Shown here piece by piece: positions 1-64,000 of a DNA stretch of 64,000 bases; positions within the stretch are counted from its first letter, which is position 1, and every line of letters begins with the position of its first letter. The stretch lies in contig JAPLVS010000054.1 of NCBI GenBank assembly GCA_026396995.1, positions 24,052-88,051 on the forward strand. The letters are read 5' to 3'. The position numbers were made by a program, and so were the translations under genes. Origin of the DNA: Candidatus Iainarchaeum sp. (GTDB taxonomy: Archaea > Iainarchaeota > Iainarchaeia > Iainarchaeales > DTGL01). The notes beneath the pieces are model-generated. The model was not told where the DNA came from. It saw only the letters and a program-made list of their open reading frames with translations, and did no database searches.

Positions 1-353
1 ATACCTGGATTGTGAGCACAAGGGATGCGGAATCGATACTCTTGTTCCTTGAAAGCCAGGGAATATGGCTTGAACCTGAAAAAATAATCGACAAGACAGT
101 ATCGCATGAAAAGGACCGGCAGTTCGAATTGCTAGCGCAAAAAACAAGGGTGCCTTTCGCAAAAATGATTTTCTTCGAGGACACATTATACAACGCAATC
201 GACGTGAAAAGGCTTGGAGTGAAAGTTTACCTGAGCACCTGGGGCTTTTCCAAGGAAATGCAGTGGAAAATCGCCGAAACCAAAAGAATCCAGCTCATAA
301 AACAGGAAGACATACTGCCTGTAATCGCAGGCCATGCCGGAGTGCAATTTTAA
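1..353 (+). CDS. C-terminal fragment of a HAD-superfamily-like hydrolase; 5' end lies outside the window
   Basis: The ORF is open to the window edge, so the track start at 12 is a GTG artefact. The C-terminal FFEDTLYNAIDVKRLGV resembles HAD motif IV. Confidence 0.3.
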   Translation, partial: TWIVSTRDAESILLFLESQGIWLEPEKIIDKTVSHEKDRQFELLAQKTRVPFAKMIFFEDTLYNAIDVKRLGVKVYLSTWGFSKEMQWKIAETKRIQLIKQEDILPVIAGHAGVQF

Positions 354-378
354 GGGTTTTGGAACAAGAGGGAATACT

Positions 379-1374
379 ATGGCAACAGAGAAAAGAAAGG
401 AAGAGCACCTGGATATTGCGCTGAAAGAAAGCGTTTCGTTCAGGCATGTGGCAACAGGCCTTGAAAAAGTGCAATTGCAGTACAACTGCCTTCCAGACAT
501 TTCCCTTGAGGACGTTGACACCTCGGCTGAATTCCTTGGAAAAAAATTCAATGCCCCGCTGATGGTGAGCGCAATCACCGGCGGCACAGAAAGGGCAAAA
601 AAAATAAACAGGGATATCGCAAAAGCATGCCAGAAATTAGGCATCGGAATGGGATTGGGCTCGCAGAGGGCAATGCTCGAAAAGCCGGAATTGAAGGATA
701 CCTACTATGTGCGAGATGTTGCGCCTGACATCTTCCTGGCAGGAAATATGGGAGCGACGCAGTTGAGGGATTTTTCTGTTGAAAAAATAGAAAAAGCGCT
801 TTCCGAAGTGGGTGCGGATGCGCTTGCAATCCATTTGAATGCAGCACAGGAAGCGGTGCAGCCTGACGGAACACCGGATTTCAGGGGTGCTTTTGAAAAA
901 ATAGCAGAGCTGTCGAAGAAGCTGAAAAAGCCTGTTTATGTGAAAGAAGTCGGGCACGGAATCGGATGGATTACCGCGAGAAAACTCGCAAAAACAAACA
1001 TCAGGGCAATAGACGTGCAGGGCGCAGGCGGCACATCCTGGATTGGAATTGACTCTTTAAGGGGAAACCGTGAATTGGGCGAAACCTTCTGGGATTTCGG
1101 CATTCCGACCGCGGTGAGCATTTTCGAATGCAGGCAGGAATTCAAGGGCAAAATCATAGCAAGCGGCGGCATCCGCTCAGGATTAGACATAATCAAGGGC
1201 ATAATCCTGGGCGCGGATTTGGGCGGAATAGCCCTGCCTGTGCTCAAGGCGCAGGCAGAAGGCGGCGAAAAAGGTGTGGAAGAATATTTGGAAAAAATAA
1301 TCAGGGAAATAAAAGTCGGGATGTTCCTGCTGAACGCGCGCACAATAGAAGACCTGAAAAGAAAGAAAAAATAG
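379..1374 (+). CDS. fni: Isopentenyl-diphosphate delta-isomerase type 2 (FMN-dependent IDI-2)
   Basis: KRKEEHLDIAL N-terminus, ITGGTE, GSQR and EVGHGIG motifs, and a glycine-rich FMN region (ASGGIRSGLD) are typical of IDI-2. Start is set at MATEKRK because the upstream ATG at 334 gives an atypical leader. Confidence 0.85.
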   Translation: MATEKRKEEHLDIALKESVSFRHVATGLEKVQLQYNCLPDISLEDVDTSAEFLGKKFNAPLMVSAITGGTERAKKINRDIAKACQKLGIGMGLGSQRAMLEKPELKDTYYVRDVAPDIFLAGNMGATQLRDFSVEKIEKALSEVGADALAIHLNAAQEAVQPDGTPDFRGAFEKIAELSKKLKKPVYVKEVGHGIGWITARKLAKTNIRAIDVQGAGGTSWIGIDSLRGNRELGETFWDFGIPTAVSIFECRQEFKGKIIASGGIRSGLDIIKGIILGADLGGIALPVLKAQAEGGEKGVEEYLEKIIREIKVGMFLLNARTIEDLKRKKK

Positions 1375-1393
1375 GAAGTATACATAACCAGCC

Positions 1394-2233
1394 TTATTCT
1401 TTGCTGTTCTTTATCTCGTTCGTTCTCTTCACCGGAATAGGCGATTTTTCAAGCAGGGAGAGGATGCGCTGCTTTTCCACCCCAAGGCCCTTGTATTCAA
1501 TCACAACCGCCCCTGGTTTTTCCACCGAAGCGGAAATGGCTTTTTCTAGCATTTCAAGGTTGAAGTGAGGCAGGGCATATTTCGGGCACATGTGGGAAAA
1601 AGCGTATTCGGTTGAGAGGGCTATTTCTGTAAAATGCGGATTGTAATGGAGGCCGCCGATGCCCACCGCAGGCTTGCAGGCAGGGAAAGAAGTGCGCTCC
1701 ATTATGGTTTCAGCGACCGCAAGACCTGCCTTTTCGTCGCGCCACTGCGTTTCGGTGCTCCCGATCTCGATAAAACAGCATGGCGTTTGAAGGAAAGGGC
1801 CGTGGTGTGTGGCTTCATAGGAAACCTCGAACTGCAGGCCCAGAGCTTCCTTTTTTTCTTTGAGGCCGAGGAGATAATTTTTCATGAGGGCAGCAGAGGA
1901 TTTGCCGAGCATTCGGTCCTGCCCGCCCAATTCCGCTTTTCCCCAATTTCCAACCGGGTGAACGCTTAAAGTGGGGGTGCCGGATTTCGAAGAATGGCGC
2001 GAGGCGAAAATAATGAATTCCGCCCCGAGCGCATCAAGGTCTTCTGAAAAAATGTGCATGGAATCGATAAGGACAAGGCGCAAGCCAGCTTTTTTGGATT
2101 CGAAAAAAGCGTTGCCCTTATAGGATTGCCCTGTTTCAGTGAAATCGAAATTTTCAGAAAGGCGCGAGTAAATGTTCATTCCGCCGATATCTTCCTTGGA
2201 AACAACAATGGTTTTCATTTCAAAAGCCTTCAC
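1394..2233 (-). CDS. dtdA: Archaeal-type D-aminoacyl-tRNA deacylase (DtdA-like)
   Basis: About 279 aa with an SRHSSKSG...THHGP...GGLHYNP motif pattern that resembles the archaeal DTD family (DUF516). Confidence 0.55.
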   Translation of the reverse strand: MKAFEMKTIVVSKEDIGGMNIYSRLSENFDFTETGQSYKGNAFFESKKAGLRLVLIDSMHIFSEDLDALGAEFIIFASRHSSKSGTPTLSVHPVGNWGKAELGGQDRMLGKSSAALMKNYLLGLKEKKEALGLQFEVSYEATHHGPFLQTPCCFIEIGSTETQWRDEKAGLAVAETIMERTSFPACKPAVGIGGLHYNPHFTEIALSTEYAFSHMCPKYALPHFNLEMLEKAISASVEKPGAVVIEYKGLGVEKQRILSLLEKSPIPVKRTNEIKNSKE

Positions 2234-2327
2234 GCCGCCGATGTTTCCTCTAGCACAGCAACGACTTTCATCAGTTCAGATAAATAAAGCAAAAGAAATA
2301 ATAATGGGGAACAGCGTATTCTAATTC

Positions 2328-4019
2328 ATGGAGCAGAGCACTTTCAAACTCGCAGTATATGTCATTGTGGCTTTGGTGCTGGCATACCTCTTTTTCTTCC
2401 AGTTTGCACCGCTATACCTTTGGAAGGAAGCGCCGCAGGAAGTAGTCAAAAAAAACCTGGACAAGGCAGAAACCCAGCTCGGGGTTTTTGCTTCACAAGA
2501 GGGAACATTCACGGCAGGCTACACCGTGAAAGCCGAGGGCTTCGAATCGCCTGACAGGGCCGTGGTGTTCAACTGCAACAAAGACCTGTTCTGCTGCGAG
2601 AAAGGGGAAGACTGCGAAAAAGCGGTACAATGGGACAACACCGGCATAAAGAGGTATTTCTCCTTCAGCCAGGAAAAAATTGTCCCAATCTCCACAAGGT
2701 GCAGGTACGAAAAAATATACATTTGCAAGGTTTATCTCGGCGAAGAGCCGGCGCAGGCAAAAATCGATAAACTCGAATTAGACACGCAGGAATTGGACCT
2801 GGCCGAATCAAACACCCTGAAGGCGGCCTTTGAAGTTGAAAACACAGGCAAACAGGACATGATTGCACTGGAAGTAAAAGCGAGGGTTTTCAAAAAACTG
2901 GAAAGCAGCGACGGCGCAGTGGAAAAAATCTTCAAAAAAGAATTCTCAAAAGAATTCCCGCTCGAAAGCGGGGCAAAACAGGAAGGCGAACTTGAAATAG
3001 AAATAACTGAAAACGGGGATTACGAAGTGGAAATAACCGCGGTCGAAAAAACAGACGAAACAAACTATGAAACAAAAACACTTGAAGCAAAAGCATTCGG
3101 GGAAGTTACAATAGAAGAATGCGTCGAACAGGAAATGCCAGCACAGGAAAAACAAAAATGCGATTATTTGCTGCCCTGCAAATGCAAAACACAGATTGAA
3201 TGCGAAGCATACTGGAGGGAAAAATTAGACATTCCCATAGGGGAAAATCTCGGAGTGCAGAGCCAGGACGAAAAAACACAGGAAATAGTATTGGAATACC
3301 TGACAGGGGCAATCCCGGCCTGGTGCGATGAAAAAACAATGGATTGCACAGGCGAATGCATTGCACCGGCAACCTGCACTGCATTGGCCTGCAGCGAAGA
3401 CAAGCAGAACTGCGTGATATGGCTGCCATGCGACTGCGGGGGAGAAACAGACATCTCGCAGTGCATGGCCTTATGGAGCCCGAAAATCGGGGCAAACGCA
3501 TTAAAACAAGACCCGACAAGCGGAAAGCTCTATGTTGAAGGGCAAAAGCAGACAGTGCTGCTGGATGAATTCTGTTACGTGTGCAATAGATTGGTGCAAA
3601 AAACAGCAACAAAATGCATCCTTCCGACAATCGGCTCATGCGGCAGCCAGCCGGCAACACCGCCTGAAATACCGCAGCCACAGCAGCCTGAGCCGGAAAA
3701 ACCAGCAGAATGCGTGGACGGGCAGCCACAGACAGCCGGATGCGTTATTTTAACCAAAAACAAGGAATGCGTTGCTGTCCTGCCCTGTGTTTGTATGAGC
3801 CTAGGGGACTGCACACAGGCATGGACCAAAAAGATAATCGCGGAATGGAGCCTGTCAAAAGCCCCAACCATCTCATCTTACACATACAATGGGAAAGAAC
3901 AACCGGCAATCATAGGAAAATATGAGGGGGAGTGCCCCAACTGCCTAACGTATGTTGGCGGGTGCAGTTTCTCAGAAGCAGGAATCATAGGCACAACTTT
4001 AGCCCAGCATTGCCAATAG
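2328..4019 (+). CDS. Hypothetical membrane-anchored, acidic, cysteine-rich surface protein
   Basis: N-terminal TM helix (VYVIVALVLAYLFFF), a D/E-rich body, and three LPC[KDV]C..C repeats (LPCKCKTQIEC, LPCDCGGETDISQC, LPCVCMSLGDC). No recognisable enzyme motif. Confidence 0.5.
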   Translation: MEQSTFKLAVYVIVALVLAYLFFFQFAPLYLWKEAPQEVVKKNLDKAETQLGVFASQEGTFTAGYTVKAEGFESPDRAVVFNCNKDLFCCEKGEDCEKAVQWDNTGIKRYFSFSQEKIVPISTRCRYEKIYICKVYLGEEPAQAKIDKLELDTQELDLAESNTLKAAFEVENTGKQDMIALEVKARVFKKLESSDGAVEKIFKKEFSKEFPLESGAKQEGELEIEITENGDYEVEITAVEKTDETNYETKTLEAKAFGEVTIEECVEQEMPAQEKQKCDYLLPCKCKTQIECEAYWREKLDIPIGENLGVQSQDEKTQEIVLEYLTGAIPAWCDEKTMDCTGECIAPATCTALACSEDKQNCVIWLPCDCGGETDISQCMALWSPKIGANALKQDPTSGKLYVEGQKQTVLLDEFCYVCNRLVQKTATKCILPTIGSCGSQPATPPEIPQPQQPEPEKPAECVDGQPQTAGCVILTKNKECVAVLPCVCMSLGDCTQAWTKKIIAEWSLSKAPTISSYTYNGKEQPAIIGKYEGECPNCLTYVGGCSFSEAGIIGTTLAQHCQ

Positions 4020-4048
4020 GCAATTCCGCCTGCTGAATTCTTTAATTC

Positions 4049-4543
4049 TTATTTTTCGTAAGCTGCCTGCACTTTGCCCAGCGCCTTTTCAATCATTGAA
4101 ACGGATTCTTCGAGCTCCCTGCGATACCAGTGCCTGAAGGCGGCCGCAAGGTCATCGCGCTCCGCATCAGGCGCAGGATTCAGCGAATAAAAGCCCTTTT
4201 CGTGCACGACAAAGCCAAGCGCGCAGAGGCGGTTTAGGTGGTAGCGGACAAGCTTTTCTGAAATGGAAATGCCTTTGTTCTTTTCAAGAAAAGCCTTGAT
4301 TTGCTGCGAGGAAGGATTCTCCTTTTTGGAAAAAACAAAGAAAAAAAACGAATCAAGGATTTCAATAACAGTGGAGCGCGACTCGTTCTCGCTTATGAGG
4401 CCAATAGAAAGCGCAATCCAGCGGAGAAGGGATTTTTTAGTAAGGAGCACCTGCGGAGGAAGGTCCATTCTCCTGAAGGTAAACGTTTTCCTTACAAGGT
4501 CAGATTCAGGGTGCCTCACATGCCCACCAAAGAGTTTTTCCAC
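4049..4543 (-). CDS. Winged-helix (ArsR/MarR-like) transcriptional regulator
   Basis: C-terminal LVRYHLNRLCALGFVVHEKGFYSL is a typical wHTH recognition helix plus wing. 164 aa. Confidence 0.4.
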   Translation of the reverse strand: MEKLFGGHVRHPESDLVRKTFTFRRMDLPPQVLLTKKSLLRWIALSIGLISENESRSTVIEILDSFFFFVFSKKENPSSQQIKAFLEKNKGISISEKLVRYHLNRLCALGFVVHEKGFYSLNPAPDAERDDLAAAFRHWYRRELEESVSMIEKALGKVQAAYEK

Positions 4544-4621
4544 CGGAAATATAATATTCCATATATTTTTTAACCATTATTTTTAATCTGTTTGCTGTTA
4601 TACGGTTAAATTAAGCATAAA

Positions 4622-5014
4622 ATGAACATACATGCCCTGCAAGGAGGGGAGAGGATGGCAGTCTTTGTAAACAGCCGCTTTACGCCATTGAGGATGGTCT
4701 TATCAAGAAGGGAGCCGGTACAGCTGACCCTTTACCTGCGAAATGAAAACGACAAGGAAACAAAACTGACAGTGAGAATAACGCTTTCAACGCGCCTTTC
4801 ATTCACAAAAGGCGGGTTCAAGAACAGCGAGCTTGTGAGAATCGATTCAATAAAACCCAACGAGGAAAAAACACTGTACTTCCAGATATTCCCGAAAGCC
4901 AGCACAGACCCAGGTGACGAGCCAGTGGAAGTAAGAGTGCAGGAACACTATGGGAATTTCCAGTTCGCAGACAAGCAATACGAAAACACAATCACGCTGA
5001 AAGTGGACGAATAA
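4622..5014 (+). CDS. Hypothetical small beta-rich protein
   Basis: 130-aa ORF with good coding appearance, followed by hairpin GGCCGGCTG-caaaaa-CAGCCGG. No motif recognised. Confidence 0.4.
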   Translation: MNIHALQGGERMAVFVNSRFTPLRMVLSRREPVQLTLYLRNENDKETKLTVRITLSTRLSFTKGGFKNSELVRIDSIKPNEEKTLYFQIFPKASTDPGDEPVEVRVQEHYGNFQFADKQYENTITLKVDE

Positions 5015-5984
5015 ACCTTTTTCAGGCCGGCTGCAAAAACAGCCGGTTATGTATCTTCTTTATACATAATATACGTTTCACGCCAGACGCCAGTGGCACA
5101 AAGAGAACAAGGCATAATGCCCTTCACAGGCTTCCGGGCCTAAGAATTTTACACATAATCTTGGACAAAGCTTTCCGCGAACCAATTTTTTAGGGATTCA
5201 GATTCTTCCTCAGAATGCCCTAAAAAGCCCAATTTGCAGTTTTGCCTAGGCATTTTGGCTTGCTTTTTCTGCAATCCCGCCCCTCCGCGGATTTTTGCAA
5301 TCCAGGCAATAGCCCAGGCAGCACCTGAGCAAAATTCCAGTAATTTCCATGCACCACCGGCAGAATTTCCAGCGCCTGGCACGCCCGGAATTTTAAGCCA
5401 CTCCGGGAATTCAAGCCATTCCGGAAAAGGCGTTTCAAAGCCACCCCGGACAGGGTTTGATACATAACAATAATACCCATTTTTGCGGTTTTATACATAA
5501 TGAGGCCTTTTCAGCCATTTCCAAAAACCACCCAAAACAGGCCCAAAAAACAGCGTTTTCTGCACTTTCAGGCATGTGGGAGTGCAGAATTATGCGGTTT
5601 CATGCTTTGCAGCATAATAGAAGTTAGACCGCAATTCAAAGGGTTTCTATCTGCAAAAGCCGATTAAGGCCATTCAAAGCAATTCAGATGGTTCCGCATG
5701 TTTGTTATGTATAAAGTTGCCTGGCGTTAGGTGGGCTGCAATGTGCTCCGGTGGATTTTCCAGAATGCTTTTGATTTTAGAATGCTTTTGATTTTTCTTG
5801 TGCTTCGCTTGCGGACCTTCCCTTTCATCCGATTCATCTTGTCGCGAAGCCGGCAAATTTCCAGAAAACCTTCTTTCGTATTATGCCTGTTTTCTTTGAT
5901 TATCGCAAGGATTTGCACCAGAGCCGGAAATATCTTTTTCCGCAATGCATCGCTGGCGCCAATTTGCGTGTCCAAGATTGTGTG

Positions 5985-6497
5985 TTATTTTACTTTCTTT
6001 CGCCCGGCGCGCCTGTATATTGGCCGCGTGTCATCCAGTGCCGGGTCCAGTTTTTCCTGGATTCGGGTCAGCCTGCGGAACATTTTGCTGTACTGCGAGC
6101 GGAAAGCACCTGTGTCCTCGCCAAGAATTTGCTTCAGCGCATCAAGCGCTTCGGCCCTTCCAACTTTCGACTTGGATTTTCCAGGCTTAAAATTGAATCC
6201 GATGGCCCGTGAATAAAGCCAGTGGACCGCAGCCCTTTTGCCAGGGTCAAACAGCCCTATCTTGGTCAATACAAGGCCGACCGCCTGTTCCCTTGTTTTT
6301 CTAAGCCTGGCCTGCCTGAGCCTTTCTTCGTTCGCCCCTGGCTTATCGGCTTCAAGGGCGTTTTGCCAGGCAAGGCGTTTTGCTTTCTGCCTGACCGACC
6401 TTGAGCCCCATTTCGGGATAGGTTTGCGGAGCAGCGAGCCCCTTGTTTCACTGCACCGCGCCGGAACTTTTTTTGGCTTAATTTCCCTTATCGGCAT
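5985..6497 (-). CDS. Hypothetical highly basic protein, possibly continued by the out-of-frame ORF 5727-5975
   Basis: 170 aa, K/R-rich. The adjacent 82-aa basic ORF on the same strand in another frame suggests a frameshift. No motif recognised. Confidence 0.3.
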   Translation of the reverse strand: MPIREIKPKKVPARCSETRGSLLRKPIPKWGSRSVRQKAKRLAWQNALEADKPGANEERLRQARLRKTREQAVGLVLTKIGLFDPGKRAAVHWLYSRAIGFNFKPGKSKSKVGRAEALDALKQILGEDTGAFRSQYSKMFRRLTRIQEKLDPALDDTRPIYRRAGRKKVK

Positions 6498-6580
6498 ATA
6501 TTGATTATTGAAAAATCCTTTTTTAATCCTGCCAGAAAAAGCAGGCGAACGACAACCGGCGCGCAGGAATGCCGGGGTTG

Positions 6581-7849
6581 TTATTTTTCCAGCGGCAGCA
6601 GCTTTGCAAACGCATATTCTTCTGTCTGCAGGTATTGCCTTGAAATGCGCTTGATGTCTGCCGCGCTGACGGCCCTGATTTTTTCAAGGAATTGTTCCGG
6701 GGAATGCCAGCCGTACTGGAGGCTCTCGGTTGCCATTCTTGCCCTGTTGAAGGAATTTTCCATTTCAATTGCCTTGGAGCCAGTCACCTGGCTTTTGATT
6801 CTTGCCAAAGTGCGGCTGTCAACCTCTTTTTTTTGCAGTTTTTAAAATTCCTTCAGCACAAGCCCTTTGGCTTCCTTTATTTTTTCAGGCTTTGTTGAAA
6901 AGTAAACCGCAAATGCCCCGTGGGTTTTTTCAACGTCAAGATAGGCGCTCACCTGGTAGCTCAGGCCTCTTTTTTCCCTTATTTCCTGCAGGAGCCTGGA
7001 GCTTATGCCGCCGCCAAGATAGCATTCAATCAATTCCATTGCAAAGTAATCCTCGTGCCCTGCAGCCATTACCGGAAAGCCGAGGCAGCAGTGCGCCTGC
7101 TCTGCTTTGGTCCTTGACTCCCTTTCCACGGCTTTTGGTTTCATGGGCTTTTGCTTTGCGGTTTTCTTCCTGCCGGGCCTGAAAGAAAATGCGCTTTCTA
7201 TTTCTGCAGTGATTTGCGGTTCAGGCAGGGAAGTTGAAATCCCGAAAACGCAGTTCTTCGAAAGATAGTTTTTCCTGAGGCATTTTCCGAGTTTTTTTGG
7301 GGTTATCCCGCCCACTGTTTTTTCGGTGCCAAGAATGCTTCTGTTGAACGGCGGCTCCAATGCTATTTCCGTAAATTCCTCGAAAAGCCTTTTTACAGGG
7401 TGGTCTTTTACCTCGCGGATTTCATTCAGTATTATTTTTTTTTCGGTTTCAACATGCTTTTCCCCGAAGAAAAAATCGTTGAAGCATTCCCCGAACACCC
7501 TTATCGGCAGGGCAAAATCTGCGTTCTGAATCCTGTTATAATAATGGGTTTCCTCAACCGACGTGAAAGCGTTCAGCTCTCCGCCTTTTCCCTCGATAAG
7601 GTCGAAGGGCTTTTTCCTTCCTAATTTTTTTGAACCGGAAAGGAAAACATGCTCCAGGAAATGCCCGATCCCTGCCTCGCTTTTTTTCTCAAAAACCGGG
7701 CCATAATTGACACAAAAATCAAGGCCGGCGGTTTTGCCTGGAAACGGCTCTATTGCAAGGACAAGCCTGTTCTCAAGCAAAACTTTCTGCATTGAAAGAA
7801 GTTGTTTGGAAAGAAATAAAAAAGCAGGTGGCTTTGCCCCCGCGGTCAC
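6581..7849 (-). pseudogene. M16-family (pitrilysin/insulinase-like) zinc peptidase split into a 335-aa N-part (6842-7849) and a 75-aa C-part (6581-6808) by a frameshift at an A8 run
   Basis: The inverted zincin motif GHFLEH...E lies in the N-part. The C-part carries the typical M16 C-terminal VSAADIKRISRQYL. The two frames overlap at the coding-strand poly-A stretch 6822-6836. Could be a sequencing error rather than a true pseudogene. Confidence 0.6.
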
Positions 7850-7902
7850 TTTAAACGAACAAGATTAAAAGATTAAAAATAAAGAGAAAAGCGGGGCAGG
7901 CT

Positions 7903-8067
7903 TATTTTGCTTCGCCTGCTTTCGCCTTGGCTTTAGCCCTGCCAAAGTTTGCATATTTCCTGTATTTTGTTTTTGTCCAGGGTTCAGGCTGTTTTGCCCT
8001 CATTTTGCGCTCTTCCTCGAGCAGTTTGAGCCTAAACTCCTCAGTTGCTTTAAACGGAAACTCCATG
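7903..8067 (-). CDS. Possible small basic protein (54 aa; MEFPFKATEEFRLKLLEEERKMRAKQPEPWTKTKYRKYANFGRAKAKAKAGEAK)
   Basis: Not in the ORF track because it is under 60 aa. Found by manual translation, immediately upstream of the M16 gene on the same strand. Coordinates are approximate to within 1-2 nt. Confidence 0.2.
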
Positions 8068-8155
8068 CTAAAACCCCCTTAACACAAATCCAAAAATCGA
8101 ATCAAAAAATAGACTCTATAATATATACTGCGCCTGTTATATAAAAGCTTATTGC

Positions 8156-9073
8156 TTGCCTTTTTTCAACCAAAAAAACACCGAAAACATTAAATTTTCG
8201 GACTTCGTTATTAGATGCATGCCCCAAGACCAGCCTGAATTCGGCAAAACCGCCGCTTTGGCCAGATTAAGGGACGAGCTGGCGGTAGCAGGTTATTCAG
8301 CAAGGACCGCGGAGATGTACCTTGGGTATGTAGAAGACATGCTGGATTTCTCCAAAAAAGCCCCGGAAACCATTACACGGGATGATGTAATGGCCTTCCT
8401 TTCAAAAAAGAGTGCAGAAAACGTGAAGGGCGCAACAATGGCTCTTGTCTATGCCGCCCTGAAATTCTATTTCCATGCGCACCTCAAGCGCAAGATAATG
8501 GAGGACATCAAGCGCCCAAAAAAGGCAAAAAAGCTGCCGGCAGTCATGACCAAGGATGAAGTCAGAGCCATCATAAATGTTGCCTCGGGCACGCAGAACC
8601 GCCTAATCCTCGGGCTGCTTTATTCGAGCGGCCTGAGAGTCAGCGAAATAGTGAACCTCAAGATTGGGAGCCTGGACCTGAAGGAAAAAACAGCCGCAGT
8701 GCGGGGCGGAAAAGGCAACAAGGACCGCATGGTGATCCTTTCAGAATCCTGGGCAAAAGAATTCGGCGAGTTTGTTTCAAAAAGGAAGGCCCAAAGCGAG
8801 TTTGCCTTCTGCAAGAAAAACTGCAAACCGATAAGCGTTGACACGGTGCAGAGGCTTGTGAGGAAATGCAGGAAGCTGGCTGGAATTGAAAAAAACATAA
8901 CGCCCCACTCCTTCAGGCACAGCTTTGCAACACATCTCCTCGAGGCAGGCGAGAACATCAGGAAAATACAGGAACTGCTTGGCCATTCAAGCCTTTCCAC
9001 AACACAAATTTACACAATGATCTCAACAGAGGAATTGAAAAAAGTGAAAAGCCCGCTGGATTCGCTTAAATAG
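8156..9073 (+). CDS. xerA: Tyrosine recombinase (XerA/XerC-like integrase family)
   Basis: C-terminal catalytic signature ...R...HSFRHSFATHLLEAG...LGHSSLSTTQIYT (R, H-x-x-R, H, Y). The N-terminal SAM-like core-binding region is AGYSARTAEMYLGYVEDMLDF. The real start may be the internal MPQDQ. Confidence 0.7.
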   Translation: MPFFNQKNTENIKFSDFVIRCMPQDQPEFGKTAALARLRDELAVAGYSARTAEMYLGYVEDMLDFSKKAPETITRDDVMAFLSKKSAENVKGATMALVYAALKFYFHAHLKRKIMEDIKRPKKAKKLPAVMTKDEVRAIINVASGTQNRLILGLLYSSGLRVSEIVNLKIGSLDLKEKTAAVRGGKGNKDRMVILSESWAKEFGEFVSKRKAQSEFAFCKKNCKPISVDTVQRLVRKCRKLAGIEKNITPHSFRHSFATHLLEAGENIRKIQELLGHSSLSTTQIYTMISTEELKKVKSPLDSLK

Positions 9074-9304
9074 CCTTTTAGCCTGCGCCGGTGCTTTTTA
9101 AACCGCAAAGAGGGCCCCCCTGCTTCCGGTATTACGGCTTGCCTGGCACGGCAACCCCCAATAGCGGTTATGTTTAAGTTTCATTTTGCCTGAAAAAACC
9201 TGCAAAAAAACCCAAAAAAGGAAAAGCCGCCTTTGTTCACTTTATCCAATAAATTTAAATAGTAGAACATCGTTAATAATAGTTAAATTTGCAAGGCATT
9301 AAAC

Positions 9305-9574
9305 GTGCAGGAGGTAGGTCCCATGACATTGAGGCTTTCAGAGCTGTTTGGAATGGACATTTACACGACTGACGCCGAGAGGAGAGGGAAGGTTTTCGAC
9401 CTTGTAATAAACCTTGAAAAAGGAAGGATTGAAACCATTACCACGGAGCCTTTAAAGGCAACCTCGAAAGCGGAAGCGAAGAAAATAATAAGCGAAAAAA
9501 GCATTCCGTACAGCAAGGTAATATCCGCCAAAAACATTATTTTAATCTCCACAAAAGGCGAAGTGCAGAGATAA
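9305..9574 (+). CDS. PRC-barrel domain protein
   Basis: LSELFGMDIYTTDAERRGKVFDLVINLEKGRI is a typical PRC-barrel core. 89 aa, followed by hairpin GCCAAG..CTTGGC plus a T-run. Confidence 0.5.
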   Translation: MQEVGPMTLRLSELFGMDIYTTDAERRGKVFDLVINLEKGRIETITTEPLKATSKAEAKKIISEKSIPYSKVISAKNIILISTKGEVQR

Positions 9575-9712
9575 AAAGAACAAAAAGCGGAAATAATGAG
9601 CAATTAAAATCAAATTACCGGCCAAGCAGCAAGTGTCTTGGCTGTTTTTTATTTCAATTTATGTTTTAAATTTATGTATTTTATATATACATAAGAAAAG
9701 TTTTGTTGTTAG

Positions 9713-10309
9713 TTGTTGTTAATACCGGAAGTGAGGGGGGTCTGTTTGCCAGTTGACGGCTATTTTATCCAATACAAGTTCATTCTGCCTGAATCCACGA
9801 GCCATTCCTCGTATTCCTACCAGAAGCTTTTCAGGGCGCTTTACGGTTATACGCAGGCGGTCAACAAATCCAGCGGGAAAAACTACAAATACCACCGCAA
9901 GGGGGTTCTGTCGGATTACCCGTATTTGCGGGCCGGAAAGAATTGCGTTATAATTGCGCCTGATGCTTTCCAGGGCCTTATTGCTTTCTTCAAGACTGGG
10001 AAAAACCCCACCCATAATTGGGAGACCAAGGGCAACTGGAAAGCTGTTTATTACATGGACGAAAAAGCGATTCCGGAACAGAAAATTGTGAAAGCGGTCG
10101 AAAACCTCATTGACAGGTCAAGTGTCGAAAAAGGCGCAAATATTCTCGCGGAATTAAGGCGCATCGGCTCAGGCACCCTTAATGCGGAGTATGAGCAGGC
10201 CGTAATCTCCCTGGCAAGGGGCATAACGAAGCACCCCTGGTTTTTGAAGGCCTGCGAGGATTCCCCAAAATTGAAGGAATTCAAAAAACTGGCTGATGCA
10301 AGGAAATAA
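9713..10309 (+). CDS. Hypothetical protein
   Basis: 198-aa ORF with a probable TTG/GTG start. No confident motif. There is a faint ferredoxin-like (Cas2/VapD-like) flavour in YKFILPES...LFRALYGYTQ. Confidence 0.35.
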   Translation: MLLIPEVRGVCLPVDGYFIQYKFILPESTSHSSYSYQKLFRALYGYTQAVNKSSGKNYKYHRKGVLSDYPYLRAGKNCVIIAPDAFQGLIAFFKTGKNPTHNWETKGNWKAVYYMDEKAIPEQKIVKAVENLIDRSSVEKGANILAELRRIGSGTLNAEYEQAVISLARGITKHPWFLKACEDSPKLKEFKKLADARK

Positions 10310-10317
10310 CCGCGATT

Positions 10318-10776
10318 CTAAGCCCGGCTTTCCCTTGCCTGTATCCTTATTTTTATTTCTTCTTTTTTCCCGCTTTTTTGCCCCTCTTTTTCCTGTTCCA
10401 ATTCAAACAAGAGCTCCTTTTTCCTCCACTTCCGCCTGCCGCCGATGTTTGTGGATTCAAAAAGGCTTATGTCAGCGAGGGTTTTGAGGTATGGGTAAAG
10501 GCTTTTCTCATTCTTATATTCAACTGCAAATATCTCCTTTATCCTGCGCCTTATCTCTTCCATGTCAACCCATTCTTCGAACCCAATGACGTTTACAAGG
10601 TGAAATGCCTGGGTGTTTTCAGTAAATGCCAAAAAGTCCCAAAGTGAACCGATTGCCTTCTCCTTTTCATCGGTTCCAGCCTGGCTGGTTGCATAAATCT
10701 TCTTTTCTGATTCGGCCCAATCCCTGGCTTTTTCGAAGGCCCTGAAGAAGGCGGCAATTAATCCTTTGACGCTCAT
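10318..10776 (-). CDS. Hypothetical protein
   Basis: 152-aa ORF with a K/E-rich tail. Its promoter region carries the GTAATTAC palindromes. Confidence 0.4.
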   Translation of the reverse strand: MSVKGLIAAFFRAFEKARDWAESEKKIYATSQAGTDEKEKAIGSLWDFLAFTENTQAFHLVNVIGFEEWVDMEEIRRRIKEIFAVEYKNEKSLYPYLKTLADISLFESTNIGGRRKWRKKELLFELEQEKEGQKSGKKEEIKIRIQARESRA

Positions 10777-10790
10777 ACTTATACTAATGA

Positions 10791-10850
10791 CCGTAATTAC
10801 TTAAAATAATTACGGTAAGCTCGATTAATTATAGTAATTACTGGTAATTA
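10791..10850. promoter_or_regulatory. Palindromic operator-like sites upstream of gene 10318-10776: CCGTAATT-N9-AATTACGG and the 10-bp palindrome AGTAATTACT
   Basis: Perfect inverted repeats within 15-75 bp of the ATG at 10776 on the minus strand, embedded in an AT-rich TATA-like sequence. Confidence 0.35.
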
Positions 10851-11266
10851 TTTTTTCTAATTTTTAATGCAAAAGTAATTGCCTTTTCAAAGGTTTTTTC
10901 AAGACCAAATAGGCTTTCATTGCTTCGGGCGGTTTTAGGTGCGCTGCCGGGCGAAAAGTAATTGAGGCACAGCTGCCTTTTTTGCCTGCTTTTCTAAAGG
11001 TCAGCCTGAATTTGGGCTTGGCCTGCGTTTCAGGCTGAAAGTAAGCCAGTCGGCTTTTGGGCATTTTCCGCCTTTTTCCGGGGCACGGCAAAGTGCATTA
11101 GTTTGGCAATAAAGTAATCCTGGCCCTACTGGCGCCAAACAGGTGTTTTTTGCTATTGAATGGAAAATGAGTGCCCCCTTCCGGGAAACCAGGCTGGTTT
11201 GCCCGAAAGTAAGCCAGAGTTTTTCTGGCCAAAAACCGGGCTTTTGGCCAGATTAGAAAAATAGAG

Positions 11267-11341
11267 TAGCGGGGAAAGGATTTGAACCTTTGACCTTCGG
11301 GTTATGAGCCCGACGGGCACTCCAGGCTGCCCTACCCCGCT
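11267..11341 (-). tRNA. Initiator tRNA-Met (anticodon CAT)
   Basis: Manual fold gives acceptor AGCGGGG/CCCCGCU with an A1:U72 pair, an anticodon stem with three G-C pairs (GGG/CCC), loop CUCAUAA, and a TTCAAAT T-loop. No CCA is encoded. Confidence 0.85.
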
Positions 11342-11547
11342 TAAAATGCCTGTTAATTGGACTAATACTATTCTTTTTAAAGGTTTTTAAACTTTTTCTT
11401 TGGCTTTAAACAAAATTAAAACCAAAATAATGCCTTGATTTTAAAATAAACCTTGAAATGGCCTTTTTTCCCCAAAATAAACTTTTTTTTATGGGTTTGT
11501 CATTTGTCCAACAATTTGTGTTTTTTTGTCCTGCCGACAGGCCTTTT

Positions 11548-12105
11548 CTAGATTAGTTTGCTGAATGCTTCTATTTCTTTTCTCATTTGCCCTACCTTGT
11601 CCGTAAGCCCGCGGCTCCTTTTCCTGCCGTCTATGCTGTTCAGTTCGCTGCCGCAATCAGGGCACCTGAACTGGTATTCTGCCGCGATTTCGAACGGAAA
11701 CTCGTGGCAATTCTTTTTGCAGGCAAAAAAGGAGTATGTTTCCTCGTGCTCCTTTTTTTGCTCCATTTTTTCGATTTCTTCTTTCTGTTTTTCTATTATA
11801 AGTTCAAGAATCCTTTTCCTGTCGATTGTCCAGGTGTATGAGTACCAGCCTGTCTTTTTGTTCCTTTTTTTCTGGTAGTTTGCCACGCCCCGGTAATGCA
11901 GCCTGTTGAGGATGGTCCGTATGTCGGTTACTTTTACTTTCATCTTGCCGGCGATTTCCTCGTCCCTTATCGGGTCAAAGCCTTTTTCATACAATGACAC
12001 GAGCTGGGTGGCGCCATCGCCGCCCATCTGGGACAGAAACTCGTTTACTGTCTGGAAGGTTGTGATTTTTTTTGCCAGCTTTTTTTTTGTCATTTTTTTA
12101 CCCAT
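11548..12105 (-). CDS. tfe: Transcription factor E (TFIIE-alpha homolog)
   Basis: N-terminal winged helix followed by the zinc ribbon FRCPDCGSEL. 185 aa, K-rich N-terminus. Confidence 0.75.
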   Translation of the reverse strand: MGKKMTKKKLAKKITTFQTVNEFLSQMGGDGATQLVSLYEKGFDPIRDEEIAGKMKVKVTDIRTILNRLHYRGVANYQKKRNKKTGWYSYTWTIDRKRILELIIEKQKEEIEKMEQKKEHEETYSFFACKKNCHEFPFEIAAEYQFRCPDCGSELNSIDGRKRSRGLTDKVGQMRKEIEAFSKLI

Positions 12106-12192
12106 ATCATTTGTTCTTGCAAACTAATTTAAACAATATTATTGGGATGATTGCCTGGCTCGCCGGGTTCAGGGCGCACGAAGCCAGAATTT

Positions 12193-12708
12193 TTACTTTT
12201 TTTCGTTTTTTGCAGTCAACACCATTTTTGCCCCGGGAAATTTTTTTTCGAGCTCTTTCCCTGAAAAGAGCCTGTCGAGGAGTATTGCAAGCGCGGCGAT
12301 TTCGCTGTGCGGCTGTTTTCCGATGGAAATATTGAAGTCGCTTTCCCTGTAAACACCTATTTCCACCTTTCTTGAGCCTATTATTGCCAGCACCTTGTTT
12401 TTCCTTCGCATTTTGCCTATTTCCTTGTTGATGGGCTTGCCGTACATTGTAAGGTGCACTATGCTGTATCCATGTTCCCTGAATTTTTTAACCTGTTCAA
12501 GCCACCCTGGTGAAAACTCCAATTCGAAGCCGCCGCCCCAGTTTTTTGTGATGCCTTCGACTGATTTTCTCAGGGCAAAATCCTCTTCGCCCTGTATGAT
12601 TATTTTTTTTGCGCCGAGTGCCCTTGCCACAAGGCAGCAATGTGTGGTTACGCGCAAATCCCTGTAAGGCCTGTGGCCGTATCTCAGCACTACTATGTTT
12701 TTTTCCAT
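12193..12708 (-). CDS. trm56: tRNA (cytidine56-2'-O)-methyltransferase aTrm56 (SPOUT)
   Basis: VLRYGHRPYRDLRVTTH...VHLTMYG...QPHSEIAALAILLDRLF matches the aTrm56 family closely. 171 aa. Confidence 0.8.
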   Translation of the reverse strand: MEKNIVVLRYGHRPYRDLRVTTHCCLVARALGAKKIIIQGEEDFALRKSVEGITKNWGGGFELEFSPGWLEQVKKFREHGYSIVHLTMYGKPINKEIGKMRRKNKVLAIIGSRKVEIGVYRESDFNISIGKQPHSEIAALAILLDRLFSGKELEKKFPGAKMVLTAKNEKK

Positions 12709-12792
12709 TTTTGCACCCGGCCTGATAACCCGATATATTTGTCCTGAGATAGTTATTTAACGCCTTTTTGGTTTATTTTTGTGAGTGGTTTT

Positions 12793-14061
12793 ATGCTTGA
12801 GCTTTCGTTTGTCAGGGAGCACGCCCCCGAAGCCAGAAAAAACCTGGCGAGGCGCGGCAATCCCCAATATCTCGAGATGTTTGACGAGCTTGTTGAAAAG
12901 GACAGGCGCTGGCGCGAGCTGAAGGCCGAAGAGGAAAGGCTCAGGGGCGAGCGCAACAAGCTGTCGGCTGAAGTGAACGCGCTTAAAAGAGAGGGAAAGC
13001 CGGTTGAAAAAGTTCTTGAAAAAGCCAAGTTTATTCCTAGGAAAGTCAAGGAAATGGAAGCTGAAGCCGATGCCTGCCGTGAAAAGGTTGAGTTCCTGCT
13101 TGCAAGGATTCCTAATATTTTGCACGAGTCTGTGCCTGAAGGCAAGGATGAGAGCGAGAATGCAGAGGTAAGGCGCTGGGGCGAGCCTAAAAAGCCTGCC
13201 TTTGCCTTGAAGCACCACGGCGAGCTTGCCCAGTCGAAAGGGCTTGCAGATTTCTCGAAGGCAGTTGATGTTTCCGGGGCCGGCTTTTACTATCTCAAAG
13301 GCAATCTTGCGCTTTTGGACCTTGCGCTCCAGCGGTTTGCTGTCGAAGCACTTGCAAAGAAAGGCTACATTACAATAATCCCGCCTCTTATGCTCCGCAG
13401 AAAACCCTATGAGGGCGTGACAGACCTTGCCGACTTCGAGAATGTTATGTATAAGATTGAGGGCGATGACCTTTTCCTTATTGCCACTTCCGAGCATCCG
13501 ATTGCTGCGATGCACATGGATGAAATCCTGGAAGAAAAAAATCTTCCGTTGAAGTACTGCGGCATTTCGCCTTGCTTCAGGCGGGAGATAGGCAAGCACT
13601 CGATTGACGAGCGTGGCCTGTTCCGCGTGCACCAGTTCTCCAAGGTGGAGCAGTTTATTTTCTGTAAGCCTGAAGATTCCTGGAAGTTCCACGAGGAGCT
13701 CCTAAAGAATGCCGAAGAGCTCATACAGGCGCTCGGCATCCCTTACCGCGTTCTTAATGTCTGCACTGGCGACATAGGCACTGTGGCTGCGAAAAAATAC
13801 GATATTGAGGCTTGGTCGCCGCGCGAAGGCAAGTATTTTGAGATTGTTTCCTGCTCGAACTGCGCTTCTTACCAGGCCGCAAGGCTCAAAATCCGCTGCA
13901 GGAAGGGCCAGGACAAGGAACTGGTGCACACGCTCAACAGCACAGCGCTGGCAACATCGCGCATTATCCGCGCAATCCTCGAGAATTTCCAGAACGAGGA
14001 CGGCTCAATTGAAGTGCCAAAAGTATTGCAGCCTTACATGGGCGGATTGAAAAAACTCTGA
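12793..14061 (+). CDS. serS: Seryl-tRNA synthetase
   Basis: N-terminal coiled-coil arm (MLELSFVREHAPEARKNL...) and a class II core with motif 2 (FRRE) and motif 3 (GSIEVP) regions. 422 aa. Confidence 0.9.
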   Translation: MLELSFVREHAPEARKNLARRGNPQYLEMFDELVEKDRRWRELKAEEERLRGERNKLSAEVNALKREGKPVEKVLEKAKFIPRKVKEMEAEADACREKVEFLLARIPNILHESVPEGKDESENAEVRRWGEPKKPAFALKHHGELAQSKGLADFSKAVDVSGAGFYYLKGNLALLDLALQRFAVEALAKKGYITIIPPLMLRRKPYEGVTDLADFENVMYKIEGDDLFLIATSEHPIAAMHMDEILEEKNLPLKYCGISPCFRREIGKHSIDERGLFRVHQFSKVEQFIFCKPEDSWKFHEELLKNAEELIQALGIPYRVLNVCTGDIGTVAAKKYDIEAWSPREGKYFEIVSCSNCASYQAARLKIRCRKGQDKELVHTLNSTALATSRIIRAILENFQNEDGSIEVPKVLQPYMGGLKKL

Positions 14062-14116
14062 CTGATGTCTGCTTTAAATTCCTTTCTGCTCACTTTTTTT
14101 GTGTGCCAGCTTTTAT

Positions 14117-14191
14117 GGGCCCGTAGCTCAGCTCGGTTAGAGCACTGGACTTTTAATCCAGGTGTCGTGGGTTCAAATCCCACCGGGCTCG
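14117..14191 (+). tRNA. tRNA-Lys (anticodon TTT)
   Basis: Manual fold gives acceptor GGGCCCG/CGGGCUC, anticodon arm CTGGA-CTTTTAA-TCCAG, and T-arm GTGGG-TTCAAAT-CCCAC. Confidence 0.9.
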
Positions 14192-14247
14192 CTGGTTGCC
14201 AGCGTTTCAATACCATTAAATTCAGTGATTGTGCAATTCTTTAAGAC

Positions 14248-14321
14248 GGGGCGGTAGCTCAGCCCGGTAGAGCAGTAGGCTGAAGACCTACGTGTCGCGA
14301 GTCCAAATCTCGCCCGCCCCA
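14248..14321 (+). tRNA. tRNA-Phe (anticodon GAA)
   Basis: Manual fold gives acceptor GGGGCGG/CCGCCCC with discriminator A, and anticodon arm GTAGG-CTGAAGA-CCTAC. Confidence 0.9.
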
Positions 14322-14333
14322 TTGTGGTTTTTA

Positions 14334-14980
14334 TGGCGCAGGAAAAAAAGGAAGGGAAAAGGCTGAAAATCGGGATTTGCGTGCCGCTTTACAACCTTGT
14401 TCCGAGCGTTTTCCACACGCATTTCGTGAATTTTTTTGTGAATGCCTCAAGGGATTACAGCCTGAGGCTTTTCCAGATTGATTCTGTTGCAGTGGATGTT
14501 GCGCGCAATGTTTTGGCCGAGGAGTTCCTTAAAAGCGACTGCGATTACCTGCTTTTCCTGGATTCCGACATTGTTTTTCCGCCGAACATAATCGACCTCC
14601 TGATAAGGCATGAAAAGGATTTTGTGAGCGCGATTTATTTCACCAGGAAGAAAATCAAGCCGATGCACCGCTTTTTGAAGGACGGCGAGTATGTTTCCCC
14701 TAACGAGGTCAAGCCAGGCCAGCTGGTTGAAGCGGATGCTGTCGGCCTGGGCTGTTCGCTTATCAGGCGCGAAGTGGTTGAGAAGGTCAGCGCGCAGAAC
14801 AAGGGCCTGCCTTTGTTCAAGATGGAGTTCAGGAATCGCACTGAAATCCTCGGCGAGGACGTGTTTTTCTGCAGGCTTGTCCAAAAGGCAGGTTTCAAGA
14901 TTTTTGTTGACACAGGCACGCTGGTGGGCCATTACGGCGTGATTGCGCCTGAAAGCGCTTTCAGGGATTATGTTTATTGA
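14334..14980 (+). CDS. Glycosyltransferase family 2-like protein
   Basis: GT-A fold signature with the DxD motif (LFLDSDIVF), preceded by ICVPLYN. Starts 13 nt after tRNA-Phe. Confidence 0.5.
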
Positions 14981-14982
14981 AT

Positions 14983-15723
14983 TCAGCTTTCCCCATATTC
15001 TTCTTCTATCCTGTGCACTACTATCCCGCGCGGGCCTATTTCGAGCGGGTGCAGGTCCTCTGAGTGCTTTGTTCCGCGCATTTTCCTTATGTGCAGGGTC
15101 CTGTTGCTTGTCATTCCAACACCCATGTAGTGCAATACTATTACGCCGTCGACAAGGTATTCTTCCACTCCGTATTTGCTGAAGCGGTTTTTTCCGTCAC
15201 CCAATTCCGAAATCAGTATTGATGTCACGCCGGCTTTTTCGAGGAGGTAGCCGAGCTTGAGCAGGGCTTTCCTTACCTCGTGCTCTGTTTTGAGGTTGTA
15301 GCCCAGGGATGGTATCGAGTCTATTACGACGCGTTTTGCCCCGTAGCGTTTTATTGAGGTGAGTATTTCTATCAGAAGCTTGTCCACGTCAAAGCCTGTG
15401 CTTGGCAGGGAGAATTCCTCGTCGCTCGGTATGCCTATCCTTGCTATGGCCCCGTCGATTATCTGGAGCATGTTTTCTTCCTCTAATTTCCTCAAATCCC
15501 AGCCGAAGTTCAGGCAGTCTTCCCTTATGAGGCTGGGCCTTTCGTCGAGTGTGACATATATTCCGGGCTCGCCGTATTTTTCGGCGCCTGCATAAACATA
15601 CTGGACCCCGAAAGTCGTTTTTCCTGTCCCGCAGCCTCCGCTTACAAGCATTGCCCTTCCTGACGGGAAGCCGCCTTCCAGCAATTCGTCCAACCCGATT
15701 ATTCCAGTGCGAACCCTTTCCAT
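14983..15723 (-). CDS. KaiC-like / RadA-paralog RecA-superfamily ATPase
   Basis: Single KaiC domain with TGIIGLDELLEGGFP, Walker A GGCGTGKTT, and Walker B VIDSI. Confidence 0.8.
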   Translation of the reverse strand: MERVRTGIIGLDELLEGGFPSGRAMLVSGGCGTGKTTFGVQYVYAGAEKYGEPGIYVTLDERPSLIREDCLNFGWDLRKLEEENMLQIIDGAIARIGIPSDEEFSLPSTGFDVDKLLIEILTSIKRYGAKRVVIDSIPSLGYNLKTEHEVRKALLKLGYLLEKAGVTSILISELGDGKNRFSKYGVEEYLVDGVIVLHYMGVGMTSNRTLHIRKMRGTKHSEDLHPLEIGPRGIVVHRIEEEYGES

Positions 15724-15789
15724 AAAACCACCAGTATGTTATAGGATTTATTTGTTAATATACTTTTTGCTCGGCCACAGTCAGCGCGT

Positions 15790-17652
15790 TCACCTGCCGG
15801 CTTCGATTACTGCCGGCACTGAAAGGATTGCCTGCCTTACGCGCTGGAATTGCTCTGCGTCTTTCAGCCTTATGTCGAAGGCGAATTTTATTGTGCCGCC
15901 TTTCTCGCTTTTTGTTTCGGTGCCACCTATTGTTGCGCCCTGCCTTTCGAGTTCGCTCAGCAGGTCTATCAGGATGCCGGCCCTTTCCACTGTCCTGACT
16001 GTAAGCTTTATCGAATGCGCTTTTTTTTCTTCGGCGCCCCATTCTATTCCGATTTTTTTCTTTTCAGGCAGCAATGCGAGGAGCGGGCAGCCAGCGGCAT
16101 GGATTGTTATTTTCCTTTTCGTGGTCCTGTACCCTGTTATTTTGTCGCCGGGCAGGGGATTGCAGCATTTTGCCATGATTGTTTTTTTGAATGAGGCTGT
16201 TGTCGGTGCGCCCGCCGCTTTGTGCGGCTTGTACTTCAGGCTTTTTATGCCGAGCGTTTTCCTTATTTTTGTTTTTGCCTTTTCGGTTTTCACGATGTTG
16301 AGCCAGGCAGGCTTGCACTGGGTTTTTTTGGACGTGTTTACTTCGACCACATCCCCGCTTTCAAGAATCCCGTGCAGAGGCGAGATTTTTTCATTCACGG
16401 TCACGCTTGCGCACTTGTTGCCTATGTCTGAATGTATTGCGTAGGCGAAATCGAGCGCCGTGGAGCCTTCAGGCAGGGTTATTATTTCTTTTTTCGGTGA
16501 GAGCACGAATATTTCGGGCTCGCCGAATGCGAGTTTCAGGGAACGCATTGTTTCCCCGGTTTTCTTTATTTTCCTCTGCCATTCCACGAACTGCTTTACC
16601 CAGGTCAGCTTCTGGTCGAAATCCCTGTCCCTTTCGATGTGCTTGTATCTCCAGTGCGCGGCAAGGCCTTCCTCTGCGTTCCTGTGCATTTCCATTGTGC
16701 GGGCCTGCACCTCGGCTTTCCTGCCGTGCCAGTCTATCACCGTGTGGATTGACTGGTAGTTGTTTTTCTTCGGGTTTGCGATGTAGTCGTCGTATTCCCC
16801 TATGGGCCTGAAATTCAGGTGGATAAGCCCGATGGCGCGGTAGCAGTCCTCCACAGTATTGCAGATTATCCTTGCCCCGTACAGGTCGCCCATTTCCCCG
16901 AATTTTTTGTTCTGCCCGAACATTTTTTTGTAAATGCTGTTGAAGTTTTTTGCCCTTCCGGAAACGCTGGCGCTGATTTTTTCCCTGCCCAGTATTGCGC
17001 CAATTTCCCTTTCCAGCTTTTTGACATTGCGCTCGCGCTGCTCCCTTTTTTCCCCGACAAGGGCTTTTATTTTTTCGTATTCTTTGGGCTTGAAATATTT
17101 TAGTGCGAGGTCCTGTATTTCCCATTCCATTTCATAAAGGCCAAGCTTGTGGGCTATAGGCGCATAAACGTCCTGCACCAGTTCTGCAAGCGATTCCCTT
17201 TTGTTCTCCGGCCTCTGCTGTATTTTCCTCATTTTGTCGAGTTGCGAGGCAATTTCCACGAAAAGGCTCCTGAAGTCCTTCGCTATGCCCATTATGACCT
17301 TTGCAAGCCGCTGGTTTTCGAGTTCCCCGTAATTCCTGTTTTTCACGCTTTTCAGCCTTGCAATGTCTTCCACGATGCCTGCTGTTTCCGTGTCAAGTGC
17401 TTTTTCCAGTTCGGTTTTCTTTTCGGGGCTGTCGAAAAGTATTTCGTGTGTAAGGGCGGCGGCGATTGTGCCGGCGTCAAGGCCGAGGCTTGCGAGGATG
17501 AAGGCGGTGTTTGCCTGGTGCGCTTCCTGTTCCTTGTTTTTGCTGTGCTGGGCTGAAAACCTGAAGGCTTTTTCCACCAATTCAAAATCGCTTTTGTTTA
17601 TGTGCGCGCAAGCTTCCTTCAATTCCGCGAAAGAGCGGTTCCGGTATTGCAT
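15790..17652 (-). CDS. Long RelA/SpoT homolog (RSH) with an intact (p)ppGpp synthetase domain, degenerate HD hydrolase motifs, and TGS, zinc-finger and ACT domains
   Basis: Synthetase motifs GRAKNFNSIYKKM, DLYGARII, DYIANPKKNNYQSIHT and EVQARTMEMH...AAHWRYK are present. The hydrolase region reads LTHEILFDS in place of LHDVVEDT and EIASQLDKMRK in place of KLADRLHNMRT. A TGS domain follows (LPEGSTALDFAYAIHSDIG), then CCNPLPGDK...HAAGCP and a C-terminal ACT. Confidence 0.8.
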   Translation of the reverse strand: MQYRNRSFAELKEACAHINKSDFELVEKAFRFSAQHSKNKEQEAHQANTAFILASLGLDAGTIAAALTHEILFDSPEKKTELEKALDTETAGIVEDIARLKSVKNRNYGELENQRLAKVIMGIAKDFRSLFVEIASQLDKMRKIQQRPENKRESLAELVQDVYAPIAHKLGLYEMEWEIQDLALKYFKPKEYEKIKALVGEKREQRERNVKKLEREIGAILGREKISASVSGRAKNFNSIYKKMFGQNKKFGEMGDLYGARIICNTVEDCYRAIGLIHLNFRPIGEYDDYIANPKKNNYQSIHTVIDWHGRKAEVQARTMEMHRNAEEGLAAHWRYKHIERDRDFDQKLTWVKQFVEWQRKIKKTGETMRSLKLAFGEPEIFVLSPKKEIITLPEGSTALDFAYAIHSDIGNKCASVTVNEKISPLHGILESGDVVEVNTSKKTQCKPAWLNIVKTEKAKTKIRKTLGIKSLKYKPHKAAGAPTTASFKKTIMAKCCNPLPGDKITGYRTTKRKITIHAAGCPLLALLPEKKKIGIEWGAEEKKAHSIKLTVRTVERAGILIDLLSELERQGATIGGTETKSEKGGTIKFAFDIRLKDAEQFQRVRQAILSVPAVIEAGR

Positions 17653-17762
17653 AATTGTATTTCTGCTGGAAGTTGAATAAATATATGCTTTGCATTCCAA
17701 GGCGATGGCTTTAAATTGTTTTTCGGTATTTATTTTTGAAGTCTGTTTTTGGAGGCGCTCGC

Positions 17763-18437
17763 ATGAAAACCCCTGTTCTTTTCATCAATTTCAAATGCTA
17801 TATGGAGGCAACAGGCAAAAATGCGGTTGCGCTTGCAAAAAAGGCAGAGGCGGTTGCCGGAAAATCCAAGGCGCAGATTGCCCTGGCGGTGCAGGCAGTT
17901 GATATAAGGCTTGTTTCCGAATCTGTTTCCCTCCCTGTTTTTGCCCAGCACGTTGACCCGGTGGAATACGGCTCGCGCACAGGGCATGTCCTGCCTGAGG
18001 CGGTAAAGGCTGCTGGTGCCAAAGGCACTGTTTTGAACCATGCGGAGAACAAGAGGGACAATGCTTTTCTGGAAAAAGCCATTGCACGCGCGCATGAAGC
18101 TGGCCTCACAGTGATGGTTTGTGCTGAGAGCATTGCAAGGGCCGAACAGGTTGCGGCTTTTTCGGAAAAGCCGGAGTTCATTGCAATAGAGCCTCCTGAG
18201 CTTATCGGCGGTGACATTTCTGTTTCGACTGCAAAGCCTGAACTTATAACCGATACAGTAAAAGCGGTTGAAGCGGTTGCGGGCATTCCGGTCATAACAG
18301 GGGCTGGGATAAAGAATGCCGATGATGTCAGGATTGCCCTCAAGTTGGGCACAAAAGGGGTCTTTGTCGCCTCAGGCATAATCAAGGCGCAGGACCAGGA
18401 GAAAGCGATTTTGGATTTGGTTAAGGGATTCAGTTAG
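17763..18437 (+). CDS. tpiA: Triosephosphate isomerase, archaeal short type
   Basis: INFKCY, AQHVD, VLNHAENKRD and C-terminal FVASGIIKAQD fit the roughly 225-aa archaeal TIM family. Confidence 0.75.
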   Translation: MKTPVLFINFKCYMEATGKNAVALAKKAEAVAGKSKAQIALAVQAVDIRLVSESVSLPVFAQHVDPVEYGSRTGHVLPEAVKAAGAKGTVLNHAENKRDNAFLEKAIARAHEAGLTVMVCAESIARAEQVAAFSEKPEFIAIEPPELIGGDISVSTAKPELITDTVKAVEAVAGIPVITGAGIKNADDVRIALKLGTKGVFVASGIIKAQDQEKAILDLVKGFS

Positions 18438-18472
18438 TTTTTTGTTGTTTAATTTTTGGGCAGGTGTTTTGG

Positions 18473-19627
18473 ATGGAACGTACCAGTGTTGAAGAAGTGA
18501 TGGAAAAGAATTTTTTGAAAATAGGCGCAGATGAGCGCGTTTCAAAGCTTTTGGGGCTGCTGAATTCCGCAAAAAAATACCATGCGGTGGTGTTCGATTC
18601 TTCGGATACCTATTTGGGCATAACTTCCACCAGCGGGCTTTTGCGCAGGCAGGCCGACCTTTCCCAGATGAAGGTCAGGAGCGTTACCGATGAAAACAGG
18701 CCGATGCTTTCAAGGGAAATGTCTTTGATGAAAGCTGCTGAGCTCATGTATGTTTCTGACAGCCGCGTGTTGCCTGTCGTGGAAAACGGCAATGTTTACG
18801 GCATTGTTTCAGCCGACGCCCTTATCAGGGAGGCAGCGGAGCGCTCCCCGATTGCTTCTTCCAGAGCCAGGGATATAGCGTCATCTGCGCTCGTGGTCCT
18901 TAAGCAGGACGAACCGCTCGGAAAGGCTGTTTCACTTATGAAGGAGCGCAACATCAAAAGGATTCTTGTTGTTGACAAAGCCGGAAAAATTTCAGGAACT
19001 CTTTCTTTGCGCAACCTTATGGAAAAATACCTAGCCCAGTCCACAGGCGGAAGGATTGCCTCTCTAGGGGATGCGCACGGCCATTCAACCGAAAGGGACA
19101 GCGCCCTGACAATCCCTGTTTCGAGCGAAATGTCCACTTTGTTCAAGACAATAGAGCCTGACAAAAAAATAGGGCCTTTGCTTTCCGACATTGAAAACGG
19201 CTATGCGATTGTCCTTGCCGAGAAAGGAAAGCCTGTTGGCATTATCACAAGAAGGGATTTGCTTGAAGCAATCGTGAAGACAGGGGCAGTCGAAAGAAAT
19301 ATTCAAACCGCCAACATGCCTGCACTGGATGAAATTGACATGGCAAGGGTCAACAGCACGATTGAGACCGCTTACGACCGCGTGAAAAAGTCCCTGAACA
19401 CCACCTATTTCCTTCTGGTGCATTTCAAGCAGTACAAGCAGGCTGGTGGGAAAACCAAGCATTCAATCCACGTCCACGCTTCAGGCCCGGGAATGAACTT
19501 TAAGGCTGAATCCTATTCCTGGAATGTGCTAACCGCCTTGCAGGATGCCCTGGGCGAACTGGAGCGCGAGATAAGGAAGGGAATAGGCAAAAAAACCAGG
19601 GGCAGCAAAAAAGCGAGGGCAAAATAA
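18473..19627 (+). CDS. Protein with four CBS domains (two Bateman modules) and a C-terminal HPF/RaiA-like domain
   Basis: Four CBS repeats with typical G-h-h-s/t..D motifs. The last ~90 aa (HSIHVHASGPGMNFKAESYSWNVLTALQDALGELEREIRK) resemble the ribosome hibernation factor / YfiA fold signature. Confidence 0.6.
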   Translation: MERTSVEEVMEKNFLKIGADERVSKLLGLLNSAKKYHAVVFDSSDTYLGITSTSGLLRRQADLSQMKVRSVTDENRPMLSREMSLMKAAELMYVSDSRVLPVVENGNVYGIVSADALIREAAERSPIASSRARDIASSALVVLKQDEPLGKAVSLMKERNIKRILVVDKAGKISGTLSLRNLMEKYLAQSTGGRIASLGDAHGHSTERDSALTIPVSSEMSTLFKTIEPDKKIGPLLSDIENGYAIVLAEKGKPVGIITRRDLLEAIVKTGAVERNIQTANMPALDEIDMARVNSTIETAYDRVKKSLNTTYFLLVHFKQYKQAGGKTKHSIHVHASGPGMNFKAESYSWNVLTALQDALGELEREIRKGIGKKTRGSKKARAK

Positions 19628-19639
19628 AAATTTCAAAAA

Positions 19640-19918
19640 AAAGCGTGGGCACGCCCTGAAATCGATTTGGCCTGAAAGGCTGGAGTGACCCACTGCATTC
19701 CTCGCTTCCGTTTACCTCAAAGCATTTCGCTTAAAGGCCACCGTTGCTTTCTTCCGAACCTGGCGGGTTCACCCTTAGGCAAAACCTAAGAGGACAGAAG
19801 TTCCTTGTAGTGCAATGGCTCCGGCTTTCCAGGAAAAACCTTTCCCAAGGCTTCGGTCCCGGCGTGAAGCGGATTTCCGGCTACAGGGAACCGCTGCCTC
19901 CCCAACCTAGCCCACAAA
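19640..19918 (-). ncRNA. ffs: Signal recognition particle RNA (7S/SRP RNA)
   Basis: On the minus strand, GGUGAACCCGCCAGGUUCGGAAGAAAGCAACGGUGGCC matches SRP RNA helix 8 (GGAA tetraloop, AGCA). CACUCCAGCCU pairs with the 5' CCUGGAAAGCCGGAG to form helix 5. The terminal helix is GUGGGC/GCCCAC. A hairpin plus T8 run lies at the 3' end. Confidence 0.65.
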
Positions 19919-20242
19919 TAAATTAGTGCCGGAGAAGCTTTTAATCATTGGCATTTCCCTGTTTTCAGGGGTTCCGCGCCTCTTCCTGCATTTCTTTTTT
20001 GATCTCTTCCTTGAGCTCTTCCCTGAACTGCTTCATGGACTCGTTTTGAATGGATGGTAAAAAGGATTACCAGAAAGAATCTGAGGGCCAGGATAAAAAT
20101 AACCAGGGGCAGCATTACAAGCGCCATCAGAATAATTATGGGCTTGAAATAAGCCAAGGCGTAATTTTTGCCCTTGTTCCCTTCGCCCCCATCCATGCTC
20201 TAACCCACTATATTGCGCTTCGCAGGTTTAAATATTGTTCTT

Positions 20243-21427
20243 TTATGCAAGAACCTTAAGTTCTTTCCCGATTTTTTCGAATTTTCCGAGCGCTTCGTCC
20301 AAATCCTCTTTCGAGTGCGCTGCCGAAACCATTGTGCGAATCCTTGCCTTGTCCCTTGCCACCATTGGGAAGAGTATCGGCAGGGCGAAAACGCCTTCCC
20401 TGAACAAATTCTGGCTGAACTGGACTGCGGTTGCGCTTTCCCCAAGCATTATCGGCGTGATCGGGGTTTCGCTTTGCCCTGTGTCAAAGCCAAGCGCCTT
20501 CAGTTTCTGCTTGAAGTATGCTGTGTTTTTCCATAATTTTTTCACAAAAGATTCGTTCTTTTCCAGGAGCTTCAATGATGCAATGCATGCTGCCACGGTC
20601 GCAGGGGGCGATGACCCGCTCAAAAGCCATGTCCTGCTCTTGTTGTAGGCGAAATCGCATATTTCCTTTTTTCCGCAGACATAGCCGCCCATTACGCCGA
20701 ATGCCTTGCTGAAAGTGCCCATTTCGAATTCTATTTTGTTCTGCAAATGGAAGTGGTGCACGATTCCTTTCCCTTTCGCGCCGAGGACACCGTCGCCGTG
20801 CGCATCGTCAACGTAAACCATCGCATTATGCTCGTGGGCGGTTCTCTCGATTTTGTCAAGAGGCGCAATATCGCCGTCCATGCTGAACACGCCGTCCGTT
20901 ACCACCAGTTTTTTCCCGTAATTTTTTTTGTCACTTTCCTCAAGTAATGCTTTCAGTTTTTCCATGTCCTTGTGCCCGAAGACCATTCTTTCGGCCTTGC
21001 TTAACCGCATTCCGTCTATTATGCTCCCGTGGTTCAATTCGTCGCTGATAATCAGGTCGCCTTCGAGCATCATTGCGGGAATCATTCCCGCATTCACGGC
21101 AAATCCAGTCTGGTAGTATGTTGCGGCTTCTGTTCCCTTGAATTTTGCTATTTCTTTTTCCAGTTTCAGGTGCAGGTCCATTGTCCCTGCAATTCCCCTT
21201 ACCGAGCCCGAGCCTGCGCCGTATTTTTTCACTGCTTCAATGGCTGCCTTTTTCAGGGCAGGATGGTTGCTTAGGCCGAGGTAATTGTTCGAGCAGAAAA
21301 TTATGACTTTTTTCCCTTCAACCGTGCCTCTTGCCCCCGAGGCAGTTTCAAGGCTTTTCAGCGTCCATTCAAGCTTTTTTTCCCTCAAGTCCTTCATTGT
21401 ATTTGAAAAGAATTCTTCACCGGCCAT
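20243..21427 (-). CDS. kbl: 2-amino-3-ketobutyrate CoA ligase (glycine C-acetyltransferase)
   Basis: PLP alpha-oxoamine synthase. It matches the Kbl fold signature end to end, including SDELNHGSIIDG, VDDAHG, the PLP-Lys motif TFSKAFG, and C-terminal ARIRTMVSAAH. Confidence 0.85.
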   Translation of the reverse strand: MAGEEFFSNTMKDLREKKLEWTLKSLETASGARGTVEGKKVIIFCSNNYLGLSNHPALKKAAIEAVKKYGAGSGSVRGIAGTMDLHLKLEKEIAKFKGTEAATYYQTGFAVNAGMIPAMMLEGDLIISDELNHGSIIDGMRLSKAERMVFGHKDMEKLKALLEESDKKNYGKKLVVTDGVFSMDGDIAPLDKIERTAHEHNAMVYVDDAHGDGVLGAKGKGIVHHFHLQNKIEFEMGTFSKAFGVMGGYVCGKKEICDFAYNKSRTWLLSGSSPPATVAACIASLKLLEKNESFVKKLWKNTAYFKQKLKALGFDTGQSETPITPIMLGESATAVQFSQNLFREGVFALPILFPMVARDKARIRTMVSAAHSKEDLDEALGKFEKIGKELKVLA

Positions 21428-21511
21428 TTTTTCCCACCCCGCGAAAAGATTTGGGTGTGCAAGCTTTTTATCCCTTTTCACACAACCATATTTCCCATTG
21501 GGGATGTTGCA

Positions 21512-22546
21512 ATGAAAGCGCTTTTCAAATCTAAATCACAGAGGGGCCTTGAGCTTCTTGATGTAGAAAAGCCTTCCCCAAAAAAGGGCGAGGTTCTGGT
21601 CAAAGTTAAGGCCGCAAGCATTTGCGGCACAGATTTGCACATTTATGAGTGGAACGAGTGGGCCCAAAACCGCATCAAGCCGCCTCTCATCGCCGGTCAC
21701 GAGGTCGCGGGTGAGATAGTCGAATTGGGCGAGGGCGTGAAAGGCTTTGGGAAAGGCGATTTGGTTTCTGCGGAAACCCATGTTTATTGCGGCAAGTGCT
21801 TCCAGTGCCTTTCAGGCAACAGGCATGTCTGCGAGACAATGAAGATTTTCGGCGTTGACATTGACGGCGTGTTTGCGGAATATGCGGTCATTCCGGCGCA
21901 AAACGCCTGGAAGAATCCCAAGGGAATGAAGCCCGAGATTGCAGCAATCCAGGAGCCTTTCGGGAATGCTGTCCATTCTGTTTTTGCAGGCGGCGACAGG
22001 ATCGATGGCAGCACTGTGCTTATAACCGGCGCAGGCCCGATCGGCTGTTTTGCGGCTGGCATTGCAAAGGCTGCCGGCGCAAAAAAAGTGATTGTTTCCG
22101 ATTTGAATGATTTCCGTTTGAGCCTTGCAGGTAAAATGAAGGCGGATATTTTGGTTAATGCCCAGAATGAAAACCTTGCCGAGTGTGTGAAAAAGGAAAC
22201 CAATGGCAGGGGCGCTGATATTTTCATTGAAATGTCAGGCAGCGGTGCAGCATTGAACGACGGCCTTAAATCCTTGCGGGTCGGCGGCCGCGTGTCAATT
22301 CTTGGGGTTTTCAACAAGCCTGTGGCGCTTGATGTCACGAACGACATTGTTTTCAAGTATGCAAGAATTTTCGGCATAAATGGCAGGCTTATCTTTGACA
22401 CCTGGAAGAAAACCAGCGAGCTCATCAATAAAAAGCTTGTCGACCCTTCGCCGGTCATAACGCACCGCTTTCCTTTGAAGGATTTTGAGGAAGGCTTTTC
22501 CTTGCTCGAGCACGGCAAGGCAGGCAAAGTGGTTTTGGTCCCCTGA
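21512..22546 (+). CDS. tdh: L-threonine 3-dehydrogenase (zinc-dependent MDR family)
   Basis: ASICGTDLHIYEWNEW, GHEVAGEIVELG, Rossmann GAGPIG, and C-terminal VVLVP. Divergent partner of kbl. Confidence 0.8.
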   Translation: MKALFKSKSQRGLELLDVEKPSPKKGEVLVKVKAASICGTDLHIYEWNEWAQNRIKPPLIAGHEVAGEIVELGEGVKGFGKGDLVSAETHVYCGKCFQCLSGNRHVCETMKIFGVDIDGVFAEYAVIPAQNAWKNPKGMKPEIAAIQEPFGNAVHSVFAGGDRIDGSTVLITGAGPIGCFAAGIAKAAGAKKVIVSDLNDFRLSLAGKMKADILVNAQNENLAECVKKETNGRGADIFIEMSGSGAALNDGLKSLRVGGRVSILGVFNKPVALDVTNDIVFKYARIFGINGRLIFDTWKKTSELINKKLVDPSPVITHRFPLKDFEEGFSLLEHGKAGKVVLVP

Positions 22547-22589
22547 TTCTACGCTTTAAAAAAAGTTCGCCTGTAATTTTTTCGGTGTT

Positions 22590-23033
22590 ATGGTGCAAGC
22601 CTGGCTTCTTTTCGGCATCCTGGCAGCTGTTTTTTTCGGCTGCCATGCAATCGCCACAAAGGTGGCGGTGTCAGAAAAATTTTTCGGCTTGAGCCCTGCA
22701 CTTGTGTCTCTTTTGGCGCTTGCCGGAATGGGAATTGTGTTTATTGCAGGGATGCTGTTTGAAGGCGTTCCGGAACTTCCGAAAAACAGTGCAGGAATCG
22801 CCTTTGCGGTATTTGCCGGTGTTTTGTGGGGCATTGGTTTCCTGCTTACCCTGAAAGCATTTTCAATAGGTGCGGAAGCTGCAAAGCTTGCCCCGATTTA
22901 TAACACCAATACGCTTGTTGCGGTTTTCCTTGGAATTGTCCTGCTGAAAGAGCTTCCGACCGCGGGAAGCGCTTTCACTGTGGTGCTTGGCGCCCTCCTT
23001 ATTGTTGCCGGCGCTTTCCTTGTGAGCTTGTAG
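22590..23033 (+). CDS. Small EamA/DMT-like membrane protein (4 TM)
   Basis: 147 aa, four hydrophobic helices, the pattern of a single EamA half-domain. Confidence 0.4.
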   Translation: MVQAWLLFGILAAVFFGCHAIATKVAVSEKFFGLSPALVSLLALAGMGIVFIAGMLFEGVPELPKNSAGIAFAVFAGVLWGIGFLLTLKAFSIGAEAAKLAPIYNTNTLVAVFLGIVLLKELPTAGSAFTVVLGALLIVAGAFLVSL

Positions 23034-23081
23034 CTGAGCGTTCTTCCCTTCAAGCATTGCTTTTGTTTTGCGTTTTCCGGT

Positions 23082-24047
23082 TTATTCCTTGTCCTTGTCT
23101 TTCACGTCTTCGATGCCCCTTTCCGTTACCTGGTAGAGTGCTTCGCCGTCAGGGAGGCTTGGCGAATCGACGAGCTTTGCGACTCTTTTTTCGCCTTTGC
23201 TTTTCCTCAAGTAAAGCCTTGTTTTTGAAGCGTGCCCTACAATGTTTCCGCCTACCGGCGCTGTCGGGTCCCCGAAGAGGATATCAGGTCTTTCCATCAC
23301 CTGGTTTGTGACAAGCACGACTATGTTATGCATTTCAGCAAGTTTCATTAGTTGCCTCATGTGCTTGTTTAATTTTTGCTGCCTTTCCGCAAGCATTCCC
23401 CTGCCTATATATTCAGACCTGAATTGCGAGGTTAAAGAATCAACGATGAGCAGCTTGATGTTTTTTTCTTTTATGATGTCTTCGGCCTTGTCTGCCAGGA
23501 GCATCTGGTGGTCTGCATTGTATGCCCTTGCCACATAAATGTTTTTGAGCGTTTTTTCAGGGTCTAAGCCCTTGCCTTTCGCTATTGCCATCACCCTTTC
23601 AGGCCTGAAGCTCGATTCAGAGTCGATGTACAAAATGTTTCCGTTCAGTCCGCCCTTGTCCTGCGGCAATTGCGTCATCACACACAGCTGGAAGCACCAC
23701 TGTGTTTTCCCTGAAGACATTTTCCCGTACACTTCGGTGATGCTCTGGGTTTCAAGGCCTCCGCCCAATAATTCATCCAGTTCATTGCTGCCAGTGTGAA
23801 TGCGGCCGATTTTTTCCCTTCTCTTGTGGATTACGTCGGCTGTCTCAAAGCCCATTTCGAGCGCGTCCCTTGCGGCCTTTATTGCTTTTTCCGCTGTCTT
23901 GTCCCCGAGCCCGGCTGCTTCGGTCAGTTCCATCGGCGAAGCAACCGCTATGCTTTCCAGTGTCCTGTAATTCGCCTTGTATAGTTTTTCCGCTCCCTGC
24001 GGGCCTATTCCAGGCAAATCGCTTACTTCTTTTATTTCATCAGCCAT
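23082..24047 (-). CDS. radA: DNA repair and recombination protein RadA
   Basis: N-terminal HhH ([13 protein letters not shown]), Walker [22 protein letters not shown], and Walker [13 protein letters not shown]. 321 aa. Confidence 0.9.
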
Positions 24048-24104
24048 ACTATCACCATCACCGTTTATTTTTTCATTGGACCATTTAAATATGCTTTTGG
24101 AGGT

Positions 24105-25484
24105 TCACTTCCCCTGAATCCCTTCGGCTGCATTCAATGCGTTTTCCATTTCTTTTTCAGCGTCGATGCTTTTCACAGTGCTTGCAGTGAGTTCCAGTTC
24201 TTCCTCATTCATCGCATTTGCCTTCACTGTTCCGCTGAAAAGGAATGTTTTTCCGACAACGCTGCCTGAAATTTCGCCGATTATTTCCGCCGGGGTTTTT
24301 TCCCCTATTTTTGAGGCTATCTCTTCAGTGTGCCTGTCAAGGATTTTTTCAGCATTCCTCCCGAACACGCTTGCCCTGATTGCGCCTGTGCCGTCGTCTA
24401 TGGTGGCAGTTACCACCAGCCTGTTTTTGGGTTTTGTTTCGCCGCATTTAGCGCAAAGCCATGAATCGGCCTCGCCCTGCGCTTTCGAGCCGCATTTCCC
24501 GCACACTTTGAAAATCAGGTTGCCCCTGTTCAGTGCCGTGATTGTGCCGAGCACTTCAGCCTGCTCGCCTTTTTCCAGTTCCTTGACCATTTTCCTTTTG
24601 AATTCGGTGCCCGCAAGTTCCTCGAGTTTCGGCATTTCAAAGCCGATCGTTGGGTTTGAAATTATCCTTGAATTCCAGCCCAAGTGCAGCTCCAGTCCTT
24701 TCTGGCCTTTTTTCGTGTAAGCGCCCTCGATTTTTATAAGTTCTCCGGCTTCGAGCTTGTTTGCCATTACTGCCAAATCGTTCCATGCTGTCGCCCTTAC
24801 CTGCCCGCTTCCGTCGCCGACCAGAAAATTCACTACCTTCCTTTTCTCCCCATCCCTCATAAATTCGTTCATTTCAAAAACTCTGATTACGCGCGCGAAC
24901 ACATCCGTGTTTTCCATTGCCTCCCCGAGGTCAGAAATTTTCAATGCAACCTTTTCGGCTTTCGGGAGCGTGCTCGAATCCAGTTTGGGGTTTATTTCTA
25001 TGTTTCCATCGAATGGAATGCCCAACTGCAATTGACCTTTATAGCTTGAAACAGCCGCATTCTTCAGCAGCAATACAGTGCCCCTTTCCACTTTCTTTTT
25101 TTCGATTTCTTTCGCCTGTTCGCTCCAGAGCGTGAGTGAAATTTCTCCTGTTTCGTCGCCGACCAAAAGCCTGCAGTATTTTCCTTTCCTGCCCTCTTTC
25201 TCGAATTCCTTTGCTGCATAAACGTGCAGCACCCTCACAGGCAATTCCAATCCTTTCATCCCTTCTTCCAGGGTGCTTATTTTCGTCTTTTTCTCGGCAG
25301 GCTTTTCGAACTCCACCTGAACCTTCAATTCCTTTGCAACCATAAAGGCCGCGCCTGAATCAGTGAGCAGGCCGGTGAACTTGGTTTTTTTCTCTTCTAT
25401 GAGCTTCCGTATTTCCTGTTCGCTTTTCCCGCTCTCACTGCAAACCTTTGCAAGCAGTTCAGTAAAATCAGCCGTTTCAGCCAT
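24105..25484 (-). CDS. rpa: Replication protein A-like ssDNA-binding protein with OB folds and a C-terminal zinc ribbon
   Basis: Repeated OB-fold modules and CGKCGSKAQGEADSWLCAKCGETKP near the C-terminus. Confidence 0.6.
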   Translation of the reverse strand: MAETADFTELLAKVCSESGKSEQEIRKLIEEKKTKFTGLLTDSGAAFMVAKELKVQVEFEKPAEKKTKISTLEEGMKGLELPVRVLHVYAAKEFEKEGRKGKYCRLLVGDETGEISLTLWSEQAKEIEKKKVERGTVLLLKNAAVSSYKGQLQLGIPFDGNIEINPKLDSSTLPKAEKVALKISDLGEAMENTDVFARVIRVFEMNEFMRDGEKRKVVNFLVGDGSGQVRATAWNDLAVMANKLEAGELIKIEGAYTKKGQKGLELHLGWNSRIISNPTIGFEMPKLEELAGTEFKRKMVKELEKGEQAEVLGTITALNRGNLIFKVCGKCGSKAQGEADSWLCAKCGETKPKNRLVVTATIDDGTGAIRASVFGRNAEKILDRHTEEIASKIGEKTPAEIIGEISGSVVGKTFLFSGTVKANAMNEEELELTASTVKSIDAEKEMENALNAAEGIQGK

Positions 25485-25547
25485 TTAAGCCCCCAATTAA
25501 GATTGCCTGCGTTCTTTTTTTAACGGATTGCCCTTATTCTCCCTATT

Positions 25548-26207
25548 ATGTTCGAAAGCGTCATTCCGAACGTGCACGTGTTTTATTCCTCGAATTACGG
25601 CTCCAACATTTATTTTCTCATCGGAAGAAAGATAGCGGTTATCGATGCCAGCACAGGCAACAATGCAGGCGAAATCACTTCCGGCTTAAAAAGCCTTAAA
25701 ATAAAGCCTGAGGAAGTGGATTTCCTGCTTTTCACGCACGGCCACGCAGACCATTTCGGCTGCGCTTCCTTGTTTTCAAAAGCCGAAAAGAGAATGCACG
25801 AATTAGACGCTGAAAAAATGGCACTCAAGGATTTGGAATTTGCCGGAGCAGGGATTTTCGGCGCAAAGGATTTCCCGAAAATAAATTCCAATTTCATTGA
25901 AGGCGAGGAGATTGATTTGAAGCCTTTCACGCTCAAAGTTTTTTTCACTCCAGGCCATACTTCCGGCTCTGTCTGCTTTTTCGAGGAAAAGCAATCCCTG
26001 CTGTTTTCAGGCGACACCCTGTTCGCCGGCGGCTGCGGGCGCACTGACCTTGTTTCAGGCAACGAAGCCAGCCTCACAGAATCGATTGAAATGCTCTCCA
26101 AGCTCGATTTTAAGGTGCTTTTGCCAGGCCATGGCCTGATTTTAAAGCAGGGCCAGGAAGCCAACACTGCCGAAGTATTAAAAACTCTAAAGCACAAATA
26201 TCTTTGA
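25548..26207 (+). CDS. MBL-fold metallo-hydrolase (glyoxalase II-like)
   Basis: LLFTHGHADHFG (HxHxDH), plus downstream His and Asp ligands (TPGHTSGS, GDTLF). Confidence 0.7.
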   Translation: MFESVIPNVHVFYSSNYGSNIYFLIGRKIAVIDASTGNNAGEITSGLKSLKIKPEEVDFLLFTHGHADHFGCASLFSKAEKRMHELDAEKMALKDLEFAGAGIFGAKDFPKINSNFIEGEEIDLKPFTLKVFFTPGHTSGSVCFFEEKQSLLFSGDTLFAGGCGRTDLVSGNEASLTESIEMLSKLDFKVLLPGHGLILKQGQEANTAEVLKTLKHKYL

Positions 26208-26229
26208 GGCATTGAAAGGGATGGTTTGA

Positions 26230-27021
26230 ATGGACCGTGTAAGGAAATTCGGAAAGGTTTATTCGCGCATTCTTGACACAATTGAAAAGGACGGCGGCCT
26301 CACCTTTCTTGTCGTTGACCCGCCGAACCAGGAGCCTGAAGTTGCAGGCGTCCTCGGCAAAATCGCCTCGGAATCAGGCGTTGACGCGATTGCTGTCGGT
26401 GGCTCGGTGGGCGCGCAGGGGAAGCTATTGGATGACACGATTGCAAGGATTAAAGAAAACAGCCCACTTCCCGTGATATTGTTCCCTGGCAACATTGCCT
26501 CGATTTCGCCAAGGGCAGATGCAGTCTATTTCATGAGCATGCTGAATTCCACAGACCCGTATTACATCACCGGAGCACAGATTGCAAGCGCCCTTCCAAT
26601 CAAAAAAATGGGCCTGGAAGCCATCGGCACTTCATATATTGTAATCGAGCCAGGCCGCGCTGTCGGTTGGGTGGGAAGGGCACACCTGATTCCCCGCGAA
26701 CTTCCATACCTTGCAGGCATCACTGCGCTCGCAGGCCAAATGATGGGCTCGCAGATTGTAATCCTTGAATCAGGCGGCGGAGCAGAAAAGCACGCCCCCC
26801 TGGAAATGATTGCTGCCACGCGCAAGCTAATCGACATTCCGCTTGTGGTTGCAGGCGGAGTGAAAACCAAGGAAAACGCCTATGACTGCATCAAGTCAGG
26901 CGCGGACATAGTGCATATCGGCACTGCCATAGAGCATGTTTCGGACGACCGCAAGCAGGCGAAAGAAAAACTCGAAGGGATTTCTAAAGCGGTCAAGAAA
27001 GCCGGAAAGGAAAAAAAGTAA
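26230..27021 (+). CDS. Geranylgeranylglyceryl phosphate synthase (PcrB/GGGPS family)
   Basis: TIM-barrel PcrB signature with an LVVDPP N-terminal region and C-terminal VVAGGVKTKENAYDCIKSGADIVHIGTAIE. Confidence 0.7.
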   Translation: MDRVRKFGKVYSRILDTIEKDGGLTFLVVDPPNQEPEVAGVLGKIASESGVDAIAVGGSVGAQGKLLDDTIARIKENSPLPVILFPGNIASISPRADAVYFMSMLNSTDPYYITGAQIASALPIKKMGLEAIGTSYIVIEPGRAVGWVGRAHLIPRELPYLAGITALAGQMMGSQIVILESGGGAEKHAPLEMIAATRKLIDIPLVVAGGVKTKENAYDCIKSGADIVHIGTAIEHVSDDRKQAKEKLEGISKAVKKAGKEKK

Positions 27022-27035
27022 GTTGAGCAATTTTT

Positions 27036-27728
27036 ATGGCTGGAAACAATGCCTTCCAAATAAAGAAGAGAAGGCAAATTGAACTTGTTGCAATGATGCA
27101 TTCTGTTGCGGTGTCCTTGAGCCCGGAGCAAAAAAGATTTGTGCGCCCTTATGCAAATCTGACTGCGCTGAGGAAGTACTTTAACGGTAGATTGAAGCCA
27201 GGGCAGACAGTGGCATTGGAAATTTCACAGGGCCTTTTGGAAGCAGTGAGAGAACGCGGCTTTCGGAGGCGTTTGAAAGTGATGGCAGCCCTTCCAGACC
27301 CCCCCTATGATGTGCTGGGACCAGCGTCATTTGCAGTTGGCTTGGTAAAATATCTTGACTCGGCTGGTGCAAAGATAATTCCCCTCGCCACAATGGCGGA
27401 AAACAGGGCGGAATTGCAATCGCTCAGAGATGAGCGATATGCCAAAAGGATTGCAAGGCTTGCGGAAACAGGAAAAAAGCCGGATTTTGTTTTAATCGGG
27501 GCCAGCCATGGGAGGTCAGTGCAAAGCCTTTTGAGGAAAAAAGGCTATTTTGCCAACATTGCTTTTAAAACAGGTTTGCCGGAGGAGGCGATGGAATCGC
27601 TCTTAGCGAAATCAGCACGTGAAAGAGAAATGGAACGTCTGGCCCGCCTAAAGAGTAGGCTCCAGAAAAAACAAAGAAACCTCAAAGAAGGACGACTCAC
27701 GCCAAAGCGCCCCCGCCTCCCAAAATAG
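27036..27728 (+). CDS. Hypothetical protein
   Basis: 230-aa ORF with a basic C-terminus. No motif recognised. Confidence 0.35.
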   Translation: MAGNNAFQIKKRRQIELVAMMHSVAVSLSPEQKRFVRPYANLTALRKYFNGRLKPGQTVALEISQGLLEAVRERGFRRRLKVMAALPDPPYDVLGPASFAVGLVKYLDSAGAKIIPLATMAENRAELQSLRDERYAKRIARLAETGKKPDFVLIGASHGRSVQSLLRKKGYFANIAFKTGLPEEAMESLLAKSAREREMERLARLKSRLQKKQRNLKEGRLTPKRPRLPK

Positions 27729-27742
27729 GGAGAAACAGCCAA

Positions 27743-27783
27743 AATCAACCAATGTTATACTTTTTTATAATTTTGGTTGATTC
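27743..27783. promoter_or_regulatory. Perfect 10-bp inverted repeat AATCAACCAA-N21-TTGGTTGATT bracketing a TATA-like TTTTTTATAA, immediately upstream of the AbiEii-like gene
   Basis: Seen directly. It overlaps the predicted promoter and start region of 27792-28436. Confidence 0.35.
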
Positions 27784-27791
27784 TATTTAAT

Positions 27792-28436
27792 ATGAAGTTG
27801 CCGTTGTTCAACAGGCTGAAAAGCCAGTTGCACCGCGATATGGCCCTGTTGCAGGACGAGGTTGCGGATATCGTGTATTCGATTGAGCCAAAGGCGGTAT
27901 TGCATGGCGGCACCGCGGTCTGGCGCTGTTATTCGAGCAACCGCTTTTCAGAAGACCTCGATTTTTACATCGGTTCCGGCAAGGGCTTCAGGGAAAAATT
28001 TTTTTCCGCGGTTGAATCGCGCGGCCTCAGGGTTGAAAAATTCAAGCAGACTTCAAGCACGGTTTTTTCCAAAATTTCCAGCGGCCGGAATGAAGTTCGT
28101 TTTGAGGCCGCATTGAGGCTGCCGAAAAAGACAGCCGCTGCCGGATATGAAAAGGCCGATGGGACATTCATGAGCATTTTCACCCTGTCGCCCGAGGGCC
28201 TCCTGCTGGAAAAAATGTCAGCGTACCAAAACAGGCGCCTTGCCCGCGACCTTTATGACATTGTTTCACTGCTTTCTTTTGTGAAAGACGAAAAAGTAAT
28301 TGAAAGCGAAGCGCTGGCGTTCATCGAATCCGCCAAAGCGCCTGTTGATGAAAAAGCCCTGAAAGCCCTGGTGTTCTCAGGCGCAGTGCCTTCATTTGAA
28401 CAGGCAATGGATGCAATAAGGAGGCGGTTCAAATGA
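27792..28436 (+). CDS. AbiEii/AbiGii-family nucleotidyltransferase (type IV TA toxin-like)
   Basis: LHGGTAVWRCYSSNRFSEDLDFYIG matches the AbiEii NTase motif (GGTAL...R.SEDIDF). Confidence 0.55.
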   Translation: MKLPLFNRLKSQLHRDMALLQDEVADIVYSIEPKAVLHGGTAVWRCYSSNRFSEDLDFYIGSGKGFREKFFSAVESRGLRVEKFKQTSSTVFSKISSGRNEVRFEAALRLPKKTAAAGYEKADGTFMSIFTLSPEGLLLEKMSAYQNRRLARDLYDIVSLLSFVKDEKVIESEALAFIESAKAPVDEKALKALVFSGAVPSFEQAMDAIRRRFK

Positions 28437-29044
28437 AATATGCGTCGATTGTGAGGGAGCATTTTTCAAAGCAGGCTGTTTTCAGCATACGCGACCTTTC
28501 AATTTTTCTTTCAACCAAGGGCATTTCCAAAGGCTATGTGCGCCTGTTTCTCCACAACCTTTTGAAAAAAGGCGAAATCGTGCGCATTTCCAAAGGCATT
28601 TATTCTTTTGAAAAAGACCCGGTGCTTTGGGGCTTTGCTTTTTCGCCTTTTTATTATGGCCTGCAGCAGGCACTTTCCCTGCATGGCCTATGGGAGCAGG
28701 AAAGCATTCCAGTAATAATAACGCCCAGAAAAGTGAGAACCGGCCTGAGGGAAATCTGCGGCTCGAACATCTTGGTCAGGCGCATCGGCAGGAAAATGTT
28801 TTTCGGCTTTGAAATGCTGCCCTATTACGGCCAGTTCATCCCGGTTTCCTGCCCTGAAAAAACCCTTTTGGATTTTTTTTATTTCAGGGAACCTTTGCCT
28901 GAAAGCGCGCTGAAAGAGCTCTTGAAAAAGGCCGACGGCAAAAAATTGAACGCTTTCCTTAAAAAATACCCGAAGCGCTTCAGGCATTCGTTCAGGAAAA
29001 AATTCCCTGTCTTCTTTGAAAAAGCCGGAAAGGAAAAGAAATAG
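28433..29044 (+). CDS. AbiEi-like antitoxin / wHTH transcriptional regulator
   Basis: N-terminal wHTH (FSIRDLSIFLSTKGISKGYVRLFLHNLLKKGEIVRISKGIYSF) is typical of AbiEi. Overlaps the upstream gene by 4 nt (ATGA). Confidence 0.5.
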   Translation: MKYASIVREHFSKQAVFSIRDLSIFLSTKGISKGYVRLFLHNLLKKGEIVRISKGIYSFEKDPVLWGFAFSPFYYGLQQALSLHGLWEQESIPVIITPRKVRTGLREICGSNILVRRIGRKMFFGFEMLPYYGQFIPVSCPEKTLLDFFYFREPLPESALKELLKKADGKKLNAFLKKYPKRFRHSFRKKFPVFFEKAGKEKK

Positions 29045-29046
29045 GC

Positions 29047-29771
29047 TTAAGACCGCCCGGATGTTTTTTTGGAATTTGTGTAGTCAACTATTGCAAAGAG
29101 TGCCTTTCCTGTTTTTTTGTCAATGTCGAGCACTAAAATGTTCGCTGTATGAGCTTCAATGTCAACGGCCGAAAGCGTGAATAACTCCAGGTATGCCCTT
29201 TCAACAATTTCTTTTGCTTCCTGAGGATTTATTCCCTTTCTTTCCATTTTTTTGTAAAAATAGTCCGAATAACGCGAAAGGCCGAAATGATATGCGGGGG
29301 TTAGCGAGGTAAGATAGCCGCCAAACGAGTGGAGAATATCCAAAGCAGCAGGGCAGGATAAACCCGTTCCACGTACCTAAGCCCTTTCCTGTCAATGCCA
29401 AGGATTTCTACTGGCTGAAGCTCAAAATATTTTGGCTTTTTGCCCATAATGTATCTTGGAATGCTTTCTGCCAGTTTAAGGGCGTTCTCGAAATCTTGCT
29501 GGGACTGAAATTCCCTCGCGGTTCCAGCCATCGACTTCGAAAAAGGCAAAAGAGTTCTTTTCCAACGTATCGGCTTGCGCAGGTTTTTTCTCACGCGCCG
29601 GCCGGCATCATAATCAGCCCAAAATCTCCTGACTTGCTTTCTTGAAACTTTTTTCGGTTTTTGAATGCAGAAAACAGAGCCAGGCATTGGCTGCAGCACT
29701 CTCGCTTTGGGCAATTTCATGCCTCCTTGAGCGCCTTCACAATTTCCTTCAATCCTTCTTTTGTGTTCCAC
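29047..29771 (-). pseudogene. Hypothetical gene apparently split into two overlapping frames (29301-29771 and 29047-29343)
   Basis: Two same-strand ORFs overlap by 43 nt in different frames. No motif recognised. The 5' end also overlaps the upstream epimerase gene. Confidence 0.3.
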
Positions 29772-30613
29772 TTGGGCTTCCAGCCGAACTTCCTGATTTT
29801 CGCGATTGAATATTCCCTGTTCCTTGCAAGCCTGTCCAGGTGCTGCGGCGTGATTAAGGATTTCGGGGAAAGCACGAGGAAAATGTAAGCAAGGGGTTTC
29901 CCGAGCCAGAAAGGCAGTTTCATCAATTTAGGCTTCAATCCCAATGCCTTTTTTATTTCAATGCACAATTCTTCCAGTGTAATGCCTTTCTCTTCCGCGA
30001 GGATAAATGTTTCATCCATTGTTTCCTTGTGTTCAGCGCAGAAAACCAGCGCATCTACAAGGTCGTCGATGTAAATCGTCTGCCATTTGTTTTTTCCGTT
30101 GCCTGGCAACGGGAATTTTCGGATAAGTTTTATGATTTTTTTCCAGTATTCATTGGGGCCGAGGACAAGCGCAGGCCTGAGGATTGTGATGTGCATGAGT
30201 TCCTGATATTCCTGGACTTTCTGCTCGGCCTCCATTTTGCTTTTCTCGTAATCCGTTTCCGGATTGAAAGAACTGCCTTCGTCCACGGCTCCCTTTTGCT
30301 CTCCGTGCACGCCCACGCTGCTCAAGTGAATGAACCTTTCCACTTTTCCTTCGGATGCCGCCTTCAAAATGTTTTCGGTGCCATGCACGTTCACCTTCCA
30401 GAGCGCGGGTGAGTGTTCGTCCAATATCGCTGCAAGATGTATGACAGTGCCGATGTCCTGCACCGCCTTTCTGCAGTCCTCTTCTTTCAAAATGTCCAGG
30501 CCTTTATCCAGGTCGAATTCTTTCACCCAGTGACCTTTTTTCCTCAATTTTGCGACCAATCGTTTCCCTATAAAGCCGCTTGACCCAGTGACAAGAAAGC
30601 GCATTTTTTCCAT
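29717..30613 (-). CDS. NAD-dependent epimerase/dehydratase (extended SDR)
   Basis: Rossmann motif VTGSSGFIGKRLV at the N-terminus. A YxxxK region is present. About 298 aa. Confidence 0.75.
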   Translation of the reverse strand: MEKMRFLVTGSSGFIGKRLVAKLRKKGHWVKEFDLDKGLDILKEEDCRKAVQDIGTVIHLAAILDEHSPALWKVNVHGTENILKAASEGKVERFIHLSSVGVHGEQKGAVDEGSSFNPETDYEKSKMEAEQKVQEYQELMHITILRPALVLGPNEYWKKIIKLIRKFPLPGNGKNKWQTIYIDDLVDALVFCAEHKETMDETFILAEEKGITLEELCIEIKKALGLKPKLMKLPFWLGKPLAYIFLVLSPKSLITPQHLDRLARNREYSIAKIRKFGWKPKWNTKEGLKEIVKALKEA

Positions 30614-30647
30614 TTTCTCAACATAAAAAAGTACGCAGGCATTCCTC

Positions 30648-31691
30648 TTAAAGGTATCCTTCCACGAGCACGTCTCCACCCAGCTGCCGTATCGAGCCCT
30701 TTTTGATTTTCATATCCCTGCTCAAAGAATCGTTGCAGAATTCCAATCCCTTGCCAACTTCTTTCCTTGAAAAAATCAAAACAATCCTATCTACAAGCCC
30801 TTCGCGCAGGAAAGAAGTGTTCACTTTCTGCCCGCCTTCCACCAGGACGCTCATGTAATTCTTTTTCCCGAGCACTGCAAGGGCTTTTTTCAAATCCAAT
30901 TCCCCTTTCTTTTCCTTCACCGCAATGCATTCCACCCCTTTTCTTTCAAGCGCCTTCCTTTTCTTGGAATTGGCGCCTCTGGAATGGAAAATTATAGTTT
31001 TCCCCTTTTCATTCAGCATTCTTGCCTCCAAAGGCATCTCCAGTTCCGGGTCTAAAATCACTCTTACCGGATTCCTGCAATCTTTTTTCCTGCAGGTCAG
31101 CCGCGGGTTATCCTTCAGCACAGTGCCTATGCCGACAAGAATGCAGTCGCATTCCGCCCTGTAATCCTGTACAAATTTGTCCGTTTCCTTTCCAGAGATT
31201 TTTTTTCTTTTGCCGTCACCCCATGAAATGAAGCCATCTCTTGTCAGCGCGGATTTCAGCACAACAAAAGGCTTTTTTGTTTGAATCCATTTGTTGAAGT
31301 AATCGTTGAGGCGCAGGGCTTCGCTTTCAAGAATGCCTGCCTGCGTTTCGATGCCTGCCTTATGCAGCTTTTCAATTCCGTTTCCGCGCACTTTGGGGTT
31401 CATATCGAGTGCCCCGATGAAAACCTTTTTCACTCCGGCGCGGATGATTTTTTCAGCGCAAGGCCCTGTAAAGCCCCTGTGTGAGCACGGCTCCAAAGTG
31501 CAATACAATTCGGCTCCTTTCGCCTGCTTCCCTGTTTTTTCCAATGTGATTGCTTCCGCATGCTTTCTTCCTTTTTCCCCGTGGAAGCCTGTGGCAATAA
31601 CCTTGCCTTCTTTCACTATCAGGCATCCGACCAAAGGCCTTGCTTTCACTTTTCCCTTGCCTTTTTGCGCAAGGATTATTGCCTGTTCCAT
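30648..31691 (-). CDS. ribD: Bifunctional riboflavin biosynthesis protein RibD (pyrimidine deaminase + reductase)
   Basis: N-terminal CMP/dCMP-deaminase zinc motif HAEAITL...CTLEPCSHRGFTGPCAEKI. The C-terminal RibD reductase domain has an NADPH-binding region. Confidence 0.75.
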   Translation of the reverse strand: MEQAIILAQKGKGKVKARPLVGCLIVKEGKVIATGFHGEKGRKHAEAITLEKTGKQAKGAELYCTLEPCSHRGFTGPCAEKIIRAGVKKVFIGALDMNPKVRGNGIEKLHKAGIETQAGILESEALRLNDYFNKWIQTKKPFVVLKSALTRDGFISWGDGKRKKISGKETDKFVQDYRAECDCILVGIGTVLKDNPRLTCRKKDCRNPVRVILDPELEMPLEARMLNEKGKTIIFHSRGANSKKRKALERKGVECIAVKEKKGELDLKKALAVLGKKNYMSVLVEGGQKVNTSFLREGLVDRIVLIFSRKEVGKGLEFCNDSLSRDMKIKKGSIRQLGGDVLVEGYL

Positions 31692-31749
31692 GAAAGCGGT
31701 TTCCATACAAAAGAGAAACCTTTAATAGTATTTTAACCCCAATGTAATA

Positions 31750-32667
31750 ATGCCTGAACCAAAGCCGAAGCCGCAGGGATTGTTTGTTTTTGTGCCTGCG
31801 TATGATGAGGGGCAAACGTTTGGCAAGGTTTTGTCTGATTTGGTGGAATTGAAAAATGAAGGCCTCGTTAACGGCATCCTGGCAGTAGATGACGGCAGCA
31901 AGGATAGAACCGGTGAAATTGCTGATAGTTTTAAAGCACGGGGTGTTGAGGTTATCCATTTCAAGAAGAATGCCGGCAAGGCGATGGCTTTTTATCGTGC
32001 CGTGCGATGGGCGCATGAAAGGAATGCCGAGTTTTTCGGGATGTTTGACGCAGACCTCAAAGGCATTTCAAGGGAGCAAATCGAGGAAATGATGCGCGGT
32101 TTCGGGCGGTCAAGTTTTGCAATGAAGGAATGGAATCGCAAAAACCCTGAAAGGCGGATCAGAACCGAAATGGTCCTAGGCCAGGCGCATTCCGAGGGTT
32201 TGCTTGATATCAGCGGTGCGCCTTTGCTTTCAGGCCAGCGCATTATCCGCATGAGTGCCTTGAAGCCGTTGCTTATCGGGAACAAGAACTGGCTGAACCA
32301 GATTGCCGGGATAAATAAGACAAAGAATCTAGGCAAGGTTCACTTTGAATACAAGCGCCGTGGCTATGGCCTTGAAGAAGCCTTAAACAGCCTTGTGGGG
32401 CAAGTGCTGAGCCATGGCCGCCTGAACCAGGACCCGAACACCAAACTATGGCTCCCCTTGAGTGTGCAAATAACCAATGCCTATTTTTTAGCAGGCAAGG
32501 GGATAACTGCCAGAGGCGCTGATCGTTTGCGCCAAAACCGGATAACCCCAGAAATCATGGCAGTCGGAGATTTGCAGGATAAGCGCGATACTGAAGCCGG
32601 ATATAGAAAAAGCTTGAGAATCGAGGCGAGAGCAATGCGCAAGCCGAGCCCGGTGAAGCCGAAGTAG
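31750..32667 (+). CDS. Glycosyltransferase family 2 (dolichyl-phosphate sugar synthase-like)
   Basis: FVFVPAYDEG, AVDDGSKDRT, and FDADL (DxD) are the GT-A signature. The C-terminal half is atypical. Confidence 0.55.
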   Translation: MPEPKPKPQGLFVFVPAYDEGQTFGKVLSDLVELKNEGLVNGILAVDDGSKDRTGEIADSFKARGVEVIHFKKNAGKAMAFYRAVRWAHERNAEFFGMFDADLKGISREQIEEMMRGFGRSSFAMKEWNRKNPERRIRTEMVLGQAHSEGLLDISGAPLLSGQRIIRMSALKPLLIGNKNWLNQIAGINKTKNLGKVHFEYKRRGYGLEEALNSLVGQVLSHGRLNQDPNTKLWLPLSVQITNAYFLAGKGITARGADRLRQNRITPEIMAVGDLQDKRDTEAGYRKSLRIEARAMRKPSPVKPK

Positions 32668-32795
32668 GTTGCCGCACAGGCTGGCATTTCAGCCTTCAAT
32701 GAAACCGTTTGTTTCCCTTCTTAGAAATGTTTTTTAAGGCTTTTATGCTTGATTTGTCCTAGTTTAGGGAAACAATTGGCTGGAATCTTGAGAGC

Positions 32796-34718
32796 ATGGC
32801 TTTGTCTGAGTGGAGCGAAGAAAAAGGCTTTTTTGCAAAGAACAAGCCTAAGCGGGAAGAAGGCTCAAACCCTGACAGCGAATGGGAAAAACTCGAGCAG
32901 ACTTTGCTCAGGCGGAAAGACCAGGCCAATTCAATGGATGAGCCTGACGGTGCCCTGATTGCATTGATAAACCAGCTTGATTCCGAACTAAAGGAAAAAA
33001 AGCAGGGCAAGGCAGATGAAAAGGCGCTTGAGCGCTCAAAGGACACGCTGGCAATGATCGATGAAAGGCTGCACGGCACAGACTGGCCTGTGAGGGAACT
33101 GCAGAACAAAGTCAGGAAGGCGGCTGCAGGCGAAAGCAGGGAAGCGATGCCTGCCGCCAGAAAAGCACCGGAGGAAACCAAAATGGCTGCAAATTTTGAT
33201 GTTAAAAAAGAAGAGGAAAAAATAAGGAAAGCCATGGAGGCAAAACTGAGGGAAGCCGGGCAGGCCCAGAAAGAAGACATGTTCGAGGAAGCTGAGCCTG
33301 AAGACCTTGAAGCAGGCGGAAGCGCCGAACCGGCACAGGGCAAGGCTGCAGTCGTGGAAGACGACCTTTTCGAGCCAGAAGAATCCAGGTCGGGTGCGCC
33401 TGAACCGTTGGATGAAGCCGCGGAGGAATCCTTCGAGGAAGAATTCGAGGAAACAGAAAAGCCGGCAAAGGCTGAAAAAAAGGCAGCCGAGCAGCCATCA
33501 AAAAAAGAAAAAAAGGAAGTGTCGCGCGATTCATTCAAGGGAACCGTTGACCTTGAAAAAGCGGAATTTTTGTACAAGGCTTCGGTCAACCAGCTTCTCA
33601 AGGCGCAGCTTGAAAACGGAGCAATCATTCCGACAAGCAGCGAAAAGAGTTATCTGCACATTTACCCGAGGGACCTTGCCTTTTGCACGCTTGCATTGGT
33701 GAAAGCCGAAAGATTCGATGAAGCGCAAAAAGCGCTTGATTTTGCCTTAAGGCACCAGGACAGGAAAACAGGCTGTTTCCCGCAAAGGTGGGACGAGGCA
33801 GGGAACAACAACGGCTACAAGCCGGTGCAGCCAGACGCCACAGCGCTCGTGCTTTACGCTTTCGCAGAATATGTGCTTGAAAAAAACAATGTCGATTTTG
33901 CTGAAGTGAACTGGGACCGCATAGAGAAAGCCATTGATTTTTTGAATTCGAAAATCGTATCAGACAAAAACCTGGTGTTTGCGCCGTCCTCTGTGCACGA
34001 ATTCCCGCCGATGGAAGAAGGCTATGAAATCTGGGCAAATGCGGTTTGCTGCGCGGCATTCAGGGAGCTTTCCAAGGTCGCAGAAAAAATAAAGGCAGAA
34101 TATCTCCCATTGAGCAAGGAAAACGCCCTCAAGGATTCGATGCTGCAGTACCTGTGGAATTCGAGAAAGCAGTGCTTTGTAAAAACCATAAGGCTGAGCG
34201 AATCCAGTTCAGTGATGCTCTGGCCTGATGCCTCTGTCCTCGCTCTTTCCTTCTTTGATGTTTTCGCCCCGAACGACAAAAAAATCGTTTCGACAATAAA
34301 ACTGCTGGATGAAAAATTATGGCACAAGTCTTTCGGCGGAATCTCAAAATTCGGCCCGGTTGAAGGCGTTGAAAAAGGCGGTTTCGGGGCAAGCCCGTTC
34401 TTCTCGCTCCTGCTCGCCGACTATTATATCAAGGCAGGCGACAGGGAGAAAGCCGAAAAGTTCCTGAACTGGGTTATTAGCGTGGGACAGGCAGGCTCGC
34501 TGCCTGAACATGTTTCAACCAAAGAGGATTTCGAGGCGTTCGTGCTGGATTTCGGGGACGCCGGCCTCCTTAACAGGAACACAATGAAGCAGATCAACAG
34601 CGTCAGGGAAAGCGGCGATTTCAAGAACGGCATTGCAAGAATCACTGATCCGTTCTCGATGGCGCACGCCGCATTCATCCTTGTCTGGAAAAACTACAAG
34701 GAAAAATTCATGAAGTGA
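32796..34718 (+). CDS. Protein with a ~250-aa acidic/Lys-rich disordered N-terminus and a GH15-like (glucoamylase/trehalase-type alpha/alpha-6 barrel) C-terminal domain
   Basis: SYLHIYPRDLAFCTLAL matches the GH15 Y-x-x-x-W-x-RD-x-AF motif with W replaced by Y. Repeated helical hairpin pattern downstream. The N-terminal 250 aa are E/K/A low complexity. Confidence 0.45.
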   Translation: MALSEWSEEKGFFAKNKPKREEGSNPDSEWEKLEQTLLRRKDQANSMDEPDGALIALINQLDSELKEKKQGKADEKALERSKDTLAMIDERLHGTDWPVRELQNKVRKAAAGESREAMPAARKAPEETKMAANFDVKKEEEKIRKAMEAKLREAGQAQKEDMFEEAEPEDLEAGGSAEPAQGKAAVVEDDLFEPEESRSGAPEPLDEAAEESFEEEFEETEKPAKAEKKAAEQPSKKEKKEVSRDSFKGTVDLEKAEFLYKASVNQLLKAQLENGAIIPTSSEKSYLHIYPRDLAFCTLALVKAERFDEAQKALDFALRHQDRKTGCFPQRWDEAGNNNGYKPVQPDATALVLYAFAEYVLEKNNVDFAEVNWDRIEKAIDFLNSKIVSDKNLVFAPSSVHEFPPMEEGYEIWANAVCCAAFRELSKVAEKIKAEYLPLSKENALKDSMLQYLWNSRKQCFVKTIRLSESSSVMLWPDASVLALSFFDVFAPNDKKIVSTIKLLDEKLWHKSFGGISKFGPVEGVEKGGFGASPFFSLLLADYYIKAGDREKAEKFLNWVISVGQAGSLPEHVSTKEDFEAFVLDFGDAGLLNRNTMKQINSVRESGDFKNGIARITDPFSMAHAAFILVWKNYKEKFMK

Positions 34719-34808
34719 TATCAAAAGACAGCACTATCAGTATTTCCTAAATGTCTTTTGATAGTTATCAAAGGACAAATTTATACGATTATTTTTGTCC
34801 TTTGATAT
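34717..34808 (+). repeat. Double-hairpin intergenic repeat element, copy A
   Basis: ATATCAAAAGACA-N21-TGTCTTTTGATAGTTATCAAAGGACAAA-N14-TTTGTCCTTTGATA fills the whole spacer between convergent genes. Confidence 0.75.
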
Positions 34809-34811
34809 GAA

Positions 34812-35660
34812 TCAACGCGGCTTTCTGCCCTGAAGTTGCCATTTTTTCAGGGTACGCCTTTGCTGCGACCTGCGCATGGCACTCCTTGAAGGCTGCATCG
34901 GCTTCGGCCCGGCTGCAGGCTTTTTAGGCCGCGGATGCTCGAACTCCTCAAGGGAGCGCCACAATAAATCCAAATCCTTGTTTGAAAGATAGCCCTGTTC
35001 GTTTTTCATTTCTGCCAAAAGCCTTGGCCTCAAGTCGGCGCCAGGGCGCTTTCTTTCCAGGCTGGGTTTTATTTCCGTAACAATTTTTGCCGAGAGTGCT
35101 TTTTGTTTTTTGATGTTTTCTTGTATTTGTTTTGCCAGTGTTTCTTTTTTTGACCCTTCAGGCTGCATTTTTCTTAATTCTCTCAATTCAAAAAGTTGCC
35201 AGTAAAGTTTCTCCAGCTCAACAAAATTTGCGCCGAAAATGTCCCGCATCGCTTTAACTTTTCTGTCCCAAGGAAGGTCTTCGTAACCGATGTTTGTTTC
35301 TTTTTTCCAAAGGTGGCCATAAACGGATTTCAGCATTTCAAGCGACCTTTCCATTTTGAAGGCCGGAATTGCATTGGTAACGAAGTTACGGTGGCTTGGC
35401 TTTGAGACAAGGCCGAGATTCGAGAAGTCAAGGAGCAGGTTTGCTGGAACGGTCGAACCGAAATGATATGAATTCGGAAAAAGGGAAGTGGCTGCTTTTA
35501 CCATGTCCGATTTTACACCAAATCGGGTGGCAAGTGTCCTGATTATAATTCCAGAAATTTCGTGTGCTTTGCTTGGATTGAAGTGCCCCCCCCTCTTTGC
35601 TTGGGCGATGCATTCTTCGATTATTGCATCAATCATTGCCTGTGTGACATTTTTTGCCAT
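34812..35660 (-). CDS. Hypothetical protein
   Basis: 282-aa ORF with a basic C-terminal tail. No motif recognised. Confidence 0.4.
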   Translation of the reverse strand: MAKNVTQAMIDAIIEECIAQAKRGGHFNPSKAHEISGIIIRTLATRFGVKSDMVKAATSLFPNSYHFGSTVPANLLLDFSNLGLVSKPSHRNFVTNAIPAFKMERSLEMLKSVYGHLWKKETNIGYEDLPWDRKVKAMRDIFGANFVELEKLYWQLFELRELRKMQPEGSKKETLAKQIQENIKKQKALSAKIVTEIKPSLERKRPGADLRPRLLAEMKNEQGYLSNKDLDLLWRSLEEFEHPRPKKPAAGPKPMQPSRSAMRRSQQRRTLKKWQLQGRKPR

Positions 35661-35764
35661 AATGAATCCCTGTTTTGTTGTTTTTAAAAGAGGATTGTGG
35701 GCGCCTTTGCCCGCCCAGGGAAAAGTGAAAGTTTTTTAAAAAGCACCCGGTATTACTTGGTAGT

Positions 35765-36064
35765 ATGGAGAATGTGAGCCTTAAATTGGACAAGCCGATG
35801 GCAAGGCAGATTGAGAAGGGGATGCGCGAGTTCAATTATTCGACGAAAACGGAATTCATCCGCGATTCCATCAGGGGCAAGCTGAAAGAATTGGAAAAGG
35901 AAAGAGCGGAAAAGAAGGCCTGGGATGCATTGTTTGCATTAAGGGGCTCGCTGAAGGGCAAGGGCCGGTTCAAGACTGACGAGGAGTTTTATGCGTGGAG
36001 GGCAGGCGAGGGAAGCAGGCTTTTGGAAGAAAAATTGTCCAAAGAATTGGGCCTGAAACCTTAA
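35765..36064 (+). CDS. Ribbon-helix-helix (CopG/VapB-like) DNA-binding protein
   Basis: N-terminal VSLKLDKPMARQIEKGMRE...STKTEFIRDSIRGKL is a classic RHH beta-strand plus two helices. Confidence 0.55.
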   Translation: MENVSLKLDKPMARQIEKGMREFNYSTKTEFIRDSIRGKLKELEKERAEKKAWDALFALRGSLKGKGRFKTDEEFYAWRAGEGSRLLEEKLSKELGLKP

Positions 36065-36564
36065 AGCAGATTTTCCGGCAAATGCGCCTCAACAATGCCG
36101 ATTTCATCAAAGTGCCGGTCCCTTGTCACCAGTATCGCTTTTTCGTCTCTTGCAATAATCGAATGTAAAATGTCATAAAGCGGGACTTTTTTTCCAAATT
36201 TTTTCAGCAATCCAAGCGCTTCCCGAGATTGTGTTGTTGTATGCGCTACTTTTACAATTATCCCAGTAAAACCAGAAAAAATGGTCGTAATCTGTTCCTG
36301 TGATAAATGGGCTTCCAGCTCTTCAATAACAATATCTGAAACAATTATCTGTGCTTTTTCTTTCACGCATTTTTTCAGGAACAGGAAAGCGAACTCTCCA
36401 AGCGGCCGCATGCCGTCTTTCCTGTCCTCGAAATAATCCCTCCAGACTGAAGTATCTAAGTAAAATCCCCTGGCCACAAGGAAATCCTGCGGAGTGAAAG
36501 GATTAAGGCTTTCGAGGGATGGTTTCCCCTGAACCTGGAAAAGCAAACAATTAAATTCCGCCAC
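36061..36564 (-). CDS. vapC: PIN-domain ribonuclease (VapC-like toxin)
   Basis: Four acidic PIN residues in context: FYLDTSVW, IVIEELE, LYDILHSIIA, LVTRDRHF. Confidence 0.7.
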   Translation of the reverse strand: MAEFNCLLFQVQGKPSLESLNPFTPQDFLVARGFYLDTSVWRDYFEDRKDGMRPLGEFAFLFLKKCVKEKAQIIVSDIVIEELEAHLSQEQITTIFSGFTGIIVKVAHTTTQSREALGLLKKFGKKVPLYDILHSIIARDEKAILVTRDRHFDEIGIVEAHLPENLL

Positions 36565-36579
36565 TGCCTTTTATTTGAG

Positions 36580-36900
36580 GTGGTCTGTGTGAAGAAAATT
36601 TTCAAAATGGCGGTTGCCTCGATAGTGATAATAATTGCGATTGTTTTGGCCGTTAATTTCGCATATATGCCGAAAATAGACTTTTCCTGCAGTGGGGATT
36701 CGGATTGTATTGTTATAGACGGGCACAACTGCTGCGGCTACTATCCGGTTTGTGCCAATAAAAATTCCATTCCAAACCCCGAATATGTGACATTCAAATG
36801 TTCGATAACCGGCGAATCCAGCGTTTGCGGCTGGACCCATATCGATGGCTGCAAATGCGTGAACCGCAAATGCGAAGGCTACCAGCGGCAGCCTGCCTGA
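36580..36900 (+). CDS. Small secreted/membrane-anchored cysteine-rich protein (12 Cys in 106 aa)
   Basis: N-terminal hydrophobic anchor (MAVASIVIIIAIVLAV) followed by CSGDSDC..HNCCGYYPVC..C..C..CKC..C. Confidence 0.4.
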   Translation: MVCVKKIFKMAVASIVIIIAIVLAVNFAYMPKIDFSCSGDSDCIVIDGHNCCGYYPVCANKNSIPNPEYVTFKCSITGESSVCGWTHIDGCKCVNRKCEGYQRQPA

Positions 36901-37080
36901 AAACCGCTTGGCTTGGCTTTTTAGCCCCCCCGCATCCTTTTTAATCCTTTAGGGTGGGAGTATTATTATTGGAAGGGAATTCTGTTTCTTTGCTTTCTTT
37001 CGAGAGCAAAGGCTTCGCAAGAAGCGTCCTTTCAGTAAAGCAAATGCAATGTTTGCGATTGGAGTTTTGAGGGTGTTGTA

Positions 37081-37668
37081 ATGGGAGTGTTTGATGTTCC
37101 TGCAAGCGATTTGATTGAAGAGATAGCCGTGGATTTGAGGGAAAAATTCAAGATTGAAAAGCCAGCTTTCGCTGATTACGTGAAAACAGGGGTCTGCAAA
37201 GAAAGGGCTCCGCAAAGGCAGGACTGGTATTACGTAAGGATTGCCTCGATTTTGTACAGGATTTTTAAGGAAGGCCCGCTCGGGGTCGGATCATTGCGCA
37301 CTTATTACGGCGGCAGGCAGGCCCGCGGGGTCAGGCCGCACAAATTCGAAAAAGCATCAGGAAAGATTATAAGGAAAGGCATCCAGGACTTGGAGAAAGC
37401 AGGCTTGTTGAAAAAAGCCCCGAAGGGGAGAACGATCAGCCCAAAAGGCCAGTCTTACCTTATCAAAAAATCTAAGGAAGTAAAGGAACTTCTGCCACAG
37501 AAGAAGGCAGAGCAGGAAAGATTGAAGGCAGAGAAGGCCGAAAGGCTTGAGAGAATGCGCTCCGAGCAGTTGAAGAGGGGCGACGTGGAGTCAGGCCCGA
37601 GGGAAAAGTTCAAGAAGAAGGGAAAGGAGGAGAAGGGCAAGGACAAGCCTGAAGAGGAGAAGAAATAG
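37081..37668 (+). CDS. rps19e: 30S ribosomal protein S19e, with K/E-rich C-terminal extension
   Basis: DWYYVRIASILYRIFKEGPLGVGSLRTYYGG...KIIRKGIQDLEKAGL is the S19e signature. Confidence 0.85.
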   Translation: MGVFDVPASDLIEEIAVDLREKFKIEKPAFADYVKTGVCKERAPQRQDWYYVRIASILYRIFKEGPLGVGSLRTYYGGRQARGVRPHKFEKASGKIIRKGIQDLEKAGLLKKAPKGRTISPKGQSYLIKKSKEVKELLPQKKAEQERLKAEKAERLERMRSEQLKRGDVESGPREKFKKKGKEEKGKDKPEEEKK

Positions 37669-37682
37669 GGGCTGGTGTTTTT

Positions 37683-38009
37683 TTGGTGGATTCAGAGGCA
37701 GAGCAGTTAAAGTCGCTGAAAATGGAGGAACTGCAGCAGCAGTTCGCCCAGCAGCAGGCCGAAGCCGAAAAGAAGGCGCTTGCAGAGCAAAAGATTGAAT
37801 TGCTTTTGAGGAAGCTGCTTTCCCCTGAAGCGAAGTCGAGATTGAAAAACGTGAGGCTTGTCAACCAGGAATTGTATTGGAATGCGGTGCAGCAGGTTTT
37901 GATTTTGTTCCGTTCTGGCAAAATCAAGGGCCAGGTTTCAGAATCGCAGGTTAAAACGCTTTTGGAAGTTCTTTCAAGGAAAAGGGAAATAAAAATAAAG
38001 AGGAAATGA
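37683..38009 (+). CDS. PDCD5/TFAR19-like dsDNA-binding protein
   Basis: LLLRKLLSPEAKSRL...QQVL matches the DNA-binding protein conserved between S19e and L39e in archaea. Confidence 0.7.
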   Translation: MVDSEAEQLKSLKMEELQQQFAQQQAEAEKKALAEQKIELLLRKLLSPEAKSRLKNVRLVNQELYWNAVQQVLILFRSGKIKGQVSESQVKTLLEVLSRKREIKIKRK

Positions 38010-38281
38010 AAATGAGCTCTACCAAAGACAAGGAATTCAAGGATTTTATTATCAGCGAAAAGAAAAAAATCGGCACAGGCCTTTCTTCAACCCCGGTCTG
38101 GGTGATGCAGAAGGCAGGAAAGCGCGTTTCAGGGAGAAGGCAGGCAAGGGGCTGGAAGGAAAACGATTTCGGGGAGCGCTACAGGAAAAGGAAATTGGAT
38201 GCGAAAAGGCAGAAGAGAGGCAAAGCGGTTAATTCCAGGCACGGAAAGATAAGGCCGGCCGGCAAAAGGAGGAATGACTGA
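38006..38281 (+). CDS. rpl39e: 50S ribosomal protein L39e with unusual ~35-aa C-terminal extension
   Basis: TPVWVMQKAGKRV...GRRQARGWKEN aligns to the L39e core (VPxWVMxKT...RRHWRR). The ORF runs on to overlap the rpl31e start. Confidence 0.5.
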   Translation: MKMSSTKDKEFKDFIISEKKKIGTGLSSTPVWVMQKAGKRVSGRRQARGWKENDFGERYRKRKLDAKRQKRGKAVNSRHGKIRPAGKRRND

Positions 38282-38706
38282 TGGCCGAAAAAATGATTAT
38301 TTCGCTTGTTCCGGTTTTCACTGCACCGAAAGGCAAGAGAGCCAGAAGGGCAATGAGGAAAATAAGGGTCGACCTTGAAAAGCGCTTCCATGCCGACAAA
38401 GAGGCAATATTCATTTCAGCCGGAATAAACCATGCTGTTTTCGAAAAAGGCTTCATAAAAATCCCAAGGCGCATTGCGATAATGGTCGAATCCGAAAAAG
38501 GCAAGGTGCGCGCTTTCCTCGAAGGCGAAAAGCTGCCTGTGAAAAAAGAAGAGAAAAAGGAAAAGAAAGAGGAAAAGAAATCCAAGGAAGAGAAAAAGGA
38601 AGACACCGAAGAGCAGGCAGAGCTTGAGAGGAAGAAAAAGGAAAAGCACGAAAAAGAACTTGCCGCGGAAAAGACGGCAATCAAGCTGAAAACTGGCAGG
38701 GTGTAA
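38281..38706 (+). CDS. rpl31e: 50S ribosomal protein L31e with K/E-rich C-terminal tail
   Basis: RRAMRKIRVDLEKRFH...NHAVFEKGFIKIPRRIAIMVE fits L31e. Confidence 0.8.
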   Translation: MAEKMIISLVPVFTAPKGKRARRAMRKIRVDLEKRFHADKEAIFISAGINHAVFEKGFIKIPRRIAIMVESEKGKVRAFLEGEKLPVKKEEKKEKKEEKKSKEEKKEDTEEQAELERKKKEKHEKELAAEKTAIKLKTGRV

Positions 38707-38713
38707 GCCTCAG

Positions 38714-39373
38714 ATGAGGATCGACAAGCGGACCCTTGAAGCAAGCCCGTTTCTCGGGGTTTTCGGCATCCTCACAGACAAAATATTCCTTGTCCCCTCG
38801 GGCATCCTTGAAAAGGAACTGCAGGGATTGCAGGATTTTGCAGGCGTTGAAGTATTGAAGGCAAGCATTGCCGCTTCCCCGCTTTTAGGCGTCCTTGGAA
38901 TCGGCGTTAAAGAAAAGATAGCGGTTTCGGACCTCGCAAGGGACAGGGAAATAGTTGCACTGGAAAAGGCAGGCCTGAAGGTCACAAGGATTGAAGGTGC
39001 CACGGCGCTCGGCAACCTTGCGCGCATCACCGAAAAAGGCGGTGTTTTGTCACCCATACTTTCAAGAGAGCAATGCGAAAAGCTCGAATCCTTTTTCGGC
39101 GTGAAAATGGTCGAGAGCACTGTCGCAGGCCTTGACCTTGCCGGTTCAAGCATTGTGGCGAATTCGAAAGGCTTCATAGTGCACCCCGGGGTTTCAAAGG
39201 AAGAGTTCGCCCGCATAAAGAACGCATTGCAGGTAGAGGGCATTCCTACAACCGCGAACTACGGGGACAGGTTTGTCGGGAACAGCGTTCTCGTGAACAG
39301 CAATGCGATGCTTTTGGGCGTTAACACTACAGGCCACGAACTGATGAGGATTGAGGAGGCGTTTTTGGGCTAG
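38714..39373 (+). CDS. eif6: Translation initiation factor 6 (aIF6)
   Basis: Five-fold pseudo-repeat with SPFLGVFGILTDKIFLVP / SPLLGVLGIGVKEKIAV. 219 aa. Confidence 0.85.
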   Translation: MRIDKRTLEASPFLGVFGILTDKIFLVPSGILEKELQGLQDFAGVEVLKASIAASPLLGVLGIGVKEKIAVSDLARDREIVALEKAGLKVTRIEGATALGNLARITEKGGVLSPILSREQCEKLESFFGVKMVESTVAGLDLAGSSIVANSKGFIVHPGVSKEEFARIKNALQVEGIPTTANYGDRFVGNSVLVNSNAMLLGVNTTGHELMRIEEAFLG

Positions 39374-39383
39374 CATTCTTAAC

Positions 39384-39470
39384 ATCAAAAGGCATTGATT
39401 CAGGAATTTTTCTGGCCTTTTGATAACTATCAAAGGGCAATATTGTTCATTTATTTTTGTCCTTTGATAT
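39384..39470 (+). repeat. Double-hairpin intergenic repeat element, copy B (diverged)
   Basis: ATCAAAAGGCA...GGCCTTTTGATAACTATCAAAGGGCAA-N16-TTGTCCTTTGATAT lies between eif6 and rplX. Confidence 0.6.
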
Positions 39471-39542
39471 AACGCATAAAAAACCATTCATCCATTAATT
39501 TTTGGAAATATTAATTTTTTGGAAATTCCAGTTGGTGAGAGC

Positions 39543-39722
39543 ATGAGGTTTGAATTGAAAGGTGTTTTCCAGCAGAAAGGCAATGAAAAGCCGTTCTGCA
39601 AGAGCATAGAGGCCGAAAACGAGGGCCGCGCAAAGGAAAAGCTCCTGAGTCTTTTCGGTTCGGAGCACAGGCTCAAGAGGCGCTCTGTGAAGATAACCGA
39701 AATCAATAAATTAAAGGAATGA
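39543..39722 (+). CDS. rplX: 50S ribosomal protein LX (L18Ae/L20A)
   Basis: MRFELKGVF...FCKSIEAENEGRAKEKLLSLFGSEHRLKRRSVKITEI matches the LX pattern (F.V.G.F...A.nee.A.e...S.H). Confidence 0.6.
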   Translation: MRFELKGVFQQKGNEKPFCKSIEAENEGRAKEKLLSLFGSEHRLKRRSVKITEINKLKE

Positions 39723-39726
39723 CTAA

Positions 39727-39816
39727 TATCAAAAGACATTAATAATGATATTTTCTAAATGTCTTTTGATAGCTATCAAAGGACAAATTTATGCGATTAT
39801 TTTTGTCCTTTGATAC
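39727..39816 (+). repeat. Double-hairpin intergenic repeat element, copy C
   Basis: ATATCAAAAGACA-N21-TGTCTTTTGATAGCTATCAAAGGACAAA-N14-TTTGTCCTTTGATA lies between rplX and pfdA. Confidence 0.75.
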
Positions 39817-39845
39817 AATAAGTACATTGTTTGAGAGGTGAAGCG

Positions 39846-40313
39846 ATGGCCAAGGAAAAAACACAGAACAAAGAGGTGAGGCTCAGCCCCCAGCAGCTTG
39901 TTTCATTGTACCAGAACCAGCGCGCTTTAATGGACAACCTGCTGCAGCAGGAAGCGATGATGCAGGAAGCCGCAAGGGAAATAATCGGCGCAGAGGACGC
40001 CCTCAAGGAAATAGACAAGGCCGAAGAGGACGCTAACGTCCTGGTGTTGCTTGGCGCAGGCGTTTTCGTTGAAGCGAAAGTGAAAGGCAAGCAGGTAAAG
40101 AGCGACATAGGCAGCGGAGTGGTTGAAAACGCCACTGTAAAAAAAGCGCTTGAGCACCTTGAAATAAAGAAGAAAAACATTTCCGCAAATATTGCAAAGC
40201 TCCAGAAGAAAAAACAGGAAACCGCAGCGGGCCTTGCAAGGCTTGAAGGAATACTCCAGCAGGTGCAGAAAGCGCTGGCCAAAAAGGACACTTCGCCCTC
40301 AAGCGTTTCCTGA
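39846..40313 (+). CDS. pfdA: Prefoldin subunit alpha
   Basis: Coiled coil - beta hairpin (VLVLLGAGVFVEAKV) - coiled coil, about 155 aa, in the conserved position before ftsY. Confidence 0.7.
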   Translation: MAKEKTQNKEVRLSPQQLVSLYQNQRALMDNLLQQEAMMQEAAREIIGAEDALKEIDKAEEDANVLVLLGAGVFVEAKVKGKQVKSDIGSGVVENATVKKALEHLEIKKKNISANIAKLQKKKQETAAGLARLEGILQQVQKALAKKDTSPSSVS

Positions 40314-40325
40314 ACGTGAAGAAAA

Positions 40326-41942
40326 ATGTTTGACCTGTTAAAGGAAAAAATTGCAGCTTTTGCAAGTAAGCTCGGCAAAAAAGCAGAGGAAAAACCGGCA
40401 AAGCCTGCCCAGGAAACCCGGGAGGGCGGCAGGCGCGAGATAACTGATTATTACGAAAGGTCTCCGGCGCGCGCAGTCGAGGAAATGGTGCTTCCCGGCG
40501 CCAAGGAAAAAAAGGCCGGGGCAATAGCCGAACCGAAAAAAGCCCAGCCGGTTGGGATAGTTCCTGCCGGAGAAAAGCCCCGGGCTTTGGAAAAGCCTGA
40601 AAAAATGGGGGCGCTTTCAGAAAGCATTTCAAAGGTAAAAGAAAAGCTGGCCAGGGCAGAAGCCGTGGAAAAAGCCGCGCCAGAAAAACCGGCTGAAAAA
40701 AAGCCGGAAGAAGCCAAGGCCAAAAAGCCTGCGGAAAAGCCAAAGGAAGTTCTCCCGGAAAAACCCAAGCCGCCTGAAAAGCCGCCGGAAGAAGAATTCA
40801 GGCTTTCGAAAATCAGCGGCTTGTGGAAGGATGTTTTCAAGGCGCCTCCGAAAACCGTGCCGCCTGAAGAAAAATCCGGAATTCCAGCAGGGAAACCGGT
40901 TCAGCAGGAACTTCCGGAAATGCAGCCTGTTGCCAGGGAGCAAAGGGAATTTGAAAAGCCGCCAATTGTTTTTGAAAAGGAACCTGAAATAAAACCGCCT
41001 TTCAGGGGGCCTGCAAGCGCGCCAAAATTGCCTGAAACCGACAAAAGGGAACTGAAGGCGAAAGTCGGGGCAATCAAGACATTGAAGGGCGTTTTGCAGG
41101 GCTATGTGCAGTTGGGCGAAAAAGAAATCAACAGCATGCTTTTCGAGCTCGAAATGTCATTGCTTGAAGCGGATGTGAACCAGGAAACAGCGAGCGCCCT
41201 TGTCCAAAAAATAAAGGAACTGCTTGTGAATGAAAGGATTCCGCGCGGGAACGAGGTCAGCGGCTTCCTCAAGGGCAAAATCAAGGAAGCACTCACTGAG
41301 CTCACGGCCACAGAAAGAGTCAATCTGTTCGAATTGATTGAAAGGTCGAGAAAGCCTTTCAAAATCCTTTTCCTCGGCCCTAACGGCGCAGGCAAAACCA
41401 CAACCATCGCAAAGCTTTCCTTTGCACTGCAATTGACAGGCAAGACAGTCATTTGGGCTGCAGCCGACACCTTCCGCGCTGCTTCAATCGAACAGCTTGA
41501 AGAGCACGCGAAAAAACTGAAGATAAGGGTTGTAAAGCACAAATATGGTGCTGACCCTGCTGCAGTTGCATTTGATGCAGTGAAAGCGGCTGAAGCGAAC
41601 CACGTTGATGTTGTAATGGTTGATTCTGCAGGCAGGCAGGAAACAAACAAGAATTTGATAGAGGAACTGAAGAAAATCGAGCGCGTCCTGAAGCCTGATT
41701 TCAAGATTTTTATCGGTGAAGCGTTCGCAGGCAAGGGCTTATTGGAGCAGGCGAAGGCTTTCGATGAAGCGCTCGGAATCGACGGCTTCATCCTCACAAA
41801 AATCGACACAGACGCAAAAGGCGGCACAGTCCTTTCCCTATTATGCGAATTGAAAAAGCCGGTTCTCTTCATCGGCACAGGCCAGTCCTACGAAGACTTG
41901 GTTCCGTTCACGCCGCAGTACATTATCGACAGGATTGTTTGA
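40326..41942 (+). CDS. ftsY: SRP receptor FtsY with ~280-aa K/E/P-rich N-terminal extension
   Basis: NG domain with ILFLGPNGAGKTTTIAKL, DTFRAA, DSAGR and TKIDTDAKGG. PEKP-type repeats in the N-terminus. Confidence 0.9.
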   Translation: MFDLLKEKIAAFASKLGKKAEEKPAKPAQETREGGRREITDYYERSPARAVEEMVLPGAKEKKAGAIAEPKKAQPVGIVPAGEKPRALEKPEKMGALSESISKVKEKLARAEAVEKAAPEKPAEKKPEEAKAKKPAEKPKEVLPEKPKPPEKPPEEEFRLSKISGLWKDVFKAPPKTVPPEEKSGIPAGKPVQQELPEMQPVAREQREFEKPPIVFEKEPEIKPPFRGPASAPKLPETDKRELKAKVGAIKTLKGVLQGYVQLGEKEINSMLFELEMSLLEADVNQETASALVQKIKELLVNERIPRGNEVSGFLKGKIKEALTELTATERVNLFELIERSRKPFKILFLGPNGAGKTTTIAKLSFALQLTGKTVIWAAADTFRAASIEQLEEHAKKLKIRVVKHKYGADPAAVAFDAVKAAEANHVDVVMVDSAGRQETNKNLIEELKKIERVLKPDFKIFIGEAFAGKGLLEQAKAFDEALGIDGFILTKIDTDAKGGTVLSLLCELKKPVLFIGTGQSYEDLVPFTPQYIIDRIV

Positions 41943-41987
41943 GTATGGGCGCTAGCTTCGCCCAGCAATATTGGCAGGATTGTGTAA

Positions 41988-42719
41988 TCAATCGCTTCTT
42001 TTTCGCCTGAACAAGCGCTTACGTTTTTTTCCGACAAGTTCTTCTACTACAAGCTTTTGCACTTGCCTTGAAACCTCTTCTCTCGGAAGCGTCGTGTCGA
42101 TTTCAAAAACACGCACGCCTTTTGCCCTGAGTTCGGCAAGCCTTTTTTCGTTTGCCTTCTCCATTCTTTCCAGGTTTTCAAGTTTTTCGTGCTTGAAAAC
42201 AACTCCGCCCCACTCGTCCACGACATTCCTTTCCGCAATCCTTTTCACTGAGACCTCTGGCGGTACCCTAAGGTGTATTACGGCGTCAGGCAAAGGGCCG
42301 GCTACAGCCCTGGCAGTGCTTTTTGTAACAAACCTCGGGATTTTTCCAGCGTATACTGCGGTAATTGCCGTCGCGTCGGTCACCGGATCCCTTTGGAAAA
42401 GGCGCACATCGCTTTTCCTTGTGGCAACCCTTGCAGCGCGGAATGCGGACCCTGCAATCGCACTGCCGGCCAGGATTTTTCTGTCGGAGCCTTTTTCGGC
42501 GCCTCTTTTTATGAGGCGCTTGCCATAGCCTCCAACCCTTCCGGCAACCCCCTTGAACCCGACAAAGTGCGGGGCGTCAATTATTGCAACATTAAGGCCC
42601 TTTTCCCTGAGTGCCTGCTGCAGCTTCCCGGCAACTGTTGTCTTGCCGCAGCCGTCGATTCCGACAATGGCGATATCTGTCGGGCGCTTTCTTTTAAAAG
42701 GGCGTTTCAAAGGCGGCAT
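41988..42719 (-). CDS. Thymidylate-kinase-like P-loop NMP kinase paralog (short form)
   Basis: N-terminus MPPLKRPFKRKRPTDIAIVGIDGCGKTT has a Tmk-type P-loop. A DRY-like QRDPVTDATAI...AVYAG follows. It is the last gene of a four-gene minus-strand operon. Confidence 0.45.
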   Translation of the reverse strand: MPPLKRPFKRKRPTDIAIVGIDGCGKTTVAGKLQQALREKGLNVAIIDAPHFVGFKGVAGRVGGYGKRLIKRGAEKGSDRKILAGSAIAGSAFRAARVATRKSDVRLFQRDPVTDATAITAVYAGKIPRFVTKSTARAVAGPLPDAVIHLRVPPEVSVKRIAERNVVDEWGGVVFKHEKLENLERMEKANEKRLAELRAKGVRVFEIDTTLPREEVSRQVQKLVVEELVGKKRKRLFRRKRSD

Positions 42720-44032
42720 TATTTTTTCCTTCTTCCCAATTTTGCCTTCACTTTTTTCTCAATTGAAATTTTCCATTCAAGGTAGCGCTTGGCCCCCCTG
42801 GTTATTGTTTCGACCTTCGAGGACACATTGTATTTGCCGTAAAGCCTTCCGAGTTTCTTGTATGCGAAATGGTCTGCCAGAATGCCCATCATTTCCGGTT
42901 CCCTTACAATCGAGGAAACAATATAAGCGGTTCTCCCAGCAAAGGGAATTGCTCCGATGAGCATCGCTTCCCCGCTGTGCAATCTCTTGATTTTTTCATA
43001 TTCTTCCGCAGAAATATTTCCGGCCAAGCGCCTTGCCATCCCAATTCCCCTCATAGCGGCCGTATAGGCCGGCCTTCCCACGGTTCCGACGCCGGCCATT
43101 ATTACCGGCACCCCGCTTATTGCCAGATGCACTCCGAAGTGCGTCAAAAAATCCGAAAAATAGCCTTTCCCTATTTTTTCCCTCAATTCCGCAGCTTTCT
43201 CCTGACCAATTCTTCCTTCTTTTTCCCAGCGCCAGATTCCATCAACCATAAATTGCATGGCCTGCTCTTTCTTTCGCTCCAGATATTTTTTCCTGCCTTT
43301 TTCCATTAGCCTTTTTTCTTTCAATATCCTTTGCACCTGCCCTAAAACTGCCTCCTTTGGAAGAGATGCATCTATTTCCAGAATCCACACGCCTTTTGAC
43401 GCAAGCTCCGCCTTGCGTTTCTGATAAGCAGAATTCAATCCCTCAAGATTTTCAGGCTTTTCATGCTGGAATTCAATTGCGTGCAAGCCACTGCCACCAG
43501 CTCTTTTTTTTGCAAGCCGTTCGGCAGCAGTTGCAGGCTCTACCGAAAGAAATACTGCAACATCCGGCAAAGGCCCCCCTGCAATCCGCCCGGCTGCCTT
43601 GGAAAACGCCAGGATTATCCTTCCGCCGTACTGCCTTGCCAAGACAGGCGCTTCAATTGCCGGATGCCTTTCAATAATCCTGACAGTGCTTTTTCTCGAT
43701 TTGGCCCTTGCCATCCTTGTCGGAAGCGAGGCAATCGCTCCGCCAGCTGCAGCAAGCCTCTTTGATTGTTTTTCCGCTCCTTTTGCACTAATACTCCTTC
43801 CAAACCCACTCACTCTTCCAATCATTCCGCCATAATCCTGGAAATGCGGAACATCCAGGACCGCGGTTTTGGTGCCCTGCGCATTCAACCGGCTTTGCAA
43901 TCCCCTTGCAAGTGTTGTTTTCCCCGCGCCATCAATCCCCACAATCGCAATATCAGTGGGCCTTTTCCGCCTGAACAATCTTTTTGGGGGCATAAATATG
44001 ATGCTGTTTGTTGAGTTTAAATTACTTTTCAA
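42719..44032 (-). CDS. Thymidylate-kinase-like P-loop kinase paralog fused to a ~200-aa C-terminal domain of unknown function
   Basis: The N-terminal 230 aa are paralogous to 41988-42719 (PPKRLFRRKRPTDIAIVGIDGAGKTT, ERHPAIEAPVLARQYGG). The C-terminal domain is uncharacterised and moderately hydrophobic. TAATG overlap with the downstream gene. Confidence 0.45.
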   Translation of the reverse strand: MKSNLNSTNSIIFMPPKRLFRRKRPTDIAIVGIDGAGKTTLARGLQSRLNAQGTKTAVLDVPHFQDYGGMIGRVSGFGRSISAKGAEKQSKRLAAAGGAIASLPTRMARAKSRKSTVRIIERHPAIEAPVLARQYGGRIILAFSKAAGRIAGGPLPDVAVFLSVEPATAAERLAKKRAGGSGLHAIEFQHEKPENLEGLNSAYQKRKAELASKGVWILEIDASLPKEAVLGQVQRILKEKRLMEKGRKKYLERKKEQAMQFMVDGIWRWEKEGRIGQEKAAELREKIGKGYFSDFLTHFGVHLAISGVPVIMAGVGTVGRPAYTAAMRGIGMARRLAGNISAEEYEKIKRLHSGEAMLIGAIPFAGRTAYIVSSIVREPEMMGILADHFAYKKLGRLYGKYNVSSKVETITRGAKRYLEWKISIEKKVKAKLGRRKK

Positions 44033-44071
44033 ATCGCAATGGCCAAGCCGGCCAAAAGGCTTTCCGGTTGC

Positions 44072-44860
44072 TTATTGCTTTACCACCGGCACAAGCCTTC
44101 CAGACCTTTTCACAAGCTTGCCGTCAGGCGTGAACACAAACATTTTCGCCTTTCCAGTGCGAGGGTCGATGGCTTCGATTTTGCAGTATTTTTCCAGGTC
44201 ATCTGTCGGAACGAACCTGCCCTGCTTTGTAACATTTTCAGATTGCCCCTGCCTTTCATACCCGATGCTTTTGAAAATGCCCTCAAATTTGCCTGGTTTA
44301 AACGAATGTTCACTATAAAACTCTATTTTTCTTCCGGGATTGCCGAAGGAAGGGCGGTTTCCTGCTCTCTTTGCAGGATTTTGGGAACGCACATGCCTTT
44401 CAGCGCGGGAAGCAAATTTTTTGCCGAGCCCAAGCCCCCGCATGCGTTCCGGGATGCGCATGTGCGCCAGGTCTTCTCTGGCAAAGAAAAAAGGGGCGCC
44501 TTTGTCAGGTATGACATCAGTTCCGATTCCCTTTTTCAGCTGGCACTCCAATAACGAGATAATGGACCCGCCCCTGGCAATGATAATTTTCCCGTCCGAA
44601 AGCAGATGTGCACCTCGGAGATTGCCAAAAATAGTTTTCAATGGCACCATGATTTCCTGCTCTGGCCCAATCCAGAATGCGGCATATCTGTTATTGCTTT
44701 TTTGCAGGTCTATCTCCAGCGGCCACACAAGCGGCTTCTTTCCTGCCGCCCCTCTTGCAGTGTCCCTTCTCTGCCTTTTGGCTTCGAGTTTTTCCCTTTG
44801 ATTTGGATATTTATATTTTCTTTCCGCTTTCGGGATTCTGCGCCTTGATTTTTGTGGCAT
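44072..44860 (-). CDS. Hypothetical protein with GNAT-like motif-A segment; paralog of 44870-45693
   Basis: Basic N-terminus. GKKPLVWPL, IIIARGG, and AHMRIPERMRGLGLGKKFASRAERHV, which resembles acyl-CoA-binding motif A. C-terminal IEAIDPRTGKAKMFVF. Confidence 0.4.
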   Translation of the reverse strand: MPQKSRRRIPKAERKYKYPNQREKLEAKRQRRDTARGAAGKKPLVWPLEIDLQKSNNRYAAFWIGPEQEIMVPLKTIFGNLRGAHLLSDGKIIIARGGSIISLLECQLKKGIGTDVIPDKGAPFFFAREDLAHMRIPERMRGLGLGKKFASRAERHVRSQNPAKRAGNRPSFGNPGRKIEFYSEHSFKPGKFEGIFKSIGYERQGQSENVTKQGRFVPTDDLEKYCKIEAIDPRTGKAKMFVFTPDGKLVKRSGRLVPVVKQ

Positions 44861-44869
44861 TTTTTCATC

Positions 44870-45693
44870 TCACTTGACCGGAAAAACGTATTCCTTCACT
44901 TTGCCTGTCCGCGGGTCGATTGCTTCAATTATATGGAAGCGGGACATATTTGATGTCGCTTTTACCCTACCTTCTTTGTGGTATTTCCTCAACACAAACT
45001 CATCTTCTTCTGGGCTTTCTTGCCAGTACCTAATTTTTGTAAAAAGCCGGTCAAAAAGGTCCCGGCGGTTTTCGCCCATCCAAATCGTATTTTTTCCGTC
45101 CTTTTCTCCCTTACATCCCTGTCGGCCCTTGAAGCAAACCTTTCGGCCAGTCCAGTGCCTCTCAGTTTTTTTGGCAAATACATGTGCGCGATATCTGCAG
45201 TGGGCTCTATTGCAAAAAAAGCCATTGCCCAGTGCTTGTCAGTAATCGGTTGCTCACCACCGTTTTTCCATTCATACAGTTTTATCGCTACAAATGGCGA
45301 ATAGTTTGGCACGGTCCTCGCAACAATGATTCTGCCTCCAGGTCCGCGGTAAACCCCCTGCAATAATCTGCCATGTTCCGCCAGCGGAACCGGCACCTCG
45401 TTTTTTCCGTCGAGCAGAACCACTTCCTTCCTTTTGGTTTTTTCCCCAGTTGGCCCCGCGATTTCCCGTTCCACCACGCCTTGTTCCAACATGGTCAAAG
45501 GCTGGACTAATGGTTTTTTGCCGGCTTTTCCCAGTGCTTCCCTGGCAGGAATACCCTCAGCAATCAGTTTTCTTGCCCTTCTTTTTCTTTCTTCCCGCCT
45601 GGCCAAATTCCTTGCGAACCTTTTCCTGGCAAACTTGTCAGGCTCAGGCTTGCCGGCAGTCAGGTATTTTTGAGGAATTTTCCGTGAAGACAT
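44870..45693 (-). pseudogene. Paralog of 44072-44860, interrupted by a frameshift (234-aa N-part 44989-45693 plus 69-aa C-part 44870-45079)
   Basis: Shares GKKPLVQPL, RIIVART, AHMYLPKKLRGTGLAERFASRADRDV with its neighbour. The paralog's C-terminal motif IEAIDPRTGKVKEYVF lies in the separate overlapping 69-aa ORF. Confidence 0.4.
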
Positions 45694-45733
45694 AAATCAA
45701 TTAGTGCCGGACCAGAATAAATTCCTATCCTGT

Positions 45734-47335
45734 TCAGGCTGCAATTACACCCGCAAACATCAGCAGCGCTATTGCCACGCCTATAAGGCCTTCTCCTGCA
45801 ATCACTCCGGCTGCAAGCAGCCTGCCGTTTTCCGTCAATTTCTTTTTGTCAGCGTACAGCCTTATCATGCCGCCCACAAACAATGGGAAGGCAAGGGTGA
45901 TTGGCGCATAAAGGCCTATGCCGAATGCAACCATCACAATGCCGATTTTGAAAAAATAAGTGAGCAAAACAGTTGCAATGAATCCGATTGCAATTCCTGC
46001 AACCATCGGCATTTCAATGGATTGTGCGGAAATTATTCCCTTGAAAGCGAATGCCTGCGGCGCAGGGAACATTGCTGTGCCGATTCTTGGCTGCAATGCA
46101 ATCAGCACAAAGCCCAATACCATTGCCCCGGCTACAACGCCCAGCAATTGGCTTGCGGTCTGGCTTCCAGGATCAGCCTTAAGGATGTGCCCTGCTTTTA
46201 AGTCCTGCATAAAATCCCCGCCCATTCCTGCGGCAATGCAGACGATTGCTGACAAAATCACAAGCGGGAGCGCCTGGAACCCCAGGAACAATTTTGCTAT
46301 TAGGAGCACGATTATCGCGAACACTTCCATCGGGTCCACATTCATTTCGCCTGTAGCCCTTGCCCCCACATAAGCCATAAAGAAAGCGCCCACGATTGCC
46401 ACAACCGAAAGCACAGGGTCAAGGTTTGCTGCGATGGTTACAAGTGCCACAACCAGCACAATGCCGAAAACCCAGATTTTACTCAACTGCGTCTTTTCCT
46501 CTTTCAATCCTTCAAGCATTTTTTTCAGCGAAGGCAATCCTTTAAGCAGGAAATACGCCACCGCAGCGCCGATTATAACGCCGATGCCAAGCGGGCTTGT
46601 GATTGCAGCCATTGCTGTTCCCTTGTCTGCGAATGCTCCGCTCGAAACCAACCAGGGCACAATTGCAAAGTTGCTTATCAGTGCGCCGAAAAACCACACC
46701 CCGGTGAAAAGCGGCCCTATCAGGAAGCCGCCTGCAAACGTTACAAGCGTTACCCCGAATCCCAGCGAAAAATATTTCGAAATGTCAAGCTTTAAAGTGT
46801 CAAGGCTTATAAGGCCCGGAATCGCCTTGAAATAATCCCTTGCTATTGCCAGGGCAGCGCCGATTCCGAAAGCAATCCCCAATTTTTTCGCTTTTTCGCC
46901 GCCTTCATCGCCTGCTTCCACAAGCGCTGCGGCCGCAGCGCCGTCCGCAAAAGGCAATTGTTCCCTTTCAATCATTTCCTTGCGCAAAGGGATAGTGAAT
47001 AGCACCCCGAGCAGTCCGCCTGCAAGCGCTATCAGGATGATTTCAGTTGCGCTTATCTGCATTCCGAGAAGGTAAAGTGCAGGAATCGTGAAAATTATTC
47101 CTGCCGCAAGGAGGCCGCCTGTGCTTGCGGCAGTCTGCGCTACGATTATTTCCTGCTTGGATGTTTTGCCGAACAGTTTCAGGAGCGCCATTGACATCAG
47201 CGATGTTGTCACTATCGGCCAGTACACTCCGCCTATCATCAGGCCAAGGTATGCGGAGTACATTGCCACCGCAACCGAGAGCACAAATCCGACAAGCATT
47301 GCCTTTGGCGTCAGTTCTTTCACATTCATCATAGC
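45734..47335 (-). CDS. OPT-family oligopeptide transporter (multi-TM)
   Basis: About 535 aa with 14-16 predicted TM helices. GG-rich helices and overall topology typical of the OPT superfamily. Confidence 0.55.
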   Translation of the reverse strand, partial: AMMNVKELTPKAMLVGFVLSVAVAMYSAYLGLMIGGVYWPIVTTSLMSMALLKLFGKTSKQEIIVAQTAASTGGLLAAGIIFTIPALYLLGMQISATEIILIALAGGLLGVLFTIPLRKEMIEREQLPFADGAAAAALVEAGDEGGEKAKKLGIAFGIGAALAIARDYFKAIPGLISLDTLKLDISKYFSLGFGVTLVTFAGGFLIGPLFTGVWFFGALISNFAIVPWLVSSGAFADKGTAMAAITSPLGIGVIIGAAVAYFLLKGLPSLKKMLEGLKEEKTQLSKIWVFGIVLVVALVTIAANLDPVLSVVAIVGAFFMAYVGARATGEMNVDPMEVFAIIVLLIAKLFLGFQALPLVILSAIVCIAAGMGGDFMQDLKAGHILKADPGSQTASQLLGVVAGAMVLGFVLIALQPRIGTAMFPAPQAFAFKGIISAQSIEMPMVAGIAIGFIATVLLTYFFKIGIVMVAFGIGLYAPITLAFPLFVGGMIRLYADKKKLTENGRLLAAGVIAGEGLIGVAIALLMFAGVIAA

Positions 47336-47427
47336 CCCCCTGAAAAGAAACACTAATTGAAGAATAAAAGTTTAAATATTGATTTGCAAGGCAAAGGGTT
47401 TTATTCTTTGCAATCGTATAATTAGTT

Positions 47428-47691
47428 ATGGCTGGAAGGATTTTACGAATAGCCAAGAAGGCCGGGCAGGCAGTGAAGCACAGAGTCACCAGGTTGAAGG
47501 CCGCAGGCAGTGCAGCGAAAAGGGCGGTCAGGAAAGAAGACCTGGCTTATCTCAAAAGGCGGATTTCGGCCATTGAGCAGGCCAGGGAAAAACACCCCGG
47601 GGCAGCGCACGAGTTAGGCAAGCTGAATGCAAGGCGCAAAAAGCTCGAAGGCAAGATTGCCCGCCTTGGCGGGAAAAACCCCGAGCAATAG
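47428..47691 (+). CDS. Hypothetical small basic coiled-coil protein
   Basis: 87-aa ORF, K/R/A-rich. Confidence 0.3.
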   Translation: MAGRILRIAKKAGQAVKHRVTRLKAAGSAAKRAVRKEDLAYLKRRISAIEQAREKHPGAAHELGKLNARRKKLEGKIARLGGKNPEQ

Positions 47692-47738
47692 ATTGAACCC
47701 TAATCAATCGAAAGGCAATATGCAATGCGGATGTTTTT

Positions 47739-48038
47739 ATGGTTTCACTGCCAGAAATAACAAAAACGCAGTTTGGCAAATTTTTGGCAAATGCTTCCAA
47801 GCTTGGCCTTGAAAGGGTTAATGGCAATAAATCCGATTTTCCCCAAACTGTCCTGATGGTTTACAAATCAAAACATGTGCTTAATTTTGAATGTTTGATG
47901 GGCGGAGGGCTTGAGTTTTACATTGCGGGCATTGTTGAAAAAGGCAGCCTGAGATTGTTCAAAAAACCGGAAGAAATCAAAACATCCGGCCGCCTGCTTC
48001 TTCGCATGAAGAAAAAAATTGAGCAACTGATTCAATGA
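47739..48038 (+). CDS. Hypothetical protein
   Basis: 99-aa ORF. No motif recognised. Confidence 0.3.
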   Translation: MVSLPEITKTQFGKFLANASKLGLERVNGNKSDFPQTVLMVYKSKHVLNFECLMGGGLEFYIAGIVEKGSLRLFKKPEEIKTSGRLLLRMKKKIEQLIQ

Positions 48039-48538
48039 ACTTTGCCCAAGCGTCAATTTCCGTAAATTTAATTTGCCGGCAAAGCTTCCCAAGGGCAAAG
48101 TATTTTTTATTGTTTGCAAGCATATAATCGGTTATGCCTCGGTTTGCCCGCGGGATTGTACGATCTGTTGCTGGTAGAATTTCCCAACGCAGGGAAACCA
48201 GGCGAGCGGCCAGGAGGAAAACCCTTGGCAGGGAACTTGGCATTGTCGGCCTGGACATCGGGCACCTTAATAGGACGGCTTCATTGCACGGCAGCATTGC
48301 CAGAATGCGGCGCCGGAAAGGCGAACCTAACCTCCAGTCCCTGGGAATGGAAGCCAGGGCGCGCAGAGCGGCAGTGCCTCTGGAAAAAAGATCCAGAAGG
48401 CTTAGGGCCCAGCTCGCCGGCCTTGGGGCAAAACCTTAGCAATCCTTCAACTTCCAAGCCCCACAACTGCCCGCAACCTGCTTGAAGCCCAATCTCCTTA
48501 TCGCAAGGTAATAAAACCTTTCAATGCTTATTTTTTGC

Positions 48539-49897
48539 ATGGCCTTGGGTGAAAAGTTAAGGGCGGCAATGGAGCGCCTGAAGAATGCCGCTTTTCTCGA
48601 TAAGGATGCGATAGCGGAAGCCGTCAAGGAAATCCAGCGCGCGCTCATTTCTTCGGATGTTGAAGTAAACCTTGTGTTCAATCTGAGCAGGGAGATAGAG
48701 AAAAAGGCATCCGAGGTTCCGCCAAAAGGCATTGACCGCAGGGAATTCATCATCAAGACCACTTACGATTTGCTCGCAGACTTAATCGGCGGCCAGCATG
48801 AAGCGCCGAAAGAACCGAAAAAAATCCTTTTGCTCGGCCTATTTGGGCAGGGCAAAACCACGACTGCCGGAAAACTGGCGGCATGGCATAAAAAGCGCGG
48901 AAGGCATGTTTCCCTAGTGTGCGCGGACGTGCACAGGCCTGCTTCTTTCGAGCAATTGCAGCAGGTTGCAGGGCAGGCTGGCGTTGAGTTTTACGGCATC
49001 AAGGCCGAAAAGAGCGCTGTTAAAATCGTGCAGAGCGCATTGCAGGAACTGAAGAAGCAGGATTTGGTTATTGTCGATTCTGCAGGCCGCTCAGGCCTGG
49101 ACGAAGCGCTCATAAAAGAAATAATAGATGTCAAGGCAGCATTCAACCCTGACCAAATCTGGCTTGTTTTGAGTGCGGACATAGGCCAATTGGCGAAGAG
49201 GCAGGCACAGGCTTTCCATGAAGCCGTCGGCGTTAATGGAATCATTCTTTCGAAAGCCGACAGCTCTTCCAAGGGCGGAGGCGCTCTCGCTGCCTGCGCT
49301 GAAACAAGGGCGCCTGTGTATTTTATCGGGACAGGTGAAAAGCTTTCAGACCTTGAAATATTCGATGCAAAGCGCTATCTTGGAAGGATAATGGGCTACG
49401 GCGACCTTGAAGCGCTTCTGGAAAAAGCGAAAGAGGCGGCAGAGGAAAAGGATTTCAAGCCAGAAGACATCCTGTCCGGAGATTTTAACCTCGATGTTTT
49501 CTACAAGCAATTAGAAGCCACAAAGAAAATGGGCCCGATTTCAAAGGTTGCCGAAATGATGGGCCTGAAAATGCAGTTGCCCAAAGAACAGCTTGAATTG
49601 GGCCAGGAAAAACTCGATTCTTACAAAATAATAATGGATTCCATGACCAAACAGGAAAAAAAGCACCCGGACATAATTAGCAGGGAGCGCATTGAAAGGA
49701 TTGCAAAGGGCAGCGGCCGCAGGCCAGAGGATGTCAGGGACTTGCTGAAGCAGTACAGGCAGCTTGAGAAAATGCTCGGCAAATTCAAGAAAATTGCAGG
49801 AAAAAAAGACCCAGAGAAAATGGACGAAAAGGACATCCAGAAAATGATGCAGAAATTCGGCGGCATGAGGAAAAAAAAGCGCCTGAAATTCAGGTAA
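48539..49897 (+). CDS. srp54: Signal recognition particle protein SRP54
   Basis: N domain, G domain (LLGLFGQGKTTTAGKLA, DVHRPAS, DSAGR, SKADSSSKGG), and a Met-rich M domain (MMGLKMQL...MMQKFGGM). Confidence 0.9.
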   Translation: MALGEKLRAAMERLKNAAFLDKDAIAEAVKEIQRALISSDVEVNLVFNLSREIEKKASEVPPKGIDRREFIIKTTYDLLADLIGGQHEAPKEPKKILLLGLFGQGKTTTAGKLAAWHKKRGRHVSLVCADVHRPASFEQLQQVAGQAGVEFYGIKAEKSAVKIVQSALQELKKQDLVIVDSAGRSGLDEALIKEIIDVKAAFNPDQIWLVLSADIGQLAKRQAQAFHEAVGVNGIILSKADSSSKGGGALAACAETRAPVYFIGTGEKLSDLEIFDAKRYLGRIMGYGDLEALLEKAKEAAEEKDFKPEDILSGDFNLDVFYKQLEATKKMGPISKVAEMMGLKMQLPKEQLELGQEKLDSYKIIMDSMTKQEKKHPDIISRERIERIAKGSGRRPEDVRDLLKQYRQLEKMLGKFKKIAGKKDPEKMDEKDIQKMMQKFGGMRKKKRLKFR

Positions 49898-49911
49898 GGG
49901 AAAGGCTTGAA

Positions 49912-50736
49912 ATGTTCGAATTGATCCGATACTTGATTGTTCTCACTGGCACAATTGTTTCTGCCTACACCGACATAAGAACAGGCCTTATCCTCGACAA
50001 AATCACTTACCCTATGATTGCCCTCGGATTGATTTTTTCAGCCGCAGATGTTTTTTTCGAGCATTCTTTCATGCAATTGGTTGTGCCTGTTTCGGTTTTT
50101 GCCTTCGGCTTCCTGCTTTACTATCTCGGAAAGTTGGGCGGCGGCGATGTTAAAATCTTCACAGGAATGGCTTTGCTCCTGCCTTTCTACCAGAACAGCC
50201 CCTTCATTCTGAACGTGCTGTTGATTGCAGCGCTTTCAAGCGTTTCCCTGATTTCCGTTTATTACCTTTTCAGGTATTTTTCGCTCAAAAAAAGGGAAAA
50301 AATCGACAGGAAGGAAATGCTGAAATCCCTTTTACTGGGAATTGCAATTCTTCTTTATCTGGTGGTGCTTTGCCAGCTCGGCTTCATGAAATTCTGGCAG
50401 GCGCTGGTCTTGTTCGTTCCATTGCTTTTGGGCTTGTGCGCGATGGCATTCCAGTCCGGAATCTACAAGGCGTTTTTCCTGAAATACGTTTCCCGAAAAG
50501 AACTGGAAGAGGACGAAATAATCGCAAGGGAATTCATTGAACCGGCAGCCCTCTCCGAAGCAGGCCTTTCCCTGAAAGGCATAGTCGATGAAAAGGCGGC
50601 TGAAAAGCTCGCAAAGGCAGGCGTTCATAAAATCCCTGTTTACAGGTCGCTGCCGCCCTTCGCCCCATTCCTGCTGCTTGGGGTAATAATTTCCTATTTC
50701 GTGCCGGATTTATTCCTGCTGATTTTTTTCCCCTGA
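49912..50736 (+). CDS. A24-family aspartic peptidase (prepilin/preflagellin peptidase, FlaK/PibD-like)
   Basis: The two catalytic Asp motifs sit in context: SAYTDIRTGLI and LGGGDVKIFTG. Multi-TM. Confidence 0.55.
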   Translation: MFELIRYLIVLTGTIVSAYTDIRTGLILDKITYPMIALGLIFSAADVFFEHSFMQLVVPVSVFAFGFLLYYLGKLGGGDVKIFTGMALLLPFYQNSPFILNVLLIAALSSVSLISVYYLFRYFSLKKREKIDRKEMLKSLLLGIAILLYLVVLCQLGFMKFWQALVLFVPLLLGLCAMAFQSGIYKAFFLKYVSRKELEEDEIIAREFIEPAALSEAGLSLKGIVDEKAAEKLAKAGVHKIPVYRSLPPFAPFLLLGVIISYFVPDLFLLIFFP

Positions 50737-51027
50737 AACGCTTGTTTTCCGCGTAAAACCGCACTTGTTGCAGGTTATTTTGAGAATGCTTCCTTCAATC
50801 CTTATTTTTGAATTCCTGCCTTCCTTCAAATAGGATTTGCATTTCTTGCAGTAGTTTTTTTTCAATTCCCATGGAATGCTTTCATTGCACCGTTTCCCTA
50901 TCTTGAGGGCCAGTTGCACATAGCAGTCGCTCCTTTCCGGGTGTTCCTTGAATTCTTTTCCGGCCAGTTCGAATAGCCTGCAAATCCTTTCCCTTGCGAT
51001 CTGCCCGATCACGTCTTTTTTTCCCAT
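50710..51027 (-). CDS. rnp4: RNase P protein component 4 (Rpp21/Rpr2)
   Basis: ERICRLFELAG...YVQLALKIGKRCNESIP then zinc ribbon CKKCKSYL...CNKCG. Confidence 0.7.
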   Translation of the reverse strand: MGKKDVIGQIARERICRLFELAGKEFKEHPERSDCYVQLALKIGKRCNESIPWELKKNYCKKCKSYLKEGRNSKIRIEGSILKITCNKCGFTRKTSVSGEKNQQE

Positions 51028-51530
51028 AATCCTTCCTTCATATAACGATAAAACATTTCTTTAAACCAGGGCGTGAACGCCTCGCGCTCCTTGAGCATGC
51101 CCCGTATTTCCTTTATTGAAAAAAACCTTCCGCCAAAGCTCTCTTCTATGTTCTCTGAAATCTTCCCGTCATAAGTGCATTTCCATAATTCCGAGAATTC
51201 GCAGTTTTTTTCAGGAAAACAGTTCTTTGCCTCGGCCACTTTCTCCACTTTTGCCCCAGTAATCCCCAACTCTTCTCTCAATCCCCTTAGTGCAGCCTGC
51301 TCGAAGCTCTCTCCAGGCTTCAGGTGCTCGCCCATATCCTCCCAGTGTTCCGGATAAAATTCCTTTTCCTGCGCCCTCTTCTTCAGGAAAATTCCCCCAC
51401 TGGAATTGAAAACCCAAACGTGCGCGCCCTTGTGCCACTCGCCATTATTATGTAGAACACTCCTCGGCGCCCTTCCTTTGAAAGCGCCGTAGCCTGAAAA
51501 AAATTCCAGCTGCTCTTCCCCTTGTTCCAT
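51009..51530 (-). CDS. NUDIX hydrolase
   Basis: Nudix box GEHLKPGESFEQAALRGLREELGI (GX5EX7REUXEEXGU). Confidence 0.75.
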   Translation of the reverse strand: MEQGEEQLEFFSGYGAFKGRAPRSVLHNNGEWHKGAHVWVFNSSGGIFLKKRAQEKEFYPEHWEDMGEHLKPGESFEQAALRGLREELGITGAKVEKVAEAKNCFPEKNCEFSELWKCTYDGKISENIEESFGGRFFSIKEIRGMLKEREAFTPWFKEMFYRYMKEGLWEKKT

Positions 51531-51539
51531 ATTTCTCAT

Positions 51540-52004
51540 TCACAGAATTTTCCTGAGGTATTCCATGCCAGATTTTTTGAACCCGATTTTTTGGTAAAAT
51601 TTGAATGCCTTTGATTTGCGGTGCGAGAGCAATGTCAGCGCCTTGAACCCCTTTTTCTTCAGATCCTTTTCCAGCAATGCTAGCGCCTTTCGGCCTATGC
51701 CTTTTCCCTGCAGGCCTTCGGCCACAGCGAATTCTTCCACGAAAAACCCGTTTCCTTCGGGCTCGGAGTAGAATTCCGAGCCAAAGATTATCCCTGTCCT
51801 TTTCCCGCCCATTTCTATTACATAAATCGCGCTTTTCGGGTGCCTTGCCCACAAGCGCACCGCCCGCATCGCTTTTGCAGGAGTCCATTTTTCATTATAG
51901 GGCGCCTTAGAGAACTCTTTCCTGAGCAGTTCAGCGCAAAAGCCCAAATCGCTTTCCTTTGCCGGCCGAAGGCCGACCTTGGATTGCTTAAAATCAGCTT
52001 TCAT
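51540..52004 (-). CDS. GNAT-family N-acetyltransferase
   Basis: Motif A LQGKGIGRKALALLE. 154 aa. Confidence 0.8.
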   Translation of the reverse strand: MKADFKQSKVGLRPAKESDLGFCAELLRKEFSKAPYNEKWTPAKAMRAVRLWARHPKSAIYVIEMGGKRTGIIFGSEFYSEPEGNGFFVEEFAVAEGLQGKGIGRKALALLEKDLKKKGFKALTLLSHRKSKAFKFYQKIGFKKSGMEYLRKIL

Positions 52005-52008
52005 TGAG

Positions 52009-52080
52009 TGCGGCTGCTGGGATTCGAACCCAGGACAAGAGCTTGGAGGGCTCCGATGATGACCACTTCACCACAGCCGC
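52009..52080 (-). tRNA. tRNA-Gly (anticodon TCC); unusual C at position 33
   Basis: Manual fold gives acceptor GCGGCUG/CAGCCGC with discriminator A, anticodon arm GGAGC-CCTCCAA-GCTCT, and T-arm CTGGG-TTCGAAT-CCCAG. Confidence 0.75.
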
Positions 52081-52118
52081 GTTTTCCGCTGTCCTAAAGA
52101 AAGGGTTTGGTTTTGTTT

Positions 52119-52916
52119 TTAATGGTTTTCTTTGCGCTGTTTTGCCCTGCCGGCCCTTATGTCTTTTGGCTGTATTTCACCGCCGGCAAGGGCTTCAGGG
52201 CTGTAGAATTTTTCAGGCAATGCCATTTTTGGGCCGTCCGGCATGAACCTGGCGGATTTCGGGCCTTCAGTTCGAATCCAGCAATGCTCTGCCTTGTCGA
52301 ACCTGTACCTTTCCCTGAAAATGTTTATCGGAATTCCCGAGCGCCAGTATTTCCTTGCTTTTTCAGCCACGTGCCCGGATGCCTTGATTTTTTCCGGGCT
52401 TTCGCTTGGCGGGAACCTGTACAATGAACCAACGTGGATGTGGTCGAAAACATACGTTTTTGTCGCATCAGCCCTTGCCCTGACAGTCAGCCCAAGCTGA
52501 TGCGGGCTCTTCGGGAGGACAAGGCTTTTTTCAAGCCTGAAAGAAGCCCAGTCAGGGTGAAAGTAAGGCGATGCCTGCCTTGAAATTCCAGTGGCTAGAA
52601 TATGCTCCGGCCTGTTGTTGTCAAAGGCGATGTCAATCGCTTCGGCATGAGGGTGTTCCTGGTATTGTTTGCGCCGCATTTCCGCAGCCGAAAAGCCGTT
52701 TCTTGCAATCGCGATTCCGCTTTCGGGTTTTGGGTCGCTTGTTCCGTGAATCAAAAAAGCAGTGTCCCTTCTCCTTACAATCTCTTCGGCTTCAGCAACT
52801 GAAAGCCCGGTTTCCTGTGCAATCCGCTGGATTTCTTCAGGCGAATGCGGTTCCTTTTTCTTCCGCATTTTCACAGCTTTCCTTATCTGCCCAAAGCGGT
52901 TTTTCGGCACAGGCAT
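52119..52916 (-). CDS. Hypothetical protein, paralog family member 1 (tandem with 52973-53683)
   Basis: Shares RIRQIRKAV, SPEEI..IA..TGLS.AEA.EI, HI.A.GISR, ATRAR, YWR with its neighbour. Function not recognised. Confidence 0.45.
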   Translation of the reverse strand: MPVPKNRFGQIRKAVKMRKKKEPHSPEEIQRIAQETGLSVAEAEEIVRRRDTAFLIHGTSDPKPESGIAIARNGFSAAEMRRKQYQEHPHAEAIDIAFDNNRPEHILATGISRQASPYFHPDWASFRLEKSLVLPKSPHQLGLTVRARADATKTYVFDHIHVGSLYRFPPSESPEKIKASGHVAEKARKYWRSGIPINIFRERYRFDKAEHCWIRTEGPKSARFMPDGPKMALPEKFYSPEALAGGEIQPKDIRAGRAKQRKENH

Positions 52917-52972
52917 ATGTTATTCTTTCCCCCAAGTGATTATATTCTTTCCAGGCTTGTTTTATGTTTTTC

Positions 52973-53683
52973 CTAATCGTCCCTGGCCAGCCTGTAAGTT
53001 GTTTTTGAAGCCCTTGTTTTCCCTGGCTCTTCGCTTGTAAGGATTTCAGGCATCAGGAATATTAAGGGCAGGCCTTTTTTCATATCGGCCTTGTCTTTCA
53101 GCCACCATGCCCCTTCCTTCGGGTAATATTTTTTCAGGAATTCATCCAGCCTTATTGCCTTTCTCCAATAGTCTACTGCAACCTTTTCGATTTCCGCACC
53201 GCACTTTTGCAGCCTCAAAGCCAGCTCGACATCATGCATATCCGCCACAATTGCTTTCTTCGTGTTTATTCTTGCCCTTGTCGCCCTAAGGTCGCCCTTC
53301 GGGTGCGATTCATACCGGTTGATTGCCCACAGGTTGCCGGGCCAGAAAAAATACGCGTTTTTCCTTGAAATGCCCAATGCCCTTATATGATCCGGAATCA
53401 CTTCATCAAAGGCTTTGTTTACTGGCCCAAGGCGCCTTTCCTCATAACGGTTGCCGCGCTTAAAGCCTTCCTCCTCGATTTGCCCAGCACGTTCTTTAAA
53501 TCCAAAGCGGAGCGCAAAAACCTTGTCTTTCCTTTCGATTATTTCCCTTGCTTCAGCTTCGCTCAACCCTGTTTTCCCGGCGATCCTGCCAGCCATCTCT
53601 TCCGGTGCGCCCTGTGTGTTTTCACGGATTTCCACAGCTCTCCTTATTTGGCGGATTCGGGTCGCCGGAATCCTTGCAGGCAT
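52973..53683 (-). CDS. Hypothetical protein, paralog family member 2
   Basis: See 52119-52916. N-terminus MPARIPATRIRQIRRAVEIRE. Confidence 0.45.
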   Translation of the reverse strand: MPARIPATRIRQIRRAVEIRENTQGAPEEMAGRIAGKTGLSEAEAREIIERKDKVFALRFGFKERAGQIEEEGFKRGNRYEERRLGPVNKAFDEVIPDHIRALGISRKNAYFFWPGNLWAINRYESHPKGDLRATRARINTKKAIVADMHDVELALRLQKCGAEIEKVAVDYWRKAIRLDEFLKKYYPKEGAWWLKDKADMKKGLPLIFLMPEILTSEEPGKTRASKTTYRLARDD

Positions 53684-53779
53684 ACACTACTTTTTTTCCC
53701 GAAGTGGTTATTATTCTTTCCAGAAAGCGCACGTTTTCTTTTTATTCTTTTTCGTCCTGCTCCTTACCGAGGGGATTTT

Positions 53780-54397
53780 ATGGTTGGGAAATTTATTGTT
53801 TTCGAAGGCACCGATGGCAGCGGGAAAGGCACAATGCTTGCCAAGACCGCGGAATGGCTTTTCAATTCAAGCATCGGCCACGACAAGATTGTTTTGACCA
53901 GGGAACCGACTTTTTCAGGGCCTGGCTCCCAGATAAGGAAGGCATTGAAATCCGACAAGGAACCGATGACCAAGGCAAAGCAATTGCTCTCGCTTTATTT
54001 CGAGGACCGCAAGGAACACATAGACAAGCTCATAAAGCCTGCATTGCAACTGGGTTCGATTGTGCTCTGCGACCGCTACAAGTACAGCACCATCTGCTAC
54101 CAGCAGGCGCAGGGCATTCCTGTGGAAAGCATTGTCGCAATGCACAAGCGCTTGCTCGTGCCGGACCTTGTCCTTGTTCTCGATGTCGACCCGAAGGTTG
54201 CAATGAAGAGGATAAGGGCGAGCAGGTCGAGCATTGAAAAGTTCGAAAAGGATTTTTTCCTCGGGGAAATCAGGCAGAACTACCTGAACCTGAAAAAAGC
54301 GCTTCCTGACGAGCCGATAAAGTTCATCGATGCCAATGCCGAGCCGGATGAAGTTTTCCTCAAGGTGAAAAAGGAAATCGCAAAGGTCCTGAAATAA
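53780..54397 (+). CDS. tmk: Thymidylate kinase
   Basis: FIVFEGTDGSGKGT P-loop, DRYKYSTICYQQAQG (DRY...Y.Q), and a lid region. 205 aa. Confidence 0.8.
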   Translation: MVGKFIVFEGTDGSGKGTMLAKTAEWLFNSSIGHDKIVLTREPTFSGPGSQIRKALKSDKEPMTKAKQLLSLYFEDRKEHIDKLIKPALQLGSIVLCDRYKYSTICYQQAQGIPVESIVAMHKRLLVPDLVLVLDVDPKVAMKRIRASRSSIEKFEKDFFLGEIRQNYLNLKKALPDEPIKFIDANAEPDEVFLKVKKEIAKVLK

Positions 54398-54470
54398 GCG
54401 CTTTCCGCGGCCCCCTCAATTGCGATAACTATAATAATTCCTTTTTCCCTATTTATTCGGGTGTTGTGTC

Positions 54471-55496
54471 ATGGTTGATATCGGGAATGTGATTGGCTTT
54501 TCGTTTTCATGGTATAAAAGCAGGGAATTTTTGAAGTACGCCCTGTTTTATTGGGCCCTATTTTTGGTGCTTGGGGCGGCAGTGCTGGCCTTGTTCCTGG
54601 CATTTTTTGGCAGCTATGTGAGTGCCTTTATGGCTGACCCGGGTGCATTATTGCAATCCATTGCCGCAGACTTGGCGAGCGGGGCCTTTTTGGGCAAAAT
54701 CCTGGCTTTTTTCGCTGTTGCCTTTGTGCTTTTTATCTTGTTTTGGTTTGCGACCATTTACATTAATGCCCTCATGACGCTGTTTGCCCTGAGAACAAAA
54801 GGCTTTTCGCACGCCCAGTTCCATTTTTCAAAGGTTTTCGGCTTAATCGGCCTGAGCATTGTAGTGATGCTGGCGGCGCTGTTTTATTCTTTTGATGAAA
54901 AAATCCGCAAATGGCAGTGGCTCAGCCTTGCAGGCCTGGTTGTTTCGATTGTCCTGCTGGCACTGTCGGGGATTTCCCTTGCATTCCTGGGCTTAGGGCT
55001 GCTCCTGCTTGTGGTTTGCTTTTTAGCCTACATTTATTTTGCGATTGTGAACAGCCTCAGGATGGCTTCAGGCTCTGTGATTTTCTTGCAGGCAGAAAAA
55101 GGCATAATGGCGTCGCTCAAGGAATCCTTTGGCCTCACAAAAGGCCACCTTATTGAAATCTTCGTGTGCAATCTCGCGGTCGGGGTCATTGTGGCGGTAG
55201 TGACTTCCCTGATTGTGGCGGTATTGGGCATCATTATAGGCCTGATTTTGATGCCGTTCATGCCCCAAGTGGCATTGCCTGCTTCACTGCAATCAGCCCT
55301 TGCAACTGAAGGCATTTTAGCAAACAATCTGGCTTTAGTCCTGGGCCAGTATTTGGGCCAGCAAATAGCAAGCTTCCTCATAATGCCGTTCTCATTGCTG
55401 GCAACTGCTTTTGTGGCAGTAGGCATTTACTCCGAGCTCTTAAAGGACAAAAATGCCCAGGCAGCCAGCACTGCAGCGCCTTCTCCGCCGGTGTGA
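54471..55496 (+). CDS. Hypothetical polytopic membrane protein
   Basis: 341 aa with about 8 hydrophobic helices. No motif recognised. Confidence 0.45.
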   Translation: MVDIGNVIGFSFSWYKSREFLKYALFYWALFLVLGAAVLALFLAFFGSYVSAFMADPGALLQSIAADLASGAFLGKILAFFAVAFVLFILFWFATIYINALMTLFALRTKGFSHAQFHFSKVFGLIGLSIVVMLAALFYSFDEKIRKWQWLSLAGLVVSIVLLALSGISLAFLGLGLLLLVVCFLAYIYFAIVNSLRMASGSVIFLQAEKGIMASLKESFGLTKGHLIEIFVCNLAVGVIVAVVTSLIVAVLGIIIGLILMPFMPQVALPASLQSALATEGILANNLALVLGQYLGQQIASFLIMPFSLLATAFVAVGIYSELLKDKNAQAASTAAPSPPV

Positions 55497-55513
55497 ATTC
55501 CTGAAAAGCAGAG

Positions 55514-55585
55514 TGCGGCCGCCGGGGGTCGAACCCGGGTCACAACCTTGGCAAGGTTGAATCCTGACCACTAGACTACGGCCGC
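55514..55585 (-). tRNA. tRNA-Gly (anticodon GCC)
   Basis: Manual fold gives acceptor GCGGCCG/CGGCCGC, anticodon arm CAACC-TTGCCAA-GGTTG, and T-arm CCGGG-TTCGACC-CCCGG. Confidence 0.9.
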
Positions 55586-55627
55586 TTGCGATTAAGAATT
55601 CTGCACGGTTACCTTTAAATTGGTTAG

Positions 55628-55700
55628 TGGGCCTGGGCGGAATCGGACCGCCGGTTTCCACCTTGTAAAGGTGGCGTCATAACCACTAGACCACAAGCCC
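55628..55700 (-). tRNA. tRNA-Val (anticodon TAC)
   Basis: Manual fold gives acceptor GGGCUUG/CAGGCCC with a G-U pair, anticodon arm CCACC-TTTACAA-GGTGG, and T-arm GGCGG-TCCGATT-CCGCC. Confidence 0.9.
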
Positions 55701-55920
55701 GCTCAATAACTTTTCCAAAAAAATGTTTAAAAGGGCACTTATCGTTCGAAATGCCTCCTTTGCCTTGAACCGCATAATAGACTGCCAGGCTTGTTTTCCT
55801 TTTGCAGTGAAGGTTCGCCTTCGCTTTCCCTTTTTTTTTCTTCCTGAATGCCACAGAAACCTTTAAATACTGCGTTTGCATATTACTAGTGTTAACTGTT
55901 CGACGGTGATTTGGTTGAAA

Positions 55921-56364
55921 ATGGATGTGTTGTTCGTGATTGGCGGAAAGAATTTCCAGTTGCCAAGGCTTATCGGCGCGTTCCTTGTTTTCGGCGCGGT
56001 ATTGATGCTGTTTCAGGGAGTGGCGCATATGTTCGATGTATGGGATTCGCTGAAATCCTACCCGAACTGCGTTTCGACTTCAATCGATGTTTCAGGCTCG
56101 AACCTTGAGCAGGCGCAGTCCATGTACAAGGACTGCAGGGAAATACTTTACAGGAAAACAGGCATTCAATTGCTTTCAGGGCAAATCGACATCAATGCAA
56201 GGCAGTACTGGATTGCTTTGATTTCACCGGTGGCTGGAATATTCCTCTGGGCGATTGTCTTCTTTTTCGGAATAATGTTCTACAATACCGGCAAGATAAT
56301 CATCCCGATTGAACGCGCCGTTACTGTGCCTGCAATCCAGAAAAAGAAGAAAGGGGCAAAATAA
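55921..56364 (+). CDS. Hypothetical small membrane protein
   Basis: Two to three TM helices. Start chosen at MDVLFVIGG. Confidence 0.35.
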   Translation: MDVLFVIGGKNFQLPRLIGAFLVFGAVLMLFQGVAHMFDVWDSLKSYPNCVSTSIDVSGSNLEQAQSMYKDCREILYRKTGIQLLSGQIDINARQYWIALISPVAGIFLWAIVFFFGIMFYNTGKIIIPIERAVTVPAIQKKKKGAK

Positions 56365-56447
56365 GCCCCCCTTATTTTATTTTTTTAAACTGTTTTTTTA
56401 TTGCTGTTTTTGTTTCAGCAGCATTTCCTTTTTTTGTCAGCTGTTTT

Positions 56448-57863
56448 TCACTGTATTATTATTGTTTTTGTTTTCGCTGACCCTTCTATTTTTCCTTCTT
56501 TTGCTGCCACAAGGGTTGAAATATTGTTTTCTTCGGCTGCATCCAAGAGCCTTTTTGTGATGATGCCGTCAAGCACGACTGTTTTTGCTTCCTTGTGCTT
56601 TTTCATGGTTTTCAGCAAATCCCTGACGCTCACTTCCTCCAATTCCTTCATTTGGTCGTCGAAGATTTTCGCCTTCAGGGTTCCTTTCAGCGAATCCATT
56701 GCAGGCTTGAACTGCTCGATTTCCTGTGCGCTCGGCCCGAGTTTCACAGGCTTTGCAACGAATTTCGGCTGCACTTCCGCAAACGGCTCTACTGCCTCCA
56801 GCGGCGCTTCGGCTAACTTTGGCTGCACTGCAAACGGCCTTGGCGCAAACCTTGGGGCGTGCTGGAACGGCCTTGCCCCGAACCTTTGCTCGCGCTGCAA
56901 TGGTTCTGCCCTGCGCTCGCCGAACGGCTGTGGCGCAAAAGGCCTGGCCTGCCCTTCTTCTGCAGGCTGGATTGCCTGGACCGGTTGCGGAGTGAAAGGC
57001 CTCGGGAAGTGTGGGCTTCTGTCAAAGCTGCCCTCCCTTCTTTCCATTTCCTCTGACAGCGGCACTTTGTGCCTTAATGCCATTATGATTTCTTTTCTTG
57101 CAAGCTCCTCGACTTCTTTTCCGTCAGGCGCCTTTGCGACAAAGTCGACATCTGTGAGCGATGCAAGTTTCCTCAGGTTGAGTTCGCCGCCCCTGTCGCC
57201 GTCAATGAACATTGTGAGGGATTTCTTTTTGCCCAATTCGACGATTGTCGGGCTGATTTTCGAGCCGTCCATGCCGATAACGTTTTTGATGCTGTTTTTC
57301 AGCAGGTTCAATACGTCGGCCCTTCCCTCAACAACAATGATGGAATCCGAGCCTTCTATTGCAGGCCCTGCCGGCAGCTTGTCCGGGCCGTAAGGGCAGA
57401 TTTCGCTTACCCTCACGCGCTCCCTTACCATCTGGGCGATTTCCTCGCTTTCAGGCAATTGTTCCCTCATGAGCCTTTCAAGCAGGGATTGCGCCCTGTT
57501 GACTATTTCCTCCCTTTTCTGCGTCCTTGTGTCTGTTATTTCCTTTATCACAAGGGATGCCTTGCACGGCCCGACCTTGTCGACTGTTTCGATTGCAGCT
57601 GCAAGAATGCTTGTTTCAACCATGTCCATCGAGCTCGGCACCACGATTTTTCCAGTCGTTGTGCCGTTGATTGCAGTGTGGGATATGAGGATGCGGCCTA
57701 TTTTGCCGTTTTTCTGCAGTTCCCTCAAGTCGAGCTCTTCGCCGAGAAGCCCTTCGCTCTGGCCGAAGATTGCCCCTATTATGTCGTGCTTGTCCACGAT
57801 CCCGTCTATTTTGAATGTCGCAGTTATTTCGTATTTTACCGCGTTAATGTATGTTTTTGCCAT
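56448..57863 (-). CDS. dnaG: Archaeal DNA primase DnaG (Toprim), with a Pro/Gln/Phe-rich repetitive insertion
   Basis: N-terminus KYEITATFKIDGIVDKHDIIGAIFGQSEGLLGEELDLRELQKNGKIGRI is the archaeal DnaG signature. Toprim motifs IVVEGRADVLNL and FIDGDRGGE. The insertion is RPFTPQPV...RPFAPQPF...RPFQHAPRFAPRPFAVQP. Confidence 0.85.
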   Translation of the reverse strand: MAKTYINAVKYEITATFKIDGIVDKHDIIGAIFGQSEGLLGEELDLRELQKNGKIGRILISHTAINGTTTGKIVVPSSMDMVETSILAAAIETVDKVGPCKASLVIKEITDTRTQKREEIVNRAQSLLERLMREQLPESEEIAQMVRERVRVSEICPYGPDKLPAGPAIEGSDSIIVVEGRADVLNLLKNSIKNVIGMDGSKISPTIVELGKKKSLTMFIDGDRGGELNLRKLASLTDVDFVAKAPDGKEVEELARKEIIMALRHKVPLSEEMERREGSFDRSPHFPRPFTPQPVQAIQPAEEGQARPFAPQPFGERRAEPLQREQRFGARPFQHAPRFAPRPFAVQPKLAEAPLEAVEPFAEVQPKFVAKPVKLGPSAQEIEQFKPAMDSLKGTLKAKIFDDQMKELEEVSVRDLLKTMKKHKEAKTVVLDGIITKRLLDAAEENNISTLVAAKEGKIEGSAKTKTIIIQ

Positions 57864-57897
57864 TTAATCACTCCTTTTGTTTTTGGCATTTCAAGAA

Positions 57898-58188
57898 TCA
57901 GGCTAATCTTTCAAGAACCCGGAGCAATTCATTCCTGGAGGCCAGCACTTCGACTGTTTTAGTCCTTGAGTGCAGGCCTGAAACGATTTGTGTTTTTTTT
58001 CCGAAAACTTTTCCGAGTTCTTTTTCTATTTCCGCGTTCGCTTTTCCCTTGTCAGGGGGCTCGCTCACGGAAACCAACAAAGAGTCGGTCCATGAATCAA
58101 AGCCTTTTATTCCAAACCTTTTGGAGTTTGGGGAAACGTGGATTTTAAACATTACTCCGTTCCTGGTTTCCCTTAAAGTGATCATCAA
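57898..58188 (-). CDS. DUF167/YggU-family protein
   Basis: MFKIHVSPNSKR...DKGKANAEIEKELGKVFG...IVSGLHSRTKTVEV matches the YggU signature. Confidence 0.7.
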   Translation of the reverse strand: MMITLRETRNGVMFKIHVSPNSKRFGIKGFDSWTDSLLVSVSEPPDKGKANAEIEKELGKVFGKKTQIVSGLHSRTKTVEVLASRNELLRVLERLA

Positions 58189-58292
58189 CCTAACGATTGC
58201 CCAATTCTTTGCTTATATAAATAATTCTTTTTCCCTAAGGGTTTTTAATTGGGTGTTTTGTCAAATAAGATACAAATCTAGGCGGATTTATT

Positions 58293-58934
58293 GTGAATAA
58301 AAAAGCCCTTTTGGTTATTTTGTGCGTCATTTTGGCCTTTTTTGCCCTCCTCGCCCTGCTATTGCCGGGGTTTATTCAGCCACAGGGCTTTTCCTACCTG
58401 ACAGGGTGGCTGTTTGAAATTGGCAGCGGGGGCCAAAAACAGTATTATTTTGTAGTTACGGACTCTGACATATATGGCGCAGGCAGCGTTATTGCACAGC
58501 CTGAAATAGAAGAAAAGATCGGGCAAAGCATTCTCCCGATTTATGCGGAGACAGGGCTTTCCCAGGCGCAGATTGCTGGCCTGAAAGCAAAGGCAAAGGC
58601 CGACATCCTTGCCGCCTATGGAAGCAATAAAGACGAAATTCAAGAGGTCTTTGACCCAATACTTGAGTTTCGCAAAAAACTCGGCGGCGGAACAGACCCT
58701 TGGTATTATGTTGTTCAGTTGATTGGGGCAAAAAATTGTTATGTGGTTGGATTTGACCCAACAGACGGCAACGTTGGGGTAGACAGCATATATGAAAATG
58801 CCGAATGTAGGGGGGCCTTCATTGCCTTGGCAAACAATGAAGCCGAAAAAATTGTGGCAAACTACCTCGCAAGCAAAGGCGTCAGCGGCACAATTGGCAA
58901 AAAATATTTTGTGAGCTACCACTTCACGCCTTAG
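58293..58934 (+). CDS. Hypothetical secreted/membrane-anchored protein
   Basis: N-terminal signal-anchor (LLVILCVILAFFALLALLLP). No motif recognised. Confidence 0.4.
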   Translation: MNKKALLVILCVILAFFALLALLLPGFIQPQGFSYLTGWLFEIGSGGQKQYYFVVTDSDIYGAGSVIAQPEIEEKIGQSILPIYAETGLSQAQIAGLKAKAKADILAAYGSNKDEIQEVFDPILEFRKKLGGGTDPWYYVVQLIGAKNCYVVGFDPTDGNVGVDSIYENAECRGAFIALANNEAEKIVANYLASKGVSGTIGKKYFVSYHFTP

Positions 58935-59008
58935 AAAGGCATGTAATAGTAGAAGATAAAAATAGTTTTTACTGGCATTATCTCAGTTTATTCCAAAGGT
59001 TTTCAATT

Positions 59009-59425
59009 ATGGCTCATTACCGGAAAGGAGCGGATGCAGAGCGCGAACTCATCCATATGCTGTTCTGCAAGGGTTTCAGCGTTGTGCGAGTTGCAGGCTC
59101 AGGAGTAACCTCTTTGCCGTGCCCTGACTGCATTGCCCTCTCGAAAAAGAAGAAAATGGCGTTCGAGTGCAAGGCCTGGAGCGGCAACTATTTGAATCTG
59201 CCAAGGCAGCAGATGGAAGAGCAGGTTTCATGGGCTGATACTGCGGGAATCGAAATGTATGTGGCATGGAAGATTCCAAGGCAGAGCTGGCGCTTCATTG
59301 AACCAAAGCATTTCAGGAAAAACCCCAAAAACTACGCTATTTCCCTGAAAGAAGCGCTATCCAAAGGGGTTCTCTTTTCAGTCCTCATCGGGGAACAGGA
59401 ACAATTGAAGCAGAAAAAAGCCTGA
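59009..59425 (+). CDS. hjc: Holliday junction resolvase Hjc
   Basis: YRKGADAERELIHMLFCKGFSVVRVAGSG...DCIALSKKKKMAFECKA fits the Hjc nuclease motif pattern (E...D...E.K). Confidence 0.7.
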   Translation: MAHYRKGADAERELIHMLFCKGFSVVRVAGSGVTSLPCPDCIALSKKKKMAFECKAWSGNYLNLPRQQMEEQVSWADTAGIEMYVAWKIPRQSWRFIEPKHFRKNPKNYAISLKEALSKGVLFSVLIGEQEQLKQKKA

Positions 59426-59443
59426 TTTTTTGCGGTGGTGCGT

Positions 59444-60073
59444 TCAGATTATCGTCGACCCGAACAGCATTGTTATCCCTGTGAGCGCCATCACCATTAT
59501 CAGTATCAGTGAGTCAAGGGTGATGGATGCCGAGGTGAATTCCACATAGACCATGTATAATGCGAATACGTTGAATATCACGCCTCCGGCCATGAGCATG
59601 AAGGAAATCCATTCGTTTTTCGTTCCCAGTCTCCGCATCTGCATTTCCTTTACTTCGCCCCTCACGCCTTCCACTTTTTCGTCTATTTTCTCTATTTTGC
59701 CTTCAAAGCCGGAGCTGACCTCGTTCACAAGCTTAAGGTCCTCGTTGATTTGCCTTCTGAACAGTTCGAGCTCTTCGTCAAGTTCATCTTTAACTGTTTT
59801 TTTCAGTTCCCTTGCGGTGGTTTCAAGGCGGTTTTCCACGATTTTCTGCAGGGCAGGCATTTCGTTTTCTATCTGTGTTTTGGCAATCCTGCCAATGTCT
59901 TCCTGCAATATCGAGAGCGTGTCTGCCTGCCCGACCATGACAAGCCTTTTCGCCTGGTCTGGCTTTACGCCCATCTGGACAAGCGTGTCGATTATTTTTT
60001 CCTCAGGCTCGCCGCTTTCCATCATTTTGCGGATGGCGCTTACAATGCTTGCTTCTTTTTTTGTCGCCATCAA
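59444..60073 (-). CDS. Hypothetical coiled-coil protein with C-terminal TM anchor
   Basis: 209 aa with two C-terminal hydrophobic helices. Confidence 0.4.
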   Translation of the reverse strand: MMATKKEASIVSAIRKMMESGEPEEKIIDTLVQMGVKPDQAKRLVMVGQADTLSILQEDIGRIAKTQIENEMPALQKIVENRLETTARELKKTVKDELDEELELFRRQINEDLKLVNEVSSGFEGKIEKIDEKVEGVRGEVKEMQMRRLGTKNEWISFMLMAGGVIFNVFALYMVYVEFTSASITLDSLILIMVMALTGITMLFGSTII

Positions 60074-60699
60074 TTCACCTTTATCTCTTCAATTATTGTT
60101 TTGGAATAGTTTTCCGCTTCCAATGCAAAACTTACGCTTGCAGTGCCGGTTTCCTGCGGGGTCAGCTGGAATTCAGCAGCCCTGCATTTGCCCTTCCCGA
60201 CAACCATTAACCTTGTTTGGCTTTTCTCCTTAAAAAATCTTTGCTCGTGCGATTCTGTTATGGAAATGCTTATGTCGGCGTTTTCAGAGCACAACTCAAG
60301 TTTGATTGTGAATTCTTTGCCTTTGGCGACAGGCGTTGCATAGGTTATTTTGTGCGATAATTCAAGGCTTTCGGTTCCGAGCGGCAAAAGCGTTTTTTCG
60401 ACTGTCGCATGGAACGGCGCGAAAGCGATTATTTTCGCAGGCCTTTTCGTGTCAGGCACGTACAGTTCTTTTGAGGAGCCTGGGCCGAGCTGGGCAATGC
60501 AGTCTATGGGCGTATTGTCAGACAATTCCACTTTTATGTCTTTGACCACGTGCACTGAATTGTTTTTCACGAAAACCTTTCCCTGCTCTTCCCTTAACTC
60601 AAGGCCCGGGGTAAACAAAAGCAATGCCACAAGCATTCCCACAAACGTCAGGTAAATGAGGAAAAATCCCACTATTGCGCGCTGCCTGCGTTTGAGCAT
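60070..60699 (-). CDS. Hypothetical N-terminally anchored beta-rich protein
   Basis: N-terminal TM (IVGFFLIYLTFVGMLVALLLF). Overlaps the downstream gene by 4 nt. Confidence 0.4.
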   Translation of the reverse strand: MLKRRQRAIVGFFLIYLTFVGMLVALLLFTPGLELREEQGKVFVKNNSVHVVKDIKVELSDNTPIDCIAQLGPGSSKELYVPDTKRPAKIIAFAPFHATVEKTLLPLGTESLELSHKITYATPVAKGKEFTIKLELCSENADISISITESHEQRFFKEKSQTRLMVVGKGKCRAAEFQLTPQETGTASVSFALEAENYSKTIIEEIKVN

Positions 60700-60742
60700 A
60701 ACCTAATAATAGCGCTTCCCTGTTAATAATTTTTTTGGAAGG

Positions 60743-61093
60743 CTATGGCGGGCGTTGAGGTCGCTTCGGCGCTCTTTTCGGCTGCGGCTTTTTCTGTTTT
60801 TTTGCGTATTGTTTTTGCCGCATGCGCGGTATGCCGCCTGCCTGGAACCTTTTCAGTGTTTGCGCAAGGCTTTCGCCTGTCAGCCTTAACAGCCGTTCGT
60901 TCTGCTCGGCAAGCTCTCTTTTTAGCGCCTCGATTTTCTCTTTTTTCAATCCGCGCCATTCGCTTTCCCTTAACTTGATTTCAGCGTCAATTCCGGCAAT
61001 CACAATCTGGGCTTCCAGCGATTCCCTGCGGGATATGTGCGAGTCCCCAAGTTTTTGCGCATAAAAATTCCTTAATTCTCTAAGCGGCTCCAT
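60743..61093 (-). CDS. Hypothetical basic coiled-coil protein
   Basis: Start chosen at MEPLRELRNF so that it does not overlap pth2. K/R/P-rich C-terminus. Confidence 0.35.
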   Translation of the reverse strand: MEPLRELRNFYAQKLGDSHISRRESLEAQIVIAGIDAEIKLRESEWRGLKKEKIEALKRELAEQNERLLRLTGESLAQTLKRFQAGGIPRMRQKQYAKKQKKPQPKRAPKRPQRPP

Positions 61094-61097
61094 TTTT

Positions 61098-61445
61098 TCA
61101 CAGCAGCTTGAGTTTTCCTGTGAATTTGTTGATTTTGCTTTCTTCGGCTGGGCCGATGCCGATGCATGTGGCTGTGCCAGGCTCCACTTGTGTCCTGCCA
61201 GCATCCTTGATGAGCGCGCACGGCACTTCCTTTTTTGCCTGCATGAACAAGTCCAATAATTCTTTTTCCGAATTTACCTTGAGCACGATTTTTGGCATTC
61301 CGCTGTTTTTCCATTCCTCGACAAGGCCTTCGTCCTGCACTTTGTCGAGCGCTGCGAGAGAGGCGTGCGCTGCCTGCGCCGCAATCTTGCCTGGCTTCAT
61401 TTTGAGGTCTTTCCTCACAATTATCGCCTGTTTCAGTGAATTCAT
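61098..61445 (-). CDS. pth2: Peptidyl-tRNA hydrolase, archaeal type (Pth2)
   Basis: KQAIIVRKDLKMKPGKIAAQAAHASLAA...TQVEPGTATCIGIGP is the PTH2 signature. 115 aa. Confidence 0.85.
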   Translation of the reverse strand: MNSLKQAIIVRKDLKMKPGKIAAQAAHASLAALDKVQDEGLVEEWKNSGMPKIVLKVNSEKELLDLFMQAKKEVPCALIKDAGRTQVEPGTATCIGIGPAEESKINKFTGKLKLL

Positions 61446-61509
61446 GCAATTTCCCGTCCAAAACCCCTTCAGGTAATATTTTTATAGGACAAGCCCCTAT
61501 TTTATTCTT

Positions 61510-61598
61510 ATATCAAAGGACCAAAGTAATGTATAAATTGGTCCTTTGATAGCTATCAAAAGACAGTTAGAAAACCAGTAATGCTGTCTTTTGATATT
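61510..61598 (-). repeat. Double-hairpin intergenic repeat element, copy D (inverted orientation)
   Basis: Its reverse complement reads ATATCAAAAGACA-N19-CTGTCTTTTGATAGCTATCAAAGGACCAA-N13-TTGGTCCTTTGATA. It sits in the divergent promoter region between pth2 and 61683-63476. Confidence 0.75.
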
Positions 61599-61682
61599 AA
61601 TCGATTAATCGCCGAGGCTGGTTGGGAAGGGAGCGGAAAAGGCTGGAATTGCGGTTGGGTTTTGGTTCGGGCGGTTTTGGGA

Positions 61683-63476
61683 ATGGCTAAATTTTGGGTT
61701 TTGGTTTTGCTTTTCGTGCTTTTCTTGCCTCTTGTTTTAGCCCAGGTTTTGGATTCCGATAATGACAATGTTTCTGACACTCAGGAAGCGCTCGATGGAA
61801 CCGACCCCAATAATGCAGCTGACAATCTGCTTGAGATAAGGGTTGACGGCGCGCTTGTGGTCGGCAACACGATTGCTGTTTCCTTGATGCATCCATTGCT
61901 CGGCAATGTAAAGGATGTGGAGTTTGTTTTTTCTTTCGGGGAAAGCAGCATTCCAATGAATTCCGGGCCGAGCGGGATTGTTTCCTTCAAAATCACAAGC
62001 GCAGGCCGGCATCTTGTCGAGGCGCAGAAGGGGGCTTTCAGCCGCTCTTATGAATTTTACCCTGAATGTTCGGTGCAAACCCCTGTAATCACAAGCCTTT
62101 CTTCTGCAATCGGCCTGCTTGCGCTTTTCATAATGCTCGTGGTTGCGGTCCTTTCTTTTGCAGGCTTCAGGAGACTGCTGCTTGCGACCGAATCCGATTA
62201 CCCGCTGAAAAAGCATGCCACAATCATTCCGGCTTATGTCGGCGTTTCGGCTTTCCTTGTGGCTTTTTCGCTGTACAATTCTTTCGGCCAGCTTTTTGGA
62301 ATGGCAGTATTGTTTTGTTTCCTTTGCCTCCTGCTTTTTTCGATATGGCTTTTGAGGGAAACCGGCATAATGAAGCCTGTGCGCGAAAAAAGCCTGAAAA
62401 AGGCAAAGCGTGCAATGAAAAGCCTTGCATTTCCTGCGCTTCTGGCATCTGTCTTTTTTGAAAGGATTGGGCGGAAAAAGGAAAAGCCAGCTGCCGCCGA
62501 GGGCGGCTTTGCAGAAATCATGGAGTTAAAGGAAGGCATTTCAGAAAGCCTTGGGCGGTTCGAGGATGCCAAGAAGAAGACAGCCGAAGCGAAAGAGCCG
62601 ATGGCAAGGCAGGAGGCAATGGACGAGCTGACGAATGAAATTTCCTCGCTCAACCATTACCTTAAAAGGCTGCTCGGGTTTAAGGAGAAAAAGCCTGAGC
62701 CTGTGAAAACAGAGCGCCAGAAAACACTTGCCGACCTGAGGGAAGAGAAAAGGACGCAGATAATGGTCGAAGATCTTCTTGACCAGATGGCAAAAGAACT
62801 GGATTTGAAGGAGTTGCCGGATTTTGCGCCTGTTGCCGCCGGGGAAAAGAAAAAGGCCGCGAAAGGGATTACTGGACTGCTTGCTGCAATTTTTATCGGC
62901 GGAAAAAAAGAGCCTTCCGCAGAAAATGCGAACATCGAGCTTTCCCTGTCCGATGAATTCGGCAATCCTTTGCCTGCTTCGGGGGCTGAATTTTTTATCG
63001 GCGGCAAAAAAACAGAGCCTTTGCTTGCAAGGGAAAACACTGCTTTTTTCCGCCTGAAAGAGGGCGAGCACCAGCTGTTTGTGAGGGTGCTGGGCTTTGT
63101 TGACAACTTTTTGGAGATTGAAGCCTTGAAGGAAAAGCGCTCGTTCAAGGCAGGCCTTCTGGCCGACTTTAAGCTTTCAGTGACAGATGAGAAAGGGGAA
63201 AGCCTGAGGGAAGCGTTCGTCAACATTGTCGACGAAAACGGGAAAAGGGTTGAGGACGTGCTCCAGAACATTATCTGGAGGACGCCGACTCCGAACAATG
63301 CGCCTGACGGCGTTGCTGCCATTCCTTTGAACCCGAAAAAGCTCACTTTTGAGTCGCTTAGGGTGAAAATAGTAAGGGCAAATTATTCCCTCAAGGAAAT
63401 AATAATCCCGGCAAGCAGGATTTCCACCCAGAAAGCGCTGGAAAAAACAGTTTCTCTTGAAAAACTCCAAAAATAG
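61683..63476 (+). CDS. Hypothetical membrane protein with signal peptide, Asp-rich calcium-binding-like motif and several TM helices
   Basis: Signal peptide MAKFWVLVLLFVLFLPLVLAQ. DSDNDNVSDTQEALDGTDPNNAADN resembles thrombospondin type-3 / OmpA-like Ca-binding repeats. Then 4-5 TM helices and a large soluble C-terminal region. Confidence 0.45.
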   Translation: MAKFWVLVLLFVLFLPLVLAQVLDSDNDNVSDTQEALDGTDPNNAADNLLEIRVDGALVVGNTIAVSLMHPLLGNVKDVEFVFSFGESSIPMNSGPSGIVSFKITSAGRHLVEAQKGAFSRSYEFYPECSVQTPVITSLSSAIGLLALFIMLVVAVLSFAGFRRLLLATESDYPLKKHATIIPAYVGVSAFLVAFSLYNSFGQLFGMAVLFCFLCLLLFSIWLLRETGIMKPVREKSLKKAKRAMKSLAFPALLASVFFERIGRKKEKPAAAEGGFAEIMELKEGISESLGRFEDAKKKTAEAKEPMARQEAMDELTNEISSLNHYLKRLLGFKEKKPEPVKTERQKTLADLREEKRTQIMVEDLLDQMAKELDLKELPDFAPVAAGEKKKAAKGITGLLAAIFIGGKKEPSAENANIELSLSDEFGNPLPASGAEFFIGGKKTEPLLARENTAFFRLKEGEHQLFVRVLGFVDNFLEIEALKEKRSFKAGLLADFKLSVTDEKGESLREAFVNIVDENGKRVEDVLQNIIWRTPTPNNAPDGVAAIPLNPKKLTFESLRVKIVRANYSLKEIIIPASRISTQKALEKTVSLEKLQK

Positions 63477-63534
63477 GGTGAAGGGAAATGTTTTATATTC
63501 GGAACGCGTTATTTTATGGGGTTTGGTGAATTGA

Positions 63535-64000
63535 ATGGAGCCAACTGACTGGGCCGTAAGCTCTGCGATATTTGTGGTGGCGGTCGCAGCCACGATGGCG
63601 GTTGCGCCTTCCCTTCTGCCGCAAAAAGCGCAGGTCTTCTCGGAAAGCCAGATGCAAAGCATTCTTGAAAGCGTTTCTGATGAAATCCAGGTAAAATCCA
63701 TCCTGCTGAAAACCGACTGCAATTCCTCGCAATACGACTGCAACCGCGAATTTCCTGTCGAAATAGACCTGAATGAATCCAAGCACAACATGTTCAGCCA
63801 GGCTTACACGCAGGACGGCAACAAAATGTATTCGGTGATGTCTTTGGGCGCTGTCACCAAGCTGTATTCCTTCGCTGAGCAGAAAATAACGCCCTCTTAC
63901 AGCACTTCCGCGTTCACGCTTTCCTCTTCAGGCGACACAAATTATGCAGATTCCTATATCATTGTGAGCAACCAGTACCTTGACGCCAACATCACTGATT
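63535..64000 (+). CDS. Hypothetical secreted protein, 3'-truncated by window end
   Basis: N-terminal hydrophobic anchor (AVSSAIFVVAVAATMAVAP). The ORF is open to the window end. Confidence 0.3.
   Translation, partial: MEPTDWAVSSAIFVVAVAATMAVAPSLLPQKAQVFSESQMQSILESVSDEIQVKSILLKTDCNSSQYDCNREFPVEIDLNESKHNMFSQAYTQDGNKMYSVMSLGAVTKLYSFAEQKITPSYSTSAFTLSSSGDTNYADSYIIVSNQYLDANITD

Follow-up and report, generated by a model that had tools for sequence, protein, structure and literature searches.

The gene at positions 15790 to 17652 on the minus strand of the window, the whole 64 kb stretch of DNA that was analyzed, encodes what is probably a RelA-like, monofunctional (p)ppGpp synthetase from a compact family of long RelA/SpoT homologs (RSHs, long class sensu Atkinson et al. 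2011) that would derive from bacteria and would since have been inherited vertically in Iainarchaeota. Pfam searches recover HD_4, RelA_SpoT, TGS, and ACT regions in the protein, which also has a zinc finger, in agreement with the first-pass annotation, which had described a full-length long RSH. The features of the gene are the following.

15790..17652, minus strand: coding sequence of the compact long RSH, 620 amino acids plus stop, ATG start (open reading frame list, Pfam, and NCBIfam)
17137..17583, minus strand: pseudo-hydrolase HD_4 domain, residues 24–172; PF13328, 85.3 bits against a cut-off of 27.2
16639..16959, minus strand: (p)ppGpp synthetase domain RelA_SpoT, residues 232–338; PF04607, 118 bits
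16339..16512, minus strand: TGS domain, residues 381–438, which includes H407; PF02824, 56 bits
16183..16332, minus strand: AH-domain remnant and disordered linker, residues 441–490 (AlphaFold2 model)
16048..16182, minus strand: zinc-finger/RIS domain, residues 491–535, with C496, C497, H518, and C522
15793..16023, minus strand: C-terminal ACT (RRM-like) domain, residues 544–620; PF13291 ACT_4, 37 bits
17676..17687, minus strand: TATA-like element CATATATTTATT, centered ∼30 nt upstream of the RSH ATG (read from the sequence)

An alternative TTG codon at 17700, upstream of the ATG, would add 16 amino acids to the protein. Since full-length homologs comprise ∼616–621 amino acids and almost all aligned sequences share M1, the ATG at 17652 is taken as the start. 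The element CATATATTTATT is a possible archaeal promoter of the gene and would give a very short leader. The AlphaFold2 model of the protein (pLDDT 85.7, pTM 0.81) displays the pseudo-HD domain as a helical bundle (pLDDT ∼84–97) and the ACT domain in a beta-alpha-beta-beta-alpha-beta fold; its top structural matches are ribosome-bound RelA (5iqr, E 3e-37), Bacillus subtilis Rel (6yxa), and SpoT (7qpr). A scan of contigs with the RSH protein retrieved four bacterial Rel loci and one archaeal relative with 91% identity (L003, from a Candidatus Iainarchaeum metagenome-assembled genome, MAG). All domains of the RSH are under purifying selection: relative to the L003 copy, dN/dS is 0.11 overall, 0.15 in the pseudo-HD domain, and 0.05, the lowest of the protein, in residues 491–620, which harbor the zinc-finger domain (ZFD) and ACT.

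The regulatory region is conserved in part. The TGS, zinc finger, and ACT domains listed in the first-pass annotation are present, but the set is not full, as ∼90 residues of the AH domain are gone; the zinc finger itself follows the pattern CC-x20-H-x3-C and not the CC...C..C that had been read. The distance from the end of TGS to the CC pair is 56 residues, compared with 126–152 in bacterial long RSHs, and the model retains two short helices of the AH domain (448–452 and 457–467) followed by a low-confidence stretch (473–487). The AH profile PF19296 (RelA_AH_RIS) is absent from an identical deposited protein and from all ∼620-amino-acid relatives but present in bacterial-type hits of 708–738 amino acids; both the identical protein and homologs of it are annotated with PF28438 (RelA_RIS). 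The score of 493.4 bits narrowly misses the cut-off of the curated NCBIfam model TIGR00691 (spoT_relA, 499.2 bits), consistent with the AH deletion. The TGS domain shares 38–52% identity with bacterial TGS domains.

The deletion is shared by a family of RSHs of ∼605–640 amino acids, present on archaeal (DPANN) contigs, in which every member lacks the ∼90 helical-domain residues between TGS and zinc finger. Dozens of 50%-identity clusters are of this compact type, with the taxonomy of most members assigned from gene context. That AH shortening is exclusive to the compact family is not fully supported, given the intermediate linkers of 83–104 residues between TGS and CC in other proteins with an intact hydrolase site.

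The TGS–zinc finger–ACT module would control the activity of the synthetase. The most likely mode of control would be docking on the archaeal ribosome, where the TGS histidine would read the 3′ end of an uncharged tRNA and the short flexible linker would stand in for the AH spacer. H407 and the zinc ligands C496, C497, H518, and C522 are invariant among 60 sequences. In bacteria, the TGS histidine and zinc finger elements contact tRNA and rRNA, as in the RelA–ribosome structures 5iqr and 5kpv. The distance that separates TGS from the zinc finger in bacteria suits a 70S ribosome carrying an A-site tRNA; the loss of ∼90 AH residues alters this spacing, a point against ribosome docking.

The same loss, common to all compact members, favors a different view of the C-terminal module, namely that it acts off the ribosome through auto-inhibition, oligomerization, small ligands (e.g. 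amino acids on ACT), or a partner such as a KaiC-like or CBS protein, with a signal other than uncharged tRNA. This view is rather unlikely. The surroundings of the gene include the following features.

14983..15723, minus strand: single-domain KaiC-like ATPase, 246 amino acids; PF06745, 256 bits; 66 bp downstream of the RSH
17763..18437, plus strand: archaeal-type triosephosphate isomerase (TIM); NF003302, 273 bits; divergent from the RSH
19643..19917, minus strand: archaeal SRP RNA; Rfam RF01857, 138.8 bits against a gathering score of 96.5; ∼2 kb from the RSH

The TIM–RSH–KaiC-like triad is conserved in seven Iainarchaeota-type loci (the window, L008, and L012–L016). The KaiC-like gene, whose nearest solved relative is Pyrococcus PH0186 (2zts), adjoins the RSH in all seven, even with rearranged flanks, and its products are 61–90% identical; TIM adjoins the RSH in six, with a CorA gene in between in L014. 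Three of the examined loci have purine genes at a distance of 3–9 kb from the RSH, and in the window, L008, and L014 a gene for a multi-CBS protein lies next to TIM. The persistent adjacency of the KaiC-like gene argues for a partner off the ribosome, as does the CBS neighbor, the CBS protein DarB being a partner of Rel in B. subtilis (PDB 8acu). However, every RSH–KaiC-like spacer carries its own TATA-like box and GGTG (Shine–Dalgarno-like) element, and the spacer of L016 measures 193 bp and contains T-runs; co-transcription is therefore doubtful and the case for an RSH–KaiC-like operon weakened. The CBS protein matches CbpB/DarB in a generic manner, at 58 bits where the cut-off is 125, and compact members with an intact hydrolase site, unlike the RSH of the window, have neither KaiC-like nor TIM neighbors. 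The invariance of the tRNA- and rRNA-contacting TGS histidine and CCHC zinc finger, along with the position of ZFD–ACT as the most constrained part of the protein, also argues against an off-ribosome module.

Under the preferred reading of a monofunctional synthetase, the N-terminal HD domain is predicted to lack the ability to hydrolyze (p)ppGpp. The first-pass annotation had pointed to a degenerate signature in the segments LTHEILFDS (residue 67) and EIASQLDKMRK (residue 133), in which HD is changed to HE, ED to FD, and DRLHN to SQLDK. The alignment was checked in two ways: HMMER pairs LTHEILFDS with LLHDTVEDT and IASQLDKMR with VADRLHNMR in Mycobacterium smegmatis Rel (8fr8) and B. subtilis Rel (6yxa), and MAFFT places 70 sequences in the same register. 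The agreement rules out misaligned motifs and leaves the degenerate signature standing. H45 and H69 are kept, whereas the changed positions now read E70, F73, S136, D139, and K140, which correspond in RelSeq numbering to D78>E, E81>F, D144>S, H147>D, and N148>K. The equivalents of the metal ligand D144 and of the catalytic E81 and N148 are lost, and the change of D78 to glutamate is conservative. The absence of hydrolysis in RelA is attributed to the loss of the HDXXED motif (PMC2666561). The combination of a pseudo-hydrolase with an intact synthetase, proposed earlier as a RelA-like configuration, is upheld by the HD alignments and strengthened by the EXDD motif of the synthetase domain (see below). 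By analogy with RelA, the pseudo-HD domain may be retained because it assists the synthetase structurally or allosterically.

A point against this reading is that the degenerate motifs, HE..F[D/E] and ELASQLDK[I/M]R, show conservation of their own in sequences of 100% to ∼45% identity, and the pocket could have a remodeled function instead of being merely dead. The domain would then be a remodeled hydrolase of (p)ppGpp or a related nucleotide, with a metal site of H45, H69, E70, and D74/D139, and the enzyme would be bifunctional and in need of no partner. The retention of two of the four metal ligands (both histidines), the conservative D78>E change, and the purifying selection on the domain (dN/dS 0.15) are consistent with such a role, which is nevertheless improbable. 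Phenylalanine, a hydrophobic residue, takes the place of the glutamate in the catalytic ED pair, serine that of the metal ligand D144, and lysine that of N148, and the loss of HDXXED is given as the reason for the missing hydrolysis of RelA (PMC2666561). The pseudo-hydrolase domain of Escherichia coli RelA is also conserved and is not catalytic.

The compact family provides a further measure of the constraint on this site. In 97 compact sequences, the hydrolase site is degenerate in 79 and intact in 18. The 79 degenerate members vary widely by subclade (8 retain E81, 16 retain D144, and 19 retain D78), a pattern that is expected from relaxed catalytic constraint and not from a new shared active site. 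The xxKD motif of the synthetase domain is present in 12 of the 18 intact members compared with 7 of the 79 degenerate ones (Fisher p = 8e-7, kinship ignored), and this linked switch from RXKD to EXDD fits monofunctional enzymes.

The intact members form a group of their own, apart from the degenerate members, in 79 of 100 bootstraps. The compact clade is monophyletic in 75 of 100 bootstraps, while the exact 62-member clade is recovered in 0 of 50 replicates of another tree; the trees are distance-based (neighbor joining, NJ) with limited outgroups. In the NJ tree of 161 sequences, E. coli RelA pairs with a 742-amino-acid RelA-like protein outside the compact clade. In the smaller tree, from which the values per 100 bootstraps are taken, it groups with the degenerate members in 22 of 100, possibly due to attraction between convergent sequences. 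The HD domain of the window RSH is 19% identical to that of E. coli RelA, compared with 26–29% for SpoT and Rel. Descent from proteobacterial RelA is rejected on these identities and the NJ placement, with the proviso that distance trees of modest support are involved. As the intact group is separate and the protein is not close to proteobacterial RelA, its RelA-like state looks convergent.

The synthetase site is intact, and each motif quoted in the first-pass annotation is present at the expected residue: GRAKNFNSIYKKM at 232, DLYGARII at 256, DYIANPKKNNYQSIHT from 289, EVQARTMEMH at 314, and AAHWRYK at 331. The domain contains the G-loop GRAKNFNSIYKK, D256, EYDD (286–289), the acceptor motif with K295, N297, Y299, S301, and H303, and E314 and Q316. 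R233, K235, K243, D256, R261, D289, K295, Y299, S301, H303, E314, and Q316 are invariant in 60 family members and bacterial Rel. The enzyme is predicted to transfer pyrophosphate from ATP to GDP or GTP. The RelA-type EXDD motif (EYDD), which had gone unnoticed, replaces the Rel-type RXKD; the meaning of the two motifs is treated in PMC2666561 and PMC3153485. By analogy with EXDD enzymes, GDP would be the preferred acceptor and ppGpp the main product.

EXDD-type enzymes also make some pGpp (PMC2666561), the archaeal host has no documented (p)ppGpp targets, and CapRel is among the weak structural matches (E ∼4e-5). These points agree with another or additional product, i.e. (p)ppApp, a pyrophosphorylated tRNA 3′ end as made by CapRel/FaRel2, or mainly pGpp, and with signaling unlike the classical stringent response. 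Such a product is very improbable. The acceptor motif DYIANPKxNxYQSIHT, in which K295, N297, Y299, S301, and H303 are invariant, and the G-loop are patterned as in Rel, RelA, and SpoT, and the best sequence and fold matches, by very large margins, are all long RSHs that make (p)ppGpp. The known (p)ppApp-forming and tRNA-modifying enzymes are single-domain small alarmone synthetase (SAS) toxins and not long RSHs with TGS–ZFD–ACT. The earlier suggestion of pppApp finds no support, as the acceptor motif around Y299 is invariant and the same as in bona fide (p)ppGpp synthetases.

The removal of the alarmone was considered within the window. A search with hmmsearch and the RSH-family profile detected no second HD_4 or SYNTH domain among the 679 open reading frames of at least 50 amino acids in the 64 kb. 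Pfam scans of ∼55 genes of the window identified only one NUDIX protein (51009–51539), which resembles the IPP isomerase/YfcD type and not a known ppGpp hydrolase, and is unrelated to the NUDIX protein near the RSH in L016. A synthetase that lacks a hydrolase is toxic in bacteria (PMC3153485), a point against the monofunctional reading. The alarmone would have to disappear by dilution or through another enzyme, either an unrelated one (e.g. a Nudix hydrolase) or an RSH-type hydrolase encoded outside the window.

The gene resides in a genuine archaeal genome. Archaeal genes and the SRP RNA flank it on both sides at 100 bp to 2 kb, its G+C content is like that of its surroundings, and the window encodes the archaeal markers RadA, RPA, TFE, aTrm56, PcrB, S19e, eIF6, and SRP54. 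The identical (100%) protein P0001 is deposited as 'HD domain-containing protein [Candidatus Diapherotrites archaeon]' from a MAG. The gene is not a recent acquisition, as its chromosomal position is conserved in relatives down to 38% identity. The metagenomic source and the bacterial nature of all the closest characterized relatives could raise the suspicion that the contig is chimeric, mis-binned, or contaminated with bacterial DNA, or that the gene is decaying after a recent transfer. This is refuted, save for a negligible chance, by these flanks, by the same gene order on independent contigs (up to 637 kb) from different samples, by the matching G+C, and by an intact frame at dN/dS 0.11. 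The compact family would have been acquired from bacteria by an ancestor of several DPANN lineages and, within Iainarchaeota (Diapherotrites), passed on vertically at the fixed position between TIM and the KaiC-like gene.

The presence of RSHs in Diapherotrites is already known. In the passages of Li et al. (2021, mSystems; PMC8407392) that concern them, RelA/SpoT genes are reported for Diapherotrites (69% of genomes), Woesearchaeota (42%), Pacearchaeota (21%), and Nanoarchaeota (19%) and are predicted to have been acquired from Bacteria, which agrees with the bacterial origin by gene transfer put forward in the first-pass annotation. The statement of that annotation that long RSHs are rare in archaea does not apply to this lineage, given that proportion of Diapherotrites genomes and the dozens of compact clusters. 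Those genes are evidently of the same family as the RSH described here; the passages in question, one sentence and a supplementary tree, are silent on the EXDD switch, the loss of the hydrolase site and of the AH residues, and the conserved locus. The family has been noted in Diapherotrites/Iainarchaeota before and never studied, and the compact architecture and convergent pseudo-hydrolase appear to be undescribed so far. The novelty is limited to that extent, and the functions assigned here are predictions from sequence.

In reviews of archaeal second messengers, (p)ppGpp is described as not yet found in archaea and as probably of little importance there (PMC8646023, PMC10249747), and the standard RSH survey states that long RSHs are absent from archaea (PMC3153485). 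The opposite is encountered here for one lineage: a whole archaeal group has retained, at a fixed chromosomal site, an alarmone synthetase of the full regulatory type on which strong purifying selection acts. A tentative extension is that DPANN archaea, including Iainarchaeota, may run a (p)ppGpp stringent response in which an AH-less, RelA-like ribosome sensor reads uncharged A-site tRNA via the TGS histidine and zinc finger and makes ppGpp. The targets of the ppGpp would be proteins conserved in all domains of life, among them translational GTPases and enzymes of purine-nucleotide metabolism. If true, this would be the first alarmone-mediated stringent response in Archaea and an independent re-run of the specialization of Rel to RelA, with a pseudo-hydrolase and an RXKD to EXDD change. 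The retention of the synthetase makes an archaeal stringent response directly testable with one recombinant protein. The family offers a natural experiment in which the Rel to RelA transition is apparently repeated independently and the loss of hydrolase is coupled to the charge switch. It also shows that a long RSH can dispense with most of the AH domain, which is informative on the way in which the C-terminal domains position the enzyme on a ribosome.

Among known systems, bifunctional Rel of Firmicutes and Actinobacteria (B. subtilis 6yxa, M. smegmatis 8fr8) provides the best sequence matches (E 9e-105 and 2e-94), with 37–40% identity to Clostridia Rel. Its HD, SYNTH, TGS, zinc finger/RIS, and ACT domains follow one another as in the archaeal RSH, and the two agree in the pattern of their synthetase residues, TGS histidine, and CCHC ligands; the archaeal RSH differs in its degenerate HDxxED and DxxxN motifs, EYDD for RXKD, a linker of 56 instead of ∼150 residues, and its host. 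E. coli RelA (5iqr, 5kpv), of the monofunctional RelA subgroup of beta- and gammaproteobacteria, is the best structural match and shares the layout of pseudo-hydrolase and synthetase, with EFDD for EYDD. It is not an ortholog (NF008124, 337 bits against a cut-off of 728), possesses a full AH domain, and has lost both HD histidines that the archaeal protein keeps. Small alarmone synthetases and toxSAS consist of a single SYNTH domain, compared with five domains here, and match weakly (YjbM, 39 bits; RelP/RelQ, E ∼1e-6). The compact RSHs with an intact hydrolase (P0038, P0044, P0051, P0064, P0080, and others; 628–637 amino acids, 36–39% identity) are found on Woesearchaeota-type and other archaeal contigs and share the AH deletion, with a linker of 62–66 residues. 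Unlike the RSH of the window, they keep LLHDxxEDT, KLADRLHNMR, and mostly xFKD, and are therefore predicted to be bifunctional.

The 620-residue RelA/SpoT homologue (RSH) is encoded on the minus strand of the window; its reading frame opens with an ATG at 17652 and closes with a stop at 15790. An alternative TTG upstream, at 17700, would lengthen the protein by 16 residues; the ATG is taken as the start because full-length homologues are ∼616–621 residues long and their first methionine is nearly invariant. A TATA-like CATATATTTATT is located ∼30 nt 5′ of this ATG. The protein harbors the following Pfam domains:

Residues 24–172, HD_4
Residues 232–338, RelA_SpoT
Residues 381–438, TGS
Residues 544–620, ACT_4

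The protein scores 493 bits against NCBIfam TIGR00691 (spoT_relA), slightly below the cut-off of 499. Among solved structures, its nearest relatives are the Rel proteins of M. smegmatis (8fr8, E 9e-105) and B. subtilis (6yxa) and the RelA of E. coli (5iqr). Every motif quoted in the first-pass annotation is present at the expected residue, and its description of a long RSH with an intact synthetase and a degenerate hydrolase is a real finding, read correctly in its essentials.

The loss of the hydrolase signature is evident in HMMER pairwise alignments, in which LTHEILFDS aligns with LLHDTVEDT and IASQLDKMR with VADRLHNMR; the register is identical in a MAFFT alignment of 70 sequences, and the agreement between the two confirms the degeneracy and rules out misalignment as its source. 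In RelSeq numbering, H53 and H77 are retained, and the substitutions are D78 to E, E81 to F, D144 to S, H147 to D, and N148 to K. The inability of RelA to hydrolyse (p)ppGpp has been attributed to loss of the HDXXED motif (PMC2666561). The degenerate motifs HE..F(D/E) and ELASQLDK(I/M)R (window 17137–17583, minus strand; residues 67–75 and 133–142) are conserved from 100% to ∼45% identity among homologues P0001–P0021. Since the 'dead' motifs are themselves conserved, the pseudo-hydrolase pocket appears to be under its own constraint, for example from allosteric nucleotide binding.

The synthetase domain retains R233, K235, K243, D256, R261, D289, K295, Y299, S301, H303, E314, and Q316, the residues that do not vary among 60 members of the family and the Rel proteins of bacteria. 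Where bifunctional Rel and SpoT enzymes have RXKD (RFKD, RVKD), the protein has EYDD, in agreement with monofunctional RelA, whose EXDD motif reads EFDD in E. coli; this telling feature was absent from the first-pass annotation. According to Sajish et al., the RXKD/EXDD charge reversal distinguishes bifunctional from monofunctional enzymes, with a change in preference from GTP to GDP (PMC2666561; PMC3153485). On these motifs, the protein is very probably an active synthetase devoid of hydrolase activity. It would make ppGpp and pppGpp, and perhaps some pGpp, without the ability to degrade them.

The genome is archaeal beyond reasonable doubt, as indicated by its SRP RNA, the genes of the window, the neighbors of the RSH, the base composition, and the deposited copies. 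The SRP RNA is placed as follows:

Window 19643–19917, archaeal SRP RNA (RF01857, 139 bits)

The window encodes RadA, RPA, TFE-alpha, archaeal DTD2, aTrm56, and GGGP synthase/PcrB, together with ribosomal protein S19e, aIF6, SRP54, and FtsY. The immediate neighbors of the RSH are an archaeal-type triosephosphate isomerase (TIM) and a single-domain KaiC-like ATPase, and the G+C content around the gene (0.49–0.50) agrees with that of the window. A 106-kb contig in the database carries an identical protein, recorded as 'HD domain-containing protein [Candidatus Diapherotrites archaeon]', and a copy with 91% identity occurs in a Candidatus Iainarchaeum MAG. Relative to the latter, the whole gene has a dN/dS of 0.11 (pseudo-HD 0.15, SYNTH 0.11, TGS 0.09, and ZFD-ACT 0.05); these ratios mark the RSH as a functional gene whose regulatory half is functional too.

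A divergent TIM gene, the RSH, and a downstream KaiC-like ATPase form a triad in seven loci of Iainarchaeota type (window 14983–18437 and loci L008 and L012–L016). The six further loci encode degenerate compact RSHs, which are 63%, 47%, 41%, 40%, 39%, and 38% identical to the window protein. A CorA gene is inserted beside TIM in L014, and beyond the triad, gene order has been rearranged at the loci that are more distant. The KaiC-like proteins are 61–90% identical to the window copy, whereas the RSHs are far less conserved (38–63%). A TATA-like box of the AAAGTATATTAA type and a GGTG element are present in every RSH–KaiC spacer, and the KaiC-like gene is therefore probably transcribed from its own promoter; the adjacency to the RSH is notable but no proof of a functional link. 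The neighbors are different at four loci whose compact RSH retains an intact hydrolase site, and two of these (L017 and L018) contain archaeal marker domains.

Other genes near the RSH recur across loci. A 387-residue multi-CBS-domain protein adjoins TIM (window 18464–19627, plus strand; L008 7977–9134; L014 7085–8218) and gives a weak, generic match of 58 bits (cut-off 125) to the c-di-AMP receptor CbpB/DarB. In B. subtilis, DarB activates Rel (PDB 8acu), and the parallel may be a coincidence. In three lineages, purine-nucleotide genes are located 3–9 kb from the RSH (L013 14556–20600, L015 14659–21830, and L018 6689–11193; none in the window), including those for GMP synthase, PurF, PurD, adenylosuccinate synthetase, IMP dehydrogenase, PurO, and a phosphoribosyltransferase. 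Several such purine enzymes are classical targets of (p)ppGpp in bacteria.

The closest relatives of the RSH in the database search are non-bacterial. The best ∼50 matches are compact RSHs of 605–637 residues with 38–100% identity, several of them labelled Diapherotrites, Woesearchaeota, Micrarchaeota, or 'archaeon', and bacterial Rel proteins (708–738 residues) appear from ∼40% identity, with just 72% of the query aligned. When 1.84 billion cluster representatives were searched exhaustively, 17,439 RSH-like matches emerged, and the best 150 of these included ∼55 compact proteins. The compactness resides in the segment that links the TGS domain to the zinc-finger CC, which is 52–68 residues long in compact RSHs versus 126–152 in bacterial long RSHs; E. 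coli RelA and SpoT fall within the bacterial range. The Pfam domain RelA_AH_RIS (PF19296) is missing from compact RSHs and found in bacterial-type matches, and RelA_RIS (PF28438) is found in both. In an AlphaFold2 model of the RSH (pLDDT 85.7, pTM 0.81), which best matches ribosome-bound RelA, B. subtilis Rel, and full-length SpoT, the place of the AH domain is taken by two short helices (448–452 and 457–467) and a disordered stretch (473–487). Linkers of intermediate length (83–104 residues) occur in some proteins of unassigned origin, and hence the shortening is not strictly unique to the compact family.

The hydrolase motifs LLHDxxEDT and KLADRLHNMR are kept, mostly with xFKD, by 18 of 97 sampled compact RSHs. 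The other 79 are degenerate, with motifs that vary between subclades; among them H77 is retained in 61, D78 in 19, E81 in 8, D144 in 16, and N148 in 17. The RXKD lysine occurs in 12/18 intact versus 7/79 degenerate members (Fisher p = 8e-7, uncorrected for phylogeny). Seven RSHs (P0137, P0048, P0197, P0216, P0218, P0244, and P0250) combine an intact HDxxED/DxxHN signature with an EXDD-like xFDD synthetase motif; the coupling of hydrolase loss to EXDD is thus a tendency and no rule, and these proteins could be intermediates.

In neighbor-joining trees, which are distance trees with limited outgroups, the intact compact members group together (79/100 bootstraps), separate from the degenerate ones; the EYDD subclade of the window protein receives 100/100 and the compact clade 75/100. 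With 161 sequences, one 62-member clade, bootstrap-unstable in its exact composition, takes in 58 of 60 compact proteins, and E. coli RelA pairs with a 742-residue RelA-like protein elsewhere in the tree. The HD domain is 19% identical to that of RelA versus 26–29% to those of SpoT and Rel. Based on this placement and these identities, the RelA-like state is concluded to have arisen inside the archaeal compact family, apparently in parallel to proteobacterial RelA. For a presumed single origin of the compact RSHs, the shared deletion is a stronger argument than the trees.

The regulatory half bears on how such an enzyme might be controlled. The TGS residue H407, presumably the counterpart of the histidine with which RelA/Rel recognizes the 3′ CCA end of uncharged tRNA, is invariant, as is the CCHC zinc finger, and ZFD-ACT is strongly constrained. 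Because of these features, the most economical model is that the protein would still detect uncharged tRNA while bound to a ribosome, in this host one of archaeal type, and the ∼55-residue linker would stand in for the AH spacer. The sites contacted by RelA (the A-site finger H38, uS19, and the sarcin-ricin loop region) are universal in ribosomes, which makes such sensing plausible; activation dependent on ribosome and tRNA is put forward tentatively.

In bacteria, such a synthetase is toxic if no hydrolase accompanies it (PMC3153485). Apart from those of the RSH itself, no HD_4 or SYNTH domain was found in any of the window's 679 ORFs. The window offers a single generic candidate for an alarmone hydrolase outside the RSH class, a 176-residue NUDIX protein (51009–51539, minus strand), directly followed by a GNAT acetyltransferase (51540–52004); the nearest solved relatives of the NUDIX protein are IPP isomerases and YfcD-type Nudix proteins.

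Elsewhere in the window, an AbiEii nucleotidyltransferase toxin and an AbiEi-like antitoxin (27777–29044, plus strand) form a type IV toxin-antitoxin/abortive-infection pair flanked by housekeeping genes and missing from the syntenic locus L008. A tyrosine recombinase with Phage_integrase and SAM-like N-terminal domains (8156–9073, plus strand; L008 19104–19949; L012 17621–18460) adjoins an M16 peptidase in a syntenic position kept in relatives, and more likely represents the chromosomal Xer-type enzyme than points to a mobile element. Two adjoining genes of 243 and 437 residues (41988–44032, minus strand) match thymidylate kinase/P-loop kinase profiles, the larger with an unmatched extension of ∼200 residues. 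Long ORFs of 236–631 residues gave no Pfam match at E<=0.001 at 2328–4019, 61581–63476, and 54471–55496 (plus strand) and at 34812–35660 and 52119–53683 (minus strand); in L020, the 631-residue ORF is followed by a second unannotated gene of 539 residues.

Atkinson et al. (2011) reported no long RSH in archaea (PMC3153485). The first-pass annotation regarded such genes as rare there, a view that does not hold: they are common in this phylum, and an archaeal long RSH has already been published. Li et al. (2021; PMC8407392) recorded RelA/SpoT genes in 69% of Diapherotrites. The literature covered, mostly outside subscription journals, contained no description of pseudo-hydrolase, EXDD, or AH-less features of archaeal RSHs. 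Apparently new relative to the known systems are the compact long RSH that lacks most of its AH domain, the convergent RelA-like configuration of pseudo-hydrolase and EXDD, and the fixed TIM–RSH–KaiC-like locus in Iainarchaeota.

Follow-up and report, generated by a model that had tools for sequence, protein, structure and literature searches.

A toxin-first AbiE-type toxin–antitoxin pair in a DPANN archaeon, with a conserved palindrome over its TATA box

AbiE systems combine a DUF1814/COG2253 nucleotidyltransferase toxin, AbiEii, with a COG5340 antitoxin, AbiEi, and the antitoxin gene stands first in the examples from L. lactis, S. agalactiae, M. tuberculosis and Mycoplasma. At the promoter PabiE, two 23-bp inverted repeats lie 3 bp apart and one AbiEi monomer is bound to each. 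In S. agalactiae AbiEii, residues R63/T65/D67/D69 and K173/R180 are the positions mutated in published work, T65 being the phospho-acceptor for antitoxin-induced autophosphorylation; the label 'type IV' for AbiE is under revision to type VII. The MenT toxins of M. tuberculosis transfer nucleotides to the tRNA acceptor stem and are controlled through phosphorylation of the corresponding Ser/Thr. Two bacterial DUF1814-then-COG5340 pairs, RlegTA and SdenTA, are described as toxin–antitoxin systems that shotgun cloning brought to light (Sberro et al. 2013) and experiments validated, and according to the available description rlegTA and sanaTA influence T7 infection. An archaeal AbiE-type pair with experimental evidence, PygAT of Pyrococcus yayanosii (COG5340-COG2253), is antitoxin-first by its name and description, and it is by description that it is set apart from the locus reported here. 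Mycoplasma TA160/1, which seemed toxin-first from the order of its locus tags, was ruled out as a further example because the paper puts the antitoxin upstream. AbiE enrichment in DPANN archaea has already been published, and PADLOC-based surveys class toxin-first loci of the present kind as AbiE.

Here we describe an AbiE-type toxin–antitoxin pair, real but of an ordinary kind, from a small symbiotic DPANN archaeon. The window, by which we mean the whole 64-kb stretch of DNA analysed, carries abiEii at 27792..28436 on the forward strand (214 aa, a DUF1814 Pol-beta-type nucleotidyltransferase and putative toxin), followed on the same strand by abiEi at 28433..29044 (203 aa, the putative antitoxin and repressor, whose N-terminal winged HTH is followed by an AbiEi/COG5340 domain at the C terminus). 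Both ORFs are intact. Mechanical ORF calling begins abiEii at a TTG at position 27777, but the real start is the ATG at 27792 (MKLPLFNRLK), because all homologues begin at the equivalent M-[KR]-[IL]-P-L; the gene was also called at 214 aa, independently, on an identical contig. The two genes share an ATGA at 28433-28436, as had been noticed earlier from the sequence, and this overlap suggests that they are translationally coupled. By sequence, a GGAGG Shine-Dalgarno (SD)-like element (28420..28424, forward strand) lies within the 3′ end of abiEii, 8 nt before the abiEi ATG. Of 24 related loci, 12 have GGAG or GAGG at -18..-4 relative to the antitoxin start, against none of 25 with either motif ahead of the toxin gene. 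A T7 run at 29064..29070 on the forward strand, 20 nt past the abiEi stop, is, by its sequence, a candidate archaeal oligo-T terminator. The gene junction also contains an 11-nt inverted repeat (28391-28401 / 28427-28437) that spans the abiEi start, encloses the SD-like element and folds at -22.2 kcal/mol (z = -2.3). The hairpin is not conserved in homologous loci; the coding sequence probably gives rise to it incidentally, and it is not claimed as a feature.

AbiEii matched Pfam PF08843 with 60.8 bits (cut-off 22.5) and the PADLOC AbiEii model with an E-value of 4e-18, while a profile search returned JHP933 (2e-9), MenT4 and AbiGii. Its structure model (pLDDT 94) found MenT4/Rv2826c (6y56, E 1e-8) as the best structural match, along with JHP933 and MenT1. 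Nucleotidyltransferase motifs I-IV (hG[GS]...R-x3-D-x-D; K-x6-R; D-rich motif IV) are all present, and across 30 homologues G39/G40, R51, S53, D55, D57, E105, K141, R148 and D153/D156 are invariant, as is motif IV itself (R152-D153-x-Y-D156). The residues R51/S53/D55/D57 and K141/R148 correspond to those mutated in the S. agalactiae protein. S53, itself invariant in the 30 sequences and lying within R51-F-S53-E-D55-L-D57, occupies the phospho-acceptor position two residues after the motif-II Arg. With 214 aa against about 250-300 aa in characterised AbiEii/MenT proteins, the toxin is about 25-30% shorter than those of L. lactis and S. agalactiae, and its substrate and regulation may differ from those of characterised toxins.

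The partner protein matched Pfam AbiEi_4 (PF13338) with 30.6 bits (cut-off 25) and PADLOC AbiEi at 5e-15 (residues 13-150) and 2e-14 (residues 8-178); its C-terminal domain scored 18.4 bits against AbiEi_1, below the cut-off of 22.2. An NCBI protein 100% identical to it bears the name AbiEi family antitoxin. Sequence searches of the PDB with the single proteins gave marginal matches only, and a profile of AbiEi failed too; a fold search was needed. The AbiEi structure model (pLDDT 93) had as its top Foldseek matches 6y8q, which is S. agalactiae AbiEi (E 4e-7), and 1zel, Rv2827c of the MenAT system (E 3e-4), over about 200 columns, Rv2827c being one of three significant fold matches. Sequence identity to 6y8q is so low that phmmer finds no direct match, and the global TM against it reaches no more than 0.45, perhaps because domain orientation in the AbiEi family is known to be flexible. 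The earlier note had assigned the two genes to the AbiEii/DUF1814 and AbiEi-type winged-helix families from motifs that are indeed present in both, and profile and fold searches agree with it on each. An MNT-HEPN minimal nucleotidyltransferase system was ruled out, as AbiEii is paired with a wHTH protein of the AbiEi family and neither protein has a HEPN or MNT Pfam match.

The same note had read the gene order as reversed relative to canonical abiE and suggested looking for that order in homologous loci. Pairing and order proved to be conserved: toxin and then antitoxin, with the partner directly downstream, was found in 26/26 informative close archaeal loci, mostly with a 4-nt overlap, which does not fit the note's alternative of a generic nucleotidyltransferase and a generic regulator without conserved pairing. 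Nowhere in this archaeal clade, nor at the present locus, does the antitoxin gene precede the toxin gene. The archaeal toxin-first loci are monophyletic in an NJ tree, and canonical antitoxin-first order was found in 49/57 more distant relatives. Bacterial toxin-first loci (L060, L073, L083) form a clade apart from the archaeal one, and because they branch apart in the sample, the inversion of gene order probably arose independently in the two groups. A tblastn search of plasmids for annotated bacterial toxin-first loci gave no informative example; the matches were distant, neighboured by 'hypothetical proteins' without a Pfam match. RlegTA and SdenTA, which are bacterial (as is SanaTA), resemble the archaeal loci by description in having a DUF1814 toxin gene upstream and a COG5340-type antitoxin gene downstream. 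The reversed order noted earlier is supported, though it is not new for the superfamily, RlegTA and SdenTA being already toxin-first as described. Since such validated relatives exist and PADLOC-based surveys count loci of this kind as AbiE, antitoxin-first order is typical of AbiE rather than definitional. MenAT differs in being antitoxin-first, in its longer proteins and in an identity of about 14-20%.

Upstream of abiEii lies a 40-bp dyad-symmetric putative operator (27743..27782). Its outer ends form a perfect 10-nt inverted repeat, AATCAACCAA at 27743-27752 and TTGGTTGATT at 27773-27782; the repeat had been noted before, although its spacer is 20 nt and not the 21 given then. The arms extend to 17 nt each (27743-27759 and 27766-27782), with complementarity at 15/17 positions and 6 nt left between them at the centre. 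A TATA-like box, TTTTTTATAA, at 27761..27770 on the forward strand occupies the dyad centre and the right inner arm, about 26 nt before the ATG, and is the only A/T-rich element of its kind within 100 nt upstream of abiEii. Archaeal promoters follow a -26/-27 TATA spacing rule, and the distance here implies a putative abiEii transcript that is leaderless or near-leaderless. The 10-mer of the repeat occurs at only these two places in the window. Perfect 10-nt inverted repeats are not rare as such (Markov-1 simulations predict about 4.7 per 64 kb), and this one owes its significance to where it lies and to being conserved in every one of the 25 related loci that were examined. An equivalent dyad, centred on the TATA box, was found in 25/25 toxin-first loci at a constant distance to the abiEii ATG, so that the earlier reading of a repeat bracketing a TATA-like element now rests on stronger evidence than was first available. 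The half-site consensus over these 25 loci is AAT-n-AACCAAA-S-TTATA, with 334/425 arm positions in Watson-Crick complementarity, and in every locus the dyad was better than its shuffles (p <= 0.042; 10 loci at 0/500). Upstream of canonical-order loci, a search for the same dyad found assorted palindromes with neither this architecture nor this sequence.

Moreover, the arms of the dyad covary across loci, and at half-site position 12 a C gives way to a G in the two arms together. Loci with G there all have K/R as AbiEi residue 37 (11/11), and loci with C in both arms all have H/Y/S (11/11); Fisher's test gives p 1e-5, a statistic uncorrected for phylogeny, with several independent switches. The present locus combines R37 with G. 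That a recognition-helix residue tracks an operator base argues that AbiEi binds the dyad. In-silico support for AbiEi autoregulation through promoter-overlapping repeats is thus strong, and the conserved palindrome over the TATA box is likely to be the switch of the module. In L. lactis and S. agalactiae AbiE, too, the core promoter is overlapped by two inverted half-sites, similarly spaced, and the archaeal half-sites, about 23-25 bp apart, have a geometry resembling PabiE. However, the arms are 17 nt here against 23 bp there, and the TATA box within the dyad and the apparently leaderless first gene contrast with a sigma-70 -35/-10 promoter. The operator of Rv2827c, with four inverted repeats and negative cooperativity, is unlike the archaeal dyad.

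Taken together, the locus is very probably a two-gene AbiE-family (DUF1814/COG2253 and COG5340) toxin–antitoxin module with the toxin gene first, as is typical of one archaeal clade, and the following mechanism may be proposed for it. A single promoter, its TATA box central in the 40-bp palindrome, would give a leaderless bicistronic mRNA. AbiEii, with its Pol-beta nucleotidyltransferase fold, would add nucleotides onto tRNA 3′ ends and so stop translation, as the analogous S. agalactiae AbiEii and MenT toxins suggest. AbiEi would be made from its own SD-led start overlapping the toxin stop codon (ATGA); its C-terminal domain would neutralise AbiEii, the likeliest route being induced autophosphorylation of Ser53 in the R-x-S-x-D-x-D active-site motif, as in a type VII mechanism. 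An invariant W87-E-Q-E90 loop might reach the active site. The wHTH of AbiEi would occupy a half-site on either side of the TATA box and keep TBP/TFB out, resulting in negative autoregulation. Toxicity is likewise predicted, and the module, responding to a putative trigger, may serve either in antiviral abortive infection or in stabilising the locus.

The dyad might alternatively be an RNA element, either a hairpin terminator of the upstream gene or a 5′-UTR stem-loop controlling abiEii translation. It begins 15 nt past the stop of the upstream ORF (27728), its arms could pair over 15/17 bp and close a U-rich loop, and compensatory changes in two arms would suit an RNA stem as well as an operator. 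Yet the distance from dyad to ATG is constant even where the upstream genes are unrelated, the half-site sequence is itself conserved beyond pairing, and mismatches show no excess of wobble pairs (18 G:T, 14 A:C, 59 other). The sole TATA-like box lies inside the supposed loop, so that the left arm would be untranscribed from that box, and the covariation of an operator base with AbiEi residue 37 also speaks against an RNA stem; we consider this reading very unlikely. Still less probability, close to none, attaches to the module being a decayed or inactive remnant whose repeat arose by chance in an AT-rich intergenic region. The background frequency of perfect repeats given above, about 5 per 64 kb, and the frequency of partial palindromes in AT-rich promoters would allow for such a repeat, but the intact ORFs, the invariance of all catalytic residues, two confidently folded protein models and a covarying dyad that recurs in every one of the 25 loci effectively refute it as far as comparative data go.

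A role as a domesticated housekeeping enzyme with its regulator (e.g. a tRNA/RNA 3′-end nucleotidyltransferase in a reduced DPANN genome), rather than as a toxin–antitoxin or defence module, is unlikely too, if somewhat less so. The neighbours in the window are housekeeping genes with no defence island there, and both here and at the syntenic locus L001 the pair has GGGP synthase (PcrB) on one side and an epimerase/RibD cluster on the other. The family is very strongly conserved, with 47-74% identity across Diapherotrites and Micrarchaeota, and a scan of viral contigs found no close relatives, only distant ones at 29% identity or less. Against this, close toxin-first loci span at least three unrelated genomic contexts, with one member lying in a defence island with MmeI-type R-M, GmrSD, Fic and PemK and another beside NucS. 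The family counts roughly 500 members; its distribution is patchy over many archaeal phyla, one bacterial MAG also carries a family member, and in one genome a toxin-first locus (L024) occurs together with a canonical AbiE locus (L082). The characterised relatives are all toxins, and the gene overlap with what appears to be tight autoregulation is a hallmark of toxin–antitoxin systems.

Read as a toxin–antitoxin pair, the locus shares with L. lactis and S. agalactiae AbiE the same two families in a bicistronic overlapping operon, nucleotidyltransferase motifs I-IV with R-x-[ST]-x-D-x-D and its phospho-acceptor position, and a two-domain antitoxin (wHTH and C-terminal domain); its gene order is inverted relative to theirs. 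It extends a well-known family and reveals no new kind of system, and NCBI names for these proteins already exist. The archaeal toxin-first clade, the TATA-centred operator and the recognition covariation appear to be undescribed. We tentatively suggest, at somewhat less than an even chance, that the archaeal toxin-first AbiE loci constitute an undescribed monophyletic subfamily marked by a 214-aa toxin, a TATA-centred operator, a leaderless toxin with an SD-led antitoxin, and a residue 37 (K/R vs H/Y) that sets base 12 (G vs C). If so, they would offer a natural, readable specificity code insulating paralogous AbiE modules from one another, and the first tractable model of toxin–antitoxin autoregulation at an archaeal TBP/TFB promoter.

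The archaeal members of this toxin-first lineage are, to our knowledge, unstudied. AbiE is among the few defence or toxin–antitoxin systems enriched in DPANN archaea, and the comparison supplies handles in the 40-bp operator, the predicted specificity residue, the predicted Ser53 phospho-acceptor and the predicted leaderless/SD-led asymmetry. Such handles could reveal how a bacterial-type toxin–antitoxin circuit has been rewired for an archaeal promoter.

The window is archaeal, carrying an archaeal SRP RNA (19643-19917) and six tRNAs, and nearly all homologues of abiEii and abiEi belonged to DPANN MAGs (Diapherotrites/Iainarchaeota, Micrarchaeota, Woesearchaeota and Pacearchaeota). Upstream of the pair lie an RPA-like gene, a metallo-beta-lactamase-fold gene, GGGP synthase (PcrB) and a 230-aa ORF without known function; downstream are two small convergent ORFs, an NAD-dependent epimerase and RibD. 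The 230-aa ORF (27036-27728, + strand), between PcrB and abiEii, has no counterpart in L001, a locus that is otherwise syntenic. Its Pfam similarity, to the TraB/PrgY/GumN and ChaN (Tiki-type) families, is only weak and below threshold, and its C-terminus is rich in Lys/Arg.

An earlier note had proposed that an AbiEii-family nucleotidyltransferase is followed here by an AbiEi-type wHTH protein, and profile searches with Pfam and PADLOC bore out both families. The AbiEii peptide ...HGGTAVWRCYSSNRFSEDLDFY... was found in ORF 27777/27792-28436 and the AbiEi peptide ...KKGEIVRISKGIYSF... in ORF 28433-29044, both on the + strand. The true abiEii start is the ATG at 27792, because all homologues start M-[KR]-[IL]-P-L there and an independent call on an identical contig gives 214 aa; the alternative TTG at 27777 falls within the right arm of an upstream inverted repeat. 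AbiEii scored 60.8 bits against Pfam AbiEii (cut-off 22.5) and matched 26 PADLOC AbiEii models (top 4e-18). The closest fold matches of its AlphaFold model (pLDDT 94, pTM 0.89) were MenT4/Rv2826c (E 1e-8), the H. pylori DUF1814 NTase JHP933 and MenT1, and a 30-homologue profile matched JHP933 (2e-9), MenT4 and AbiGii in the PDB. Residues essential in S. agalactiae AbiEii are G49, R63, D67, D69, K173, R180 and D192 (Dy et al.); in the alignment of homologues the counterparts G39/G40, R51, D55, D57, K141 and R148 are invariant, as is the motif R152-D153-x-Y155-D156. AbiEi scored 30.6 bits against AbiEi_4 (cut-off 25), its C-terminal domain was sub-threshold against AbiEi_1 (18.4 vs 22.2), and near-full-length PADLOC AbiEi models matched at 5e-15 and 2e-14. 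The only significant PDB matches of its model (pLDDT 93) were S. agalactiae AbiEi (6y8q, E 4e-7) and M. tuberculosis Rv2827c (1zel). NCBI already names a 100% identical protein 'type IV toxin-antitoxin system AbiEi family antitoxin' and close AbiEii homologues 'AbiEii/AbiGii toxin family protein'.

The abiEii stop and abiEi start share ATGA at 28433-28436, the overlap that the note had described. A perfect 11-nt inverted repeat (TTCATTTGAAC/GTTCAAATGAA, 28391-28437) spans this overlap and encloses the abiEi SD, with an RNA fold of -22.2 kcal/mol (z = -2.3). It shows no conservation in homologous loci and is therefore probably incidental.

Gene order was compared in three sets of loci obtained by exact-protein look-up and 80 loci taken as one genome per species, with both ORFs located in all loci by iteratively built HMMs. 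The toxin-first order noted for the window also held in its close relatives: AbiEii (about 210-220 aa, at least 32% identical) was directly followed by AbiEi in 26/26 informative loci, usually with a 4-nt overlap. Locus L014, which stops at a contig edge, was left out of the 26 as uninformative. Flanking genes were wholly different among toxin-first loci: L001 has syntenic housekeeping genes, L002 has peptidase M24 and NucS, and L003-L006 lie in an island with MmeI-type R-M, GmrSD, Fic and PemK. Among 57 distant relatives, mainly bacterial and with AbiEii of about 240-270 aa, 49 had the canonical order with AbiEi before AbiEii, three were toxin-first (L060, L073 and L083) and five had no detected partner. 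Two of these five (L043, L071) have AbiEii no more than a few hundred bases from the contig start, which may have cut off an upstream partner; in another two (L037, L049) AbiEii is preceded by a longer wHTH protein. These two unusually long partners (1896-2927 and 1908-2927, respectively) measure about 340 aa, resemble AbiEi in their N-terminal wHTH and were missed by the AbiEi HMM; their gammaproteobacterial AbiEii homologues are short (about 220 aa) and adjoin the archaeal toxin-first clade on the tree.

In the NJ tree the archaeal toxin-first loci formed one clade of 27 tips with zero canonical-order members, and the three bacterial toxin-first loci formed a separate clade. Inverted order is thus passed on stably within a distinct lineage with compact toxins, and the tree suggests that it arose more than once. 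Toxin-first L024 and canonical L082 occur together on OY969902.1, one uncultured archaeal chromosome, where coexistence would need insulation of operator and antitoxin between the paralogues. A toxin-first module of the archaeal clade, with its TATA-centred dyad, also occurs in L025 (DATLRT010000014.1), from a MAG labelled 'Candidatus Acidiferrales bacterium'; either the module was transferred horizontally or an archaeal contig was mis-binned.

Upstream of abiEii, the perfect 10-bp inverted repeat of the earlier note is present (AATCAACCAA, 27743-27752; TTGGTTGATT, 27773-27782), although its spacer is 20 nt and not 21. It prolongs to 17-nt arms (15/17 complementary) around a 6-nt centre, and the 10-mer is confined to these two sites within the window. 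About 4.7 perfect 10-nt inverted repeats are expected per 64 kb; a single one is unremarkable alone, and the argument for function comes from other loci. When the 100 nt preceding the toxin start were aligned in 25 loci, the 40-bp dyad (17-nt arms, 6-nt A/T centre) was present in all 25. Its centre lay 18-33 nt before the ATG in 24 (commonest 29.5 nt), the outlier being L018 (43.5 nt), whose start codon is uncertain. The dyad beat mononucleotide shuffles at every locus (p <= 0.042; 0/500 in ten loci), and the canonical-order loci compared did not share it. The half-sites share the consensus AAT-n-AACCAAA-S-TTATA, most positions of which are high in information content, and 334/425 arm positions were Watson-Crick across loci. 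Whole half-sites are replaced symmetrically in L010 (GAACG/CGTTC), L011 (TTTCACC/GGTGAAA), L014 (CCTAAGTTAC/GTAACTTAGG) and L027 (GAAAAGGATA/TATCCTTTTC). An RNA stem would predict an excess of G:T and A:C mismatches; these (18 and 14) were not enriched relative to other types (59) in the arms, which argues against such a stem.

Most tellingly, the dyad varies together with AbiEi. At half-site position 12, 11 loci have C in both arms and another 11 contain G. In AbiEi, the residue two after the invariant Tyr35 (window R37), which opens the predicted recognition helix, is K/R in 11/11 G loci and H/Y (one S) in 11/11 C/C loci (Fisher p 1e-5, uncorrected for phylogeny). Base 12 has switched several times between close relatives (L003 vs L009; L002 vs window/L001; L010 vs L008/L012). 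This covariation is probably a signature of direct readout by the wHTH, and constitutes strong indirect evidence for the predicted binding of AbiEi to the dyad.

The sole TATA-like sequence in the upstream 100 nt, TTTTTTATAA (27761-27770), occupies the dyad centre and right inner arm, so the repeat does surround a TATA-like element as had been noted. Archaeal promoters have a TATA box around -26/-27. Here it lies about 26 nt before the ATG, placing the TSS at or beside the start codon, and the abiEii mRNA is thus predicted to be leaderless. This is in keeping with a missing SD: GGAG/GAGG at -18 to -4 was found in 0/25 toxin genes and 12/24 antitoxin genes, and the window abiEi ATG is preceded by GGAGG (28420-28424, + strand). 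A repressor at both half-sites would cover the BRE side and the TATA-to-TSS interval, excluding TBP/TFB. This arrangement is similar to S. agalactiae PabiE, where two promoter-overlapping 23-bp inverted repeats 3 bp apart each bind one AbiEi monomer, cooperatively.

Recent work on S. agalactiae describes AbiEii as a tRNA nucleotidyltransferase specific for pyrimidines. Binding of AbiEi reportedly leads to autophosphorylation of T65, two after the motif-II Arg, which abolishes activity, requires the flexible AbiEi loop D85-E86-I87 and reclassifies AbiE as type VII. By analogy the window pair would use the same chemistry, because S53 is invariant at the T65-equivalent position (R51-F-S53-E-D55-L-D57) and AbiEi has a (near-)invariant W87-E88-Q89-E90. 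This stretch lies in a loop modelled with lower confidence, after helix 77-83 and before strand 94-97; its position and conservation suggest that it corresponds to D85-E86-I87. TATA-occluding autorepression by AbiEi would accompany AbiEii neutralisation.

Elsewhere in the window, a repeat of about 80-90 nt with two tandem hairpin-forming dyads (ATATCAAAAGACA...TGTCTTTTGATA then TATCAAAGGACAAA...TTTGTCCTTTGATA) occurs in full at 34719-34809, 39727-39817 and 61511-61598 and in part at 39384-39445. At least two copies begin just after a + strand ORF stop (34718, 39373), and it resembles an intergenic repeat of the REP/MITE or terminator type. Several perfect 10-nt inverted repeats also cluster at 10790-10853, 11001-11038 and 11224-11252, directly upstream of tRNA-Met (11266-11341, - strand).

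In 2013 it was recognised that DUF1814-COG5340 pairs occur widely in archaea and bacteria; the characterisation of AbiE followed in 2014. According to a 2026 survey covering 7,747 archaeal genomes, AbiE is enriched in DPANN, and archaeal AbiEii proteins cluster separately from those of bacteria. The toxin-first DUF1814-COG5340 systems rlegTA, sdenTA and sanaTA have been validated as TA pairs, two of which affect T7 infection; reversed order is therefore real, and not new for the superfamily. In the literature searched, we found no description of the archaeal toxin-first lineage as a monophyletic group, the TATA-centred operator, the split between leaderless-toxin and SD-led-antitoxin cistrons or the covariation of residue 37 with base 12. 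The observation in the note is genuine and was read correctly. The pair belongs to a well-known system and, at clade level, is arguably an undescribed subfamily. It may serve either in antiviral abortive infection or in stabilising its locus, and the locus is of moderate interest, chiefly as a ready-made experimental model.

Follow-up and report, generated by a model that had tools for sequence, protein, structure and literature searches.

Double-hairpin intergenic repeats of Iainarchaeota as a probable family of miniature inverted-repeat transposable elements

We identify the double-hairpin repeats of a 64-kb archaeal window (the whole stretch of DNA that was analysed) as, very probably, copies of a miniature inverted-repeat transposable element (MITE). 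The element is small (84–92 bp, ~88 bp), non-coding and free of open reading frames, and it is bounded by terminal inverted repeats, TATCAAARGACA...TGTCYTTTGATA. It is flanked by a duplicated TNA triplet, occurs in many copies and has an empty counterpart site in a close relative, and it is this combination of properties that defines a MITE. The family has been active since the divergence of closely related Iainarchaeota species. Among the labels offered by a first-pass annotation of this DNA, archaeal MITE-like repeats is the correct one. Rfam returns nothing at the copies when the whole window is searched at gathering thresholds; with permissive E-values over 39300–39900, the top hit, to a miRNA hairpin model, reaches 25.7 bits where the cut-off is 88.

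Four copies, A to D, were described in the window, and all four are present with the two-hairpin architecture originally reported. The half-site TATCAAARGRCM, with at most one mismatch, occurs 17 times in the window where 3.5 occurrences are expected, and 16 of the 17 lie within the four copies. A covariance model built from 48 copies and run on the window with filters off returns exactly these loci and nothing further above noise. On both strands, every copy forms two hairpins, with folding energies of about -30 to -36 kcal/mol (z = -6 to -10). Copy coordinates are given without the duplicated target, and the features are as follows.

34716..34718, + strand: left target-site duplication of copy A, TGA, which is the stop codon of a 640-aa gene
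34719..34807, + strand: probable MITE, copy A (TATCAAAAGACA...TGTCCTTTGATA), two hairpins; from pattern, covariance model and folding
34808..34810, + strand: right target-site duplication of copy A, TGA
39380..39382, + strand: left target-site duplication of copy B, TAA
39383..39469, + strand: probable MITE, copy B, second subfamily (CATCAAAAGGC.../GGGCAAT...)
39470..39472, + strand: right target-site duplication of copy B, TAA
39724..39726, + strand: left flank triplet of copy C, TAA
39727..39815, + strand: probable MITE, copy C; from covariance model and an orthologous copy in a relative's contig, L041
61511..61596, - strand: probable MITE, copy D, in reverse orientation; from pattern and covariance model
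61597..61599, - strand: target-site duplication of copy D on its hairpin-1 side, TAA on the - strand

Genes neighbouring the four copies were called by codon usage and their Pfam families checked, and under these calls every copy is strictly intergenic, as had been claimed. Copy A lies between the stop codons of two convergent genes, 32796–34718 (+) and 34812–35660 (-). Copy B, whose 5' end reads CATC rather than TATC, is flanked by eIF6 (38714–39373) and the ribosomal protein L18Ae/LX gene (39543–39722), and copy C by this same LX gene and the prefoldin alpha gene (39846–40313). Copy D occupies a divergent spacer, with a PTH2 gene (61098–61445, -) on one side and a probable secreted protein gene (+) on the other. 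The partner of its TAA lies at 61508–61510, and its second hairpin carries a compensatory GGACC/GGTCC pair. The right triplet of copy C (39816–39818) is CAA, which makes its duplication imperfect.

The case for transposition rests first on the flanks. When the three bases outside TATC...GATA are compared, 39 of 52 copies are enclosed by a perfect 3-bp direct repeat of the form TNA (TAA, TTA, TCA or TGA). In 10,000 shuffles of the flanks, such matches average 18.7 and never exceed 30. Left and right counts are 28/22 for TAA, 17/20 for TTA, 3/3 for TCA and 1/1 for TGA, so that TAA or TTA makes up 45 of the 52 left flanks. Only two copies match in inverted orientation, which identifies the triplet as a target-site duplication rather than an extension of the terminal repeat. 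A perfect duplication is absent from the other 13 copies, most of which are one base off.

An empty site provides direct evidence of insertion. Contig L041 (JAZDDY010000092) is the orthologous stretch of a close relative, ~94% identical locally. Where the window reads CATTCT-TAA-[87-bp element]-TAA-CGCATAAAA at copy B, the relative reads CATTCT-TAA-CGCATAAAA, with a single TAA. Copy C, in contrast to copy B, is common to both organisms: its orthologue in L041 differs at 1 position in 89 nt and has the same imperfect TAA/CAA flanks. One insertion thus occurred before the two organisms split and one after. Across the family, insertion sites are common only to very close relatives. The idea that copy C is under extra constraint was dropped, as one difference in 89 is marginal against the ~94% local background. 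Relatives of the eIF6 locus were also sought in metagenome contigs for further empty sites, and none was confirmed there. By exact-protein look-up, the eIF6 protein is found in one 1.6-kb Logan contig that ends inside copy B, while the LX and PTH2 proteins have no record.

The internal structure of the element is built from its own ends. The terminal sequence is repeated twice internally, back to back (…TGTCTTTTGATA GC TATCAAAGGACA…), which together with the copy at each end makes four occurrences of the terminal repeat; any single strand can therefore form two hairpins. An alignment of 48 copies shows no variation in the outer 9 bp of any of the four arms, and this holds equally for the outer arms, which the search pattern left free. 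The central 16-bp palindrome, previously described as perfect, is indeed so in copies C and D; A (GTT) and B (AAC) depart from it at one position each. ACATTAA is nearly invariant in the outer arm of hairpin 1, and runs of T4–T6 occur on the + strand of the element. Forterrea-like genomes contain short variants of 55–75 bp that have lost most of both loops and kept all four arms. It is unusual for a terminal repeat to be present fourfold, and for termini to be conserved across a whole DPANN lineage, as they are here.

Conservation of the stems had been attributed to selection on structure. Our alignment does not favour this explanation, since the outer 9 bp are invariant in sequence and compensation occurs at only a few inner positions, a pattern that recognition sequences for a transposase, present in repeated form, would produce. 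Compensatory changes are nevertheless present: in the 48-copy alignment, A-T is replaced by G-C at pair 10-40 (5 rows) and at pair 61-95 (7 rows), and doubly changed cells number 25, where shuffles give 7.1. This residual covariation of the arms suggests that hairpin or cruciform pairing, or copy correction from arm to arm, also matters. Independent protein-binding sites alone would not require the arms to covary.

The family extends well beyond the window. An exact scan with CTTTTGATARYTATCAAAGG, covering one genome per species (the window's own genome is not among these representatives), finds 61 loci, 52 archaeal and 9 bacterial. The 9 bacterial loci lie in coding sequences and have no outer arms, and they were rejected as chance matches. 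The 52 archaeal loci come from ~15 assemblies labelled Candidatus Iainarchaeum, Ca. Forterrea, Diapherotrites or unclassified archaeon, and all have the same architecture; NCBI taxonomy places both Iainarchaeum and Forterrea in the phylum Iainarchaeota. The dispersed family predicted from the four window copies is therefore real, and it is restricted to Iainarchaeota MAGs and SAGs. Pattern-based searching of genomes, as the first-pass annotation had advised, adds ~51 further copies in ~15 species-level genomes. Assembly JBDRIL01 contains 19 loci and JAZDDY01 contains 7, besides the 4 copies of the 64-kb window. In a metagenome scan with the 16-mer end ATATCAAAAGACATTA, the real copies among the matches listed are L092, L123 and L152, and the remainder are chance. 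Viral contigs contain no match to the central 20-mer.

Polarity is fixed throughout, with the hairpin of AAAAGAC arms preceding the hairpin of AAAGGAC arms. Loops are near-identical within a genome and different between genomes, a pattern that fits recent intragenomic amplification. The loop differences earlier taken for free drift are largely subfamily structure: the window contains two subfamilies, one comprising A, C and D and the other B. Hairpin loops also flip independently, and all four orientation combinations are found among near-identical copies in JBDRIL01.

The duplication of a 3-bp TNA target on insertion implies a staggered 3-nt cut, made by a DDE-type transposase that acts in trans. 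The four arms are putative binding sites for this transposase; as recognition sites, they would be conserved while the loops would be dispensable. Judging by the duplication signature alone, the mobilizing enzyme may belong to the IS5 (IS1031-like)/PIF-Harbinger group. Copies would persist wherever insertion is harmless. Stop codons of the form TAA or TGA are themselves TNA targets and would be regenerated by the duplication, which could explain why copies often sit flush with gene ends. Effects on transcripts, through the stable hairpins, the T-runs or the TATA-like ACATTAA, would be side effects and not the reason the family exists.

In the search for an autonomous partner, ~440 kb of Iainarchaeota sequence yielded no open reading frame between matching inverted repeats or between any inverted repeats of at least 13 bp, and no multi-copy open reading frames. 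A solitary element end in L024 was considered as the end of an autonomous element and rejected, being a remnant in a divergent spacer. The element ends (TATC...) show no resemblance to the single IS1031-group end with which they were compared (ISLrh, GAACCTG...). Ca. Forterrea multitransposorum is reported to carry a propagating transposon of ~1.5 kb (PMC5905446); the paper describing it reports transposons without giving their ends or mentioning MITEs (PMC5905446). We regard this ~1.5-kb transposon as a candidate partner of the MITE, and as a lead.

With a codon-usage gene caller that finds the genes expected at copies A to D, the genomic context of 44 copies could be classified: divergent spacers hold 15 of them, convergent spacers 5 and tandem spacers 24, where intergenic length predicts 12.7, 6.4 and 24.9 (chi-square p=0.68). 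As spacer proportions follow length, there is no indication of a selected terminator or promoter role. Divergent and tandem spacers together hold 39 of the 44 copies, which hence adjoin a gene start. Copies in tandem spacers favour one orientation by 18 to 10, a bias that is not significant (two-sided binomial p ~0.18, a hand estimate). In each of the five convergent cases, the spacer before insertion measured 1–12 bp, and in 8 cases, copy A included, the duplicated triplet doubles as a neighbour's stop codon.

Copy A illustrates how such a fit arises. It had been said to fill a 94-bp spacer between convergent stop codons exactly, and this was taken as a sign of a bidirectional terminator. The fit is indeed tight, in a spacer of 93 bp (34719–34811). 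Copy A fills this spacer because it inserted into the TGA stop of the 640-aa gene, at a place where the convergent stops were originally 1 nt apart, and the TGA was duplicated on the opposite side. The fit is thus a by-product of insertion. For the family as a whole, mapping against gene 3' ends shows enrichment neither there nor in convergent spacers, and the 5 of 44 copies between convergent genes are what intergenic length predicts.

These observations bear on whether the element could instead have been kept for a host function. In one such reading, the element serves the host as a regulatory module: it would be a promoter or operator that moves, or a Correia-like element since co-opted, with arms that are bound by a regulator of the host or by a domesticated transposase, and with AT-rich loops whose TATA boxes drive the genes alongside. 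We consider this quite unlikely. Of 51 copies, 36 have a gene start beside their hairpin-1 end; these starts rest on a crude caller. In many cases the distance is only 23–57 nt and a GGTG resembling a Shine-Dalgarno motif stands just before the ATG, so that a separate promoter would have scant room. The window's tRNA and SRP RNA genes are preceded by an ATTAAA(A/T) box to which the ACATTAA of hairpin 1 is similar, and conservation of the termini across a phylum-level lineage would suit a retained function. However, the distribution over spacer types equals the length expectation and the tandem orientation bias lacks significance, and the loop-deleted variants persist without the putative TATA sequences. 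The LX gene's prior upstream region is intact downstream of copy B, so this gene needed no promoter from the element, and the restriction of shared insertion sites to very close relatives also argues against this reading. On a smaller scale, the ACATTAA of hairpin 1 may contribute a promoter to neighbouring genes. A broader proposal holds that the four-arm palindrome is kept across Iainarchaeota because these DPANN archaea, with their tiny genomes, use it as a portable regulatory or RNA-processing cassette, a counterpart of the Correia element, in which hairpin 1 supplies promoters to genes 23–57 nt away and loop flips reflect active inversion or hairpin copying rather than rare replication errors; we hold this to be unlikely.

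Two further explanations take the hairpins themselves as the key. That the element is a structured RNA or bidirectional terminator selected for its double hairpin, as the first-pass annotation proposed, appears very unlikely. Both strands do form two very stable hairpins (z = -6 to -10), some changes are compensatory, copies A, B and C come close behind stop codons and T4–T6 runs are found on the + strand of the element. Archaeal termination, however, relies on oligo-T tracts and not on hairpins. That copies arrived by transposition is clear from their target-site duplications and from the empty site, and these copies are not concentrated at gene 3' ends or in convergent spacers. Moreover, the stems are conserved in sequence and not merely in pairing, the free flips of loop orientation would alter any RNA loop sequence, and Rfam offers no match. 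The remaining explanation, a REP/BIME-like or IS200/IS605-derived palindrome mobilized in single-stranded form by a tyrosine HUH transposase that recognizes hairpins, is in our view extremely improbable. It would account for two adjacent similar hairpins, for arm-to-arm covariation and for loop flips reminiscent of hairpin-templated copying, and the great shrinkage of arm spacing without loss of the family would suit recognition of a folded hairpin. HUH/Y1 transposition and the spread of REPs, however, are not known to generate target-site duplications, whereas 39 of 52 copies here have a 3-bp direct duplication, confirmed by the empty site, and the ends are true terminal inverted repeats.

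Reading the family as a MITE places it beside several known systems. Prokaryotic examples include SM1–SM4 of Sulfolobus, haloarchaeal MITEs, the Correia/NEMIS elements of Neisseria and pneumococcal RUP. Like these, the Iainarchaeota element is small and non-coding, with terminal inverted repeats, a short target-site duplication and many intergenic copies; it likewise shows similarity within genomes and presence/absence polymorphism, and its transcripts would fold into stable hairpins. Unlike other prokaryotic MITEs, it is restricted to Iainarchaeota and combines a fourfold terminal repeat with two palindromic halves in a fixed order, A-type then G-type. Its duplication is a 3-bp TNA, where Correia and RUP duplicate TA. 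REP/BIME elements are likewise dispersed intergenic palindromic units that occur in pairs and form hairpins. REPs are not known to have target-site duplications or terminal inverted repeats and are tied to RAYT transposases; the Iainarchaeota family has both features, and the analogy to REP/BIME elements drawn earlier fails on mechanism because its copies carry target-site duplications.

PIF/Harbinger elements are eukaryotic, related to IS5, and are the parents of Tourist MITEs. Within the IS5 family, whose insertion sequences occur in bacteria and archaea, 5'-TNA-3' is the preferred target of the IS1031 group, for which a 3-bp direct repeat is reported as exclusive (PMC12016507). The Iainarchaeota element shares this 3-bp TNA target duplication, and its ends, TATCAAARGACA, are unlike IS1031-type ends such as GAACCTGTCTAGTATCT in ISLrh. 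PIF/Harbinger elements are reported to generate 5'-TWA-3' duplications with a preference for AT-rich targets (PMC4482050). The Iainarchaeota element, like PIF/Harbinger and Tourist elements, has a 3-bp duplication at mostly TAA/TTA targets, as seen in the left flanks; unlike the eukaryotic elements, it also uses TCA and TGA.

Our data supply a readily recognized mobile-element family for Iainarchaeota (Diapherotrites), DPANN archaea with ~1 Mb genomes whose mobile DNA is barely characterized. In the literature, we found no paper on Diapherotrites or Iainarchaeota that describes such elements. MITEs have been catalogued in bulk for 8,220 archaeal genomes (PMC11602168), and the family may already be listed anonymously in that census. 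Insertions differ between genomes that are ~90% identical, which makes the element a marker of recent transposition and usable as a strain marker. It accounts for contig breaks in assemblies, such as the end of the Logan contig in copy B, and it points to a putative transposase that recognizes TATCAAARGACA. It also corrects an interpretation that such double hairpins readily invite, as terminators or small RNAs, and it opens no new category of biology.

The position of copy D bears on the annotation of its neighbour. A long open reading frame can be read from 61581, inside the copy; its true start is more probably ~61683, where a signal-peptide-like segment begins. The window is archaeal in content, with an archaeal SRP RNA and six tRNA genes.

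Among the MITE copies of JBDRIL01, an Iainarchaeota assembly with 19 loci of this two-hairpin element, the stretch enclosed by the two arms is found in both orientations, for hairpin 1 and hairpin 2 alike. All four combinations of loop orientation are represented in copies that are otherwise near-identical.

Loop 1 flipped: L001, L018, L050
Loop 2 flipped: L006, L051
Both loops flipped: L046, L053, L057, L123
Neither loop flipped: L004, L021, L049 and others

The presence of loops in both orientations implies inversion across 12-16-bp inverted repeats, which may have come about by template switching or, alternatively, by hairpin copying during transposition.

Some copies are naturally shortened to 55-75 bp by deletion; they retain all four arms, with one or both loops reduced to a few bases.

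L022:1265-1334, short variant
L027:4637-4705, short variant, an insertion orthologous to that in L022 (two Forterrea-like genomes)
L035:4306-4362, short variant
L044:3731-3807, short variant

In Ca. Iainarchaeum andersonii (AQRS01000042, L014:5525-5694), two copies lie head to tail with only TAA between them; the second is a more diverged short-loop variant, and a related short-loop copy is carried at the end of contig L011. A lone MITE end at L024:1940-1965, TGTCTTTTGATA followed by TAA, is located in a divergent spacer with glycosyltransferase-like genes on either side and is probably the remnant of a decayed copy. Besides the MITE, JBDRIL01 contains another small palindromic repeat, whose core TTGTATGCCTTCGGCATACAA has flanks including AAAGTTTTATCAAAAAA.

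L028:2460-2640, second palindromic repeat, inserted into loop 1 of a MITE copy (nested elements)
L001, about 2560-2650, second palindromic repeat
L046, about 7130-7230, second palindromic repeat

Within the window, copy B (39383-39469, + strand) follows the eIF6 gene. Comparison of window positions 39371-39382 with L041, the orthologous stretch of a close relative, indicates that the eIF6 reading frame of L041 continues through CAG and terminates at the TAA that constitutes the MITE target, whereas that of the window is terminated by TAG two codons before this TAA. The insertion site of copy B was therefore the ancestral eIF6 stop codon. Further downstream, at about 39504-39520 and upstream of the L18Ae/LX gene, the window carries a 17-bp tandem duplication (TTAATTTTTGGAAATA TTAATTTTTTGGAAAT) that is absent from L041. 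A 1632-bp contig from public short-read data (L182, Logan SRR20698647) encodes an identical eIF6 protein and breaks off in copy B, inside its loop 1; assemblies of the window's organism are thus fragmented by the repeat.

Beside copy D (61511-61596, - strand) lies the gene of a 631-aa protein, to which Pfam gave no match; its longest open reading frame has an ATG start at 61581, inside loop 1 of the element. At residue 35 the protein enters a hydrophobic stretch resembling a signal peptide, so the true start of this gene is probably at about 61683.

An ATTAAA(A/T)/TTTAAA box, likely the TATA-box consensus of this organism, is found upstream of all listed tRNA genes and the SRP RNA gene of the window, starting 27-43 nt ahead of the mature 5' end.

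tRNA genes with the box: 11341, 14117, 14248, 52080, 55585, 55700
SRP RNA gene with the box: 19917

Follow-up and report, generated by a model that had tools for sequence, protein, structure and literature searches.

The window considered here, meaning the whole stretch of 64,000 nucleotides that was analysed, belongs to a DPANN archaeon of the Iainarchaeota (formerly Diapherotrites). It carries a conserved ribosomal-protein cluster in which the genes follow the order S19e, PDCD5-like, L39e, L31e, aIF6, LX (L18Ae), prefoldin alpha (39846-40313) and FtsY, identified by Pfam matches except for L39e, which lay outside the scan. From the aIF6 stop (39373) to the LX start (39543) we measured 169 nt, close to the 170 bp given by a first-pass annotation that had placed a repeat, copy B, in this spacer at 39384-39470. 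The repeat is indeed there, at 39383-39469, and is one of four element copies in the window, 86-89 bp long, with A, B and C on the plus strand and D on the minus strand. Together with their neighbouring features these are:

34719-34807, plus strand: element copy A, probable MITE, 89 bp, with a TGA/TGA duplication at 34716-34718 and 34808-34810
38714-39373, plus strand: aIF6 gene, upstream of copy B (Pfam eIF-6, 1.9e-41)
39380-39382, plus strand: TAA, left target-site duplication of copy B, a single TAA at the empty sites of the relatives L064 and L110
39383-39469, plus strand: element copy B, probable MITE, 87 bp (nhmmer E=2.6e-17; double-hairpin fold z=-6.2)
39383-39394, 39395-39413 and 39414-39425: unit 1, loop and unit 2 of copy B
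39426-39427: linker AC of copy B
39428-39439, 39440-39457 and 39458-39469: unit 3, loop and unit 4 of copy B
39470-39472, plus strand: TAA, right target-site duplication of copy B
39473-39542, plus strand: native aIF6-LX spacer, 3' of the insertion, highly conserved in relatives
39543-39722, plus strand: ribosomal protein LX (L18Ae) gene, downstream of copy B (Pfam Ribosomal_L18A, 1.5e-11)
39727-39815, plus strand: element copy C, probable MITE, 89 bp, in the LX-prefoldin spacer, flanked by TAA (39724-39726) and CAA (39816-39818)
61511-61596, minus strand: element copy D, probable MITE, 86 bp, between divergent PTH2 and secreted-protein genes

Each copy is built from four 12-nt units (TATCAAARGACA) in the order -> <- -> <-, giving two tandem hairpins separated by a 2-nt joint. 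The outermost two units, TATCAAAAGACA and TGTCCTTTGATA, act as terminal inverted repeats; in nearly all copies 11 of their 12 positions are complementary. The copies fold at -30 to -35 kcal/mol (z -6 to -9), as RNA or equally as single-stranded DNA. The hairpins of copy B, which keeps the TTTGATA-NN-TATCAAA core, were borne out by a two-hairpin fold of -30.5 kcal/mol (z=-6.2); its reverse strand folds too (z=-4.3), and on the sense strand both B and C carry T5 runs. The core is found at four places in the window, where shuffled sequence would give 0.02. Over about 90 nt the four copies can be aligned with one another, their identity falling sharply at both ends. The likeness is not one of AT-rich low complexity, and the ground on which the first-pass annotation would have fallen is therefore absent. 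A profile was made from 50 copies, among them those of the window; it found these four again (B at E=2.6e-17) and no fifth in the window. Rfam returned no family at gathering score for the whole window or any copy, with only sub-threshold noise of microRNA-like hairpins, and no family match at E<=10 around copies B and C. The compensatory changes that had been claimed for copy B need one correction: the pair in hairpin 2, GGGCA/TGTCC, is a G·T mismatch, and the real double change is in hairpin 1, where AAGGC/GCCTT stands against AAGAC/GTCTT.

Comparison with related genomes proved informative in establishing how copy B came to lie in this spacer. The window shares about 7 kb, at 81-90% identity, with contig JAZDDY010000092.1 of a Candidatus Iainarchaeum MAG (L064), in which the spacer reads GCATTCT-TAA-CGCATAAAA, or over a longer stretch GCATTCT-TAA-CGCATAAAAAACC, where the window has TAA, 87 bp and TAA again; the two differ at this site by exactly 90 bp. 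The spacers of three further relatives were reached through their aIF6 proteins. In L110, whose aIF6 is 93% identical to that of the window at the amino acid level, there is a 62-nt spacer with a single TAA; in L112 (75%) the spacer is also 62 nt, with CAA at the insertion point; and L113 (72%) has no aIF6-LX spacer. The element is thus absent from the orthologous position in all four relatives, the comparison of the eif6-rplX spacer being one that the first-pass annotation had proposed, and its description of the repeat as inserted is upheld. The insertion point lies 6 nt after the aIF6 stop, and in L064 the corresponding TAA is the stop codon itself. Copy C shows a different distribution. 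Its site is filled in L064 by a copy 99% identical to that of the window, and it is absent in L110, which has a single CAA, and in L112 and L113. Presence/absence polymorphism with a precise empty site is therefore seen for B in L064, L110 and L112, and for C in L110, L112 and L113. Since C is filled in L064 but the B site there is empty, the insertion of C preceded that of B, and B entered the lineage of the window alone, once it had separated from the nearest relatives with sequenced genomes. In short-read assemblies of the same strain, contigs end within both copies, as would be expected of a dispersed repeat.

The same comparisons bear on the part of the spacer that was left in place. The native sequence at 39473-39542 shows about 85% nucleotide conservation with L112 2161-2222, although the aIF6 of that genome has only 75% amino acid identity, and the insertion of copy B left the 60-70 nt just upstream of LX intact. 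This conserved stretch probably holds LX's own promoter or leader signals, and its conservation suggests a promoter or leader for LX and not simple co-transcription with aIF6. Just upstream of LX there is also a 17-nt tandem duplication, ATTAATTTTTGGAAAT followed by ATTAATTTTTTGGAAAT (39494-39509 and 39510-39526), which repeats a TATA-like AT-rich block; it is specific to the window and missing in L064, L110 and L112. Two larger segments of the window, 41943-45729 and 47395-48499, are missing from the otherwise collinear L064, the first of which contains two thymidylate-kinase-like P-loop paralogues and two ORFs that have no Pfam match. Exact-protein look-ups with LX, PTH2 and an FMN dehydrogenase gave no matches. 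Elsewhere in the window there is an AbiEii toxin / AbiEi antitoxin-like gene pair (27777-29044) and, on the minus strand at 15790-17700, a full-length RelA/SpoT-type protein with HD, RelA_SpoT, TGS and ACT domains. Long RSH proteins are, to our knowledge, uncommon in archaea.

The duplicated TAA at copy B is the signature of a 3-nt staggered cut and its repair, and the flanks of most copies in the family follow the same rule. Among 54 distinct full copies, taken from the window and 16 Iainarchaeota (DPANN) genomes, 40 have identical 3-nt flanks (21 TAA, 15 TTA, 2 TCA and 2 TGA), a matching supported by Fisher's test (p=8e-8) and by permutation (p<=1e-5). TAA or TTA accounts for 36 of these 40 and TCA or TGA for the other 4, while mixed TAA/TTA flanks occur in only three of the 54 copies. 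In copy D the duplication is TAA on the element strand, seen as TTA on the plus strand at 61508-61510 and 61597-61599. Two other models of the flanks were rejected: inverted flanks fit only 3 of the 54 copies, and a TA duplication of the IS630/Tc1 type needs an extra base on alternating sides and cannot give TCA/TCA or TGA/TGA. TAA and TGA are stop codons, as are TTA and TCA when read on the other strand, and in 15 of the 54 copies, A among them, the duplication falls on the stop codon of an ORF at least 60 codons long. The left TGA of copy A is the stop codon of the gene at 32796-34718, and before this insertion its two convergent neighbour genes stood 1 nt apart.

A search of a species-representative genome collection with an 18-base core pattern gave 91 loci, 57 of which, counted from the listings, are in 16 Iainarchaeota/Diapherotrites genomes. 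All but a few truncated or decayed examples of the latter have the full four-unit element. Another 34 core matches are bacterial and comprise the central palindrome only, about 17 such matches being expected by chance; three core matches in viral contigs had no flanking units. Copy number reaches at least 19 in one MAG, JBDRIL01, compared with 4 per 64 kb in the window. The 54 copies are 57-94 bp long, with a mode of 89-91, well below the limit of about 500 bp that applies to MITEs, and 52 of them lie outside long ORFs as judged from crude ORF calls. In the window A lies between convergent genes, D between divergent genes, and B and C between co-directional genes. Copies between convergent, divergent and co-directional genes alike were found across the 16 genomes, in an analysis of gene orientation that is noisy, having used crude ORF calls that misjudged two of the four window contexts, and that supports only the statement that all contexts occur.

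Sequence relationships within the family indicate more than one line of descent. Copy B has its nearest relatives in L004 (84%) and L081 (82%), copies of the sister MAG with which it has loop sequences in common, and copies A, C and D group with L064, L090 and L018, which implies that two subfamilies coexist in the lineage. By these groupings copy B is a member of a second subfamily and not a copy that decayed in place. To call it diverged, as was done at first, is therefore misleading for a recent insertion of a different subfamily. Decayed copies do occur. In Ca. Iainarchaeum andersonii (AQRS01000042.1; L020, 5523-5696) two tandem copies have one TTA between them, as would fit a later insertion into the target that the earlier one had duplicated. 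A short-loop copy of 69-70 bp is present at an orthologous site in LFW-252_2 and Ca. Forterrea (L037 1266-1335 and L045 4638-4706), whose genomes are about 82% identical, which shows that some insertions last for long periods.

The hairpins of the family behave in a way that deserves separate description. At unit position 8 both arms of hairpin 1 have A and both arms of hairpin 2 have G, with the result that the termini are mismatched there in 53 of 54 copies. Position 10 co-varies within hairpins (in hairpin 1, 47 A-T, 6 G-C and 1 mismatch among the 54 copies) and shows no co-variation between the termini (40 A-T, 3 G-C and 11 mismatches). Of the 38 copies in which the loops could be scored, 10, from at least four genomes, carry one loop or both as the reverse complement, in all combinations. 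This flip/flop is independent for the two hairpins and is sometimes found within one MAG (L003, L008, L069, L075 and others). It is not an artefact of assembly, since assembly k-mers greatly exceed the arms in length. Mismatches of the G·T and A·C kinds occur in balanced numbers, 4 and 3, and so give no signature of an RNA strand.

Three independent lines of evidence, the empty sites, the target-site duplications and the distribution, identify a mobile element, and we consider it very likely, with a probability of about 0.9, that copy B belongs to a family of non-autonomous DNA transposons (MITEs) spread through the Iainarchaeota. It integrated into the TAA 6 nt downstream of the aIF6 stop, duplicating that TAA. 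A DDE-type transposase acting in trans would catalyse the movement; this putative enzyme would bind the 12-nt motif and target TNA, with a preference for TAA and TTA. Harbinger elements and the IS1031 group of IS5 typically make duplications of 3 bp, mostly TAA or TTA (PMC12730594, PMC2516522). The enzyme would most likely be of the IS5 (IS1031-group) or PIF/Harbinger kind, with which the 3-bp TNA/TWA target agrees, a loose assignment drawn solely from the length and sequence of the target-site duplication. Having landed in neither of the two coding regions and ahead of the conserved leader or promoter of LX, copy B may have persisted through tolerance and not selection. Its two hairpins and T5 runs, if present in a transcript, could have an incidental influence on read-through or stability; given the stable hairpins and T5 runs, such an effect on the transcript is possible for both B and C.

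Bacteria and several archaea are well known to carry MITEs (PMC10969869, PMC11602168), and the present elements can be compared with those already described. Like the MITEs and insertion sequences of the Tourist-like PIF/Harbinger and IS5 (IS1031-group) types, they are short, AT-rich, non-coding, multi-copy and intergenic, with terminal inverted repeats and a 3-bp duplication that is mostly TAA or TTA. They differ in having internal inverted copies of the terminal repeat, which give the two tandem hairpins, and in their DPANN host, and they are only putative members of either group, no partner transposase having been found. The Correia elements of Neisseria are likewise repeats of about 100 bp with inverted repeats that lie next to or between genes; they are co-transcribed, and their RNA hairpins can alter transcript fate (PMC10969869). 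They are nevertheless unlike the element described here in having a TA duplication, 26-bp ends, one long hairpin and a bacterial host. Archaeal MITEs have been reported from Sulfolobus (SM1-SM4), Halobacterium, Haloquadratum and Desulfurococcus (PMC10969869). These too are non-autonomous elements of intergenic archaeal DNA that are mobilised in trans, although they differ in duplication length and architecture and are not known to be related to ours in sequence. Our literature search yielded no account of this element family, nor one of any MITE from Iainarchaeota.

The search for an autonomous partner covered the window, about 0.5 Mb of fetched Iainarchaeota DNA and one metagenome scan, and gave no autonomous element or transposase with these ends. 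Pfam detected no transposase among about 50 ORFs of the window. In the fetched DNA no autonomous parent emerged from searches for solo units, for TNA-flanked inverted ends 300-4000 bp apart or for generic inverted repeats of at least 14 bp lying 0.6-3.5 kb apart, nor did one emerge from the metagenome scan for hairpin 1 not followed by hairpin 2. These searches yielded only decayed MITEs, unrelated hairpins and chance pairs. A solo unit in L040 was inspected as a possible parent and rejected, and an all-against-all BLAST of the fetched loci showed no multi-copy coding repeat.

The position of copy B within a ribosomal-protein cluster had been taken to indicate a selected role in transcript processing, attenuation or decay. 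On this explanation the repeat would be a cis-acting RNA element, such as a processing site, attenuator or stability determinant, that uncouples the expression of aIF6 and LX. The very stable double hairpins of the sense strand (z -6 to -9), the sense-direction T5 runs of copies B and C and the retention of one copy at the orthologous site in L037 and L045 would all fit such a role, and RNase III cuts transcripts at bacterial MITEs of the Correia type, for example (PMC10969869). Yet four relatives have the same spacer region without the element, the copies carry target-site duplications, they lie between convergent and divergent genes and in both orientations, and their loops are flipped in about a quarter of scorable copies. 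The near-equality of G·T and A·C mismatches, the folding of the reverse strand and the lack of any Rfam match weigh in the same direction. We regard a selected RNA function as very improbable and the earlier proposal as unsupported, the repeat being a mobile one found in every gene context with loops either way; if the insertion at aIF6-LX is that of a MITE, its position shows tolerance and not a selected task in the operon.

Slightly less probable again is a palindrome of the REPIN/BIME kind or one derived from IS200/IS605, moved as single-stranded DNA by a hairpin-recognising HUH (Y1) transposase. Our elements resemble REPINs and BIMEs (associated with RAYT) and the IS200/IS605-derived palindromes in their alternating units, reminiscent of REP doublets, and in hairpins that are each kept palindromic; the arms co-evolve within hairpins and not between termini, and the loops flip. 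Those systems, however, insert without duplicating the target, whereas here there is a clear 3-bp duplication of variable triplets, the two flanks co-varying among near-identical copies of one genome. There is, moreover, no fixed 4-5 nt target on the left flank, and the window has no Y1/RAYT or TnpA gene. Mobilisation by a Xer-like tyrosine recombinase, with the ...TTTTGATA-NN-TATCAAAG... palindrome and the joined ends as recombination sites, can be set aside as extremely unlikely, for although the central 26-bp palindrome is like a recombinase core site and a Phage_integrase/XerA-like gene is present at 8156-9073, the empty sites have nothing in common with the element ends beyond the 3-nt TAA or CAA, with no extended core homology and no similarity to recombinase arms, the targets are many different TNA sites, and the gene is single, housekeeping-like and was rejected as the mobiliser.

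To return to the MITE interpretation, the mismatch at position 8, the co-variation within hairpins and the flipped loops are not predicted by a simple cut-and-paste mechanism acting on terminal inverted repeats. From these features each hairpin seems to act as a palindromic module of its own. Such behaviour might arise through template switching, through conversion by copies that lie the other way round, or through a step of transposition that involves a hairpin. We offer tentatively, and as a rather doubtful extension, that the family is a self-contained double-palindrome module, whose hairpins are each kept perfectly paired and can each flip the loop independently, and not an ordinary deletion-derived MITE.

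The finding does away with a functional interpretation that was tempting but wrong for this repeat in a conserved ribosomal-protein cluster, and it explains the breaks in short-read assemblies at these points in these organisms. As the insertion of C and then of B separates close lineages, the family is a useful marker of recent genome change. MITEs as such are already well known; this family, common to at least 16 Iainarchaeota (DPANN) genomes and of unusual hairpin behaviour, is apparently undescribed. The target preference, within-hairpin pairing and loop flip/flop could be signs of an archaeal transposase yet to be characterised, or of DNA dynamics that depend on the hairpins. If the module reading were true, it would imply a step of transposition or maintenance that proceeds through extruded hairpins, in single-stranded or cruciform DNA, and is coupled to integration at TNA with a 3-nt stagger, the work of an enzyme so far unrecognised in Iainarchaeota. 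Since TNA targets are stop codons on one strand or the other, the element would then tend to mark the ends of genes, the genomes being very compact, and some copies may have taken on the part of terminators or processing signals.
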